This document shows, one piece after another, positions 1 to 64,000 of a DNA stretch of 64,000 nucleotides. The DNA comes from Squalus acanthias. Lineage: Eukaryota. Numbering within the stretch: position 1 is the first letter of the stretch; each line of letters opens with the position of its first letter. The stretch spans positions 42,284,001 through 42,348,000 of the forward strand of contig CM059446.1 of NCBI GenBank assembly GCA_030390025.1. The letters are read 5' to 3'. Made by a program: the position numbers and the translations under genes. The notes beneath the pieces were generated by a model. The model searched no databases and was not told the origin of the DNA. It saw nothing but the letters and a program-made list of their open reading frames with translations.

Positions 1-1061
1 ACACATATGTATAAATACCCCTCCCTCAATAGGGAGGTGTGGGGCTATTTAAATATTGGGCAGAGGGCTGGGACAATGTCTCCCTTTGGTGCATATAAAG
101 CCTTTCACCCTTGGAAAAAAAACATGCTAAAGTTCGCTTGTACTAGCAGAAAGTAACTGGCTATTAAATGTTACATGTTTCGATTTATAATGGAAAAAAT
201 CAATAGCACTGGTTGACCGCGCCAATGTCAAAATTAGGCTCCATATGTTTAGTAAACTTGCTCATTGATTCATGCAATTCTTGTAATATTTTAAGAGGCA
301 CTATTATTTACACATTTAAAAAAAGTATATGATTTTAGAAGACTATTCAATTTATAAAGTGTGAATGAAATGGCTTTAAAGTACCTTCTATGCAATATGT
401 ATATTGCATTTAAGTTTAAAAACAAATTAATTGCAGTGAAATTTTGTATTTAAAAATTAAACATCAGCAAACATTCCGATCCGACTTTGTGGAAACACTC
501 AAATTTGATTTCTCAGCTGAACAGTTTCAATTTCTCAACAGCCTTCACAACCCTTTCATGTGAGAAGTTGAAGCATCTTTTCAAAGCTATGCACCTTTGA
601 CTTAGTTACACCCTAAAGGACCTCACACATCTGAGGGATTCTCATTCTTCTGAGAATAATCAATGAAGAGACACATCTTGCCTTACAATTTGATTAAATG
701 AAGAGAAATTAGTCAGCTCAAGCTTCGCATTTAGATGACCTCTTGTTTTGTGTAATGCTCGAAAACAAATCATTTGATTTTAAAAGTTGCTCACAATCCC
801 TTTAAAACAGTTCTACGCAATCTTTTTGTAACACTAATAAAGTTACTAACTTGAGAAATTCTACACTAGGTAGCCTTCCACTTCGAAATGTAGAAAACCA
901 ACAGATTCCCGATAAGGATAGACAAACATTCTGAATGTCTAATAAAACAAAAGATGTCCAAAGTAGAAATCCTTTGTTCTTGCAACGTTTTGTTTACATA
1001 AAGCAGCGCAAGAGCAGAATCAGGGCAGTTGGGTCCTTAAGACGGGAGTCTTCATTACAGG

Positions 1062-1296
1062 AATAAAAACAGAAAATGCTGGAAATACTCAGCAGGTCAG
1101 GCAGCATCTGTGGAGAGAGAAACAGAGTTAACGTTTCAGGTCGATGACCCTTCGTCAGAACTGGGTTCTGACGAAGGGTCATCGACCTGAAACATTAACT
1201 TTGTTTCTCGCTCCACAGATGCTGCCTGACCTGCTGAGTATTTCCAGCATTTTCTGTTTTTATTTCAGATTTCCAGCATCCGCAGTATTTTGCTTT
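1062..1296. mobile_element. Palindromic hammerhead-bearing mini-element, family A (Penelope-like pLTR remnant)
   Basis: 100-bp inverted arms (1062-1161 / 1165-1264, 3 mismatches) plus a 32-bp unpaired tail. Flanked by a 15-bp direct repeat agtcttcattac(a/g)gg at 1047-1061 and 1297-1311. Confidence 0.85.
1126..1162 (-). ncRNA. Minimal type I hammerhead ribozyme motif (family A, intact)
   Basis: Minus strand reads AGTT-CTGACGA-AG-GGTC atc GACC-T-GAAACGTT-AACT. Stem I AGTT/AACT, conserved core, stem II, palindromic AACGTT stem III, predicted GUU cleavage triplet. Confidence 0.75.
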
Positions 1297-2117
1297 AGTC
1301 TTCATTACGGGTACTTACTTCACAGTCTTGGCAGAAAATATGCTATTCTTCCGATTATCTAGCATGGATATGGTATAAACAGTGCTCAACCAGAATCAGA
1401 AAGGGATTTGCACGGATGTGCTTTATTGCTGATAAAGAGGATTGGTTCCCTATCCAGAAGTACTGCTGCAGTTTCCCGGGTATGTCCACATCTAGTCACT
1501 GTATAGATTTTCATTAATACAGTAACATGTAAAATGAATTCAGCAGCAGGCCATTACTAACGGTTTAACGATAGCCAGAGCACTTACTGATGGGCATTAC
1601 CATACATTAGCCAACCAGCATTTAGGTCACTCCAAAGAAAAGTGTATTACATTAATGATTTACAAAAGGTAAATATGGCAAGCTATTAACTGTGTTTACA
1701 AGTCATTCTAATATTTACTTATATCATTACTTGCTCATCCACCGGTCTTATCTTTCGTTTACTCAAACAGAATCTTACAGTCTTGCTGATAATTAATCAG
1801 ATAAAATTAGGCCTTTTTTTTTGATCTCACTGCACGGTGATAAAGCCTAATGCCATAAATTAAGTGCAATATTTTGAAGATGTCCCTTCATCAACTAATA
1901 GTGACCGACCTTTGGATTTCTAACAAACACATGGCCTCATTTCTGAAGCAAGGAACAGCAGATGCTTTGATGCTGCACTTATTTTCTGCTACAAAGAACC
2001 CTACAGTCTACAATCATACCAGATCTTGCAAAACCTGTATGGAGATTTGCTACAGCTTGGCCACATTTTCTCTTGGAAGAGCTACTACAGTTTGGACACA
2101 CAGCTACTCTTTTAGGT

Positions 2118-2591
2118 GAAAGAAAAAAAAATGAACTTAGATTTATAATGCGCCTTTCATGACCTCAGTATATCCCAAAGCGCTTTACAGTCAATGAAGT
2201 ACAGTACTTTTGAAGTGTAGTCACTGTTGTAATATAGGAAACGTGGCAGTCAATTTTCAAACAGCAAGGTCCCACAAACAGCAATCAGATAATGACCAGA
2301 TATTCTGTTTTTTTTTTAAAAAAAGTAATGCTGGTTGAGGGATAAATATTGGCCAGGACACCGGGGAGAACGCCCCTGATCTTCTTCGAATAGTTCCATG
2401 GAATCTTTTACGCCCTCTGAGGGGGCAGACGGGGCCTCGCTTTAATGATCATCTGAAAGATGGCACCTCCGACAGTGCAGCACTCCCTTAGTACTGCACT
2501 GTAAGTGTCAGCCTAGATTATGTGCTCAAGTCCCAGGAGTGGGACTTGAACCTACGATGTTCTGACTCAGAGGAAGAGTGCTACCATGACA
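2118..2591 (-). mobile_element. tRNA-derived DeuSINE (SacSINE1-like)
   Basis: Reverse complement of the SINEs at 26438 and 53194: tRNA-like head with B-box, Deu-domain-like core and LINE-like tail. Confidence 0.8.
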
Positions 2592-5500
2592 CCTTGGCCA
2601 TACTACATCTTTCAAAACACAACATAATTTTCATATAGTTCCAGTTCTCTTTGAACACTAAACACTTTCAATATTTTACATTTAAATCAAAAGATATAAC
2701 CAACAGAACAATCTGTCATTAATAATTTAGAGGGCCAATAATTAAAAAATAAAACCTATCTACATTATTGACACAAGTATGGGCAATTTTTTTATTTTTT
2801 TTTTAATTGTCAAACCAGCATCTATTCCTTCAATTTCCTTTAACAGTTTAGTGATATCTAATGTGTGCTGTATGTACAAATAATTTGAATAGTATATCGT
2901 AATTCAGTAAATAAAAGATTCTTTGATTCATAATTTTCATTCTTTTGAAACCATCAATTACTCAGGGGGGACAAAGTAGGATAATTTGAATTACATTTCA
3001 ATGCCCAGATCAAAAGCTGGTTTACATCTTACTCCAGTTATTCAACGGTGTAGGTGGCAGTGCTTAAAATTATGCAAGATTCTGGGTATTTAAATTTAAT
3101 TCATGTAAAAAAAAGACGATAAATAAAACAAAGGAATAAAGCTACGTTGAGAATATCACTTTATTGATTATAATCAGGAGATCAATAATGCACAGGATGA
3201 ATCATGACAAACTCCCTTAATAAAGAATTCCAATCAGCAATAATAGTGCTCTTATTCAATAATGCTTTCTCAAACCTATAGAAAAGCCTTTGCCTACTTT
3301 TCAATAGACCATTCCCCACCTTTTGTAGTATGTTCAGGCTGAAAAATCATTAGCAGCTGAAACTAAACCGTGTCATCTAGTGTCAACAACCGTTTACAGA
3401 CAGTAACCAACTCTCTTGAAGATAAAGTACATGGGCAAATCTCAGCACAATGGCTTCAGTGATTCAGCTACTTTATTCATACTTGACCTTCGTAACCAAT
3501 TGCATAGTAAAATTAACTGAAGCTTTGGACAGACATCTTGAATAAGATTAAACTGTAATGAATCATTTAGAGAGTTATCAGCAATAGGTAAAATGACAGG
3601 AGAATTACGTCCAAATTTAAAAAGCTACAAACATTCCAACCCTGATATCATTAAGCTCACAGCAGAGAATACATCATGTTTGCCATTATCTGTTCCTCTT
3701 TAGCCTCAACCTTCTAGCTCATGGTCCTGTGATAACCCACTGCATTTAAGACTTATCATTCCATTATAAATTTAGTGTTCCCCAGAGATAAGATTCCTCA
3801 ATGGCTTTCTCTTCAGCTCTAACATAGCACTCTTTGTCTATAAAACCGAATAGTACACGTCTATTCAGGAATTAAGAAAAATAAAAGCTCTTCACTTGGT
3901 AAACAGGGCTATTTGGACTTTGAAGCCCATTACTAGAATAGTCCCATGGCTACCAAAAACAGATTTCTTAATGATTGACAATTGACTTTCCTGTGCATCT
4001 CTCAAAATCATCAACAACATATACATCGTGCATCAATCAGTTCATAAACGTTTGTTTTTTTCTCCAGACTTCTCATTTCTACACGGTTAGAAGGGGAGGT
4101 AGTTGGGGCCCACCAGTGTCATTCTGTGGTCAGGAGTTTTTTTCTAACCTTGAGGTGGGTATTTTACTTGCACGAAATGGTCTGGTGTAATGAAGTGACA
4201 GGCAACTTTGGGGCTAGCAGGACCACACGGCTGGAAAGCCAGCAAATGCTACTCAGCTACCAACAGTTCACAGACTTTGTTGTGCAGGGGAATTGGCTCA
4301 AAAGTGGTTAGTTTTTATGCTAAATATTTATGGCATCCAACACATTTGTCAAAATATCTTCTCACCTTTAGTCGGTGAGATTTTAGGTATTTTAGGTTTT
4401 ATCTTTGGGTGCGTTACCTTCCCCAAGTGTGTAACTTTCTTAATCCGCGCCGCCCCCCCTCCCCCCAAAATACAATATATAGAATACCATGTTCTTGGAA
4501 AGTTTCCAGAACTTGAGCACTGAGAAATATAGGGCTATGGTACAGCACAAATTTCAAAAGCAAAGACAGAAGGCAACGGAAAGTACAAGATATTGAAGTA
4601 TTGGATTATGTTTGAGAGGTGAGGTAACATTTAAAGACTTCTGAACTCAAAATATTATGTTTAAGTAAAACACATGCAGTGTTGATCATGACAAAATATG
4701 CTAAGAATATACAATTACTCACAACTTCCTCTGGTCATCACGTGTATTAAAATTTAGAATATCTAACATTTTGACCTGTATGAAAAGTAAGCTTTCCCTC
4801 AGAATATTACTATCTCAACATATAATCAAGATATCACATATATGATTACAGATGGGACACATATATAAGGCGTTAATTAATGCTGCTTACGCAACAAAAC
4901 TTAGTTCAGCTCAATAAAAGCAGCATTACATTTTTATTTAAGAAGCTAGTTCATTTGTTCAGTGTGACTGCTAGACATGTTTTTACAAAATGTAAAAGTA
5001 TCTACAAGTGATAATTAGCTGGATTAAAAAAACGAACAAATTTACAGTTTATGCTCAATTAAATCTTTAGCTTTTTGTTGAAACTATTCAAAAATCCGGT
5101 ACACATCTTGAAGCTAACACACTCCTCAAAACAGAGCTACTTTTCAAATTGCGCTTTCAGAAGGTCACCAGAAAGGGTTGTGTCTCATTGTAAAATGGCA
5201 CGCTTCCATACAGGTGTTCTTAACTTTATTACATTTTCACACCTTGTTAACTCGCAGCAACTATTTAAACACAAACAGCTAGTAAAAGACTCCATTTCCT
5301 AACAATTTGCCTCCCCTTTTCATAGTACTTAGCCCAATTTGTGTTGTCTTTCAGGCCCACCCTGGCCTGTATAATTTTATTGCACCCTGGGAGACCATCA
5401 TTAAAGCAGGCCTCCAGTGCATAGGCTGAAATTACCAAAAAAAAACCACGAGCTCCACCCCAGCTCCTGTTATCATATCCCACTGAAAACAAATACAAAA

Positions 5501-6954
5501 ACTAAACATATCACTCTACATCAACAAACAAAAATGAACCCACATCTACTGTCCTGTAACTAATGGCTAATTACTAAAGCATAACTCTCAATGCTGTGTT
5601 GTGCTTTTCTAAAATGTTCTCTCCGTACCCTTCCCCCAAAGGCAATGGCTCACTCTGGGGTAGTTTCACGAGTGCTGGGAGCCCTTGGGTATTATGTCCA
5701 AGTGACCATTCTTCATGTAAAGGTCTAGAAAGTGGGTTTTGTTTTGCTATTCAACCATGGGGCATCAGAGCTGAACCCAATCCCATCTTCAACTGATGTC
5801 TACACATACATACACTTTCCAGCAGGGGCCATTAGACAGCAGTCAGGAGTGGCAATCTTGGATGATTTTTTCCCTCTTCCTAATATAAGAGCCACACGGC
5901 CAATTCCAGCACAAAACCCTGGCAACTAAACAACCACTGACAGCCCAACCGAGATCAGTCAAGCACAGGGCAGGGATCGAAAGCTGGGACTTTCCTGATC
6001 TGTATGGCTCAGTACAACACCATGCAGTGCATTTACATGCTGAGCCACTACAGTGCACTTTCCATGTTGTCAGTTTAAGACAGGGGTGTGTAACCTGTGT
6101 TGATAAGGACAACATAGGGCCCTCGAATCCTGGAAATCCAGTGCCTGAAGCCCAGGCGCCTCATTCCTGTTTTTACTATATTTTTTATTCGCTGATTTGT
6201 CCTGTGAGCATCGTGGTTTGGAAAGGTTATTCTTAGCAATGTTGTCCAATTGGTGGATTATTCGCATATCAGAAGATAACAGAAATATGCAAATGAATAG
6301 GAACACAGGTTAATTTTTTTTAATATCGCCCCAGGATCCATGGTACTCTCCTGTGCAGGCCAGAGAGACAAAAGATCAGCCAGCTCTGGTCTAAATGGTT
6401 TATTACTAATAGTTTCTCAGTTTTCAAACAGATTAGTTTTTAGTTATACAAAATTTCAGTCACATCATGTGGAGGAACAAAATAGGATTCTAAGATTTGC
6501 AGATGCAGAAGAATGTGCCCGCCAGCGGTCATAAATCCCAGCACATTAACCGTATATTTCTCTCTCTGGAAAATAGTAGAGGACACAACAAACTTGTGTG
6601 TATTGATGTTATATTTTTATCCAAAAAACCCTCAGAATCTCAGTGCATAAACAGGCAGCAAGTTAATGCACAAAATATATTACTGCTTCCTCAAGAACTG
6701 ACAATTGTAAAATCAGGATTAACACAATGGGGACCTTTGCCTCATCATTGTACATTGTATTTTTCCAATATAGAGTAAAACAACATGTAAATGCAAAACA
6801 AACAGAACCTACTATGCCCAAACCCATAGCAAGAATCCACCTCAACATTTCCAACAGGACAAATCTATAATTAGGTTTGAACACAGTATACTCACACTGC
6901 CACAGATCTCAATCCCAGTTTGCTGCTTTCCTTTTGTCCTTCTATTGAGTCCAT

Positions 6955-7560
6955 CACCTGTTTCCACCTCTAAAATATCACTTTCATCCATTTCTACCTC
7001 ACTACCCAGCAAAACCCTCATGGCTTAGTCACCTCTAGTCTGGTTTCTCCAATGCTCTCCTGACTGGTCTTCCAAGCTGTATCCTACAGAAACTTCCAAC
7101 TCATCCAGAACTCTACTGTCCATAACTTATTCCACACCAAGGCCTACCTACCACCCCATCCTCACCAACCTGCACTGGTTCCCTATTCTATCATGCATGG
7201 ATTCCAATATCCTTATTCTCATTTACAAATTGCTCTGTCATCTCCGCTATCTGCTCCAGCCCAACATCCCAGCTCAATATCTGCTCTTCTGATACTAATC
7301 TGTTGTGTATCCTTCCCATCCCTGCACTCCATCAGAGTCTTCAGCCATTGCAATCCTGCACTCTGGAATTATCTTCCTAAACCCCTCCAATCCAGCTGCA
7401 TTGATGTCCATCTTCAACAACCTCTTCAAAACCTACCTTTCTGACCTCTCCTTTGGTCACGTCGGCTAGCTTTTCTTCCATTTTCTACTCAAGGTCCGAT
7501 TCCTTCTCCCACCACCAACATGTGAAGTACTGTGGGCTGTGTTACAGATCCTACACATGC
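6955..7560 (+). mobile_element. Old degenerate L2 LINE 3' fragment
   Basis: ctcatccagaactct...ccccatcctcaccaacctgcactggttccc...ctctggaatt...cttcaaaacctacctttctgacc, resembling 23330-23775 in the opposite orientation. Confidence 0.6.
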
Positions 7561-10500
7561 TGTTGTCAGCATTAACACTCTTCTGGGACGGTGTTGCACG
7601 GGTGCCTTCCGCTAGATCATTATTTCTGTGAGCTTTGACAGTGACTGTCGACAGGATATTCAACTTCAAGGGGAATCACAACCGAGCCCATTCTGTCCTC
7701 AGCAATCGTCCACACACACGAAGTAGAGGTTGCGAGCTAGCACTCGGGAATGGGAATCCCAACCGATTTTCCTCTTCCCTAACGTGGGGTACTGAGGCCA
7801 ACTGCATGGTGGGAACAGCTAGTTCAGCAAAGCCGATATTTTACCGGTTTATGTATGGCTGCTCTTTCGATAAACCTGCGGAGCTTTTGGGAGAGCCCAA
7901 ATTCGTTTTTTTTTTACACTATACAGGCATGTCAATTTGGGACCGAAACTGATGCAATTCAGTAAGAAATTTAGCAGAAGAAAACATAAAATCTCAGTTA
8001 CTACAAATCCAAAATCACTCCACAATAACTGAAAATTTTTGTAAAGCATCTTAATGATTAGAATTGACCACAATCTGTACTTAAGAATGTTTACATTGAA
8101 CCTTAACACATCCCTTTGAATTTGGGCTTATTTTGAAATTCAATTTACCATTATGAAGCAATTTTACCACTCTTTAAGCATGAAGGCACAAACTTACATA
8201 AGCATGTGAGCTTAAAGAGTAGTGTTTAGTCCGGAACACTGATTATTTATAGATCAGTACTCATTACTGAACTGAATAAGTCCTCTCCAGGTCAGGGTGG
8301 GTAATCTAACAATCCACAGGCAACTCTGATCCACAAATCAAAGTGTCTAAACGACTGGATGCCATGATAAAGTGTTCCACTTTCCTAGTGTACAATACAG
8401 TGCTGATGAAATGTTAAAGAAAAACTGTAACAGAATTTTTAATTTTAAAAAAACTAAAAAATTGACTTATTTTTCACGTTATCTAGTTTGCATCCTGTAG
8501 TACCTTTTCCTGTCAGCAGGTATTGCCGTGGGAAATTTTTTGAAACAACTTAAAAATATTTAAAACTTTTTTTTATAAATGGTAAAGCTAACTTCAAAGT
8601 AGTTCAAAAACTATCCAATTAAAAACTTTTTTGCTTTTTATTTTCTCTTTACAGCTATTTTCAGATCGGATTTAAACATTAGCTAAATTTTAAATAGTTC
8701 CACTATTTTCTGCGTCCCATTGAATAGGAATGCAACAACTTCATGCATTCCGATTTGGTTGTAATCCACTGTAGTGAACATTCTCTAGGTCTAGAACACA
8801 TTACTGATATGCCCTTATTGCTAAGTCCAGCCTGCAAATAAACTCACAGGTATAACACTCAAATGATCTTATTATTGCTTCAAGGCTTGACTGATTAAAC
8901 TTCATTCATAAAGTGGGCCAGGGCTGCAAAAAGGTTGCATTTCTAAATCAGCATAGCCTGCCAGAGCAGAAACAGAACTTTATCTCGGTTCACAGGGAAG
9001 AGATAAAATCCTGGGGTTCTGGAGGTCAAAAGGCAGTGACTGGGACAAGTGCCTTAAGCAAACCATTCCCGTCTAACCTCCAGCTGGAATTTCATGACAA
9101 GACTGAGGAAACAAACTGATGTGGCGCATAATAAACCAGCTTACATACTGAAAACAAGAGGGGTGGTACTCAATTAAACCTCAACGTAATTTATCCTGAT
9201 TAAGCCAACCAACCCAATTAATTGGCTTTAATCAGAATAAAATGCCAAAATAAGGTCAAAAAACTATTTTTAATAAAGAGACAGTAAACACACAGGTGCC
9301 TGGGTTCTACAACATGCTTTCCAATTCCAGTGACTAGTCTGAGTGACAAAAGTAAAATATAAATGAACATTTCCTTTCTTGAAGCTGTGTCTTTGAGAGA
9401 TAGAGGGGTGTGGAGCAAAATGATGAATTCCTTTATACTCAGGTTATTAGCATCACACCTCCATCTAATTTTTATGTTTCTATATTAATCTTTTGCTTTG
9501 ACAGAAAAGTTTACATAAATAATTTTTTGTACGGCAAATATGGAGTCATTATTACATTTAGTGACTTTATTCTCCAAACATGTTTTACAAAGCACGAGCA
9601 TAGAGGCCAGTCCAGTTCAAAGTGCAACTTTTAAATTTCCATTTTTTAAAGTTAGGTAATTTCTAATGTTACGGTATAAAGGAATACGGTTTGAGCTTGG
9701 AGAGATGGAAAGTGCTTTTTTTTTAAATCCATTTAATGTTGAGTCAGATATGCCTAACCATTAACTCGGGGAAGAATTGGACCAAGAGGGAAGTGTAATG
9801 TGTGAAATGAGTGTCGACGCTAAGTTACACTTATTTTGGTTTGTAATATTACGATCAGTCTATTTCGTTTTTTTTTTAAGCAGAGCCAAAGTAGCTACTT
9901 CAGGAAGAATAAATAACATACAAGACTCTGGAATAGGAACAGAATCCAATCAATGGTTAGGTTTTGTTCTACTGTCTTCGTCCATTGTCCTGGACAGTTT
10001 TTTGCCTGGTTAAATGGTCAGCTGCCAGCCACCTGCTATGGCTGGAATGGCCACAGATGGTCAGTTGTCCAGTTAGTAGTTAAGAATGTGCTGTTGTTCC
10101 CACATCACACGGGGATTGAGGCCCTTGACAGGGATACGTGAATCTAAGCTCATCACCAAGCAACAGTCAAGGGCCACAGCCAAACAGTGACTGAGGTCAG
10201 ACTTAATAATTCCGCAATGACTTACACTTATAGATCATTCAGACCAAGGATTGCAAATGTAATAACATTCAGGTATTATTGTTCCTTTTCTTTGCTGAAG
10301 GATCACACTTGCGAGTCCTGACTACATGTGCTTATGTCATAAAAATAGCAGTTCCAATAATATGCTAGAAGTATTCAAAACTCTTACATTTGGATACACT
10401 GGAAAAAAAATCAAAACTACAAAGTTTTTCTAAAGCTTATAAATAGACAAAGATCTGAATTGAACACGACCTGAAATTGTATCCTAACACCCATTACTAA

Positions 10501-11980
10501 GTGTGTTTAAAGCAAAACTAAAAGTGGTCCAGTGTATATCTCTGTTACACCAAGTCTAGGATACGGATTTTGCACTTCAGCTTCCAAATCCACAAAAAAG
10601 GGTTTGGGGAAATTGGGTCATTTATAACTGCTTGTGAAAAGCTTTACTGCAGATGGACAGAAACCGACTTGCAGCTATACTGCGATCTGGCTCTGCACAA
10701 GCTGGGCACAAACCTTAGTTCTGATTTAGCACAATGTGTTAAAAGCTTGGAATAGTTACGTGGCACTGCAAGAACCAGATCATTTCAGGTGGTCTGGAAG
10801 CAAAAATGCAGAACAACTGTGCTAAAGGATTGTGTTGACAGAGAAGGTTGTGTAAATAATTCACAACATAAAAAAAAAGCCTCTTCAGGAAGGGCTGACA
10901 TGTAAATGATACTATACAATACACAAACCTCTTTTCTAAGTCTCACTATTTTCGTAGTGCTAAATTTAAAAATATATTTTCAACTTATTTTCATTTGTAA
11001 TTTCTGCAGCAACACGAAGTTGGTTAAAAAGATGTAATGGAGCATTAACAAGAAGGTAGAAATGTTCAACCGTGGTATTTTCAAATGAAGGGCGAACACT
11101 TGTGGAGTTACTGAAGTGATAAATTCTTGTCCCAGACAGAAGAATGAACAGATAATGTCCTGACTCAAATCCTCCCACTTTTAGTGGAGGCAAGGAAGGA
11201 GAGGAATTAAAAGCATCGTTCAAACACATCAGCAATCCAATTCCACTTATTCTGAAAAGCAGGTATGGCACACAAAAGTTCAAGCTTCTACCCATTTACA
11301 ATTTTACAGTAGCTGCAGTCATCAGACTACCCGAGTAAATGCTTTAAAGCTATTTATACCTTCAGAACACAGATGTGACTTGCATCTTGAGTTCCAGCTC
11401 CTTAGAAGTCTAGGAGAAAGCTAGCCATTTCAGTAAAAAAAAAAAAATTTTTTATTTCTGACCACTGGCTGAAAATAATTCTTAAGTTTTCCATTTATAA
11501 ACATTGAATAGCTTTCCCTGAATAGAATACCAGGATTTTTTTCTCAGACCTTTTAGTAAGTACCCTGTGCCAAGCAACTTGTTTGGTGTTAATAAACTTC
11601 AATGTGGAGCTGATCCAGAGGGAAAATTAAATTTCACCCCCTCCCCCACCCTTGGGGATTTCCAGCACAACTGAAGCCTAGAATAAGTATACAATGAAGG
11701 AAACGGTACTAGAAACAGGGTAATGGGGTGTGGAGATGAGAAGAAGGTTGAGAAACCTTCAACCAATATGTATAAAACACAAGCACAGCAAATATTTCCA
11801 AACAGATTTGGGTACCTCTTTAAAAAAAATTGTTGAAACAAATCTATACTTTTCCCCTGGCAAAGAATGAAAAATAAAGAAGAACCACTTAAATCTGGGG
11901 AGTCAAAAGTACTGACACTAAAACTTCTACAGGTAGAGACTGCACATTAAGACTAAACGAAGTATCTGAACATTACATAC

Positions 11981-12169
11981 CTAGTCCACTGATGGTATAA
12001 TGGGAATCTTGCATGCCGAGTCCAATTGGCCCAGTTTCCTGCTGACTTTCTTCCCTATAGAAGAGTCGATATCCCTGGATGTGCACACTGTTTTCCTCCG
12101 CTTGCTTCCACCTTACTGTAATGGTTGTGCAGTTCAATGGCTCTAAACGCAGCTCTGGGGCCAAGGGGA
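11981..12169 (-). CDS. PRTG: Protogenin exon (approx. exon 11), FN3-3 N-terminal part
   Basis: [66 protein letters not shown] acceptor, GTATGT donor, 189 bp. Confidence 0.96.
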
Positions 12170-15100
12170 CTATGGAAATAGGAAATGGAAAACGTTATTC
12201 AAGACCTTTCAAATGTTCCTATTAGAATACAAGTATTCTTGAGTTGCATAAGGAGGTTAAAACATGATTCTTTACTTGCTTTCACACATACTCGGTTATC
12301 TCTGGTACTGCTGGAATAAGACAGCAGCCTACACTCAACATCAACTTTCTTTGTAAAAAAAATACCTGATTAATCTCATCCTCAAAATGTGTCATAGCAT
12401 TTACATTTGTTCTCAGAATGTTGCATGTAGATCTAAAAGTCACTGACAATACCTTATTTTGTCAATATAGAAAGCCTTACTCCCAGACATGAAAATAAGT
12501 TTATCTAAGGGCAATGTGCACATTTCACAGGGATTTACAAAACTAAAGGGAAGCCCAAAAACAAATTGATGTCAAATTCAGGAATTGCTTCCATAGCCTC
12601 TGGAAAATTAAAGTTCAGTTGCGACTGAAATTGGGCCTTGAAATCTCAGTTAATAAAGCTACTTCTGCAAAGAAGTCACGTGGCACCATTTTGCTTCTCG
12701 CTGAGGATTCCCAAGAGCTAAGCTTGGCCCCTTCCACAGACATTTTAAATCGGCAACCTAACACTCAGGGTGTTTTTATACATGCATGTATCTTTGGGGG
12801 TTTTTAATTTTTTTTTTAAAAAGAACACTGGTTTAGGTCTTAGTTTCTGAACAGGTCATGATTTGTGCTGAGAAAATCTCAAAAAAAAACACAGGAGTTT
12901 TGGAAACGGTGCTGCAGAAAAAGAAATCTAGGGATGACAGACAGGAGGCTGCACGAAGGGAAGACACAAAAACACAAGTGTAAGCAGAACTCGGGATGAG
13001 CTTTTTCAAGTCTTGCTTTTCTTCTTTTAAGGGAAGGAATGCTGCCCACCCTGCTGCTTACTCCCCTAATCTGATGAAAACAACAGGCCTGGAGCCCCAC
13101 AGGGATGTGTCCTGCTCCAAGCCTGACAGCTCCAAGATTGATGGTTTAAGATAGCAGGCACCAGAATGAAATACTGGTGCTTTGACTGTTTATTTGGATG
13201 CATCAGCAAACATAAACACACCATCTCTTTGTTTGTGCCCAAACTGAATTATTCTTGGATGGATACCATTTACTAAAATCAAAGGTAAACAAGATATTCC
13301 TCCTCCCTCCCCCCCCCCCCCCCGCCACCCCCACCAACAGTTGGAGAATCAGTTCCTACTAAGCACAGGCTCATCTTTACTATTGGGGCTTGCAGACCAT
13401 TGCAAGCCTTCATGATCCATTGATTTGGGGCCCATCCTGATGTTACTGGCACAAGGGCAAAGGTCACAAGGGTAACAGCAACAACATCTTAACAAGATTA
13501 TTGCAACAATCTCTTATGAACAACAGGCAGATCACCATATGCTCTGCCTCAGGATGGAGGTTTGCATTTTCCTCCTCGAAATCAGAACGCAGCATCATTT
13601 TGCATCTCGCTTATAAAAATGCACTGCACTAAACTAAAATTAACAACCTCAAATACTTGCTATTGTAGCGATTTACTTCCAACCTCACGCATTTTCACAA
13701 TCACGTGGGAAAAGTACACTGCAGACCTAGCCTTTGCTGAAATCCGGAATCCACAGTTGCACCATGTGTGTCATTTTTAAATGAAAAACTGTACTAGTGG
13801 GTCCATTAGCTGTATTGCTCTCATAGCATTGCCTTTAGGAGACATGGTTCAGTCATCAATGAACATCACATGACTCATCTTTTAAATCTACAATATTTTT
13901 ATGCAGCACCCTGTGCACATTGCCATGAGAAATAATACACAATCTATTGTATATTAAAAATGTTCAGTGGGTCACAACATTCCATTTAAAAATGCATCGG
14001 TAATTCCTACGCCAACTCAGTCTACGGAAAAAACGATTATAAAAAGTATGTTAACATGCATCTGCAGTGCCAGTTATGTCTGTAAGATTGTGTTGTGAAC
14101 AGCCAATTTCAATTTTAATGCTCCGATTTTAACTCGGGCCACGTAGGGGCGGGAAGCCCATGATGCTGCTGGTGCGAGCCTCGGGCCGTTTTAACTCCCA
14201 GGGCCTCATTACCGTGTAGGAGGTAGCATTCCTGCCCGAACCTGGAGGGAATGACGAGGTGGCCGGCAGACTTCGCTGGGTAGGAGGCCACCATCAGGGA
14301 CCCGAGGGAACGCTCCCCAGCAACACTAAGTGGTGAGAGAAGGTCGGTGGAGGGGAAGGGAAGCCACAATAACAAATGTAACTTTACAATTACATATGGA
14401 GCTTTATTTTACCTACAAGTACATGAGGATAAGGCCTTTTATTGCCTGATTCTCCTTTACTCTATTGTATCAGACAGGGGTATATTTGGATGCATATGCT
14501 AATAATTATATATTTTACATACAGCCCAGCAAATTAAGTTAATAGTCATAGAAAAATGAAATTGAGGCCTCCCACAGCTGAAATTGTTAAGCATCTAACT
14601 CCTAACCCTAGTTTGAAGGACCTAGTACAAGTCACAGGTCACTCTGCCATTTGAACTTGCTTCATCCAGTTGAAAGTGCCCTTAGTCCTCAGAACGGCCA
14701 TTCGGTATTGCACAGCACTCATTTGCATAAAGGTATGGTAAGTCAACAGAACTGAAGTTGCTTTTGTCCAATGACCACATAATGGCACTGATGGATTGTG
14801 GAGGAAAGTATGGTCCTACCAGCCACCTCCTCGCTGATACAAGCTGGATGCAATGAGCTGTTCCCAGGAAAGTGGGGAATGGGCGAGTTAGAATGCAAAA
14901 AACTTAGTTTCACATACACACACATATAAGGAGTAATTATGAACATTTTATTCTAATTTGGAATTGGGAGTTTACCTAAAGACAAATGCCATCTAATGTT
15001 TCTCTATGAAGAGTGAAAAAAACTGGACTGATACCCAACAGCTTGCCACAGGGTATTTGTAAAGCCATGTGTCCGGGTCTCCAGCTTGATCATTGTCTTA

Positions 15101-16585
15101 CAGAAGGTGCAGAGTTTGGGATGGGACATTATAAAAGGATTTTCCTCTTCTCAAATCTACATGCTCTAATAAATCCACCTCCATGTATTTTCCAACAAAT
15201 TTGAATCTATTTAGCCACTTGCATTAAGGAAAATGTAAATGGACCGAAAGTACCAAAGCTAACAGACATATTTAATTCCCAAGTTGCAGCACTCTGCAAT
15301 AGTCCAGTGTGTCACTAAAAACTTTATACCTGTAGTGTATTTGCAAACATATGAAGTACAATTAGAATGACAATGCCATCAAAAGAGCTTCCCAGGGGTA
15401 TATTTAGTTCTAACTTATTGTTTGGACTAGGTTCTGAAACAGCAAGACAGATCATTCCTCAGAGAAGCCAAAGCTTGATATTGGCTTACTTTTTAAAAAA
15501 AAATCTAATTTCCGTTTTCTCCCTTCTCTCCTGAAGGCACGGACTTCTGCTGGGGTATATTTCCACAGGGAACCTCACCCAAGTGGCCACTCTTCATGGT
15601 TTGAGACGAGAGCGCAATTGTTGCTAGGCTATTTGCCTTGGGGGGGTATCACAGCCAAGCCCGATCTGGTCCTCTCTAAACACGTGCACCACATGCATGC
15701 ACACAATCCAGCTGGTGTCACTGGCTAGAAATTAGGAGCAGGAATCCTGACCTTTCCCCATCTTAGCCCAGGAGTACGAATGCCAATTTTAGCACCCTTG
15801 TTGGAACCTTGGTCGAGATCAGTTAACTCAACATACACCACAAATGGAACCTGCAGCCTTGTGTTGCGTATTGCTCAATTACATGTTACCATCGCTGACT
15901 GAGCCATTAGAGGTCTTCATGTACTGATCAAAACTAAATGGATTCTAGAGTATCGTAAATTATACTGTTCTCCACATTGCTAATAAAAGGAGCCTAGATG
16001 TATTTATCTAACAAGAAGATGGTATATACAATTAATGTTGGTGTTTGACAGTGATGAATGGAAAGTGGATCAGTGCTTTGTGAAGTCTGAGGTTGCAAAG
16101 AAGAGACACTCAATTGTGCAAGACTAAAGTTAAATTTCCCAAATGCAAAACTTAAGATTCATAGGTTGGACGATTTGCTTCTTTATACTTGGTCTATTAA
16201 ATCTGATATACTCAGGGAGCTATACACTCATAATGCTCCACAATCATATTTTAATCTAATTTAGTTATCAAGTCCAAATATCTGCAGACTGCATTGGATG
16301 TAGGCAGCAAAGGAACATTTTAAACTTGCATGATTGCTTCACATCTGACAAACCCTGTGACCAATCTCCACAACAGGTCCTACATGGTGGCAGCAGAGAG
16401 CCCCGGCAATGACCAATCTTTTCTGATCCTATTCTGTAATTCCAGGAAGATCAATATTTAATCGCTCTGTTTACTAAGATAGCGGTTATTCTGACTGTTA
16501 CGCTTTGCTAATAAAATACCAACCAGTTGGGATGCTGAACATTTTTCTTCTCTTTCTAAAAAAAACCAGACAGACAATAGATTAC

Positions 16586-16891
16586 CTTTTACACTGGTAG
16601 TTTTCGGGGTTCGGTGGGATGTCCATATTGAAGATTCTCCCCATCCTACTCTGGTTGCCGCAGAGATTCGTACAAAGTAAATGCTATCAGGCTCTACATC
16701 TTCAAGCAGATGTTCTGATTTGGTCCCTGGCAGCTCCACAAGGTGGATAGCACCCTCTGTGCTTTTGCGGTAGTAAACACGGTACGCAATAATACGTCCT
16801 CGCCTGAACTTGGCTGGAATGGGGAGCCACGAGATCAGGATGTTGGTCGGGCTGCGACTGGTCAAGCTGATTTCTGGCACTCTCAGAGGGA
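16586..16891 (-). CDS. PRTG: Protogenin exon (approx. exon 10), FN3-2
   Basis: [32 protein letters not shown]...[29 protein letters not shown] acceptor, GTAATC donor, 306 bp. Confidence 0.97.
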
Positions 16892-17826
16892 CTGTGGAAA
16901 TGGGGAATTAAGAAAGAAAAGGTATTTAAAATAAATCCACAGAAAACTGATTTTATTTTTTTAACACCACCAAATTTAATGACAAGAACATAGGAAACAC
17001 AGAAATTAAGCGTAAATACTACTGAATAGCAAGTTAAAAAACTTATTTTAACAAACTAATGCTGTGGATAGCATACAATTTAATGTGTGACTTATTAAAA
17101 TTGTTTCTTTATTTGTGTGTATATATAAAGTTATCTTTTATAAAGAAGTTAATCTATTGAATTCAAGTTATCACCATATACAATGCAACTGGTGAGAGTT
17201 TTAAAAGCTTACACTTCAATTATAGTGGATAGACTAAGAGATACACTAAGTCAGGACCAGAAACCAACAATATTCACTCGTCGTGCAAGCACTGGACAGC
17301 TGGTGTATGCATTTAACAGCTGGTTTCAGAAAATCTGACAAAAACAGATTTGGAACGAAGAAAATCATTTACATTTTTTTCTGGTAGCAGTTGGAAATAA
17401 ATAATTAATATTGCGCATCAGATTTATCAACTGGGGCGGGGGGGGCTTGAAAGTAAATGGAAGATGCAAGTCAAAAGTTGGTGACTTACATAAAATAAAG
17501 AAAGTAAACACCATCTGCACAACTCTCAAGCACTACAAGCATGAGTGATTTATGTTGCATAAATTAAGCTGTAATTATACTAAAAAATAGGAATTGGTCA
17601 AAATGATGATTAAAGGTGTTTAGGCACATTTTAGAAACAGGTGGTAAAAAGAAACTAATCCTGATTTTTTTTTAATAAATTCCGCCAATGGAGGAATAAA
17701 CCATGGGTACAACTTAAGCAAGCGCTGTACAAGTAGGAACTTTCGTGAGCCATTTATTATTATACATTTTCTGTATTACACAGAAGCCAATGTCTAAAAG
17801 CACTATCTCAGAATAGCTTTTCATAC

Positions 17827-17991
17827 CGTCTTCCAATGTGTACTGAATAACATGCTCCGACATTCGACTGGCTCCCATGGGCATGTACGCTACAATATAA
17901 AACGTGTAATTGCTGGCTGGCTCTAAATCATCAATAATGTAACGAGTTGTGTCATTCCCAATAACCACTTGATATTCCTCATTATTTAAAC
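17827..17991 (-). CDS. PRTG: Protogenin exon (approx. exon 9), FN3-1 C-terminal part
   Basis: [58 protein letters not shown] acceptor, GTATGA donor, 165 bp. Confidence 0.97.
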
Positions 17992-19156
17992 CTGGGGAAA
18001 GAAAAACCCGCTGTCAATTTGTGAGCCTGGGATAATTAACTTAGGCAGCCTGTTCCGGCGACACTTCTTTAGAGGTTAGCATGTGATAGAAAAATAACAC
18101 GTGAGCCGTCTAAGTATCCCTTAAAATGACTTACACTTTTCAGACTTTTGATATAATTTTGCTGCAAATAAACATTTTTTCCCCCCCCAATTTCCACTGG
18201 GGAAATGGGAGTCACACAATTCATGCTAAGAGTTGATCTTCCCATAATCAACTTCACCAGTACTTTGCTTCTTTAAAGCAAAACACTGCATTTTAAATAC
18301 AGCCAAAAGCAAAATTATTCCCAATTACATTTTCCCACATTCATGAATAAGCTTGATAGCCGCTTAATTTGCAAAACCTAAGAGGCCCATTCACAAGTAG
18401 TAATTACCGGCTAATAATGAATTTCCAAAGTCCTGATTTCTGACCTAGAAAACAAAATCCTTGAAGGAAAATTAAAGAGTCTTGTTACCCTGCTGAATAC
18501 TTCAACAGAACTCACGCTGGGGCTTAATGCAATAACTATAATGGAATACAAAGCAACCATTCGACTGCAATCTGCACTCCATAGCCAACACTTTAATGCC
18601 TTCAGAAAACTGGTGGTGCTGCCTGAACACACTCCACCACACACTTTAATTATACCTTCATGCATTTCTATACTCTCTGTTCTATGAACTCATAATAAAC
18701 ACCTTTCCCTTGAGAAGGTAAACCTTCTACCCAATTTTAATCATCTCAACAGATCACATTGTTTGTACAGAGAAGGCTGCTATTCCCATTTCATTAGAGA
18801 GGCTATTCTCTCTTTGTGACCTCTGCCCAGCAACAGAATATTAACAACAGATGGTCAACTTCTCACATTCCAATTAGACATTGGCAACGGAGAATGTCCA
18901 AGACTAAACAACAAAAAAAAGTGAAGAGGATGATACTTGCAGACTAGCTTTAAAACAAGCTACTTCATTTACACTTACAGATGCTTCTTCTGAAGTCCGA
19001 GTCAAGATGCACCTTGTAGGTTTACTGCATTAAACATTTCTTTCTTACCTGGCAGACAGCTAGAATTGTTTACTTTGAAGCTATCTACCGGCTGAATTAG
19101 AAAATGTGTTTGAGCAGCACAAGGTCAAAAGTGTACGAATAAAACTCGGGGCTCAC

Positions 19157-19404
19157 CTTCTGCTTTCATGTAATGGACTGAGTATGCGATTACTTTATCA
19201 GAATTGTACATGGGCCTTTCCCAAGACAGAAGAATCCCTGAACTCGACACCGTTTCTGCCTGGATGTTTCGAGGTGCGCTCGGCCTGTCCTCAGACATAA
19301 TAACAATCAGTCTGGCCACTGAAAGAACGGAGCCTTGTTGATTTTCAGCCACACACTGGTAAATGGCATCATCTTCGGGAATGATCTGGTTTATCACCAA
19401 TTTG
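19157..19404 (-). CDS. PRTG: Protogenin exon (approx. exon 8), end of Ig4 and start of FN3-1
   Basis: [84 protein letters not shown] acceptor, GTGAGC donor, 248 bp. Confidence 0.97.
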
Positions 19405-21166
19405 CTTAAAAATAAAAAAGAATCATTTGGTTGATTACCTGAATTTTCAAGCACATCAAATCTACTAATCTTTATTATCTGCAAGCAAATGCCGCTCTCT
19501 AATGGAACAACTTTACATTTGGCGAATGCAAATCTTTAAAAAAAAAAGGGGCCCATACTTTGTACATTAATAACTGGAAATGCCCGTAGGCAAGTTATAA
19601 CAACATGTCCAATTTACTAGGAACTGCCTCGAGTCTGCTGACTACGTAAACCTCATTTGTACAAGATTAATTCATTCCAAAGTCAATTCAATTCTAGGGG
19701 GGAGCTTCAAGTCAGAACCCTCAGACTAAAGTCATCTGGTAAAGGTATTCACTCAGTCAGTCATGACTTCTATTGGTATTACACAGCCTTCATGCAATGT
19801 AAACAAACGCACAAAGGGATGACAGTATACTTTGTGTCTGTGCCGTTGATCAGACAGGTAACAAAGCAGTTATGTCAGTTTACTGTACTGGGCAGATAAG
19901 TGTCTGCATCTGCAGTTTCTCGGCCTGCTGTTGATTGTGCGCGCTGTGCTCGAGTCAGGCCAGGTCCAGCTTCAGAGAGCACTTGTGGTTTTACAAAGCC
20001 ATAAACCCAACTCTTTAATAGGGCAGTCTGATGTCACAATTAACACTTAAAACTTAGTAACCAGTATGTTCTCTTTAGGTACTGCTCTGAGATTTGTAGT
20101 GCTTCCACTACTTTAGAACCTGGAGCTTTTAAAGCCATGCTCAGCAAGACAACAATAAAGACACTTGTAATATGCCAGGACCACAAGTGTAGCAGAAAGC
20201 AGTCACCAGAGCACCTACAAAAGGTAGCCTCATTCTGTGTCAGTTCACACTAGTGACAGCAAAACAGTGCAAAGCCCTCTTTTCAAAACTTAACTTTTTA
20301 AAGGTTTTTTAAAAAAAAAACCTCTGGCAATACAGGGGACCACATTTCAATTAAAAATAACTGGCTGGCCTATGACATTTCCTTCACTGGAAGAAAAAGA
20401 TCCAAGTCGGGACTCAGTAAGCAGTGCTCCGTGCGTGCTTTGCCCTCCCCCCACTCCACAATAATGCAAGTCAGTTAAGTGTAACCCCACAGCTCCCTGC
20501 CTGATCCGGTCCTCGCCCATCTACGCAACCCTTCCAAAAACAAAAACAGGAAGCCTAGCTCATTCTCCCCCTCCTACCCCAGGACACGGAGGTCAGCTGC
20601 ACCACTCCCACAGCCACCCCAGCAGACACGAGGGATTGAACCCGGATCCTTCCTGATATCCGTGGCTCAGGACCACACTATTTACCAACTGAGGCATCCG
20701 CCAGTTCAGTTGGAACTCCATGTCCTGGACACAGTTATACCAAGTCTCCTTGAAGTTCTAGTTTGAATGGCACTGTTATTTGTCATAGACCCACAATTGA
20801 ACTAAATACATTTGAAAATGCATCTTTAACTGTGTGTAAAGTGTAGTCACTAAAACGTATGCTGAATAATCCCAATTTAGAATTAACAATTCTGTGCAGG
20901 CCAGCAAGGCTCTATGGTCTTCAAGATCAATTCATTTATCAATGTAACTGTAAAAAGTTAGTTTGTTGGCTTTCTAGACCAAACTGTTGTTCAGAGTTCA
21001 AACAGAAACATGACTGGACAAAGAGCTGCATTTACCACCACAACCAAAATCAAGTGCATTTTCGAAAAACATTACAACATAATCACACTCAATTTCTTTC
21101 ATATTGAACATCTGCAAATAGGAGACAGAACTTTCAAAACAAAACTAAAAATAAATCAACGTGTAC

Positions 21167-21329
21167 CTGCTATACTGGACTTTGATACGTCCATTGGAGT
21201 GAATCCTTTGTCCATTCTTCAGCCAGCTAATTTTAGGTGTAGGAATACCTTCTGCCTGACACATAAACCTGGCCGTGCCAGCACGAGGCCTGGTCAGGCT
21301 CTCGGGCCACTCAACGAAAGAAGGTGGGG
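21167..21329 (-). CDS. PRTG: Protogenin exon (approx. exon 7), Ig4 N-terminal part
   Basis: Manual translation [54 protein letters not shown](S). TAG acceptor, GT donor, 163 bp. Not in the supplied ORF list on this strand. Confidence 0.94.
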
Positions 21330-21926
21330 CTATAAAACAACATTGGAAAACACTAGTAAGACTATATTCTTGTTTTCCACTGAAAAAGTGCCATGCATCT
21401 TGCCCGATAGATCAAGGAGCCAAGCCTAAACAATAAAAAATACCTCATGTTGTGAAGCACTCTCTCAGCAGCAAAACTAAGCACATCTTAAGCCAACCAG
21501 TCATGGATTGACATTGATAGAAGCCCCAATTGAGGGAGTGCAACATCCTTTGGTGAAAGAATCTCCCAGTCAGAGAGAATGATGGAAAATGATATCTGAA
21601 GCAACTTAAAATGCAAGGTCATTTGCATTTTCAAATCATGAGAAGCTGCTATGATGCCTACTTTTGGTTAGAGAGATCAGCACCAATGTTTACTCCACAG
21701 TACACAAGAAATTTTGTGCACCATGATGGATGAGCTGCTGCTCTACCCTGCAGTAATACTGTATACACACGCTACAACTTCTCATGTTACTCCAAACTTT
21801 AATTAAACAAAAAAAAAAAATAATTTGTTCCATAAATTCAGCAAAGCACTAAAAATATAAAAACTTGTCTTTGACTCTGGGATATGAAAACAAGTCCAGC
21901 CTAGAGTAATAGAATAAAAGTTTTCT

Positions 21927-22218
21927 ACATAAGAACATAAGAAATAGGAGCAGGAGTAGACCAATCGGCCCCTTGAGCCTGCTCCGCCATTCAATGAGAT
22001 CATGGCTGATCTGATCCAACCTCAACTCTAAAGAACACAAGAAGTAGGAGCAGGACCAGGCCACTCGGCCCCTGGGCCCGCTCCGCCACCCACAGGGCCT
22101 TGACCGATCCGAACTCAAACTCATGTCCAATTTCCAGCCGCTCCCCGTAACCCCCGATTCCCTTTACTTCTAGGAAACGGTCTATTTCTGTTTTAAATTT
22201 ATTTAATGAAGTAGCTTC
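21927..22218 (-). mobile_element. CR1-type 3' end with tandemly doubled terminal unit
   Basis: Two successive aagaacataagaaataggagcagga...ggcccc...gctccgcca units (~21927-22028 and ~22030-22130). Confidence 0.7.
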
Positions 22219-22964
22219 TCTGTCTGCAAATGTGTTTGGGTTGTATCCGTCCAGGTCCTACCAGGTGTGTTCCCTCAGCAAAGAACTGGTCATAATTAGG
22301 CACTAGCTAGCAGTCCAACTCAGTGGCCACAGGATGGTTGGTGCAGAAAATGGAAATCTCACATTAATGCAGTAGGGGTGCTCTCAAGTTAGGGCTAATG
22401 CACATTTTTGGGGCGAAGTGCAGATAGCTTTATTGTGCATCTGACCAGGCTATACCAGATCGCAAAGAGCTTAATGCCAACACCCTGTGCCCAAATTAGA
22501 TAAGCGTTTCATCTTGCAGCACTAACATGCCTCACCTTGATAATATTCATCGGGAAAAACAAAATTGAAAAAAAAGTTTAAACTCGTCTATTTACACCTT
22601 GTATTTCACATCTAAAATCAGGTACACAAGTGGATCAATAGGAGACTAAAAGGAATCCATGAGTGACCAGACCTGCGTTCAAAGCAGGAGAAATTCACTT
22701 GTGGACTCTGTCTAAACTACACATTTCTGTTCTTTTTAAAAAATACGTGGTTTTGTCTTTTACTTTGATTACCCACTAAGCTATTTACACAAAACAAGAT
22801 AAATCAGTGGCTCCTGTTAAATATTATCCCGCTGCTCACCTATCCCTTATGGAATGTCCACTGTATTCACTCACATTCTTCATGGGATAACAGTTCTATC
22901 TCGCTGCCTTTTAAAAGCTTTACCCTTTTTGTAAATAATTGTAAACAAAATACCATTTATTTAT

Positions 22965-23875
22965 GTCAGCTTGGCTTAGTTGCTAGCGCCCTCAATTGTG
23001 GGTCTGAGTACATAATCTAGGCTGCGACTTCGACTTAAGAGTGCTGCATTGTCAGAGGTACCACCCTTCAGATTTTCTAATGAATGTTTAAAAAGCCCAT
23101 GGGCACTATTCGAAAAAAAGTAGGGCGTTTTGCCTGGCCAATGTTCCTCCCTCAACCAATAGCACTGAAGAAAAAATATAGATTAACTGGCAATGTTCCC
23201 TTTAAGCTGCATGGCCACGCGCTCTGCAGCTCCCGGGCAGCCGGCTCACCGGCTTTTAAATAGGAAAAACCGCGCAGACGTGGTATTTTGAATCGGCCGC
23301 GCAGCCCCTTAAAAGGGCCACACTACTGCTACTATTTATATAGCACCTTTAATGTAGCAAAACGATACAAGGCGCTCCACAGGAGCGTTACTAAACAAAA
23401 TTTGACACCAAGCCACATATGATGACATTAGGGCAGATTGGTCAAAGAGGTAGATTTTAAGGAGTGTCTTAAAGAAGGAAAGAGGGGTAGAGAGCTTTAG
23501 GGAGGGAACTCCAGAGCTTAGGGCCTTGGCAGCTGAACTGAAGGCACGGCCGCCAATGGTTTGAGCGATTAAAATCGGGGATGCTCACAGGGCCAGAATT
23601 GGAGGAGCGCCGAGATCTCGGAGGTTTGTCGGGCTGGAGGAGATTACAGAGACAGGGAGGGGCGCGGCCTTGGAGGGATTTAAAAACAAGGATGAGAATT
23701 TTAAAATCGAGGCGCTGCTTAACCGTGAGCCAATGTAGGTCAGCGAACACAGGGGTGATGGATGAACGGGACTACATAAAAATGGTGACTGCACTTCAAA
23801 GCAATTCATTGCATGTGAAGTACTTTGGGTTGTTTCTGAAAGACAATTTCAATGCTATATAAATACAAGTTCTTT
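22965..23875. mobile_element. Nested cluster: DeuSINE (+) split by a small MITE-like element and an L2 fragment
   Basis: SINE head and core ~22965-23190, GC-rich imperfect inverted-repeat insert ~23192-23325, L2 3' end on the minus strand ~23330-23775, SINE tail ~23776-23875. Confidence 0.65.
23330..23775 (-). mobile_element. L2-clade LINE 3' fragment (ORF2 C-terminus and tail)
   Basis: ORF 23469..23750 LHWLTVKQRLDFKILILVFKSLQGRAPPCLCNLL resembles the L2 ORF2 C-terminal motif (LHWLP...RIxFKIL...APxYL). Confidence 0.8.
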
Positions 23876-24173
23876 ATAATTTGATTTTACGGAAATAACA
23901 TGCAAGGAACATATTTTTTTTTTTAAAAGAATAACACCTGCATGCATGAATAATTTATCAAAATAATGAAACATTGCTTCTTCAAATCACTTGCAACTGA
24001 AGACATTACAAGTATGGACAGCATGAATGTCAGAACTTGGTTAGAAGGTGTCCCTTGTTACAATTGGTTTTGTTGGCTTCCTAGGACAGCAGCAAGCACC
24101 TTCAAATTGTACTAACTATTGGAATCGCACATTAATTCTAGAGTCCTTAGCCTAAACAGGTTTGTTATCTTAC

Positions 24174-24332
24174 CCAACACAGTAAGCATAGCTGTGGCTA
24201 CAGTGTAATTGCGGGTGCCTGGTGTGGTGGCTCGACACACATATATTCCGGCATGCTGCACCTTCACATCCGATATCATCAAATTCCCATTCCCCAGAAC
24301 CCGTGAATTGAAAACATCAATAGATCGGTGAT
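24174..24332 (-). CDS. PRTG: Protogenin exon (approx. exon 6), Ig3 C-terminal half
   Basis: [53 protein letters not shown], highly PRTG-like. AAG acceptor, GTAAGA donor, 159 bp. Confidence 0.96.
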
Positions 24333-24561
24333 CTTTTTGGAAAAAGCAGATATTTGCATCAACCAACCATTAAAATTAGATCAATATCATTCAGAAAAAC
24401 AAACTCCCAACGGTTAAAATGGACTAAAATGATCGGCATTAAAAAACAGGAAAAAGGAAGTGTCTTAAATAAAAGTAATTTACAGTCCATTTAACAACAG
24501 TGTGTTGAAAACAGTGTCGAGGTTGTATTTGTTAGATCAAAAAGTCACGGTATTTTAAAAC

Positions 24562-24624
24562 TGTCTGTAATTCCTGGTTTAAGTATTGCTTTGTCTGTAA
24601 TTCCTGGTTCAAGTATTGTTTTGT
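24562..24624 (+). repeat. 30-bp tandem duplication
   Basis: tgtctgtaattcctggtttaagtattgctt followed by tgtctgtaattcctggttcaagtattgttt (2 mismatches). Confidence 0.9.
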
Positions 24625-24639
24625 GGTTTCTAAGTATCA

Positions 24640-24873
<234 letters not shown>

Positions 24874-25054
24874 TTACTACAGAACCCGAAACAAATACCC
24901 CATCAAGTTTAACTAAACTAGCGAAACCCAAATAAAAATGAAAATGAAACGGCGTCTTGCACACAGGATTTCTCGTAATAACCAAAGGAAGTAATACAGG
25001 AGTGGACGAGTTTGTTTTTAAACATGTCAAAGTGACGCAAGTTTCCAAAAAGCA

Positions 25055-25229
25055 AAAGCAAGGCTGAGAGATGGATAGATTTTTGGACTCCAGGGGATTC
25101 GAGGGATACGGAGATGGGGTGGGATAGTGGAGTTGAGGTCGAAGATCAGCCATGATCTTATTGAATGGCGGAGCAGGCTCGAGGGGCCGTATGGCCTGCT
25201 CCTGCTCTTATTTCTTATGTTCTTATGTT
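25055..25229 (+). mobile_element. CR1 LINE 3' end
   Basis: gatcagccatgatcttattgaatggcggagcaggctcgaggggccgtatggcctgctcctgctc followed by (ttcttatg)n. Confidence 0.8.
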
Positions 25230-25669
25230 ACTTCAACTTAAATGCAGCTAAAGCTATTAACTGCGGGTACTAATAGATGCATTTTGTTTTAGCACCACTA
25301 CCAGATTCATAAAAATTAGAAAGCAGCAGCAAGATCCTCAATAAATGGTGAAAGGAAAACCTCACATCCAGTCAAACCAAACGATGTGATGAGTGATTCT
25401 ATTTGAAACAACCTCTCTTTTCCCTTTAATATCAACAATAGAATCCTGTATGTTAAAAGCTAGCGGCAATGTACAGTTAACGGCATGTGGCATACAGTGA
25501 CATTTCAAGCATTAACTTTATCTTGAACCTAATGAAGCAAGCCTTGCTGGCAATTTGATCATGACTGTGGAAGATTTGCCACATTAATTGCTGACTTGAT
25601 CCCAACCATCCATTCAAACCCCAAGGACGCCCCTGTGAAGATAGCGATTCCTTATGCTATCCTGCTCCT

Positions 25670-26120
25670 AAACATAGAAACATAGAATCTAGGAGCAGGA
25701 GTAGGCCATTCGGCCCGTCGAGCCTGCTCCACCATTCAATACGATCATGGCTGATCATCCAAATCCAGTACCCTGTCCCTGCTTTAATCCCCACAGTACA
25801 CATATCCCACCCTACCCCCGTAACCCCACGTATTTAATTCCCCCTAACATATCCCATCCTATCCCCATAACCCCACCCTATCCCCATAACCCCACATATT
25901 TAATCCCCCCCTAACACTAAGGGTCAATTTATCATAGCCAAATCAACCTCACCCGCACATTTTTGGACTGTGGGAGGAAACCGGAGCACCCGGAGGAAAC
26001 CCACGCAGACACGGGGAGAATGTGCAAACTCCACACAGACAGTCACCCGAGGTCAGATTCGAACCCGGGTCCCTGGCGCTGTGAGACACCAGTGCTAACC
26101 ACTATGCCACCGTGTTGCCC
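25670..26120 (-). mobile_element. HE1-like V-SINE with CR1-type tail
   Basis: Minus strand head gggcaacacggtggcatagtggttagcac, B-box ggttcgaatc and V-domain gtgtggagtttgcacattctccccgtgtctgcgtgggtttcctccgggtgctccggtttcctcccacagtccaaa. Internal short tandem repeats (~25800-25915) and a CR1-like tail ending in (ttctatgt)n. Confidence 0.85.
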
Positions 26121-26437
26121 AGAGATGAAATCAGCACCATCTTAATCACAAAATTCAGTCAATTTCTTCAAAGGCATAATTTGTCTCAATATTTTGAAAA
26201 TATGACTGAACAGCAATAACATACCTGCATGTTTATTACAACAGGGAGTTGAGGATGGACTGATCAGCTCAACCACCCTGCACTTTTAGCATTTCCATGA
26301 CAAAACACAACTTGCATTCTCATCCGTTAAGTCATTTCCCTTGCACAGAATGCACGTGCACACAGCTTTTAGATTAGATGTAGTGACCGTGTGTTGAATG
26401 GGCAGCCTAACTGAACCAATTACTGGACATTGTCAGT

Positions 26438-26901
26438 GTCAGCCGTGGCTCAGTTGGTAGCACACTCGCCTCTGAGTCAGCAGGTTGTGGGTTCAAGTCC
26501 CACTTCAGGGACTTGAGCACAAAAATCTAGGCTGACACTCCAGTGCCGTGCTGAGGGAGTGCTGTACTGTCGGAGGTGCCGTTTTTCAGATGAGATTTCA
26601 CGCTAAACCGAGGCCCTGTCTGCTCTCTCAGGTGGACGTAAAAGATTCCATGGCACTATTTCGAAGCAGGGGAGTTATCCCCGGTGTCCTGGCCAATATT
26701 TCTCCCTCAATCAACATAACAAAAACAGATTATCTGGTCATTATCACATTGCCTGTTTGTGGGAGCTTGCTGTGCGCAAATTGGCTGCCGCGTTTCCCAC
26801 ATTACAACAGTGACTTCACTCAAAAAAGTACTTCATTGGCTGTAAAGCGCTTTGAGACGTCTGGTGGTCGTGAAAGGCGCTATATAAAGTCTATTTTTCT
26901 T
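26438..26901 (+). mobile_element. Full-length tRNA-derived DeuSINE (SacSINE1-like)
   Basis: A-box gtggctcagttggtag and B-box ggttcaagtcc. Core ctgtcggaggtgccgt...aaaccgaggccc resembles the recalled Deu domain. Tail gtgaaaggcgctatataaa. Confidence 0.85.
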
Positions 26902-26933
26902 TGTTCAGGAAGAAAGACATCTCAACTGTGTAC

Positions 26934-27067
26934 CTTGAACAACGGTTAAAATGGCTTCCGCACTCCTGCGCCTATTTGCAACGTTGGTTGCAACACAACG
27001 GTACTGTCCAGCGTGCCGTTCCTCAACACCATAGATCTGAAGGACTCCAGTTGGTAGAGCAGTTATC
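26934..27067 (-). CDS. PRTG: Protogenin exon (approx. exon 4), Ig2 C-terminal half
   Basis: [44 protein letters not shown] within ORF 26905..27159. AG/GT boundaries, 134 bp, phase continues from the previous exon. Confidence 0.95.
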
Positions 27068-27342
27068 CTGAGAAGAGAAAGAGATATTTTTTTTTTAATA
27101 TAAGAATTTGTTTTAAAAGTTTGAAATGTGTGGATTGCTAGCAAAAATGTAGTACACACTGAAGTGACAACAGTAATAATTCAGTGCACCACAGTAACAC
27201 TAGTAACAAATCATTGCATTGCAGTAAGACTGGTAACAATTTAATGCAAAGAAACAGAAAGAAATATCTGCATAATTAAGACTATTATATTCAAACTACT
27301 CTGTGCATGTTGGTGTAAAGCTTTCCCTCTCAAATATAATAC

Positions 27343-27487
27343 CTGTCAGTAGCTAGCGGCAGTGCTGTTCGGTTGAATTCCCAGGTTATGATCGGTGGAG
27401 GATTTGCATGTATCTTGCAGATAAACCGGGCTACTTCGCCTTCATTGACCACTGTATGGGTTGGCTGAACTTCAAATGGAGACATAC
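27343..27487 (-). CDS. PRTG: Protogenin internal exon (approx. exon 3), Ig domain 2 N-terminal half
   Basis: Manual translation (x)[47 protein letters not shown](R) matches the recalled human PRTG segment ISAFEVQP...[11 protein letters not shown]. Minus-strand AG acceptor at 27488-89 and GT donor at 27341-42; 145 bp. Not in the supplied ORF list. Confidence 0.93.
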
Positions 27488-30400
27488 CTGAGAATTAAAA
27501 GGGACATTGCTATGGTTAGCCACTCACAGACTAACAGCTTGGACACAACTAGAAAGTAAACCCCTCCGGTGAAGGAAAACTCCAATTCATAGGAAGAAAC
27601 TGAAAACACTTCCTACAAGTTAAAAAGGTGATTATTCGACAGTACCAACAGAGCGCAGACAGCAATAAATCACAATGCAATGACAACCCCAAAGGTTAAC
27701 CTTCGGAATGATTCGAACTAACAACATTCATGCAACTTTTCCTTAGTTACGCATCGAGACAGATCCCACAAATTACTTTTCAAGTAGAAGAAATTGTTTT
27801 GAGTATGATGTCTCCCCTACAACCTTTAAGCTAGGTATATAGTTGGTCATAGGGTCGAACCATCTACAAAACTGCTTATACACATTGGCAATCACAATAG
27901 GGATTTTAGTGAATGATTCTCAACAGGAAACAACAAAAAATAATGCAGATCTATGGAATACTTCTCAGTTTCGAGAACAGGGAGATTCTTTCCTGAAATA
28001 TTTAGTAAAATCTGTGGCGCCTAAGGACTCAGTGTCGCATTAAAATAAAATATTAAACATTAACTGGAAGCATTCTCTCATTTCCACTTCAATTAATACT
28101 CGTTAAATAAGTTGAAATTCCCAAACTACGACCTGTATGTACTAACTGAGTTCATTCCCATTATCAAAATATCAGCTGAAATTTCTGTTCACAATTTTTG
28201 CTCAGCTTGTATTGCTTGCAATACAAGCAAGTGCTTTCTATCAGACTAAATTTCCAGCCTGTGAATTTCCTTTAACAGGATCCTGAAGTTACTTTCGAGC
28301 AAGAAAAGAAAACCAACATTCTACACACACACACATTTTGTAGAACATTACTCCTACAAAAGCACTGCCAGATACAGTTTAGCAAAGCAATCTTCCACTA
28401 TAATTTAATGCATGTAAGAAATTATGCAACTGAAAATCCTTACTAATGTTTTCCGTGAATTCCTAATCAATTCTGCAGCAACTCGCTCATTTAGTTAACA
28501 TGATGGACTGTATCAATGTGAAACTGACTTTTTCCAATACAAGTGGTTACCATCTCACAGATGTTTTTGCCAGCAGTAATTGAAAGCAACCTGGTGAGGA
28601 GAGTCATTTCTCACACTCCAGGATCTGAAAGAAACTCCAAACTCTTTCAGGACTGCACAGTTGCAGATGACAACACTTCGTTCAGGATAAGTGATCATTC
28701 TGAGCCTCACCATGCAACCTACACAAGCATCGCTAACAATCAGAAAAACATTACTGCTCATAAATATTTCACACCTCTGGAAATTTGTAACTCATCAATA
28801 TGTAAAAAGGAATTAAATCTAAGTTCTCGTGTCATAAACAAAGACATGTTTGTAGATCAATAGAAACCTTTAAAGATTAAAGAAACCTAAAACCTAATCA
28901 ATGGGTAAAAATACAGATTGCAATCAATTAATAATCAACCAGCCCATAGGGGGTCCAATAAATGTCAGAGATCAATCATGCTTCCTAGTGAAAGATGCAC
29001 ACAATATACCAATAGAAATGAAAATGCCGATCCCACCTCACACTCAGCATTTCCAGAACACCATCTGCACTGTGTAAAATTCAACTTCAACAAAAATATA
29101 GTTACAGCAGTTTGTGAGGCAGCTTCCTCAATAGCTCAAGGAGCTTATCCAGTGAGGAGTCACACCATACAGACCAGCAGGTCCTCAGTTTGTGTTGAGT
29201 TACTGAGGGGAGCAATTAGGGGCATTACAATTGGCCCCAGCACTCGTCAAGTCAGGATTCCCGTTCCCGATCACCGTGCAGTGTCCCTGCTGGAAGCGCA
29301 TGTCTAAACAATAAAGGAGCAGCTGTGATACCTCAGTGGTTGAACAGCTTACTGACAATCACTGTGAAAACACACACAACTGTGCAATGGTCACTTGGGC
29401 AAGGTACTTGAGGGTGACTGGCATCTGTGAAATTGTACCCCAAACATGGGAGTTCATGCCATCAGCACATGAGGGGGGGGGGGGGGGGAGGCAATTGGCC
29501 AAAAAAAACTTCATGACTTAAAAACATCCAGTTAATTCAATGTACCACTTAACAGTCTTGGTTCTTGGTGAATCCAACAAAGTGACAATTAAGTCTAAAA
29601 GAGGGATTAGTGAATCATTCCCAATGTCTGAAGTACAAAATAAATCTCTCTTTCATGTCAGGAACATACTACCCAATTTCAAGGGTAACTTAAGCAAATC
29701 AGAATCAAAGTTGAAAACCAAATCTCCTTCAATCTATATTTTTTATGCATTTAAGTCACGTTCATTTCAGTGTTTAGCCAAGAATTTATGTTGAGAACCT
29801 AATGGCTTTTCACGCTTTCTTGTGAGTTGCTAATGCGCCTGATTTTACTGTGAATGTAAAATGCAATCTGCTTTTGTCTTAGCACAATGCCACTGATGCA
29901 CTCTTGCTTAACTAACAAAAGTGCCTTGTCAGATTCTCTTACTATAACACAATTAGCTTCCTGTAAGATGAAAGCCAAGAACTAGCCAATACTAATCCCA
30001 TTTACAATCAGTTAAGGTCGTCCATATGTAGCAGCATTTTACACCACCACTGCGAGAGGCGCTGGGGCTTGGATCGCTCTGCACACTTCAGGGTTTACGC
30101 ACATGCTCCAGAAGAGCAGATGTTGGATGAGATGTACAGCATAGAAATCAATACAAGGATTTCAATGAGAAATGAGATACTTCTCTACTTTCACAACAAA
30201 CACTCTGAATTTGCACATTAACAGATGAGAAATACAGTGGGTAATTTGAGCAGGCCAAGCTGAAGAAGTTATTCTGCACACACAAAAAATTTTATGCTCC
30301 TAATTTGCCCAAGATACTGTGTATAAAGTAACAGCAATTTATAACGTGTGTACAATACATGCAGAACGCTTCCTTGCCCTCAATTAAAAAACACCACTTT

Positions 30401-30619
30401 AGCAAAACTGTGTAATCTATGAAATGGGCAGGGAACGGACAAAATAAGTTGCTTTTCTTCAAATAGCATACACAGTAGAAGCAGTCCAAGTCAGAAACAG
30501 AAATACAAGAGAAATTTCACTCATCCGGAACACTTTGACCTGCAAATTTCAATATTTATCTGACAGAATCTTACTATATGTAAAAAGCGTATATGCATAA
30601 TTTTGGATTGATTATGACA

Positions 30620-30730
30620 GCACTGGAGTGTCAGCCTAGATTTTGTGCTCAAGTCTCTAGAGTGGGACTTGAACCCACGACCTTCTGAATCAGAGGCGAG
30701 AGTGCACTAACACCGAGCCAAGTCTGACAC
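30620..30730 (-). mobile_element. DeuSINE 5' head fragment
   Basis: gcactggagtgtcagcctagattttgtgctcaagtctctagagtgggacttgaaccc. Confidence 0.75.
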
Positions 30731-32486
30731 AGTGAGATGGCAGGCAAGTGGGTTTGAGACAGATCACAGCCACTTTCACAGATACCAATCCACTGGTAAG
30801 GTTGTGTGCGAGGCCCAAGACTTGAAAGTATCTAATTCAGACACCTGCCCCTCAGCAGACACCAGAACCACTCGTCAGGTAAAGTAGTTTAATTCGCAAG
30901 ACATTTACTCAGATAGAAGGTCCATGGGCTTATGGCGGTTCTATTCTCAGGCTGGGGCAAGAAAGGGGGTCTTCAAAATCCACTCCAACAGAAAGCAGGG
31001 AGACAAAACGTTGCTTTATGCACTTGCGAGGAACTCAGCTGGAGGCCGCTCTTCTGAAGGGAGTAGAACATTTGAGAAGTGCTACAGAAAGCAGGGGCAG
31101 CATTTCCTTACCCTGGACACAGTCCCTTACACTGCTGGGCAGCGGATGCAGTGAAGATGTGAATAATACGTTCTGCAACCTCTCAAACATAAACACCAGC
31201 TCAGACTGTGCAGAATGCTCTCACCTATATTTGGGAAAGACGGTTCCCCCCCACCTCCAGGAAGGAAAATATCTTGCTGTGCTTCCCTGAAAGAAAGCAG
31301 ATCAGAGAGCAGACTCGCTTGCTACCAAGCTTATTCTACCTTCACTTCTTCCCCAATTTTGTTGGTTTCCCCTCCAATTTTCTCTTGTTCTCCTGAAAGT
31401 GGTTTCACAGACGCTGGCAGATCTCAAAAAAGGTACCTCAAGTAGGTCTGAAGTAAGTGTGCACCTAGGTAGCGATAGCCCATCAACTATACATCTGTGG
31501 AGAGTAACATGGCCAAGCCAACCCTGTCCTAAACCAAATGTCCATTGCACGCTTGCTGCAGGAGACACGAGACAGCAATCAGGAGTGGAACTTCTGGCTG
31601 ATTTCTTTCCCCCTCCTTAGCCCAGGGACATGGGAGGCCGATTGTAGTAAAACTAGCAACTCCGGTCAGACCAGGCTCTACCCAACTTGTATGACTCGGC
31701 ACCGCACAGCGTGCCTCGTGACTTTTATTAGATGGCTGGAGGTAAACGCGAGAAAAGCCAATGGATGCAAATGAACACTCCATTCTAGGGGATGGCCAAA
31801 CAATACTAAGCATTTGTCCATGAACACATGGTGTAGACTTTGCTGATCTGTACCATGCAAGTTGGCCTTGGAGGACACAGCTCAAATAAATCGAGAACTA
31901 AGCAATCTCTAAGATGGCAGAGTCTATCACAATGGTACAGAAGTGTTCAAACTCAAGTTTATGGGGGAAAATGAATTAATGGATTCCTAATATAGCTTGA
32001 ATAGTCCTCACTGCAGAGGAGAAAGAGAACAAAAGGAATTAAATAGTCTATTAAATAGGGCACCCAGAGATAGCAAAAGAAACTGTCCAAGCTAAAAACC
32101 CAATTAGAAATACATTGCTGGTAGCGGACAGTTTAACTTCTGCACACTCTCGCGTAGCCATTACACCCAATGGACATTTGTTGGCTGAATGAAAAATGAA
32201 GAGGTGGGGGGGGGAGGGGGGCACGGAATCACTTGTTAAATATCAAGGAAAAGAACTGCAGCCTGTTCAATATCTTTCTGAAAATATTGCCCCGCGCAGA
32301 ATTCAACAACAAAAAAAGGACCAAGCAAGGTGTGGAGAAGCTAGGGCTTCATCTCCACATCTTCTGGCTTTGTCAGACAATCAGATCCTTTTGAAGAAAA
32401 GCCCACAGAGCTCTGAAACAGATGGTGATGGAGAGAGAAGCTGGAATACCGTCTCTTGGAACTTCCACGTGAGGGTGTGACGGGCC

Positions 32487-32522
32487 TGGGGGGGGGGGGG
32501 GGGGGGGGGGGGGGAGGGGAGG
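32487..32522 (+). repeat. Long poly-G tract
   Basis: More than 25 consecutive G. Other G/C runs at ~13308, 29473, 44543, 48217, 54241 and 57708. Confidence 0.9.
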
Positions 32523-32687
32523 AATGACCAGCTTCCTGCTGGAATGGGTTAAGAAAGGTGCCATCTTAGATGGACTCAAAAATTAGCCTGATTAAAAACC
32601 TGTGTCAAACTTATTTGGAATTCAGTTATCAATAAAATAACCCAAGATCACAGATAAACTGTGTCATTTATGGGTTCGAGACACAAC

Positions 32688-33475
32688 GGGCTGGAATTTC
32701 ATTGACCCGTGGAGGTGGGTTTGGAGGAGTGTGGGGGGTTAAAGTTGCAGATTCGGGGGTCCCGACCCCATGCCAGTTTCGCTGGAGGCGGGTACCCGAC
32801 CTGTGCTGGGATCGCCTCCCCGAAGTGGGAAGGGGATTAGTGACAATAAACTGCCTGTTTTTGCCTAATCCTATTTTAATGGCTGAAATGTGGGCTTCCC
32901 GACAGGTCCCAACCACGCCAAGTTAGCGAGGCGGACCGTGGGTCTGCAGGGGTTGGAGGGGTCGATATGTCCGGTGGGCAGGTGAGTGATGGGTGCATGT
33001 GTGCAAAGGTAAGTGTGTAAGGTAAGTATAAAAAGTGTGGGAAAAAGTTTTACTTACCTTAACTTCCTCCTGCAGGTGTCAGCCCTTCAGGTCTCGAGAG
33101 TCAGAAATCTCACCAGCACAGAAAACAGAATGGCCCTTGACCTGTCAAAAGTTGCAGCCTCTGTTTTCTGTGCTGGATTGATTTCTGACTCAGCCTGAGA
33201 GGAAGGACTCAAGTTAGATGACAGATTGTCAGTGTTTGACAGCTTCACAGAGCTGTCAAACGCTGATATTTCATCTGTCAAAAGCTCTCGACAGATGAAA
33301 TGTCAATCTGTGACGTCACCTGTTGCCGGTGGTCCTTAATTGGCCTGCTGAGCTCGCTGGGCGGGCTCAACAAGGGAAAATACAGTGGGTTGGCCACAAG
33401 TCGATGGAGGCGGGACTACAACCCAAAAAGTGGGAGTCCCGCCACCATCACATCCCCAGTATCAAAATCCAGCCC
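32688..33475. mobile_element. PIF/Harbinger-type MITE
   Basis: TIRs gggctggaattt / aaaatccagccc (11/12), 3-bp TSD aac, no coding capacity. Confidence 0.75.
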
Positions 33476-33482
33476 AACATCT

Positions 33483-33760
33483 TTCATGGAATGATAGAGT
33501 ACAGAAGGAGGTTATTTGGCCCATTGTGCCTGTGCCGGCTCTTTGAAAGAGCTCTCCAATTAGTCCCACTACCCCACTCTTTCCCCAAGCCCTGCAAATT
33601 ATACCCCAAGTATTTATCCAATTCCTTTTGAAAGTTATTATTGAATCTGCTTCCTCTACCCACTCAGGCAGTGCATTCCAGATCATAACTCACAGCATAA
33701 ATGTATTTTCCTCATGTCGCCTCTGGTTATTTTTCCAATTACCTTAAATTTGTGTCCTCT
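33483..33760 (-). mobile_element. CR1 LINE 3' fragment
   Basis: ORF 33462..33686 IWNALPEWVEEADSIITFKR is the CR1 ORF2 C-terminal motif WN.LP..VV.A.S...FK. Confidence 0.8.
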
Positions 33761-34030
33761 TTCAATAACAATGGCACATTGCAGATATTGCTCTCTGGAT
33801 ACAGCAAATTCATTTTCTTGTTTATTTTCACAAAACGTTCTTCATTTAGTAAAGGCGAAACCATGAAAAATTAGTTCTATGCTTCCCACTAGCCAAGTGA
33901 AAATCCCTCCCTACACCAATATTCTACAATTGTGATTGTTGCGCCACCAAAAAAAGTGTGGCTAACATTACATGCCAATGATTAAAGAGATAAGTGCATT
34001 TAAGTCTGGCTATATAAACTTGGAAACTAA

Positions 34031-34852
34031 GGGGGCGATTTTGCCAGCCCTGGGGAAGCGGGACTGCCGGGAAAATGGCAGAATTTGGGGGTGGGTGCCC
34101 AACCCACCCCCAACCCGACTCCATGCCATCTTCCCAGGAGGCGGGTAGCCGTCCCGCACCGGGTCCCGTCTCCTTGGAGGTGGGAAGGGATCAAAGCCTA
34201 TTAACTGCCTGTTAACAGGTAGTTAACAGTCAGAAAATAGGATCATCCCCTTTTTGTCCTCAAGTGCGGGCTTCCCAAAGGCTCCAAAACCCGCCAGGTC
34301 AGCGAGGCGAGTACTGGGTCTGCGGGGTGCAAAAGTGTGGTGTGAAGGTAAGTGATGGGTACAAGAGTGTAGAGGTGAGTATCTGAGGTAAGTGCAAAGT
34401 GTTAGTAAAAGTGTACTTACCTTTGTTTCTTCCTGCAGGCTTCAGTCGGTGTGTATGCGGAGAGTCTCGGACCTCCGTGTTGGAGATGACAGATGGCCAT
34501 TGCATTCTCAGATGCAACAACCATCTCATTTCTGTAAAAGAAGGAAGTTTGATGAGGTCTTGAATTCAAGACCTCATCAAACTACAGAGAATGTCACTGT
34601 TTGACAGCTTCACAGAGCTGTCAAACGATAACAATTCATCTGTCAAAAAATTGTGACAGATGAAACGTCATACGTTGACGTTCTCTACAACCGGCTTTCC
34701 CTTAATTGGCCTGCTAAGCCCGCTGGGCAGGCTTAACAAGGTCAATCAAGGGAAAATAGCGTGGGTTGGCCACAAATTGATGGAGGTGGGACATCGACCC
34801 ACCAAAGCAGCAGTCCCGCCTCCAACGCACCCCCATTGACAAAATCGCCCCC
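34031..34852. mobile_element. PIF/Harbinger-type MITE related to 32688-33475
   Basis: Perfect 13-bp TIRs gggggcgattttg / caaaatcgccccc and a TAA target duplication (34028-30 / 34853-55). The interior is homologous to the neighbouring element. Confidence 0.85.
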
Positions 34853-37800
34853 TAAGTGTCTTACCAAAGTTATGGAGCAATATTCAGTTTTTTTATTCAT
34901 AGCGAGAACAGCTAGTTTCCTCTTCAAGCTTAAAATTGCAACACAACCACTTCAAGTTCCAACACTTTACTTGTTGGTTTTGATCAGATAATGTTACATT
35001 GGTATAACCAGCTACAAAGTGTCACTTCTTCGATACCAAGTTTCTCAAATTTTAAGATACACTTAAGTTGTAGAATATTGTAGCTCCTGAGAAGCGCCTT
35101 GGGACATTTTACTACATTAAAAGGCACTATATAAATACAAGTTGTTGATAATATCTTTGTTTGTGCTGCATTGACCAATTATCCAATTCGGGTCTACTAG
35201 GGGTAGAAAGGGTAAATGAGGCACCCAGTCGAAGGTTTACAACTATATTGAACATTGCATCCTTTGAGCTTTCAATGCAGTGCTCAGTCCAGTGATCAAA
35301 ACTTATTTTTCACAACAATTAATTAAATTGCCTTCGCGCTCAAGACAATGTAAAGTTCATAAAATATGCAAGTAAGCAGATGGGGTGATTCTTAGCATAT
35401 CAATAACTTGTACATATCATACCGATTGAAACCTTTCAAAGTCCAGGAAAAAATGGCACAGGTCAAGTTTTTGACCCAAGTCAATCATTTGTGTAACCCT
35501 TAGCTAATTGAATCATTTATATACAGCAACCCTCAATTAATTAAAAAAAAATTTTTTTTAATAAAAGTGATTGTCCAAATCTGCATTGTTGTAGCACTAA
35601 AAACCTGGAGATTTTGGGTGCAACTAAATCACTTTCCTCTTCAGGTGTGTTGATGCATTTGGGCTTTACCAGTGAAAGCACATCCCGTGGGATAAAACTT
35701 CCTGTTCGAAACACTTACTAAACTGTTCCCTCTGCAGGATAGGCCTGTGGGAGGAAGAACTCAATATTAAAGCACCCTAAACTTCAAACATCTGGGTGGT
35801 CTGTGTGTGTTTTGCGAGGTTAGCAGAATTATAAATCAAACACAAATAAACCCCCGATTAAAAGATCTCCCTTCCAGCGATACCATTAGAACTCGACCCA
35901 AATAACCTCGGAACACATTTGTTGGGAAAGGGCATTTTAAAGTGACTCCTACTCTTTCCCCACCTCCACCCAAAAAAAAATGCACAGGGTCCCCACAGCA
36001 AGGATAAGATCACTTGGGTGTAGAATTCTACACCAATGTTGCTCCACATTTGGATAACAGAAGTTACTTTTCTTGGGACAAGAATGAACTGTTTAGTCCG
36101 TTGCGCCCCATCCACCCTCACCCCCTTGGAGCTCAGCGTGACCACACACTGCTCCACCAGGCAGTGAAGCCTAGAACTGGTCAAACTCGCCAATGGCAGC
36201 CAATTTATACTTTCAGTTCCAGTGAGATCAAGTTTAATTCAAGGCATCCTTGCTTATATGGAGCGCTGCCACAAGTCACTGAATAAATTAATTTACCCAA
36301 TATGTGGGTGGGCTTTCAATTACCAGCTTACAGCACCGGGAATATCGCACTAGGTATTTATTGAGTGACGCCTGCTTTGCAGTGCCAGACGATCTGAAGA
36401 CACAGGGTTGAAGTTTTCACTCCAAATTCCACGCAAAGTCGACTTTCCCTTGATGTCAAAAATATGTTTAACTGGCTTCAGTTTACGTATCACTGCATGA
36501 TTAGATTGTGTTGGTAAACATTTATTCTTTGTCTAACAGGAACATATATATGAGCGAGAAATTCCAAATTACTCCACAAGAAACAAAGTACTGTCCAGCT
36601 GTGGATGTTCTCTCAGTGTACAGCGACCTCACAGATCCAGATAATCACTTTAGAATAAGATAGACAGAACTAAAAGCTGATTAAAGGACAGTAGAAACAG
36701 AATGGCTGTATTAAACAATCTGAAAAGCACAGCTGGTTGGCAAAGAGGAAGATTACTACGCAATTACCATCACAAGATATGAAGGAGCCTATAGATAAAG
36801 TAGTTATTAGGTGAATAAAACAGTTTATTTACTCGTGTATTCCTGCTCTGTGTACACTCTCATGTGTCCTTTCAATACAGGCTGGCTAAATTGACCATTC
36901 ACCCTGTAAATGCTGATTTTTTTAATACTGGAAACAATTTTTACCTTGATTGATAGATGAACTCAGGATATTTATCCACAACGTTGGGTGTGAAAACATC
37001 TTAAATTTTCTTTACAAACTTCCTCCATAGAACTTTATCAAATCATTAATCTTATATTAAAGTATCCTAAATTTGTCCTCAATTTTTTTTAAAATATTTA
37101 TGGCAATGTAATAATCAAACTGTTAATACAGTTTTCACACCATCTTCTCAAAGCTTTTCAATGTTTTCCTCACTAACACTTGTAAGGAACATTTAGAGAA
37201 AAGTAATGTGACATCGGACCTTGGTCAATGTTATCTGAGAGGGAGTGCATCTAAAAGAGAGATGGCAGCAGAGTGGTTCTTCAACAGGCTCTGCAGACAA
37301 AACTGATTCAACTTTTTAACCCTTTGAGTTTATCTTTTAGTCGATGTTATAAATCATGATTTTTACAAGTACATTTAACTCAATATGAAACTCTTCACAC
37401 TGGACCCATCCCTCTTAACTTTTGTAATAAAGAGAGCGCTCATCTTCATCCACACAAGAACTCATTAAACCATTCCATAAAAAGGCCAGTGCACTCTAAT
37501 GAGAAACAAAGCCCTGGAGAAGGGCTCTCTTTAAAAAGTTGTTGCCACAAATGTGGGGTTGCTTCTCGACATCGTGAATCCTTTTGTCAATGCTCTATAA
37601 CAAGACTATGTGCGCATTATCATTTATATTTATCAGCAAATTAAAAGAAATACACAAATTCTGATGACCACATGCTAATGACATCTAGAGACTAAAGCAA
37701 GTTTGCCTATCCATGATATATAATAGAATATAAAGACCATGGCACACGGCCATTTTAATTCACCCAATCGGGATTAGGCAAATTAAATAAGGCACCTTCA

Positions 37801-38192
37801 TGTTACAGTGCTGCAGATGTACAGACCTCCTGCTATCGGCTGCAGTTGTAAGTATATAAACAGGATCTGCACGGAACCGACAACAACTTAGACCCACGAT
37901 AAGGCTACCTCTTCCAGCAAATCAAATGTAGATGGCCAGTTCCCCATGTCTGCACTCCCAAGTCTCGGTATTACACAGCAGAGCCCAGCATGCATCACCA
38001 AATGTAATAGATGGAACGGAACACTTTTGCTGAACAAACAAAAAAATGTCAAAAACGTCTAGAAAGAAAGGATGTCCCAGAGTCCTCAACAATGCTGTGA
38101 TGATGCAAATTGAAAAAACTCAGTCCAATTCAGTGTAATAAGCTCGACTCTCTGACAGTGCAGTATTCACGCTGGCTCACCCTCTAAGCACC

Positions 38193-38300
38193 ATTCCATA
38201 TTGCAACAGTGACTACACTCAAAGTGCTTCATTGGCTGTAAAGTACTTTGAGACGTCCAGTGGTCGTGAAAGGTGCTGTATAATTGCAAGTCTTTCTTTC
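38193..38300 (+). mobile_element. DeuSINE 3' tail fragment
   Basis: caacagtgactacactcaaagtgcttcattggctgtaaag...gtgaaaggtgctgtataattgcaagtctttctttc. Confidence 0.7.
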
Positions 38301-40811
38301 ATTGCCATAAGTGTCCTGCACCACAAAGAGTGTTAAACTGTGAAAATGAGTGTGATCTATTACACAAATGCTGTTTATTAACAGTGCTGACTTCCACTCC
38401 TCTGCCTTTAGTTCCTGGCTCTACAATTGGCAAAAAGCAGAGATCAGTAAAAATGAGCAGCAAAATTGTAGAGTCCAGTCTCCATTACAAAAGTGAAGGC
38501 ATCTCTGAAACCCAATGGATTTGAAGCACAACGTGTAAAATGCCACCTTTCAAATTTTAAAATGCCCATATTGTGCAGCACTGTGGCTGAGTTATCAACC
38601 TACCATCAGGACAGTTTTATTGCACACTGTATGATGGATGCTACCCATAGTTAAATGTTTAGAGAACTAAGTAGCTCTAAGCAGGACGTCGATAAGAATA
38701 TAATAAGTGTCTCCAAAGCTATCCAAGCAAGACAAACACCACAGCCAAACTCAAATGTAGGTCACATGACATGCAGAGCACTTTAATTCCTGATGAAAGT
38801 TGCTATTTATGAAAGCACTTCCCAGTTGGCCTGCATACGCTGAACTTTAAAACCATCAATAAGGAAGGTCACACAACATTACCTCGTTCATTACTGACAA
38901 GACAAATAAGAATCATCCAGGACGAGAGGGAGACTGGAAGGGGTGTTAAAGGAATGGTTTATAAGCATGTCAACTAAACTTACACAGTAAGTGATGAAAG
39001 CTAGTAAGATTTTATAAATAACTCATGAGGTAGTACGAGTACAAATCATTTCAATTTCCATTCATTTCGCTTTTCTCACTTTAGGGCACTCCCCTCCACA
39101 CAGACACACTTTGCCCTAACAAGAACCTTTCTGCAGATTGATAATGTCCAGTATTTATTTCCACATCAAGAGGCAATTCTTTTCTTGGAATGCTGCATGT
39201 AACAGGCTCGCTGAGCATTCTAAGGTCAGGCAGAGGTGGAAGCAACTATAGCTGCTGCGCCTCTCTCTCTTTCTCTCACCCACTGAAAACCTTCTGCGAT
39301 CCAGCAGGCAGCAAATTCAAAGTATTTACTACAGCAGAAATGTTTCATCTCTGCATCGTAGAAAGGTGAACCTCTCATTAGCTGAACCACTGGATTGGAG
39401 AGAAAAATAAAGCGCACATACTTCCCCCCCTCCCCACCACAATTCTTTTCGGCATGGATTATGGCTCCTCTTCAAATCTTGGGATAGTGCCCCAATGTTT
39501 CCGGAACACTGTATACAGGTTAGCACCTCTGGATCCACTCCTTCCTCCTCAAAAATAACATCAATTTCAGGTATTACTACAACTTATTTTTGTGGCAGTA
39601 TAACTCAGGAACATCAAGTAAAAGTACTTATTTTTTTACTTTCCAATTTTTAAACTTGGTTTCAAAATAAATGAGTATTCTTAAACCCCTCTCCCAACCA
39701 CATCAAAATAGAAAATACTTGAAGAAAACTTCTAATAAAAGACAATGAAAAAACATGCATGTCAGAGCTCCGAAGGCTGATTTTATCTGATAGAATATGG
39801 GTAATGTACGGACTCTGCCTGGAGCCCTCCCTTTAAACCTATTCTATCCAACCATTCCTCACTCATAAACCCAGACTACCCTACAGCAAGGTAAGAATGG
39901 GTCACCTTGAAATGTGGTCAGAAGCTGTCAAGGATTCTTTTCCATCTGACTTGGCTGCAAAAGCCCCACATAGGGAAAACCAGCCTCCCTCTGCAGACAG
40001 GACCCCCCGAAATCTCCCCGACTCTGCTGAACCCAGTGGGCTTCACCAAATTACCCCATCCACAACCCCACCCCGACCCCGTGTAGTTCCCAGAGTGCAC
40101 TTAACTTTAACTATACAGTAACCTCAAAAGAATCAATGTAATCTCCTCCAAGTACCATGTAACAAACTATATAGCAACTTCACAAAATGCAAGCATTATT
40201 CCCCCACCCGCTCCTCAAAAACACATTTGTAGCCCAGTTACCAGTTATAAGGCTATCTTCAGGGCCATCTGTCTGTCTTTCCAGTCAGTCTCAAGAGGCA
40301 AGTCAAAAATTGATCAGGTGGGGAAGACAATTGACTGATTCTGCCTGTTGAGAGTAGAGAGTTGAACTTCTGCACCATAACTTGGACGGAAGATCCACAG
40401 AAGCCCTGGAGAACAGGCGTAAAGCTGGAGTTATAGCAGATAATCAGGAGAACCCCAAGAAAATTTAACCCGTCGCTGTCCATTGTCACATTAACGATAT
40501 GTATTACTGTGACTGGGGAGCTTCTGTCGCTGAACACTTTCTCATTCCACTCTTACAATGATTATTCTCCTTTGTAGGTAGCAGCTTTTTTCAATTAATT
40601 TAATTAGCGACATGGACAAGTATTCCTAACAGGTCAAAGGCATGTTTTCCAGATCAGTCACAAATTCTAGGATGGCTTTTCATTCAGATACAATTGAGCC
40701 AAGCAGGTGGCAATTTTTTTCAAAATTAGGGTGGAAATGAAACTGTAGAATTTTCACATACCTTCCCCCGTGGGAAAATATTTTGCTGAGGAATCCAACA
40801 AATGAGTTAAA

Positions 40812-41100
40812 AAGAAAAAGAAGTGTATTTATATAGTGTCTCATCTCCTACCAAAACATCTGAAAACACTTCACAGAATGACCTATTTTTGAAGTGGAGT
40901 GTCGGTATGTAGGAAACGTGGCAGCCAATCTGCATCAGCAACATTCCACAATGACGAATTAATGTCCTTTGTTTTGGGCGGCATTGGTTGAGGGAGGAAC
41001 GTTGGCCAAGGAGAATTCCTTCACTTCTTCAAATAGTGCCATGGAATCTTTTGACAGCTACCAGAACATGCAAATTGCACCCTGGTTTAATACATCACCA
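40812..41100 (-). mobile_element. Degenerate DeuSINE copy
   Basis: gtaggaaacgtggcagccaat...cttcttcaaatagtgccatggaatctttt matches the family in reverse. Confidence 0.6.
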
Positions 41101-42857
41101 GAGATCACAGCATGAAAACGAAAACTGAAGCCACGACACAAGATTTTTTTTTAAATTAAAAACACTTTTATCAAGTGCTGCAAAGTCTACACACTATGAT
41201 GGCCGCACGGTACATCACAGAACACAAAGCAGTGACATATACATGCACAGAGGATATTAAGACAGTTCTACACATTTGTGCATTGATAATGACCAAACCT
41301 CTCTATTTGGCAGGAGGCTTAGGCAGAGCAAAGTCACTACCGCTGCTGCTTTTAACCAAGAGGTCGATTCATAAGATAACTCCACCGCTACCGTTTGTCG
41401 AGCATACATATCTCAGTTGATCAATAACCATCACTGCTCTCTGAAGTGCATCATTTCATTTCCAACTGCAGCAAAGCATTGCTTTGACTCCATGGTAATT
41501 CAGGCCCGAGGGTAGAGGACTGTTTTTAAGTAAGCAGAAGCTTGAATAACCAAACGAAGCGAAGGTTGAACCTATTGGCAAAGCCACAATTGTTCAAGTG
41601 ACAGTTTGGAATGCTGCCAAAAATTTCACTGACCCAAACCCCTGGTAATAACCTCTATAATGGATTTCATTTCCAAGACATAACCCTTCAATCAACACAG
41701 TAATCCACTTTGTGGTTTACAAATCAAAACAGTTAAAACACAGTCGTTACTTCCTACAGCTGTCAAAATCTATTACTATACTATTTAGTTCTTTTCAGGA
41801 TTCTCTCCCAGTTACGGTCTTGCATAAGGCCCAGAAGAGAGGACAAACTTGTAGCTGCAGAAAGGGGATTCAGTTTCGCTCTATTACTTTTACACAAACT
41901 GACATCAGTTTCCAGAAAACCATTAACAAAAGAAAGTAAATTCCAAAAGGGGTAGTTTACAAAATAATTCACCTGCTTCCGATACTTGTGATTACAGAAT
42001 TAAAAACTGCCAATTTCTTAAATTAAACTTTCCTGCCCTCAGAAGCATCAACTGCGGTGATACATTTTTTTTTAAGTTTTGCTTTGATAAATTGCCTCTT
42101 TTTAACATAATAAAAAATAATTAAAACTTTGACTTGTGTTCTCTTGATTTGTTCAAGCTGAACAAATAAATTTTTCTGTACAACTCTTAAACCATTCATC
42201 GTCCACTGGCAAATGACTTCTTTCCAGACAGTTTTAAATTTCTTACTGTGATTCCTAAAAAGCTTTTTACAATCCAAAACAGTGAAACCGTCTATAGCAA
42301 CCACCTAGTGGACTCTTAATGTAGGTTTAATGCTGAATCGTTTACATTATTGGAATGACTATCAAATGATCTCCCTGTATAGGGCTTCTTGTTGTTTAAA
42401 TACATTTGCCCGTTTCAAAAATCATCTTTGATATCTTGTGTATTACAGATTTATTGATTATAATTATTAGACATATTATTGCAAATGTTCACGAATGAAG
42501 CCTCTACAATACTTGATCACCTTTCCAAACAGTACTCTCTCTATTAACAGCAGCAAGCTCAAACTGTTCCAAAGCAGAAACATTAGAACATAAAGCATCA
42601 AGCACTCCCTCATGCTTTGTTTTCTGCACTGCGTTGATCCTATCAGTTAGGCCCGCTCAAATCCAGTGTACAATTGCCATCAACTTCTTGTACTTTTTAT
42701 TAACTTCCATCTTACACAAAGAAAAGTGTACATTTCCAGAAGAGTTTTGTGTTACAAGTGGGCAAGCCAATGCCTGTCTAGTTCAGAGTTGGTACTGAAC
42801 TGGCATTTCCTCCTAGAAAGTAAAATAATTACTTGCGTCAAACATTAACTTGGAACA

Positions 42858-43075
42858 AAAGCAAAATACTGCGGATGCTAGAAATCCGAAATAAAAACAG
42901 AAAATGCTGGAAATACTCAGCAGGTCGGGCAGCATCTGTGGAGAGAGAAACAGAGTTAACGTTTCAGGTTGATGTTCTGACGAAAGGTGATCGACCTGAA
43001 ACGTTAACTCTGTTTCTCTCTCCACAGATGCTGCCCGACCTGCTGAGTATTTCCAGCATTTTCTGTGTTTATTTA
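42858..43075. mobile_element. Palindromic hammerhead-bearing mini-element, family A, opposite orientation
   Basis: 85-bp inverted arms (42889-42973 / 42990-43074) with the tail on the left. Candidate TSD ttggaaca at 42850-57 and 43077-84. Plus-strand motif GTT-CTGACGA...GAAACGTT-AAC at 42974-43008. Confidence 0.82.
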
Positions 43076-45259
43076 TTTGGAACAGCCATACTTGTATTTT
43101 ACTTGAGGTCGACACAGTCTCTGTAGAATTTTCTTGAGATTCAATACAATTAAGAGGACTTTTTTCCAAAAGTACAAATATAAATTTATGGTTATAAAAC
43201 CAAACTACTATATACAAATAATTTAAAAGCACAAGTGTGGGAGAATTCTTCCATGTACTATGTGAAGCAACATCATAAATATGTTTACAAATAACCCATC
43301 TACAATATTGCTATAATTAATGCACAGAGCAATTCTTCACTCACTGTTTTGAATACACATTTCTTTTTATTATAGCTGGATTTTCTCGGTTAGTTCAGTC
43401 TGTATTTTTCAGTTCTGCATAATAATCATTCAAGACAGACAGCAAATGTAAGACAGAATACATTACACTGACAAAAACTATTCAATGAGTAGATTTACTA
43501 TCTGACGTCACTTCCACAAATAATTACTTCAACAGAAAATAGTGTAAAAAAAGAGTGCCTTTGCTGGAGGCAGTCAATTGTATTGCCTCATACTGTTTGG
43601 ATAACAAGAAAGGATGCTCCATCACTAAATCTCATCTAATGTTACACCATGGAGTTTACTGAGAGGGCAGAGGGTAGCCTGCATCTGTTCAACTGCAACA
43701 AGCAAATCTAACCCTCATACGATTGCAAATACAGGCTTGTTGCTACAGGCAATCTAACCACTTTTTGAAAAACAAGATGGCAGATTAATGGCTTTTACCG
43801 TGGATATTAGCAAATAAATGTACACCCTTTATCATGAACGGCAGGGTCACAAAGACCTGCCCACAGATCCGTTAGTGCCTCTTGCATTGTTCATCAGCTC
43901 AGCCCATCTGACCGCAGTGTGTTTTTTTTTTGAGAAGCTTTATCCTTTATCCTCAAACAGGAGCAATATCTTTGAGTGCCCCCTCCCCCCCCTCCCCCCC
44001 GCCCCACCCAAGATCCAATGGCACCGGTCAGGATTAGCAAGCACTAGGCTAAGGGGCCTTAAAACGGTGATTGAAAAAAAGCCAATACAACAGTGACAGG
44101 AGGTCCAGAGAAACTATCTACACACCAGATCAGAAATATCCTCTACCCGGAGTTCCAACAGCTGAGCCGATCGGTATCTGTGCTAACTCAGGTTAAGTGA
44201 AAAATGTAAAGTATTCAGCAGTGTTTGCTTCTTAAAGCCATCCGGCAAAGTTTATCTGCTAATGGGATAGATATTGTGAAATGGGAGAAGGGAGGGAGAG
44301 AAAAAAAGAACCCAAGCAAGAGAGGGGATTAAAGGAGCTTCCGAATTGCACATGCATGAAAGTTGCACTAATTCTATTTTATCTAGTCTGATTGTTCAGC
44401 TGTGGCAATTCAATTCAAATGACAAAAAAAAAAGCCCTCTGCATCTGAAAACATTTTGTAACTGTCCGGACTAAAGAGCACTCAGGAATGCGGGAGCTTA
44501 CTTCCTGTCAACAGAATAATTACACGAGGATTCCTAAATTGAGGGGGGGGGGGGGGGAAAGAGAAGAGAAATCAAACCCTCAAAATACATACACCTCATG
44601 CCCTGAATTTGAAACTTTTTGACAAAAACCTATTAGCACAAGGGGTTACTGAACTTTGATATTGCTATATTTTTCTACCTATTTTCATTTTTTTCAATGA
44701 ACATATGTCCTTATTTTATTTCTCTCTTTAAAATGCCATATTTTTTTTATACAATTGATTTTCCACTGTTCTGCTTTTCTTTAACTTTTCTCTTCCATTT
44801 TTATTGCCTTTTTATAACCTTAGCCTCCATTTAATTTTTTTCCCCTTATTTCCTTCAATTTTTTTTGCCCGCAGCTTTAATTCTCCATTTGTCTTTTTAT
44901 TTTTCCTTTCCTCTTTTCAACACTCGGCGGGGGTGGGGGGGGGGGGGCAACAGGAAGGCGGCAAGATTGTATTCTGCAATCTTCAAAAATCACTCAACCA
45001 GGGAAGTTGTGTTGGAAAGACTGGTGCTTAACTCAAAGCCTACTGGCATTAATGAAATCGGGGAATAATAGCCTTGCCTTCTTCACATTTGTAGTGGATA
45101 CAATGGCGCACAGAAGATACACATTAGCTCCAGAAGAGGAATTAAAGAGTTTAATTCTCCACAGTTAGAAAATTTAACTCTGCAATCTCCTGCTAATGTG
45201 AAGTCTTAGATTTTAGTATCTTACTATTGCTTAATTACAGAGTTGAAGTAGGAAATGTA

Positions 45260-45421
45260 GAGGGCGAAATTGGTCAATACCTGTGGCACAAAACAGGCAA
45301 ATACCAAACTGGCAATGTGTTTGACTTCAAATGGAAATGAAAGTTGGGTGTGGTGTAAGAAGGGGCTGCCAATTGGCTATCAGCCCATTTCGTACTCCTG
45401 GCGGTGACCAATTTCACCCCT
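45260..45421. mobile_element. Small Harbinger-like MITE
   Basis: TIRs gagggcgaaattggtca / tgaccaatttcacccct, with 3-bp flanking repeat gta. Confidence 0.6.
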
Positions 45422-45896
45422 GTACAATTTGCTTCATTTAACCGCTCATTTTCGTCCTATTCTTCGCCTCACCCTCCCCGCACTCCACTATCCGCCTTAG
45501 GAAAGGATACACCACAAAAAGAACACGTCGCAAATGCTGCCAATACCACTACTCAGTTAGCCTACCCACAGGCAGACCTGAGTGAGTGAGTGTGAGTGAG
45601 AGAGAAAGAGCCCACTCCCCCCACCTGACTGAAAGTAGTGCTCGTGAAATCCCGATTGTCTAAAATGTACAGCTTTTTAAATGAAACGTATGTAATATTT
45701 TAGGTGTTCCGCATCATATGCAAGTATTTACTCCAGTAAAAAGAGAGAAATATTAATTACTGCTTTAGTTAAAGACTGATGATTTCCTTAGTTACAGAAG
45801 GATTATCATACTCCAGAGTTGTGACAATCCATTAAAAAAACCAAGGACACTATCAATCAAAATTGGAAAATCCTTACCACAACTACATTAAACCCA

Positions 45897-46032
45897 CAGT
45901 AACTCTACCTGAGGAAGGGGCGACAGCTCCGAAAGCTTGTAATTTTAAATAAATCTGTTGGACTATAACCTGGTGTTGTGCGACTTCTCATTTTTGTCCA
46001 CCCCAGTCCAACACTGGCATCTCCGCATCATG
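45897..46032 (+). mobile_element. Single-arm family B hammerhead mini-element with tail
   Basis: TAC-CTGAGGA-A-GGGGC gaca GCTCC-GAAAGCTT-GTA followed by the same body and tail as 62281-62410. Perfect 12-bp TSD acattaaaccca at 45885-96 and 46033-44. Confidence 0.85.
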
Positions 46033-46182
46033 ACATTAAACCCAAGAAGAGCACTGACTAGCAAGATGAGAGACCAAATTCATGCAATTATGCAATCATC
46101 CATCAAACCCTATGGTGTACATCTGGTTCTTCCTTTGCAAACCTTCTAAACAGAACCTGCAAATTAAATGTAAAACATGTTC

Positions 46183-46512
46183 GCTTGGCTCGGTGGTAGC
46201 ACTTGCGCCTCCGGGTTAGGTGGTCATAGCTCAAGCTCCACTCCAGGACTTGAACACATAATCGGGATCGACACTTCTGCGCAGTACTGAGGGACTGCTT
46301 CATTGTTGCATGTGCCAGCATTCGGACAAGAAGTTTAACTGATCCCCTGTCTACTGTGCAGGTGGATGCAAAACCAACACCACTAAAAAACAGATTAATT
46401 GGCCACTTGCCTACGTAATAGTGGCCATACTTCAAAAGTAGCTCAGTGGCATTGAAGTGCTTGGAGACATCTTCAGAATGTGAAAGGTACTCTCTGAAGG
46501 CAAGTTATTTCT
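46183..46512 (+). mobile_element. Degenerate DeuSINE copy
   Basis: ttggctcggtggtagcacttgcgcctc head, diverged core and tail. Confidence 0.6.
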
Positions 46513-46597
46513 CTCCTGTCAAAGTGCACATTCTTTGCAGCAACACTGCAATCTCCCAGAAAATTCATATACCATCAAGTTCAAACTATCTCTTCAT

Positions 46598-47014
46598 AGA
46601 AAGAAAGACGTGCATTTATATAGCGCCTTTCACGACCACCGGGCATCCCAAAGTGCTTTACAGCCAACTTTTGAAGTGGAGTCACTGTTGTAATGTAGGA
46701 AACGCGGCAGCCAATTTGCACACAGCAAGCTCCCACAAACAGCAATGTGATAATGACCAGATGATCTGTTTTTAGTTATGTTGATTGAGGGATAAATATT
46801 GACCAGGACACCAGAGATAACTCCCCTGCTCCTCTTCAAAATAGTGCCACGGGACCTTTTACGCCCACCCGAGGGGGCAGACGGGGCCTCGGTTTAACAC
46901 CTCATCCGAAAAACAGCATCTCCGACAGTGCAGCGCTCCCTCAGCACTGCACTGGAGTGTCAGCCTAGATTTTTGTTCTCAAACCTCTGGAGTGGGACTT
47001 GAACCCACAACCTT
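46598..47014 (-). mobile_element. DeuSINE (SacSINE1-like), 5' end slightly truncated
   Basis: Reverse complement of the same family. Confidence 0.85.
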
Positions 47015-48809
47015 GTGGTTAATTCTTGGTCTCACTGGAGCCTAAATGCAATGAAGGTTTTTTCAATCACTGTAATGAAGAAAATTTACTGAAGCCATAC
47101 ATCATATGACAGACATGATGTAAAGTAAAATTACACATCTTACAAATATTTAAAGGTAGCTCACCTCAGATATAATATTTGCACGGTTTAAGGGAAAAGT
47201 GGATAGAATCACAGAATTTGATCTCAAAAAACACCAGTTAAAATTAGAAATTGATTTTTTTTTTTTTTTAAACAGATTTTATAATGTTTCTCAAATACTA
47301 AGACCCTAATCGTAAACAGATGTAACTGTGGAATGCAATGCCTAAAACACTGATAAAAGTCTCAGAATCACAATACAATTTTAATTGAATTATTAAAATT
47401 ACCATAAATCAGTGGCCCATAATATTTGCAATACCACTTATTTACCACTTTAAAAAAAAACTTAAGTTGCAAGTAATTTTGTCCTTCCTTTCCGAAACCT
47501 CCATGTTCTCAGTTATTTACATTAATAATTTTGTCCGTGTTTCCCATAATGGATTTGCAGTATTTGTTTATTCATGTACTCTTCCCGTCTCACTTTCCAA
47601 AACTGACCTTCCTTTTTCTCAGTTAGTTAAATTATATTTTAAAAAATTCGTCCACCTTGCTTCCCCAGATGGATTTGCAGTGTTGCTGCTGCCCTTGGTG
47701 TCGTGATCTATGCTGTTTTTTCTGCACCTTCGAGTCTCCCAACGACCATCTTGAGCAGCGTCTTGTTCTGGGATTGACAAACTGACTGACTCCAGTGTCC
47801 GAGCAACTCAAACCTCCCCAGTACAAGTATCAGTACCCAACGACACAAAATAACATTATTCCAAACAATCCCCTTAGCTCAGAATATTTATTTAATAGCT
47901 TAAACTGCATAAATGCTGGGAGGAAATTGGTTATATGTTGTTGTAGTGCAGTCTGGGTATTGTAGTTCCATCACAGCAGGGCAACAACCACAACTGCCCT
48001 GATACACGACACACATGCACTCGCACATATACACAATTATGACCAGAAGTCGGACTTCACCGCTATCCCAAGGCCCACAAGAAATTTCTAATCTCTGGGA
48101 CTGAAGTAAAACTCAAGTGTCAGGCTCCTGAGGAAGGGGAGGCCTGCACAGGGGAAATGCCTTGCAAGTATCTCCAATATTAACTAACTGATTTTGTGGG
48201 AAGATTTAATGATTTCACCCCCCCCCCCCCCCCCCAACCTCCCCCAAAAATGTAATATTTTTTGAGGGCTAGTTTAGGTCGTAAAGGTTATTTTTAGCTG
48301 CATATACTGACCCAAGTGTAGCAGTTGGAAACAGCTTGAAAAAAACTGCATGAGCAATTTGATTGGTTTTGTTTTGTAATAGTTGTTGGTTCCAGATTAT
48401 TGAATTTGGAAAAAAAAGAGCAATTTGTTGGATTGTTTCCACCTGTCTAGTGAACGCTATGGTTTTTGATTGCTTCACGTTTAGTCAATGGCATATTTCA
48501 GCCAATCAGTATTAACTTAACATTTAATTCAACTAATCACTATTTTTTGCCCTACATACACTGCGAGGTCTGGTGCCTGACATTGTATTATATCGATAGC
48601 CAGTAAACATAGAACAGTCCTGCTGATATGTTTACTATGGAACTATGTAACATTTGTGTGCCTCTACTTAGTGATTATACTGAGATGCGATTAATATACA
48701 GAAATATATAAATGAAATGAGAGTTGCAACTAATGCTCGCTTAAAAAGCATGGCGATCGTTTCTATCAGATATAAACGGTCTTACCCACTGCTCCCCAAT
48801 AGCTCTGCA

Positions 48810-49145
48810 AGTTTACCCAGTGAGTAGCCAAGACGTACAAGGCCAGAGAACTCCATGGTTCGATGTCCATCTTGTGCCGATCTCAGCAATGGGGCCACTG
48901 TAACTGGCCTCAGTGCTCCGGGTTAGAAAGGGGGAAACATGCAATCCAGGGACTTCTGGTAGAACCATCCGAGTATAGACATTGCACGAGGATACCAGGA
49001 TCAGGCTTGGTTCCAACGCCCCCCAAGGTGAAATAGCCTACGGACATCTGCAGACATAAATTATGACCGCTTGGGCGAGGTACTGGAAGACAAGCGGCAC
49101 CCACAGAACCATTACTCAGCGAGGAGCCACTCCTTCAGGAGAGGA
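48810..49145 (+). mobile_element. Old tRNA-SINE-like family, unclassified (representative copy)
   Basis: B-box-like ggttcgat near the 5' end and shared motif ttgggcgaggtactgga. Diverged relatives on + at ~29100-29470, ~53860-54200 and ~59990-60290, and on - at ~5620-6050, ~15510-15910, ~31430-31690 and ~57400-57890 (motif gtggccattcttcatg). Confidence 0.55.
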
Positions 49146-52100
49146 GGGAGGGGGAAAAAAAAATCCAAAAAAATCAAATGATCACAGACATGAGCTGCAC
49201 AACAGATGATCTATCAGCTGGCTCGATAAAATGAAAAACCTTTGATAAAATATTTTCCAACACATTGGTAGCTGACAGCTTAAGGAACTTTTAGGAGTGA
49301 AGTGTTTTGAGTAAGTAGCTTTTACTTTAAACTTCAGGTCTGCTAATGTACATCAGGGAACTACAACAATGGTGCAAGTACATCACAAGAAGTTCTATTC
49401 AGCATAAAAACGGTTAATTCTGATTGGGACAAAATCATCATAGCTAATAAAATTAGTCATAGCCTCCCACTAGGATTTAAATGGTTCTTAGTGTAGAACT
49501 GTCTTCAATCATTTTTGAGTGAGACAAATTGAAAGGTAATTCACAGTGAAAGACGAGATTCAACAAGGTATGCACTCAGTATGGAAATCAGTAGGTTATT
49601 GAATAATAGATTACCTGCAGATACTGTCAGCAATATAACACTCTGCCCTTTGATATAGACGACTGTTCTTCCAAGAGACTTTAATATCAACACTTAAGAG
49701 TCAATGTCACCCCAAAATTCCATTAAAATTCTCTGTCTCAAATGGGAACTATACTTCACCACACAGTGCTCAGACATTTGCTGCTAGTACTGCTGCAGAA
49801 TAGAACATTTTTCTTCGGTGTTTAAGGATGCACTTACACTACAGGTTCAGCGCCTCGCAAAGTGCTTTCAGCTCTACACCAACTCCAGACTTGCGGAAAC
49901 TCTTCGCTTCGATATCAGGTTAGGCCCTGACTGCAGATTCCAGTTGCGTTTACGCTAAAAATAACTGCTCACCGGTGCTACAATTGTAGTTTAAATTTTG
50001 TCCAAGTCACAAATAGTACAACGCCTAACTACAGTATATGGTTTCACAGCAACAATCCCCGACACCAAGTAATGTTTCTCATTCACTCCGTCTTGGATGA
50101 GAGACTGCTAAACTATGGCAGTTTTAGATTGTCGTTCTACTGCAAGCTAAAGTGATCGTAAAACTTTTTATTTGTGATTCCCTTGCTCTCCTCCCACTGA
50201 GGTTAGTCACATAGTTAACTCCAATATGTGGTTTTGTGCAAAGCTTCTGCACAAGGGTTCTAGCGAGATGATTTAATGCACATTTGTATTTACTACTTTT
50301 TATTTGGTGCTAGCAAAAATACTCCTTCTGTTACCGAGATAAATATAAAGATATGACTTCTCGGTGAAAGCTATGGTTCCAGCTCATGGATATCCTTTAA
50401 TTAGACAGGTACTGTATCTGCAGTGTTTATGACATTTGGCCTGTTTTCTGCCAGTCAAGCATTAAGTCACTTTTCTGCCATTTTGGATTTTCTGAATGTC
50501 ATCTGTCATCTAATTGTCCGGTGATCTTTGAAGCTGACATTTCTCTCAGCACCCTGAAATCGTAACTGTGGGGAGAACACAGAGGCCTGTCCAGAACCCT
50601 CCCCGTTCACCCCTCCCTATGTAAAGCACAGGGTAGAGACCTTTAATCAACTTCAAAGGAAATTCCTTGCTGCTGCACAACAAGAGATTCTCACCAGGCA
50701 GGTATCAAATCAGCGCAGGCCCCGAGGGGAGGACAGGGATGTTATTACAGAAGAACTTCACAGATACAAGACAGGATGAAGATTCACACTAATGAAAGAT
50801 AGAAGTACTCTCAACGATCACCAAATATCACAGCAAGGCACAGAACCCAACATTTGTGGTAATGACTGTATTGTTTAGAAGCTGGGACAACTTATTAATT
50901 ATTTTATTTTGGGGCAATTTCCTGTACACAAGTTAGCCATTTGCAACTAACAACTGCAACAATATAATTTCTTCTTTAGTGGATTCAGATAGTTACATTA
51001 ATATGACATTCTGCCTGGTTTTTTTTATAAATTGCATTTTATGTTCAGCTTGAGAAACTTATACATTTGTTTGCTGTATATCAAACATACTCATTTTGAA
51101 AGCTCCAAAGTACATTTAAAGTGTTATTTAAAGATTTATTTTTCAATCATCAATAACCATTTATGTGCTGTGGTTAACCTTTACTCATCTATTTTCACCA
51201 TTTTGTTTCTTTAAATTCCTTTCAGTCCTAACCTAGTATTTTCATTCACTTGCAAGTTTTAACATAGAAAGGGGGCTCCGGGTGGGGGTGGGGAAACTAG
51301 CTGGGTTAATACTAGGTTTATGTGGCCGCACTGCAATAAATTTAAACCGCATACTTGATGGTAACGTCTTGTTCTTGCATTTTACTTTGTCGAATTTCAG
51401 TGTTAGTTAGAAGCCGAAAATGTGCATGGTTATCAGAAGTACTTTTCAGAAACCTTTCAGAGGTAATCGCTTGGAGAATTCCATGTGCACTGAAAGAGGA
51501 TTTAACCATCTGCCCCTTCCGCTGCCCCTGCCCCATCACCTCTGCCCTCCACAAATCCTTGCTGAAGCAATGCTTAGTAAACCAAAGGCAGAGTTGCTTC
51601 GCAGGCCTTATTACATGAGGCTTCCTCGCTCCCAACTAACTGCCAATCAATCACAAGCAGGGGCCCAGCTCCACTGGGATTCCTAAGACACATTATGCAT
51701 ATCACAGGTTTTCCTTCCTTTGCTTCACAGAAAAACATCATCCGAAGCCCCTTACTTCCTAAATTATCCAATCGCTTATGTAAAACCAGGCAATGCTTTA
51801 CTGAACAAAATTCTGATTGTTTTCACGCTTGCACACTTCGAAAACAGCAAGAGGTATCTCTTCAGACTTTCACACAGAAAACAGTAGTATTTTTTGTCGT
51901 CCCCCCCCCCCATTGAAACTCCACTGCTAATTTGCTCAATTGTTCTGTAACCGGAGAAGCTGAAACACTAAGCAAAGCAACAGAGTAAACAAGAGGTCAG
52001 CTGCCAGGTCAGTACAGAACAAAGGTTTCCTCAGAGATGTCAAACGCAATCTCATTATTCTTCTTGCAATAGTGGTATGCCATCCTGCCCATTTCTTGGA

Positions 52101-53193
52101 GGTTCTTGCTTCAGCAGCTCTCAAAGGAATAGCCTGAAGAAAAATACTGTCTCCTCAACCCAAAAAAAAAAGCCAACTAACTACACCCACAAGAAACACT
52201 TCTCATCTCTTCTGATAACAAATTAGAAAAAAAATAAAATTTTTATGCAAGAGAAATGGGTGATATAATTTAGGAACGACCACTGCAACTAGATAAACTC
52301 TATTAAGTCAACTAGAGTTGTAGTTGGATAAGGAAGATAGATCTCCCATCACCCCTGCCACATAAAGACAGTTTTGCATGCAAATTAACATTCTTCACAC
52401 ATCAATTCATGAGAGACGAGTGTTTCTACAGTTTGACACACAAATTCCTACAATGAAGGTTTAGACTCGTGCTCCAGTTTGTTTCCTTCTTCGCCCCATC
52501 TATCAAATAAGCATTAATATCTTGCCACAGAAGAGGGCAATAAAACTAATGCACTAATCAAGAATTCCCTTGGCTCTTTCCTAGGCTGTGAAAAGCAGGA
52601 AATGGCCGGGGTGACACCCAATAAGCCACATTAGGTTGCATCAAAGCAGTTCTACTTGTGTGGCTGCTGTTCATTCATTCAAGAAAATGCACATGCTTTT
52701 ACTGTGCCTGGTCTGTTTAACGGGGCCTGTAAGTGATTGTTGGAACAGTTCATACAGTACATGAGCACTGCCTATGATTTACAAGTGTTTATATCTATAA
52801 TTCAAAATCAATAAGGCATTCACAAGAATCTCCACCAAACCACTAAGAAACCAAACGCATTTTGAAATTTATTTTCCAGTTTTAACAATGTTTCTTTTAA
52901 CTGGCTTAACCATTTGATGACCAAAATGTTGTTTGTTTTTTTTATAAACTGGCTAGTTAGATTTTAAGATGCATTTACAAATCAAGAAACGTTCTTCACA
53001 TTCTACACATTTCTTGAATTCTACTACCCAAGAATAACCTCACCATGCTGATATTACAATTGGTGAAATTCTTTGTTTGGATGTTGGAGGTTTTGAGTAC
53101 ATGGAAGGATCTCTCATACCAAACGATAACATGTTAAAAGCTTAGAACAACTTGTATTTATATAGCACATTTATTGTAGTAAACCATCCCAGT

Positions 53194-53665
53194 GTCAGCT
53201 GTGGCTCAGTGGGTAGCACACACACCTCTCAGTCAGAAGGTTGTGGGTTCGAGTCCCACTCCAGGGACTTGCGCACATAAAGCTAGGCTGACACTCCAGT
53301 GCAGTGCTGAGGGAGGGCAGCACTGTCGGAGGTGCTGTCTTTCGGATGAGACGTTAAACCGAGGCCCCGTCTGCTCTCTCAGGTGGATGTAAAAAATCCC
53401 ATGGTACTATTTTGAAGAAGAGCAGGTGAGTTATCCCCAGTGTCCTGGCCAATATTTATCCCTCAGCCAATATAACAAAAACAGATTATCTGGTCATTAT
53501 CATATTGCTGTTTGTGGGAGCTTGCTGTGCGCAAATTGGCTGCCGCGTTTCCCACATTACAACAGTGACTCCACTTCAAATAGTACTTCATTGACTGTAA
53601 AGCGCTTTGAGACGTCCGGCGGTCGTGAAAGGCGCTATAGAAATGCAAGTCTATTTTTTTCTTTT
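53194..53665 (+). mobile_element. Full-length tRNA-derived DeuSINE (SacSINE1-like)
   Basis: Highly similar to 26438-26901 along its length. Confidence 0.85.
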
Positions 53666-54817
53666 AAGGCACTTATTTAAAATTAAGAGAACAATATGGA
53701 AAATTCTGAAGAGGGTAAATGATCTAATCTTCATGAATGACTTTTACGTGAAGTTTAGAGTAGGCTATACTGTCCATGATAATATAGTGTCCCTTCTGCA
53801 TCTACAGAATATAAATTATGACTCCATAGCTGAAAATGTAAAATAAAAGGAAAAACGTGCGATTCACTGACCATCTCACTGGTGAACAGTGGTGGAATAC
53901 AGTGCCATTCAGATCAGGAAGATCCCAGGTCTTCACGGAGTGAACTGATCTCAGGCAAATTAGCAGGAGGGGCTCTACAACTAACCTGTGTCCCTCAGCT
54001 TTGGGAAGGGGGCAAAAGTGGTAAATCAGCAGATGCCCTGCTCCTGGTCACAACCCAGTGACCTCTGCTGGACAGCAAATGTGTGTGTGGATGTTGGGCG
54101 AGACTCCGCTGTGATGGCTCCATGGTTGAGACAATTTGCTGCCATTGTCTCAGCTCACTAATCGTGGCCACCTGGGTAAGGTACTGGAGGGCTACAATAC
54201 TTGTGCAATCACACTTGAGCACAAGTCACTTGTTAAAAAGGGGGGGGGGGGGGGGGGAGGAAAACTTAGGGGGCAACTTTTTTTATTAATAAAATTTCAG
54301 CTGCTCAAAAAAAAGTCCCGTCACCACGTCCACCATTCCACTTTCTATTACAGTACCAATTTATCTCATCTCCAGTACAATCTCAACTGGAGCAGAAATA
54401 GGGCACTACAATTGTTTTCAGTGCCTCGGAGTTGGGTGGGAAATTTCAACCAGGCCTCCAACTTCTAACTGCTGTCCAGCAACCCATGCTAGAAGTGCAT
54501 GTTTGGACATTGAGTGAGGTGAACATCTGCCTTAGTCATCATGCCGTCTGGATTCAAATAGTCTGTTGACACTGGGCAGAACGGAGAGGGTACTTGGCAC
54601 CCATGAAATTGCACACCAGCATGGAGCTGGTGCCTTTAGAAGCAGAGGAGGGAGGAAAGAGGAAAGGAAAAGTGCCATTTTATTTGCAATTAATGTTTTT
54701 ATACTGCATTTTTTTTTTGAAGAGGAACTAAAATTAGGTAGTTTACAAATTAACACTACATAGAACGGGAGCTCATTAAATTTTGAACTTCAACTTTCAT
54801 TGAATCATAGGACTGTA

Positions 54818-54955
54818 CAGCACAGAACGAGGCCATTTAGCCCATCGTGCCTGTGCCGGCTCTTTGTAAGAGCTCTCCAATTAGTCCCATTCCCCTGCCC
54901 TTTCTCCATAGCTCTACAAATTTCCCCCCTTCAAGTATTTATCGAATTCCCTCTT
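54818..54955 (-). mobile_element. CR1 LINE 3' end fragment
   Basis: Similar to 33485-33630 (gtgcctgtgccggctcttt...agagctctccaattagtccca). Confidence 0.7.
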
Positions 54956-57900
54956 GAGCGTTATTTGGAGAGACCCTTCCAAAATTTAGATTAATCAATT
55001 GTGCGTCAAATGTGATCCACAACTTCTTATTTTTCAAATCCAATAAAAAGAATGATACTGGCCAACATCATTTGTTTGCACATCACACGGATCTAATCCG
55101 GCACCGGCAGTGACACGATGGGCCAAATATGTCGTCCTTCTGTGCTGTAGGATTCTATGATAAACTTTTTCTCCTGTAACTTCTGACGTGACGGGGAAAG
55201 AACTTTCCTTCGAGGTTCTAACTGTTCAGTCAAGGCAAGTAGATTCACATGCTCACTATCGGATTGGATAAATTAGACCAGATTTTAAATGCGTCAACTG
55301 CTGGATTTAAGTTATTGCACAGCATCGCCCTCATCAATGGCAGAACCACTAAAGTAGCCAACAAAGTGGAGGTTTGCATCATTCGTACACAAACTGCTCG
55401 AGTCAGCATCCTCAATTTTCCAATCAAAGAGACGACATTTAGGAACATGGCACATTCAGCAGGTAATCCTGCTGAATCCTGAATGTGTGTATATTGAACA
55501 ACAGCAACTGGAGTTTTGCACTGAATTGGAGAACAGTATAATGAACTTGCCTAATTTAAAAAGCATTTTCTATTGAAGTGCGTTTAGTGGTTAGTATTTA
55601 TCACTTTCATCGAGTAGCTTACACCTCAGTGAATCAAAAATAGGAACTGCATCACGCCGCTCACTGTCTCATGATTGCACAATGTTAGGTGACAATGACG
55701 AACATACCCAGTCTTTGTGTTCACTTTTTCTCTAACTCATGTACAAACACAACTTCCACTATCTAGTTATTCATCAACCAACTTGCTGGAAAGCAGTTTT
55801 AAAAAAAAATTAACATCTAATCCCCAGTCTGTGCTGTTAGCTAATATAGTGGTAGGGCAAGGGCTAGGGAGGGAAGAGATAGGAAAACTGGCCTGCGTGT
55901 TCCCCTCCCCATCGCTATCCCGAAACTGCTGCGGGAAGTGCATTTGTATATTGGGTGAAGACTGGGCTGTCATGCCCCCTGCATCAAAAGCTTGCCAATG
56001 AGGGTCATTGTAGAACCATACCCCAGGAAAGTGGGAAAGGAAAAACACTGGCCGAGGAATTTGACAAAATTAAGCCAGAGGATATTCTAACAGGATCTCT
56101 CACTGTTACCCTGTAACCAGAACTTACGAGTTTTTGAGCGACACTGTAAATCAGCTCTAGTCATTATTGATGAACACCTTAAATAAGCCAAAATAAAGCA
56201 CTACACAGTCAAAAAAACGTTGCCGGGAAAGAACTTATTGTAGATCATATTTCATCTCGAGCTGCTTGTCATGTTCACTCAAACAAAGGCAGGAGGTTAA
56301 CTGGTTGGATCTGCCTTTTAAAGCTCATTAGGTCCACTGGAAGGAAAAGCCAGCGTCTCTTTCTTCAGCAGCTCATAAGTTGTGCTCGAGTGAAACCTAC
56401 ATCAGAGAGAAAGAAACTATCTGCTGCCACAGCACTTCAGAGCTGACAAATGACACTGCTGATGGATTGTTCCTTAAATCCAAAACCAGTGCTCTCAGCA
56501 GCAACATGTCAGCCCCCCTGGAAAATGGAAACCAATTGGATAAGCAAGTGGCAGGAAATGGGATCCTCAAAATAAGCAATTTACTTCGACAGTGAATGCT
56601 TGCATTTAAAAAAAAAATTCATACAATGCGCATGCTCACTAGCAACTTTTTCAACAACAAAAAACTCAAAACAAGTTACATCCAGCAAGTGTTATTCAGT
56701 TGAAAGAAAAGTAGCAACATGAGAAATTAATCATTGACAACTGTCCATTTCTAAACCAGTGAACAAGTAGCACATCGTGCCATTGAGGTTTATTCAGGCT
56801 TAACAAAAGGGGAAAAAAAAGGCAGGTTGCTTATCTACCATCTGTGAAGATCAATAAAATATATCAGCATTAGTTTGGACACTAAGCAAAACATCAGCTT
56901 GATCAAGGCTACAAGAAACCACATCTGTGATCATTCAACACGAGTTTCTAAAGAAAAACTGTGAAGTGCAATGTAATGTCCATGTAATGTAAGTATATAT
57001 TTGGCCAACATCCACGTAGAAGATTATAAGAATGTTTCATAATCTGCCTATAATCATGAATCAAAGATGTTTTAACTGAAAGAATCATTGGACAGTTTAC
57101 CTACAGGATTTTCCTACAAGATTTATTTAAGCAATTTATATATTCAGTGCAATTGGCTTATGTTGACTAAATAAGCCACATTTTATTTTTATTACATAGG
57201 ATTCTTACCATTGTTTTAAATTATTGAATTCTGTGATTATGTGCCTTAATAATTAGGGTCTCTAAGTTTGTATTGATTGAATAAGTCAAATTCTGTTTCC
57301 ATTCTGGACTTTTACTGATGTTTTGCTGATTACATTCTGCAATTTTTCCTGTAAAGAAATGCAAGCAGCGGCCTTGATAATGTTCCTCATCCCCTAAAGA
57401 TGGCAACTCAAGCTAGATATGGTCCTCTGTGCAGAAATGGTCCTGCAGTACTTTGCCCATGTGGCCATTCGTCATGTGATCTGAGACGGTGAGCGTCAGT
57501 GGGCAATTTGATGAGGGGAGCCATGACAGCTGAGCCTGGTGCTGGCCTCACCCACATACAAGATTATAACATCTACATAAAAGATTAGAATTAGCTACAG
57601 GCTATAATGATGAAGCAATTTTTTAAAAACTGAAAGAATCACTGGACGATTTACATTTTCTAACAGTACAAGTTACTGAATAAGAACAGGAAACGTGGTA
57701 GATTTCCTCCCCCCCCCCCCCCCCCCCCCCCTCATCCTACCTGGGGAACACTGAGGACAACTGTATGCCCCACAGATACCTCAGCTTAGATCAACAAAGT
57801 CAGCATAGACCAAGGGTTTAATCTAGCGCCTGCTCGCTCAGTAACATATCAAATGGTGCATTTAGTCACGAGGTCATTGAGGAGTTGGCAAATTAGATTT

Positions 57901-59763
57901 AAAAAAATAAAATACAGGTTGCTGTAAAACACAAGGGTTTTACACCTTGCTACTTGGAGTCCTAATCACAAAATGGTTGTCAAAGCAATACAAGGACAAT
58001 GAAATATACATTTTTAAACTACTGCAATTTTTTTAAAAAATCATACAAATTGCTTTAGGCAAGGGCTGGACATGAGTCATGATTTACTGATTTTAATTAT
58101 AATGCTTAACTCCTACCAACATGTTATGTCATAGATGTCAGTCTTTTTTTAATATTCATATAACACACTCAGAACTACTTGTGATAATATCTATATATTT
58201 TAGTTTATATAAAATGGTCATTCTCCCAGCACCTTGATTCGAATCAGTTGATTTGATAAACCCAAGTTTCTGTCAGAGGGGCAGTCCAGTACTTTGACTC
58301 GCCCATTTTCATTCCATATTCTCACTACAAAAACAGATTGGAACAAATTCCAGAGTGGACAGAGACTGGAATACTGACTCCTGGCACCCTGCTTTCTTTA
58401 TGAACACCACAATCTAAAGTCCAGCACATCCACTGTAAAAGCTCAAGATACTGCCTTTTGCTGACTCGAATGGAGTTCATTTTGCAGTGGAATGCAGCCT
58501 GATCTTCTGCAAATCAGAGCCGACTCAAAAGGGTCATTTTGTCACTTCATATGCAAATAGCCATAAACCCACTGCATGCTGTGATCAAGGGAAATGGAGA
58601 GTGGCAAACAAGCAGAAGAGAACACACATACTCCTCACGTATGATCAGGCAGAACTTGTGAACTTTTCTTCTGCTAGTCTCTGCCCAAACCCTGTCTGAC
58701 CTTAACCACCAACACAGCTAAAAATCACTGCAATCAGACACTGACTGCCCCAGAAGGAAGGATTTTTCCCCCTATTAAAGACTTTATAACAATTCTGCCA
58801 AAACATCTATGTCTTTATGATTAGGGGTGAGTTAATAATAGAGCAAGCTGATCATTTTTAAAACTTTAATTTGCTCGCAAAAATAAGCCACTCAAATCAA
58901 GCAGAATCCCCTTTTCTTACTTTTAAAATGAATGTTTCTCAAAAAATGGATTCCTTCAAAAAAGGTACTTGAAGGAATGAATGTGCTAGTAGAATGAACT
59001 AAATTAATCAGATAGATGGAGGCGATCGTTTGTTGCTAGGGTGGTTAGCAAAGCCTGCTAGAGTTCACTGACCACTGCCAAAAGATAACAAAGCCAATTC
59101 TCCTATGAATAGCCTGGCCCCAGAACCCAGGGGTCAATGGGTAGCCCCTGCAAAGGCTTTGTGGCAGTGTCTAAGTTTTCAGGTTATTGTGCTGACCATA
59201 CCATCATTTTAAAGATGTCACTGGTTTGCCAAAGGGGGAAGGGACCAACTTTCCTACAGCTCTTTTGTCCAGAAAAAAAATTATTTTTAAAAAACCTGGT
59301 ACCATCCAAACTAAGGACATTTTATATTGTCGAAAACACGAGGTTAAAATTAACTCGTTTTGATCTTGGAGACATTTATCAGTTTTAGATTCTGCCTACT
59401 TAACGGGTTATTCCCTCACATCCATTATGGTGTAGAAACAGTTGTCTACAGACAAAAGGAATACAGTTAGTACTACAGTATTGCATCAGAGGTGCAATAA
59501 GGATTGATTTATAAGGTTTAGACCACAATTAGCTTCAATAGCCAGATCAATTACAGAATGAAATATTGTCTTTAGCAAAACAGAAACCCCACTCAGCTGT
59601 CTACTGTCTATTGCATTTTGCCTAAAACGTTCTCAGCAGTATTTTCCAGTTCATACATCAACATCCTCAGCCGTCTCTTCTACAAACATGCAGATAGCAA
59701 ATCAACTAAAATATCAAAACTAAATGAAGACGGCCGTACTTTTTTCAAAAATAGTATTAAATA

Positions 59764-59858
59764 CTGACGAAAGGTCATCGACCTGAAACGTTAACTCTGT
59801 TTCTCTCTTCACAGATGCTGCCTGACCTGCTGAGTGTCTCCAGCATTTTCTGTTTTTA
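59764..59858 (+). mobile_element. Single-arm family A hammerhead mini-element
   Basis: Begins exactly at CTGACGAAAGGTCATCGACCTGAAACGTTAAC. 9-bp direct repeat tattaaata at 59755-63 and 59859-67. Confidence 0.8.
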
Positions 59859-61979
59859 TATTAAATAAATTATATTACTTTTCATGTCATATATATGAGA
59901 TCAGAGGAAAATGCAGTAGAACACATACATAAATTGTTCTTCAAGTATTTTTCCCAAAGAGCTTCCCCAGATGTGGAACTGAGCTTTGTGAACCAGAAAG
60001 TCGGCCTGTCTGACGAGTTCGTTCGTGATCATACCCAGGGCAATGGTAGCAGGCAGCAACCCTGGGTAAGGGAGGATAGGGGAGGGGGAAAAGAAGTTGC
60101 CTCTCCTGATTGTCATCCGGTGACAAAAATGCACGTGTGGATTTTGCACTAGAATAGGATCAGGATCACATGAGATGTCACAGTCGAATAGCCTACCAGC
60201 TCATACATAAAGAATGCCCATTGGGAGAGGTACCAGAGGACAGACAGAGCCCATGGGACTGTTTCCAAACCTTCATGAGGAGTAGAAAACTGGAGACAGG
60301 ATTTTTTTTAAGTTTCTAAAGCAGAGGCCAATTTGGTCAAAATAATTCACATCATGAGATCCACATTCCTACGCTAATTGACATTAATTGTGGTTAATAT
60401 AATTTTAAGATAGATTTTTTGTACCACTTGCACCTTAATATAGAAGGACCACAATAACTGTAGCCAGCACATCGGGAACAGAGTGTCACTTTAAATAATG
60501 GTGGAAGTTGGGATTCGTTGTTACTCACTATGAAACAGAGTACGATAACTTTCATTAGCACTGTGCCCTCCTGCTCCCATTCATCAAACACTCTGACCAC
60601 AGCCTTTGCATTTAATCAGTGCTTTGAAGTAATTTAATGCTTTGCATGTTTAGAACCAAACAAAGAAGTTTCTACTTAATTAATATTTTTTCTATGAATT
60701 CATTAGTAGCCAGATTCCAATATGCAGGAAGCCGATCACTAAAAAGCAGCTCGATAGTCCGCTGAATGATTTAACAAAGCTTGACGTTTCCAGTTTTTTG
60801 CCCATGGCTGAATGACATACACAAGCTTTATACATAAAATGATGAATGCCTGTCATTGTGTAGATAAACTCAATGACTGCTATTGAAGTGAGGCAGTGAT
60901 AACACAAGTTTTAGCCTAGGGGCTATGTTACACTTATAACGCCAACAATGGAAAGGGTTTTCTGAGTGAAAACCGCAATTTAAAAACGGGTACAGTAACT
61001 CATCAAATTATTTGTCTGTTAAGTCAATGTTATGCAGCGCTCAAAAGTGGTGGTGATGTAACCATAAATGCTAGTTTGGGAAATATACAGTTGATGCCAT
61101 AATTAATACCCTTTTAACCCCCATCTTCAGATGCCTCACTTTTTTTTGCCAAAATGTCAGCATTCTAAACGGAAGCAATTTTTCCTGGCGAGGGCAAAAG
61201 GTTACACTGATTAAATGTCAATAACTGAGATTCACAGTAACCTGATAGCCCAAGGCTACGAAAAAATAGCCAGGCTACTAAATTGTAATTCTTGGGTATC
61301 CTGCTGGCTACCTTTTCTATTCATACGAAGACTGCTGCAGGAACTAGATTGCCATATGACAAAACCCACGCTAAAATGCATCAGATTTTTTTTTAACCTT
61401 TTTAACAAAATCAACAAAGGGAGAAAGTCTGAACAATGTATCTATATAGTTCATTGGAGGGCACTACCAGGCCGCTTGGTGAGCTGATAATGCTGATCAA
61501 TAATAAGTCAGATTGGACCTCCCCAAAATGAACAGACATTGCCAGTATTGTTTAGTTAAAATCTAAACAATACTGATGGAAAAAGGGAGTAATGTGGTGG
61601 CATCAGATATCACTTGATTATCATTTTTACTGTCAAACTGTAAAAATTGATGGGACACCCACTGGTCCAACACCAACTAAACTCTCCAACCTTTGTGAAT
61701 TTTGTCATTACTGGTGAAAATGAGTATGGCTCACTCTTTTTTAAATGTGGGTTTAATATCAAGGACTCCCAAGTCAGATACAGCAAGCTTATATACAGGG
61801 TAAACTGCTTAACACAACCTAACTAGACTATATTTACTGCATTTGTTGAAATTTCCATTTCCTAGTCTACCCACCTTCTTGGCCTCTGGGGTAAATTCAG
61901 CAGTAAATCTTCAGTCACACTCAAGCATAAGCTGGGCCGTTACGTGCTACAGACTTGCGCCTATAGAAGCTGGGAGCAC

Positions 61980-62110
61980 ACCGCCCAAACTCATTTGACT
62001 GACCATTTTTGGCCATCAGAGCCAGGGGACTTTCATCTCATTAGTCTAGGCTAGATGCAAATCTAGGTCCCAGGAGGTGAAAGGTCCCATATGTTGGCTC
62101 ACTGTTTAGT
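61980..62110 (-). mobile_element. LF-SINE-like 5' fragment
   Basis: Minus strand ctttcacctcctgggacctagatttgcatctagcc...gatgaaagtcccct...caaatgagtttggg resembles the recalled LF-SINE head. A related + fragment lies at ~63660-63790. Confidence 0.4.
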
Positions 62111-62240
62111 ACAGGCTGGATTCCAAAATAAAGCCAACCCACTCCTCAAATGAGATTTCAATCTTCCCGTCTCCTGTTTTTTTTTTAAGAAGTGAGAAGT
62201 TGCACAACACCAGGTTATAGTCCAACAGTTTTATTTGAAA

Positions 62241-62278
62241 TCACAAGCTTTCAGAGCGGCTGCTCCTTCATCAGGTGA
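62241..62278 (-). ncRNA. Minimal type I hammerhead ribozyme motif (family B, opposite strand)
   Basis: Minus strand reads TCAC-CTGATGA-A-GGAGC agcc GCTCT-GAAAGCTT-GTGA, with one G-U wobble in stem II. Confidence 0.75.
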
Positions 62279-62280
62279 CT

Positions 62281-62318
62281 TCACCTGACGAAGGAGCAGC
62301 CGCTCCGAAAGCTTGTGA
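62281..62318 (+). ncRNA. Minimal type I hammerhead ribozyme motif (family B)
   Basis: TCAC-CTGACGA-A-GGAGC agcc GCTCC-GAAAGCTT-GTGA. Stem I TCAC/GTGA, 5-bp stem II, palindromic AAGCTT stem III. Confidence 0.8.
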
Positions 62319-63865
62319 TTTCAAATAAAACTGTTGGACTATAACCTGGTGTTGTGCGACTTCTCACTTTTGTCCACCCCTGTCCAACACCGGCATCTCC
62401 GCATCATGGCTGGTTTTTTTTGAAAGCACTGAATTGTGCTCTGGTACATTTGTACAGGTACCATCAGCCCTCTGGTACCTTGCCCAAATTGCCATCCTTG
62501 ATGTAAAAGCCTATACAGCAAGTGTATTTGCCAGGAGGCTTTTAGAGCCACACCGATCCACTCTGGGGGGCGGCAGAGGGACAATATCTAACGCCCCTCC
62601 CTCGTCCAAGGCATTGAGTGCAACTGCAGTCCCATAACTGTTAGCGGAGCAGTGAGCAGCTAATGCAATACAACTATGGACTAAACCAGTGATCAGGCAC
62701 AGCATTCACCCACTCTTGTAGGTTTGCTACATGCGTTATTCACACTGAATACAACTTTTTGGGCTGAACGAATACCAGCTGGTGATAGCACAGCTTCAGC
62801 GATACATGAGTCCCTGTTCATTTAATTGATTTAGCATTATTCCATTATATATAAAACCCAATTAAGCCAGAATAATGCACCGTTCTAACCACATTACACA
62901 CATCACACACAAAGTAGTTCTATAAACAGTCCTTCTCCCATAAAGCTTAAAACTATCCATAGCTAAAACTACCTTCGAAAACTGGATACTTCAGCCTCTC
63001 CAGAGTTCATTTTCTTTCTGGATATATTGTGCAAGACTTGCTTTTTATTTTGCATTTCTTAAAAACTTGTGAAAAACCATTTGTAAATGACACTGCTTTG
63101 AATAGTCAACATTAATCTCCCTTCAGGCACAGTGTTTTGTTAAGTTCTCAATGGCAAAGTGAAGACTTTTCTGGAGGGTACCAAAATATTCAGAGCCAGA
63201 ACCACTGTGAGAAATGGTCATAAAAGGTTTTGTTATTATCCCAAACAAATCCGGGTTAAAAATGGATAATCTTAATGTTTCCACATGAAGCACTGCAAGC
63301 GATTATAAAGAATGCAACTCTTTAAAAAAAACTGAAAACATTACTGGGGCGGATATCTTTAATATAAAGGGTTATCCCTTCCTCAAGGTTAGGTTGAAAA
63401 AAAGGTCAACTTCTGCACTTCCTCACTCCAGCTGAACCTCTCCTCCCCCCTTTTAACAAGATGGTGCACCTACAGGACTCGTCACTGAACAGCTCTGCAG
63501 AAATAACACCAAGCAGCATCTTTTCTGGGTCTCAATGCTAAAACAGAGGTGGGTAAGCCAAGAAACTTCAGTACCATATACTGAGGATCCATAGCAGATG
63601 TTAGCTGAACCACTCATTTATCTACATGGGAAGGGGGGCAGAGGTAGGACTGCACTGTAGGTATTTCCCCCTACTTCTGTGACTTAGAGTTCAAATTCAA
63701 TACAATGAAGGTCTCCTCTGTCTGGTGGCTATGAGGTCTAATATGAAATGATTGAGCAATTTCAATCCAGTTTCTATTGGCATGGAAAAATGTAACACTG
63801 GTGAAGTAAAGTTATGCTGATAGAGTTAGATGAGGAAGGATGGGAGGAAGTTCAAGTGGAGTACA

Positions 63866-63927
63866 TCATGGGCTGGTTGGGCCAAATGGCCTGTTTCTGT
63901 GCTGTATATTCTATGTAATTCTATGTA
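63866..63927 (+). mobile_element. Short CR1 3' terminal fragment
   Basis: tgggccaaatggcctgtttctgtgctgtatattctatgtaattctatgtaa. Confidence 0.65.
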
Positions 63928-63941
63928 AAGGCTGCTCTTTT

Positions 63942-64000
63942 AAAATTGAGAAGTCGCACAACACCAGGTTATAGTCCAACAGCTTTATTTGAAATCACAA
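63942..64000 (-). mobile_element. Family B mini-element arm cut off by the window end
   Basis: tgagaagtcgcacaacaccaggttatagtccaacagctttatttgaaatcacaa matches the left arm at 62193-62246. Confidence 0.8.

Follow-up and report, generated by a model that had tools for sequence, protein, structure and literature searches.

A palindrome with hammerhead motifs at the PRTG locus of Squalus acanthias as a probable remnant of a Penelope-like retrotransposon end

A stretch of 64,000 nucleotides from the shark Squalus acanthias (contig CM059446.1, here called the window) contains close to its start a long palindrome with a hammerhead-like motif in each arm and a direct repeat on both flanks. This raises the question which kind of element left such a structure behind, how its two arms came to be joined and whether it does anything for the gene at this locus. 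In all probability the palindrome is the leftover of the end of a Penelope-like retrotransposon (PLE), small and ordinary, a membership that we infer since no RT/GIY-YIG partner was found.

The palindrome and its relatives in the window

A first, sequence-only reading of this DNA had described two inverted 100-bp arms followed by a 32-bp tail on one side, and this arm + arm + tail layout is indeed present. The arms (1062-1161 and 1165-1264) are complementary at 97 of 100 positions, with TGG in between. The features of this locus, called A1, are the following:

1047..1061, plus strand: left copy of the target-site duplication (TSD), 15 bp, matching the right copy at 14/15 positions
1062..1164, minus strand: tailless arm, a putative pseudo-LTR (pLTR) fragment read on the minus strand, which is the PRTG-sense strand; it includes the 'spacer' (1162-1164) as probable extra 5' sequence
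1165..1264, plus strand: tail-bearing arm, with all three differences between the arms (1194, 1201 and 1210)
1265..1296, plus strand: 32-bp PLE-type tail, with a 3' end identical in copy A2; it starts with acceptor-like site 2
1297..1311, plus strand: right copy of the TSD, pairing with 1047-1061

The flanking repeat of 15 bp is thus present as claimed but is not perfect; it scores 13, and a score above 9 was reached by 0 of 300 random position pairs. The spacer of three nucleotides was likewise found, but it is most likely part of the left, tailless arm. For the spacer count, 22 rows from 20 proteins related to the open frame of the arm were anchored, with P0123 left out, and the 16 with a homologous upstream part were kept; of the six rows left out, one starts too late, three have an unrelated upstream part and two score weakly. 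At the spacer codon, P (the left-arm reading, in the context CSFP) is found in 3/16 of these related sequences and W (the right-arm reading) in 0/16, and the other 13 share nothing there. Thus, the spacer is most likely a part of the tailless arm, and the element extends further upstream. Placing the spacer by stem I pairing was also tried and was ambiguous, with four pairs for the left arm and five, including a wobble, for the right arm.

BLAST identified two further loci of this family, family A, in the window:

42858..43074, no single strand: copy A2, an inverted pair in which the minus-strand arm bears the tail and is without the 5' half of the ribozyme; flanking repeat of 8-10 bp
59764..59858, plus strand: copy A3, a solo arm without tail that starts at the first core base; flanking repeat of 9 bp

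The A2 repeat is weak when taken alone (9/300 random position pairs score equally). The four family A arms that span the ribozyme core are identical at 88-92 of 95 positions. The starts of all five arms precede the cut site and fall into a stretch of about 19 nt around the core; the three tailless arms all end 95-98 nt from C3, and both tails (A1 and A2) have the same last base. Each of the two palindromes carries one variant that is common to its two arms and absent at the other loci (2/2); such private variants point to a single insertion event, but gene conversion could also produce them. Searching the literature by title and start of the abstract retrieved no paper on shark family A, which may nevertheless have a Repbase or Dfam entry; a 21-nt stretch of the arm had no match in the papers searched.

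A second family, B, is also represented:

62190..62409: copy B1, an inverted pair with tail
45897..46032: copy B2, a solo arm with tail, flanked by a perfect 12-bp repeat
63942..64000: a copy cut by the window end

That the bodies of A and B are unrelated, as had been stated, is borne out by shuffling: their similarity outside the ribozyme is not significant, with 4667/5000 shuffles scoring as well. A short likeness between the tails of A and B did not reach significance either (568/5000 and 1104/5000 shuffles were as good). The distance from the core to the end of the tail is 129 nt in A and 124-125 nt in B. At the B1 junction (62274-62285) there is a short internal palindrome of the sort known from inverted junctions of PLEs.

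The translation of an exon in the window has chondrichthyan protogenin (PRTG) as best match, with 95-99% identity. According to tblastn the PRTG exons occupy the minus strand between 27491 and 11982 and reach aa 672 of 1208; Pfam matches among the window ORFs were restricted to Ig and fn3 domains, at the PRTG exons. The exon nearest to A1 is:

11982..12194, minus strand: PRTG exon encoding aa 601-672 of 1208

Since PRTG exons past aa 672 were not found in the window, A1 is most likely located in the next PRTG intron, with its left arm in PRTG-sense orientation. No exon for aa 1-122 was found above 27491 (to 64000), so A2, A3 and the B copies are probably located in one long early PRTG intron. 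The window contains other repeats as well. A dispersed repeat, which reaches about 480 bp and probably represents a SINE or LINE end, is present in both orientations with copies 81-96% alike (2125-2586, 26434-26909, 38194-38304, 46592-47017 and 53184-53669), and self-BLAST revealed a duplicated or repeated local block (32761-33639 and 34114-34846).

The hammerhead motifs

Both arms of A1 carry CTGACGAA, stem II and GAAA, followed by ACGT(T) in the minus-strand arm and ACAT(T) in the plus-strand arm. Read outward from the centre, each arm passes from stem I and CUGACGAA through a stem II of 5 bp, GAAA and a palindrome of two bases to UU and stem I. The two motifs are:

1126..1162, minus strand: minimal type I hammerhead motif, intact according to the published minimal-hammerhead consensus (PMC4209133 Fig. 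S3); stem I 1162-1159 / 1129-1126, core from 1158, 5-bp stem II 1150-1138, GAAA 1137-1134, palindromic CG 1133-1132, predicted cut 3' of 1130
1164..1200, plus strand: second hammerhead motif, in which a G-to-A change at 1194 (CG to CA) breaks stem III

Core and stem II are therefore there as first described, except that stem II has 5 bp (GGGUC/GACCU) and not 4. The pair at its base is G-U in A1 and A-U in the other copies, and both alternatives also occur at 10.1-11.1 in the alignment of PMC4209133. The cut site predicted earlier, after GUU, fits the minimal hammerhead motif.

A minimal-hammerhead descriptor detected seven motifs in the 64-kb window, every one of them in a family A or B copy, against a background of 0.03 motifs per window in 100 Markov simulations. 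Stem pairs were counted by position over the seven motifs, the MAFFT alignment being out of register across families; 71 of the 77 pair cells are paired, with A and B using different pairs, and stem III is broken in one motif of the seven. Pair changes are found mostly between the families; in B2, a double change in stem I from C-G to U-A keeps the pairing. This layout agrees with the minimal-hammerhead consensus of PLEs, in which the additional base after A9 and the 15.2-16.2 palindrome are also found. Shared with the minimal type I hammerheads defined in PMC4209133 are CUGANGAH, the 5-bp stem II, GAAA, the two-base palindrome, UH and a short stem I; the species in Fig. S3 of that paper include no shark. 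Rfam returned no hammerhead match, neither for the window at the gathering score nor over 900-1450 at E<=10, and for that reason the ribozyme call rests on the published consensus. Sub-threshold Rfam miRNA matches reflect only the long hairpin. None of the 13 variable columns (C3 onward) falls on one of the 12 core positions, which with five arms has a chance of about 0.3, calculated by hand; moreover, the motif scan itself required the core.

In computed folds AACGUU self-pairs (-3.5 kcal/mol) and AACAUU does not. For the isolated arm, an alternative fold is favoured over the hammerhead by 4-5 kcal/mol (z = -0.74), and no hammerhead dimer formed when two ribozyme copies were cofolded freely. 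The two motifs of A1 are located on opposite strands, and therefore a tandem dimer in cis is impossible. PMC4209133 describes minimal PLE ribozymes as nearly inactive alone, with low activity even as dimers.

Origin and mode of insertion

We consider A1 very probably to be a severely 5'-truncated head-to-head insertion of a shark PLE pseudo-LTR, made in trans by a PLE RT/GIY-YIG enzyme. The earlier proposal of a retroelement insertion with target-site duplication agrees with the flanking repeats at A1, A2, A3 and B2, solo arms having their own. An inverted, 5'-truncated head-to-head terminal copy is present in A1, A2 and B1 (orientation taken from the ribozyme strand); the 32-bp tail with its common end is optional, being present in A1 and A2 and missing in A3; and the flanking repeats vary in length, with 15 (14/15), 8-10 and 9 bp in family A and 12 bp in B2. 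Inverted pLTRs, an optional 31-bp tail, TSDs of 8-10 bp, solo pLTRs and mostly head-to-head junctions are described in PMC3846280. An inverted copy and a tail of 30-40 bp at one end are general PLE features according to PMC8557442, where the features that make the tandem and inverted structures of PLEs are called 'still undefined'. PMC2377424 reports a 34-37-bp repeat and an intron in the Drosophila pLTR, and in PMC4209133 most hammerhead copies are single motifs of truncated PLEs, with opposite-strand pairs 100-700 bp apart. Thus, the layout of A1 is not new, since inverted pLTR, tail, TSD and a hammerhead with palindromic stem III have all been published for PLEs.

The EN+ PLE Pen2a_Av of Adineta vaga (PMC3846280) shares with A1 the head-to-head inverted terminal copy and the 31-32-bp tail on one arm; variable TSDs and solo terminal repeats are also shared with such elements. 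In contrast to the EN+ PLEs (Penelope/Poseidon, Neptune), A1 has no ORF between the repeats and the whole insert comprises only 235 bp. None of the 270 stop-to-stop ORFs of at least 60 aa in the window matched RT or GIY-YIG families, and neither was found among the 21 + 1 protein matches to the open frame of the arm; the missing coding part is expected because the copies are truncated. The ATG of the arm was considered as start of a PLE ORF, which is unsupported: no polyprotein was found and the length of the 43-aa open frame is not rare.

The Poseidon element of Anolis carolinensis (PAc) nicks and extends both strands in vitro, its RT initiates at two internal positions that delimit the tail, 111-118 nt beyond stem II, and its template is mainly uncut RNA (PMC11167929). 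The distances from the core to the end of the tail in A (129 nt) and B (124-125 nt) are close to these positions. Common to PAc and family A are two 3' ends one tail apart, a hammerhead about 120-130 nt before the end of the tail and, as far as it can be deduced for family A, an uncut template. However, PAc is an autonomous element tested in vitro; differing from PAc, the ATT/AAT triplet is here present in only 3/4 TSDs examined, and 3/4 sites have an AT content of 59-64%, near the window background.

The insertion could have taken place as follows. An endonuclease, presumably that of a PLE, would nick both target strands about 15 bp apart, yielding the TSD that is observed. The RT would then start at either of two fixed sites 32 nt apart, generating ends with or without the tail; the two ends themselves are found here, and fixed start sites are proposed as their cause because of the Anolis Poseidon experiments (PMC11167929). 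Each nicked strand may prime one cDNA, one per site, a step to which we give about an even chance within this model. Both cDNAs would terminate at the hammerhead's 5' edge before being joined head to head. The template would not have been cut at this ribozyme: since 5/5 arms retain bases that precede the GUU cut site, it was probably uncut, or a re-ligated circle. The copy would have decayed neutrally ever since, and computed folding places ribozyme and acceptor in a 100-bp hairpin in the PRTG pre-mRNA.

The central question in this model is whether two cDNAs were made or one. In A1 and A2 the extra 5' sequence is located on the tailless arm and the tail on the other; this asymmetry is stronger in A2, whose tailed arm is without about 15 nt that its partner has. 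Each arm thus holds sequence that the other lacks, and therefore twin priming is favoured over snap-back copying. These two loci are what favours twin priming; unlike them, B1 has a centre that leans to the tailed arm, its central bases matching B2 by eye at 7/11 positions when read with the tailed arm and at 4/9 when read with the other. Gene conversion, or a later deletion in the middle of the palindrome, could produce the appearance of both signals. It might also be possible, though we think it rather unlikely, that in an insertion of the same PLE origin a single cDNA snapped back and copied itself. Self-priming from junction palindromes has been proposed for PLEs (PMC3846280), and a snap-back would fit the private variants common to both arms as well as the palindromic junction of B1 with its centre. 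A snap-back from a tail-primed cDNA would, however, leave the unpaired centre on the tailed arm, whereas in A1 and A2 the tailless arm has it, and the shortened tailed arm of A2 argues against it, too.

Another origin, which we regard as improbable, would be a short non-autonomous element in its own right, similar to a retrozyme or SINE, whose RNA of about 135 nt might be circular and which a PLE would mobilise. The clustered starts of 5/5 family A arms within about 19 nt around the core would agree with this, as would the lack of an attached coding part and the fact that 13/16 relatives share nothing upstream of the core. Retrozymes are proposed to be PLE derivatives and are present in a chondrichthyan (bioRxiv 10.64898/2026.07.22.740005). 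The non-LTR retrozymes described there and in PMC7229834 are short and non-coding, with a type I hammerhead and a probable dependence on PLEs, like family A, but family A is not tandem, its ribozyme is of the minimal PLE type and not the canonical retrozyme type (PMC7229834), and its layout is inverted with a tail. Neither tandem arrays of A or B nor a tRNA gene was found in the window. Moreover, further upstream sequence is common to 3/16 relatives, and the copies end at the edge of the ribozyme rather than at the cut site, both of which speak against such an element.

The sequence-only reading had concluded that two independent lineages generate the same product. A and B are separate sequence families, but the shared product is expected from common PLE machinery and does not call for independent invention. 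That both reached an identical layout through unrelated machinery is very improbable: the lack of sequence similarity outside the core would allow it, yet short non-coding ends diverge until no likeness is left, a genome as a rule harbours several divergent ribozyme families (PMC4209133), and this layout is found again and again in PLEs, from rotifers and flies to fish and lizards. The common layout of A and B is most simply explained by PLE machinery used in both.

Splice-acceptor-like sites, shark gene models and PRTG

Two sites in A1 resemble splice acceptors:

1108..1130, minus strand: acceptor-like site 1, with branch-like TTAAC, 15/17 pyrimidines and CAG ending at 1108, then ATG; PRTG-sense and inside the hairpin
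1267-1268, plus strand: AG of acceptor-like site 2, at the start of the tail

Among the 4057 YAG sites of the window, 36 have a pyrimidine content as high as that of site 1. Site 1 is found 22 nt past the predicted cut site on the ribozyme strand. The cut is predicted to fall inside the branch-like TTAAC of site 1, and the boundary between arm and tail (1264-1268) is at most 4 nt from site 2. The tail of A2 (42858-42889, minus strand) runs in the PRTG-sense direction and has GG in place of the acceptor-like AG; this single case could be due to chance or to selection against a cryptic acceptor.

With the 43-aa open frame of the arm, phmmer gave 21 matches including one bacterial false match (P0123); the others read like translated repeat copies, and the two that bear a name come from Scyliorhinus torazame and Heterodontus francisci. 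A profile search added RNF14 isoforms of Heterodontus. Family A is thus spread across sharks, being present in gene models of Scyliorhinus and Heterodontus. Three of the six named shark rows (P0129 of Scyliorhinus and, twice, P0135, PIKfyve-like, of Heterodontus) switch from unrelated sequence to the element at the ATG after site 1, one (P0149, Heterodontus RNF14 isoform X3) enters it exactly at site 2, and the remaining two (P0146 and P0147, Heterodontus RNF14 with a common N-terminus) read through site 1. The junctions at both sites are deduced from these protein gene models. The family A segments in annotated shark isoforms (RNF14, PIKfyve-like, Scyliorhinus) may represent real exonization or annotation leakage.

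For PRTG itself, A1 probably does nothing. The 265-nt A1 insert, flanking repeats included, folds as a single hairpin with -188 kcal/mol. When stems I and II are imposed and the core is kept open, the fold loses 56.4 kcal/mol on the PRTG strand and 53.7 kcal/mol on the opposite one. It is correct, as first noted, that the motif is intact in the minus arm, read on the PRTG strand, and broken in the plus arm, but this is no pointer to function: the break is one CG-to-CA change, and the hairpin wins by ~56 kcal/mol. A change from CG to CA is the usual decay of methyl-CpG. In a head-to-head pair the antisense arm would be transcribed first and would capture the ribozyme as it emerges. With the ribozyme fold outcompeted by the hairpin and the antisense arm made first, cleavage by the intact PRTG-strand motif is unlikely.

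A domesticated intronic ribozyme or hairpin that regulates PRTG is accordingly a reading to which we give hardly any credence. The intact PRTG-sense motif, the location of 3/3 arm differences on the other arm and an acceptor-like site in PRTG-sense direction could be taken as signs of it; however, three of three differences on one arm have a chance of 0.25 (calculated by hand), the ribozyme fold is costly inside the hairpin, minimal PLE ribozymes are nearly inactive alone, and with 88-92 of 95 positions identical to its sibling copies A1 is an ordinary young copy. Least probable of all is a MITE, a small DNA transposon with terminal inverted repeats, which would likewise be short, non-coding and palindromic with a TSD but would explain neither the one-sided tail, the TSDs of 8-15 bp instead of a fixed length and the solo arms with their own TSD, nor the paired ribozyme motif. 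For annotators this likeness matters, as such copies resemble MITEs or miRNA hairpins and leak into shark gene models.

A wider interpretation, which we put forward tentatively and hold to be doubtful as a whole, is that the palindromes are fossils of PLE integration intermediates, with both strands priming, two RNAs possibly held together by stem III and the uncut hammerhead acting as pairing or stop signal, and that family A is a shark-wide donor of two exonized 3' splice sites. If this is true, the shark copies would allow the origin of PLE inverted repeats to be tested by counting which arm bears the centre. Palindromes without an ORF, whose 3' ends are fixed at two points and whose 5' ends cluster, would be suited for this, and a genome-wide count could separate twin priming from snap-back.

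Follow-up and report, generated by a model that had tools for sequence, protein, structure and literature searches.

The window analyzed here, a stretch of 64,000 nucleotides of Squalus acanthias DNA, carries a palindrome that is almost certainly a promoterless stub of a Penelope-like element (PLE), made up of the hammerhead-bearing 5' UTR of that element and a tail-less inverted copy of it. Such stubs were likely built at insertion from two cDNAs, one on each of the opposite target strands, that would have been copied separately from capped sense RNA. The palindrome combines a known Penelope insertion geometry with a known ribozyme type and does not found a new element class. What is new concerns the mechanism, in that junction statistics make the origin of the Penelope inverted repeats testable. 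With tens of thousands of young copies that carry diagnostic variants, the shark genome offers a natural experiment on the insertion step.

The two arms (62190-62278 and 62281-62369; 89 nt each and 97% complementary) enclose a 2-nt spacer, CT, which confirms the inverted arms described in the initial annotation. Three arm mismatches are present (62201, 62253, and 62270), every one of CpG type and in the left arm, in support of the young insertion that had been proposed. The predicted hairpin has a free energy of -162.8 kcal/mol (z -25) and none of 200 shuffled sequences was equally stable. Parent positions are numbered from the A of an Inr-like TCACTTC (+1), which places the ATG at +128. On this scale the right arm of the window stub is +1 to +133 and the left arm is +4 to +91 inverted, both having the same haplotype. 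The direct arm (62278-62369, plus strand) is the parent 5' UTR from the predicted transcription start in the Inr-like TCACTTC, and the G just before it (62277, plus strand) is a probable cap-templated base as well as microhomology common to the left arm. The tail of about 40 bp (62370-62411, plus strand) is carried by the right arm only, as first reported, and ends at the start codon of the parent (ATG at 62406-62408). Its outer end would be reverse transcriptase (RT) start site 2, and that of the tail-less inverted arm (62190-62278, minus strand) would be RT start site 1. The start codon had been overlooked, as had the flanks, which resemble a degenerate, T-rich target-site duplication (TSD). 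The left copy (62174-62189, plus strand) matches the right copy (62410-62426, plus strand) imperfectly, and the latter overlaps the tail by 2 nt. The TATA box, about 30 nt upstream of +1 in the parent, is absent from the window stub.

Two further copies of the same family (family B) were found in the window. One is a single tailed arm of another subfamily (45899-46032, plus strand; stem I TAC/GTA) with a 12-bp TSD, and the other is a solo tail-less arm (63938-64000, minus strand) that runs from site 1 to about -3 and extends to about 64037, past the window end. Copies of another family, A, lie at 1062-1299, 42855-43074, and 59764-59859 and have the geometry of family B; one form is a symmetric palindrome, a second an asymmetric palindrome in which one arm is trimmed, and the third a solo arm, and stem III is of the AACGTT type. 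Family A looked denser than family B in random 10-kb samples.

The palindrome is not a chance structure, since in a genome scan with the window element as query all 40 scored candidates (the best 40 of 2408) were near-full-length sister copies of 96-100% identity. The genome-wide copy count suggested in the initial annotation, done with a 30-nt tail pattern, gave 35,284 exact matches in the 3.7-Gb genome vs 0 for the reversed control, and the suggested linkage to an RT plus GIY-YIG ORF was found. The start of this ORF had 543 exact matches genome-wide, about 1.5% of the tail count. Boundaries were scored in 96 copies for which the tail was the only selection criterion, within the first 9 Mb of contig C1 (97 of 100 listed sites were retrieved). 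Note that most of the sampled loci overall lie within the first 60 Mb of one chromosome, that the best-hit loci L001-L030 are biased towards the query and were left out of headline frequencies, and that the arm concordance figures rest on about 100 pairs. An inverted copy was present within 480 nt in 67 of the 96 tail-selected copies; 52 of the 96 were the short form with an inverted copy, and 32 reached into or past the TATA region. Tailed arms ended at +124 to +139 in 94/96 copies (the lower bound being forced by the search pattern) and inverted arms at +86 to +96 in 59/67. Among 111 5' ends downstream of -25, 57 fell within -5 to +8 and 5 within -24 to -6. TSDs of sister palindromes were 12-13 bp long in 62/85 loci, only loci with a match of at least 10 bp being counted, and the dyad symmetry of the target sites gave r values of 0.45 over 39 12-mers and 0.10 over 23 13-mers. 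In the flanks of L002-L030 and L081-L170, several insertions were seen in one short AT-rich stretch of apparent CR1/L2-type LINEs, and similar TSDs therefore recur at unrelated loci.

The parent element was recovered from loci that extend beyond the stub. Among 30 tail-selected loci, 5 extended upstream via a common TATA-containing region and 3 ran from the tail ATG into the ORF. Locus L062 has the structure pLTR-ORF-pLTR and, like a tandem array, L235 (G000:C2:211213586-211223022), carries the pLTR found in the stub, and L061 and L063 have the classical inverted-plus-direct pLTR form. The array contains at least four units of 3,138 bp, and both fully fetched units carry an uninterrupted ORF of 892 aa with a match to RVT_1 (E 2.7e-8). 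The endonuclease was recognized by alignment of residues 789-855 with the Pfam GIY-YIG stretch, 806-885, of P0063; the Pfam GIY-YIG profile gave no direct match on the shark ORF, and a PDB sequence search with the RT part of the parent protein gave 0 hits. Among named proteins, those most similar to the parent protein are from sharks (93-97% identity in Heptranchias perlo and 73-87% in Scyliorhinus and Chiloscyllium). The translation of the parent ORF contains the CCHH motif described in PMC8557442, and the RT-EN linker has a C-x4-C-x2-C just before the endonuclease; the part of PMC8557442 used here lists the CCHH and linker cysteine motifs for Neptune/Nematis-type elements. The first T of the TATA lies 30-34 nt above +1 in 26/26 long reference copies. 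The RT plus GIY-YIG ORF, the tandem units forming pLTRs, the inverted 5'-truncated copy, the tail at one end, and the TSD are together those of an EN+ PLE, and the parent pLTR and ORF thus bear out the Penelope-like origin with an inverted tail-less pLTR that the initial annotation had put forward.

The 3' UTR of the family B parent (on the minus strand of L062 just after the ORF stop, and also in L061 and L063) contains a degenerate hammerhead pLTR like that of family A (64% over 137 nt, E 6e-7), which the long inverted arms include. In its hammerhead A9 and the GAAA box are altered and stem II is retained. This arrangement suggests that the family B parent replaced its pLTR and kept the old one.

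Other class assignments were rejected. A MITE or other DNA transposon with TIRs, the case that the initial annotation had named as contrary to its reading, is ruled out by the unpaired tail of about 40 bp at one end and by the RT plus GIY-YIG partner in the parent ORF. For a SINE-like unit a fixed master structure and an internal promoter were sought; the 50 loci had 22 centre forms, and in the parent the TATA is located upstream, outside the stub. For a non-LTR retrozyme the feature sought was head-to-tail short repeats with a hammerhead per unit; in the 96-copy sample the short copies were head-to-head or solo, and the only regular tandems seen had 3.1-kb units.

The inner ends of the stubs carry a signature in the base before +1. 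In parent-type long arms this base was C or T in 57/57 cases (loci that were neither best hits nor cut-site loci), and among arms genome-wide it was G in 3,679 vs A in 555. At the +37 junction, G was found in only 12 of the 100 matches listed. Reverse transcriptases add C opposite a cap. Of 59 loci selected for the G, 50 were paired and 9 were solo. The G was no continuation of the partner arm in 18 of the 50 pairs; in the remaining 32 it can also be read as partner-arm sequence. These ends likely fit run-off at the 5' end of a capped RNA, as judged from the junction sequences. One further junction recurred at L245, L246, L252, and L254, where TG precedes +1 as two extra bases and the partner arm is truncated near +20; the 2 nt may have been added without a template, or the start may lie 2 nt further upstream.

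These ends bear on the published account of head-to-head Penelope palindromes, which Arkhipova et al. 2013 explained by self-priming on an antisense template; in the portion of that paper used here (PMC3846280) a sense template was left open. For the shark stubs we give antisense self-priming only a slight chance. At the inner ends the sequence breaks off at the Inr of the sense strand, 30 nt downstream of the TATA, and carries an extra G, which points to capped sense RNA; the outer ends match the two-site sense priming shown in vitro for an Anolis element (PMC11167929).

The centre of the palindrome is variable: the 50 paired G-selected loci had 22 centre forms and the form in the window accounted for 10 of them. 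As centres differ from copy to copy, the mirror was built at each insertion, and we are confident that the palindrome arises at insertion and does not spread as a unit. The initial annotation had proposed a remnant or a non-autonomous mini-retroelement, and a palindromic unit of this kind (SINE- or retrozyme-like), transcribed and mobilized as a whole with the hammerheads releasing it from host transcripts, would account for the many near-identical copies with the same centre (29 loci in one set) and for the TSDs that flank the whole palindrome. However, the same-centre copies were selected by their likeness to the query, the TATA is absent, some tails continue into the first codons of the ORF, tandem monomers were not seen, and the hammerheads are predicted to be sequestered. 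We therefore regard such a unit as very unlikely, and its spread as a whole is not supported, given the varying centres and the absence of a promoter.

Whether one template or two gave rise to the mirror can be asked of the arm pairs. Among 50 adjacent pairs the tail-less arm reached at least 3 nt further 5' in 25, the tailed arm did so in 16, and the two were level (within 2 nt) in 9. In 13 of the 50 the tail-less arm had +1 to +3 and the tailed arm started at +4 or later. The complete, G-bearing arm was the tail-less one in 16 pairs and the tailed one in 30 (4 were uncalled; n = 50). Loop II length differed between the arms in 7 of 27 unbiased pairs (one of which, L139, is a nested locus), whereas indels elsewhere were found in 0/27; site +18 differed in 4 of the 27, always together with loop II. 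Among G-selected pairs loop II differed in 10/35, two of the differences being of CpG type, and in the L031-L060 set loop II indels between arms were found in 0/12. Linked haplotype differences at multiple sites separated the arms of L126, L128, L167, L233, and L280, and at L233 both arms are complete to +1 plus G yet have two different haplotypes. Site 1 can also be used alone, as L062 and the copy at 63938 end there without a tail.

A single-cDNA alternative is that the tail-primed cDNA reaches the 5' end of the RNA, snaps back on 1-6 bp, and copies itself to site 1; mixed arms would then be due to subsequent gene conversion or to an error hot spot in loop II, and deletions at a later time would account for odd centres. 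The window copy alone (tailed arm from +1, tail-less arm from +4, same haplotype) fits this fold-back and two cDNAs equally, and the addition of a cap C would allow its centre to be read as an AAGT loop closed by G-C. Most arm pairs are also concordant (41/44 at +52), and the 9/50 near-symmetric centres, several of them at self-complementary (palindromic) hexamers, fit either fold-back or later deletion of the centre. However, a copy cannot hold bases that its template lacks, and the tail-less arm is the longer 5' in half of the pairs, including those in which it alone has +1 to +3. The arms are thus not nested: the tail has no template in a tail-less cDNA, nor has +1 in a tailed cDNA that is truncated. 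Tail-less arms also insert alone, and the linked multi-site haplotype differences speak against a self-copy. Fold-back is thus an unlikely source of the stubs, and two separate cDNAs per palindrome remain the probable one.

Whether the two cDNAs come from different RNA molecules is a further question. The two alleles at site +52 occur at about equal frequency, so that random pairing would give discordance in about half of the pairs, yet only 3/44 were discordant; clearly different templates are thus a minority, and our rough estimate of their share is 15-25% of events. Loop II may be an error hot spot, or ectopic gene conversion among the tens of thousands of copies may give mixed arms. We nevertheless lean towards two RNA molecules as the rule.

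Each arm of the palindrome carries a minimal hammerhead motif, one per strand as the initial annotation had described. The right-arm motif (62281-62318, plus strand) is a minimal type I hammerhead with an intact core, composed of TCAC (62281-62284), CTGACGA (62285-62291), a bulged A, stem II GGAGC/GCTCC, GAAA (62307-62310), AAGCTT (62309-62314), and GTGA (62315-62318). Its stem III, AGCU, is self-complementary (dimer type) and the predicted cut lies between 62314 and 62315. The left-arm motif (62241-62278, minus strand, host-gene sense; predicted cut between 62245 and 62244) is as the right one except for CTGATGA, giving a CUGAUGA core, and GCTCT, the CpG transition at 62253 having turned the G10.1-C11.1 pair into G-U. 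This pair is called highly conserved in a passage of PMC4209133. In the comparison with Rfam that the initial annotation had suggested, no hammerhead was found at the gathering score or at E <= 10, only hairpin look-alikes below the cut-off, and the models may not cover minimal PLE forms. The hammerhead call thus rests on motif, stem pairing, and context.

In sister copies N7 can be any of the four bases and loop II is 3-10 nt long, and stems I and II remain paired; conservation of the core is partly built in, as the motif filter fixed most core bases. An alignment was made of 35 rows hand-picked from 58 arms with the motif plus two window copies. In it 97.3% of stem cells were paired and 12 cells were changed on both sides, a result reached by 0/500 shuffles. 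The stems therefore covary across copies, the behavior that the initial annotation had looked to for a real ribozyme, although the support is modest because the double changes amount to two events inherited by subfamilies. The pattern of changes suggests selection on the hammerhead in source elements. In subfamilies seen at loci L090, L100, L121, L132, L134, L141, L142, and L160 the core has U4 changed to C (CCGACGA), and these were still amplified.

In the full element, the predicted pair probability of stem II is about 1e-17 for the right hammerhead and 1e-19 for the left, and forcing stem II to form costs 41 and 48 kcal/mol, respectively, the latter in host-gene sense. Both stub hammerheads are thus predicted by folding to be sequestered and off, since transcription of either strand reaches the antisense arm earlier than the hammerhead. 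The idea that the long hairpin keeps the motif switched off gains support from these predictions, whereas the companion idea, that transcripts from either strand would contain a meaningful self-cleaving motif, is not supported, as the antisense arm comes first and the gene-sense motif has C11.1 changed to U. We propose from the motif data that the hammerheads are functional parts of the parent RNA. Genome-wide, junctions at the predicted hammerhead cut site (+37) numbered 186 vs 45 and 68 at two control positions, an excess of about 3.4-3.6-fold after base-composition correction that is confounded by GT/GTGA microhomology. Of 30 such loci inspected, 29 were true junctions, and for 8 of the 30 microhomology (GT) to a complete partner arm accounts for the junction; paired truncation near +37 was seen in 9/30 and resembles a general tendency of arms to end close together. 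PLE hammerheads reportedly cleave as dimers, according to a paper of 2017.

Taken together, the junctions suggest the following course of insertion. The TATA/Inr promoter of the parent would start a capped RNA at +1, and the RT/GIY-YIG protein would cut both target strands 12-13 bp apart, the spacing being that of the observed TSDs. Of the two target 3' ends, one would prime at the start codon (site 2, about +129) and the other at about +90 (site 1), so that the tail spans the distance between these sites; the end positions are observed, and priming there is likely by analogy to the system of PMC11167929. Priming at the first copy of these sites would give cDNAs of about 90 and 130 nt that run off at the cap, often with an added C. 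The cDNA ends would then be joined via 0-6 nt of microhomology with trimming, so that the centre varies between copies, as observed. The arm haplotypes suggest that different RNA molecules served as templates in at least a minority of events. A stub lacking the promoter is likely a dead end.

A more speculative extension, which we consider possible but rather doubtful, is a dimeric PLE particle that holds two capped sense RNAs, one primed per RT start site on the opposite target strands, with the RNAs paired by the conserved, self-complementary AGCU stem III of the minimal hammerhead. Such an RNA-RNA contact would be likened to the dimer initiation site of retroviral genomes. If true, the inverted pLTRs, the tails on one side, and the survival of a ribozyme that cleaves weakly and only as a dimer would have a single explanation, and the shark stubs would be its genomic record.

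The host gene of the window stub is an Ig/FN3 gene on the minus strand, whose first and second Ig exons are separated by the 45.7-kb intron in which the stub lies. Six exons of this gene are in the window, at 11976-27494 on the minus strand; the first Ig exon is at 73146-73517 of the extended region, 9 kb past the window end, with a CpG-rich patch near 77 kb. The intronic position given in the initial annotation stands, the Ig and FN3 exons being confirmed, and the name PRTG, proposed there, is a putative one that fits this gene. A co-opted regulatory RNA, in which the hairpin or ribozyme affects processing of the PRTG-like pre-mRNA, would draw on this position and on the 89 bp of dsRNA that the pre-mRNA would contain, a possible ADAR or Dicer substrate. 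However, the stub is one of tens of thousands of copies and shows ordinary CpG decay, the hammerhead in host-gene sense is the left one, which lost G10.1-C11.1, and opening the hairpin on that strand has the high cost given above. Such co-option is thus highly improbable, and a host role for the stub is unlikely.

Two sense cDNAs that run to the cap, sometimes on different RNA molecules, are therefore the favored origin of the palindromes, and this can be tested with the in vitro Anolis system. Thousands of 90-bp intronic hairpins are also a likely source of dsRNA, and annotation can easily mistake such stubs for MITEs or miRNA precursors.

Among known systems, L1 twin priming also has both target strands priming reverse transcription, with an inversion as the result, and two non-overlapping parts of one RNA are copied. 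In contrast, the shark cDNAs overlap almost fully and a palindrome results. The literature search covered few subscription journals, with Repbase and Dfam outside its scope, and within it no title or opening of an abstract described the shark family, a cap signature, or two-template formation; the family may already be catalogued. Inverted tail-less pLTRs, TATA/Inr sequences, tails, and minimal hammerheads have been published (PMC3846280, PMC8557442, and PMC4209133), and in canonical EN+ PLE insertions a 5'-truncated pLTR lies adjacent in inverted orientation and the tail is 30-40 bp long (PMC3846280 and PMC8557442). The origin of the Penelope tandem and inverted structures is called undefined in a passage of PMC8557442.

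The metazoan PLE minimal type I hammerheads treated in the relevant part of PMC4209133 share with the shark motifs the CUGANGA core, the bulge after position 9, G10.1-C11.1, the palindromic 15.2-16.2, the short stem I, and the variable loop II, and opposite-strand pairs were noted there. Unlike those motifs, the shark pair stands back to back in one perfect hairpin and for this reason cannot form a tandem dimer. Non-LTR retrozymes, from what was available of bioRxiv 10.64898/2026.07.22.740005, are likewise short and non-coding, carry a type I hammerhead, and are related to PLE pLTRs; their repeats are arranged head to tail, each with an active unit, whereas the shark element is a head-to-head, two-arm stub.

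A close counterpart is Poseidon PAc of Anolis carolinensis. In the portion of Frangieh et al. (PMC11167929) on which we rely, the PLE protein cuts and extends both target strands in vitro, RT starts at two sites that bound the tail, a dimer is predicted, and the pLTR contains a hammerhead. In PAc, RT starts lie 111-118 nt inside the ORF, which begins within the hammerhead, whereas the shark sites are at about +90 and at the start codon, and unlike PAc the shark ORF has an RT-EN linker cysteine motif of the Neptune/Nematis type. The same portion of that paper held no account of the origin of the inverted arm and no two-template test. Another close counterpart is Pen2a of Adineta vaga, which in the consulted text of PMC3846280 (scheme in PMC8557442) has a head-to-head inverted tail-less pLTR, a tail to the ORF start, a TATA plus TCACT Inr in the pLTR, a target duplication, and a single RT plus GIY-YIG ORF. 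Unlike in the Pen2a type, a main product in the shark is the form without an ORF that is cut off at the transcription start (52/96 sampled copies being short with an inverted copy); it reaches a very high copy number, and the shark junctions point to two sense cDNAs rather than to antisense self-priming.
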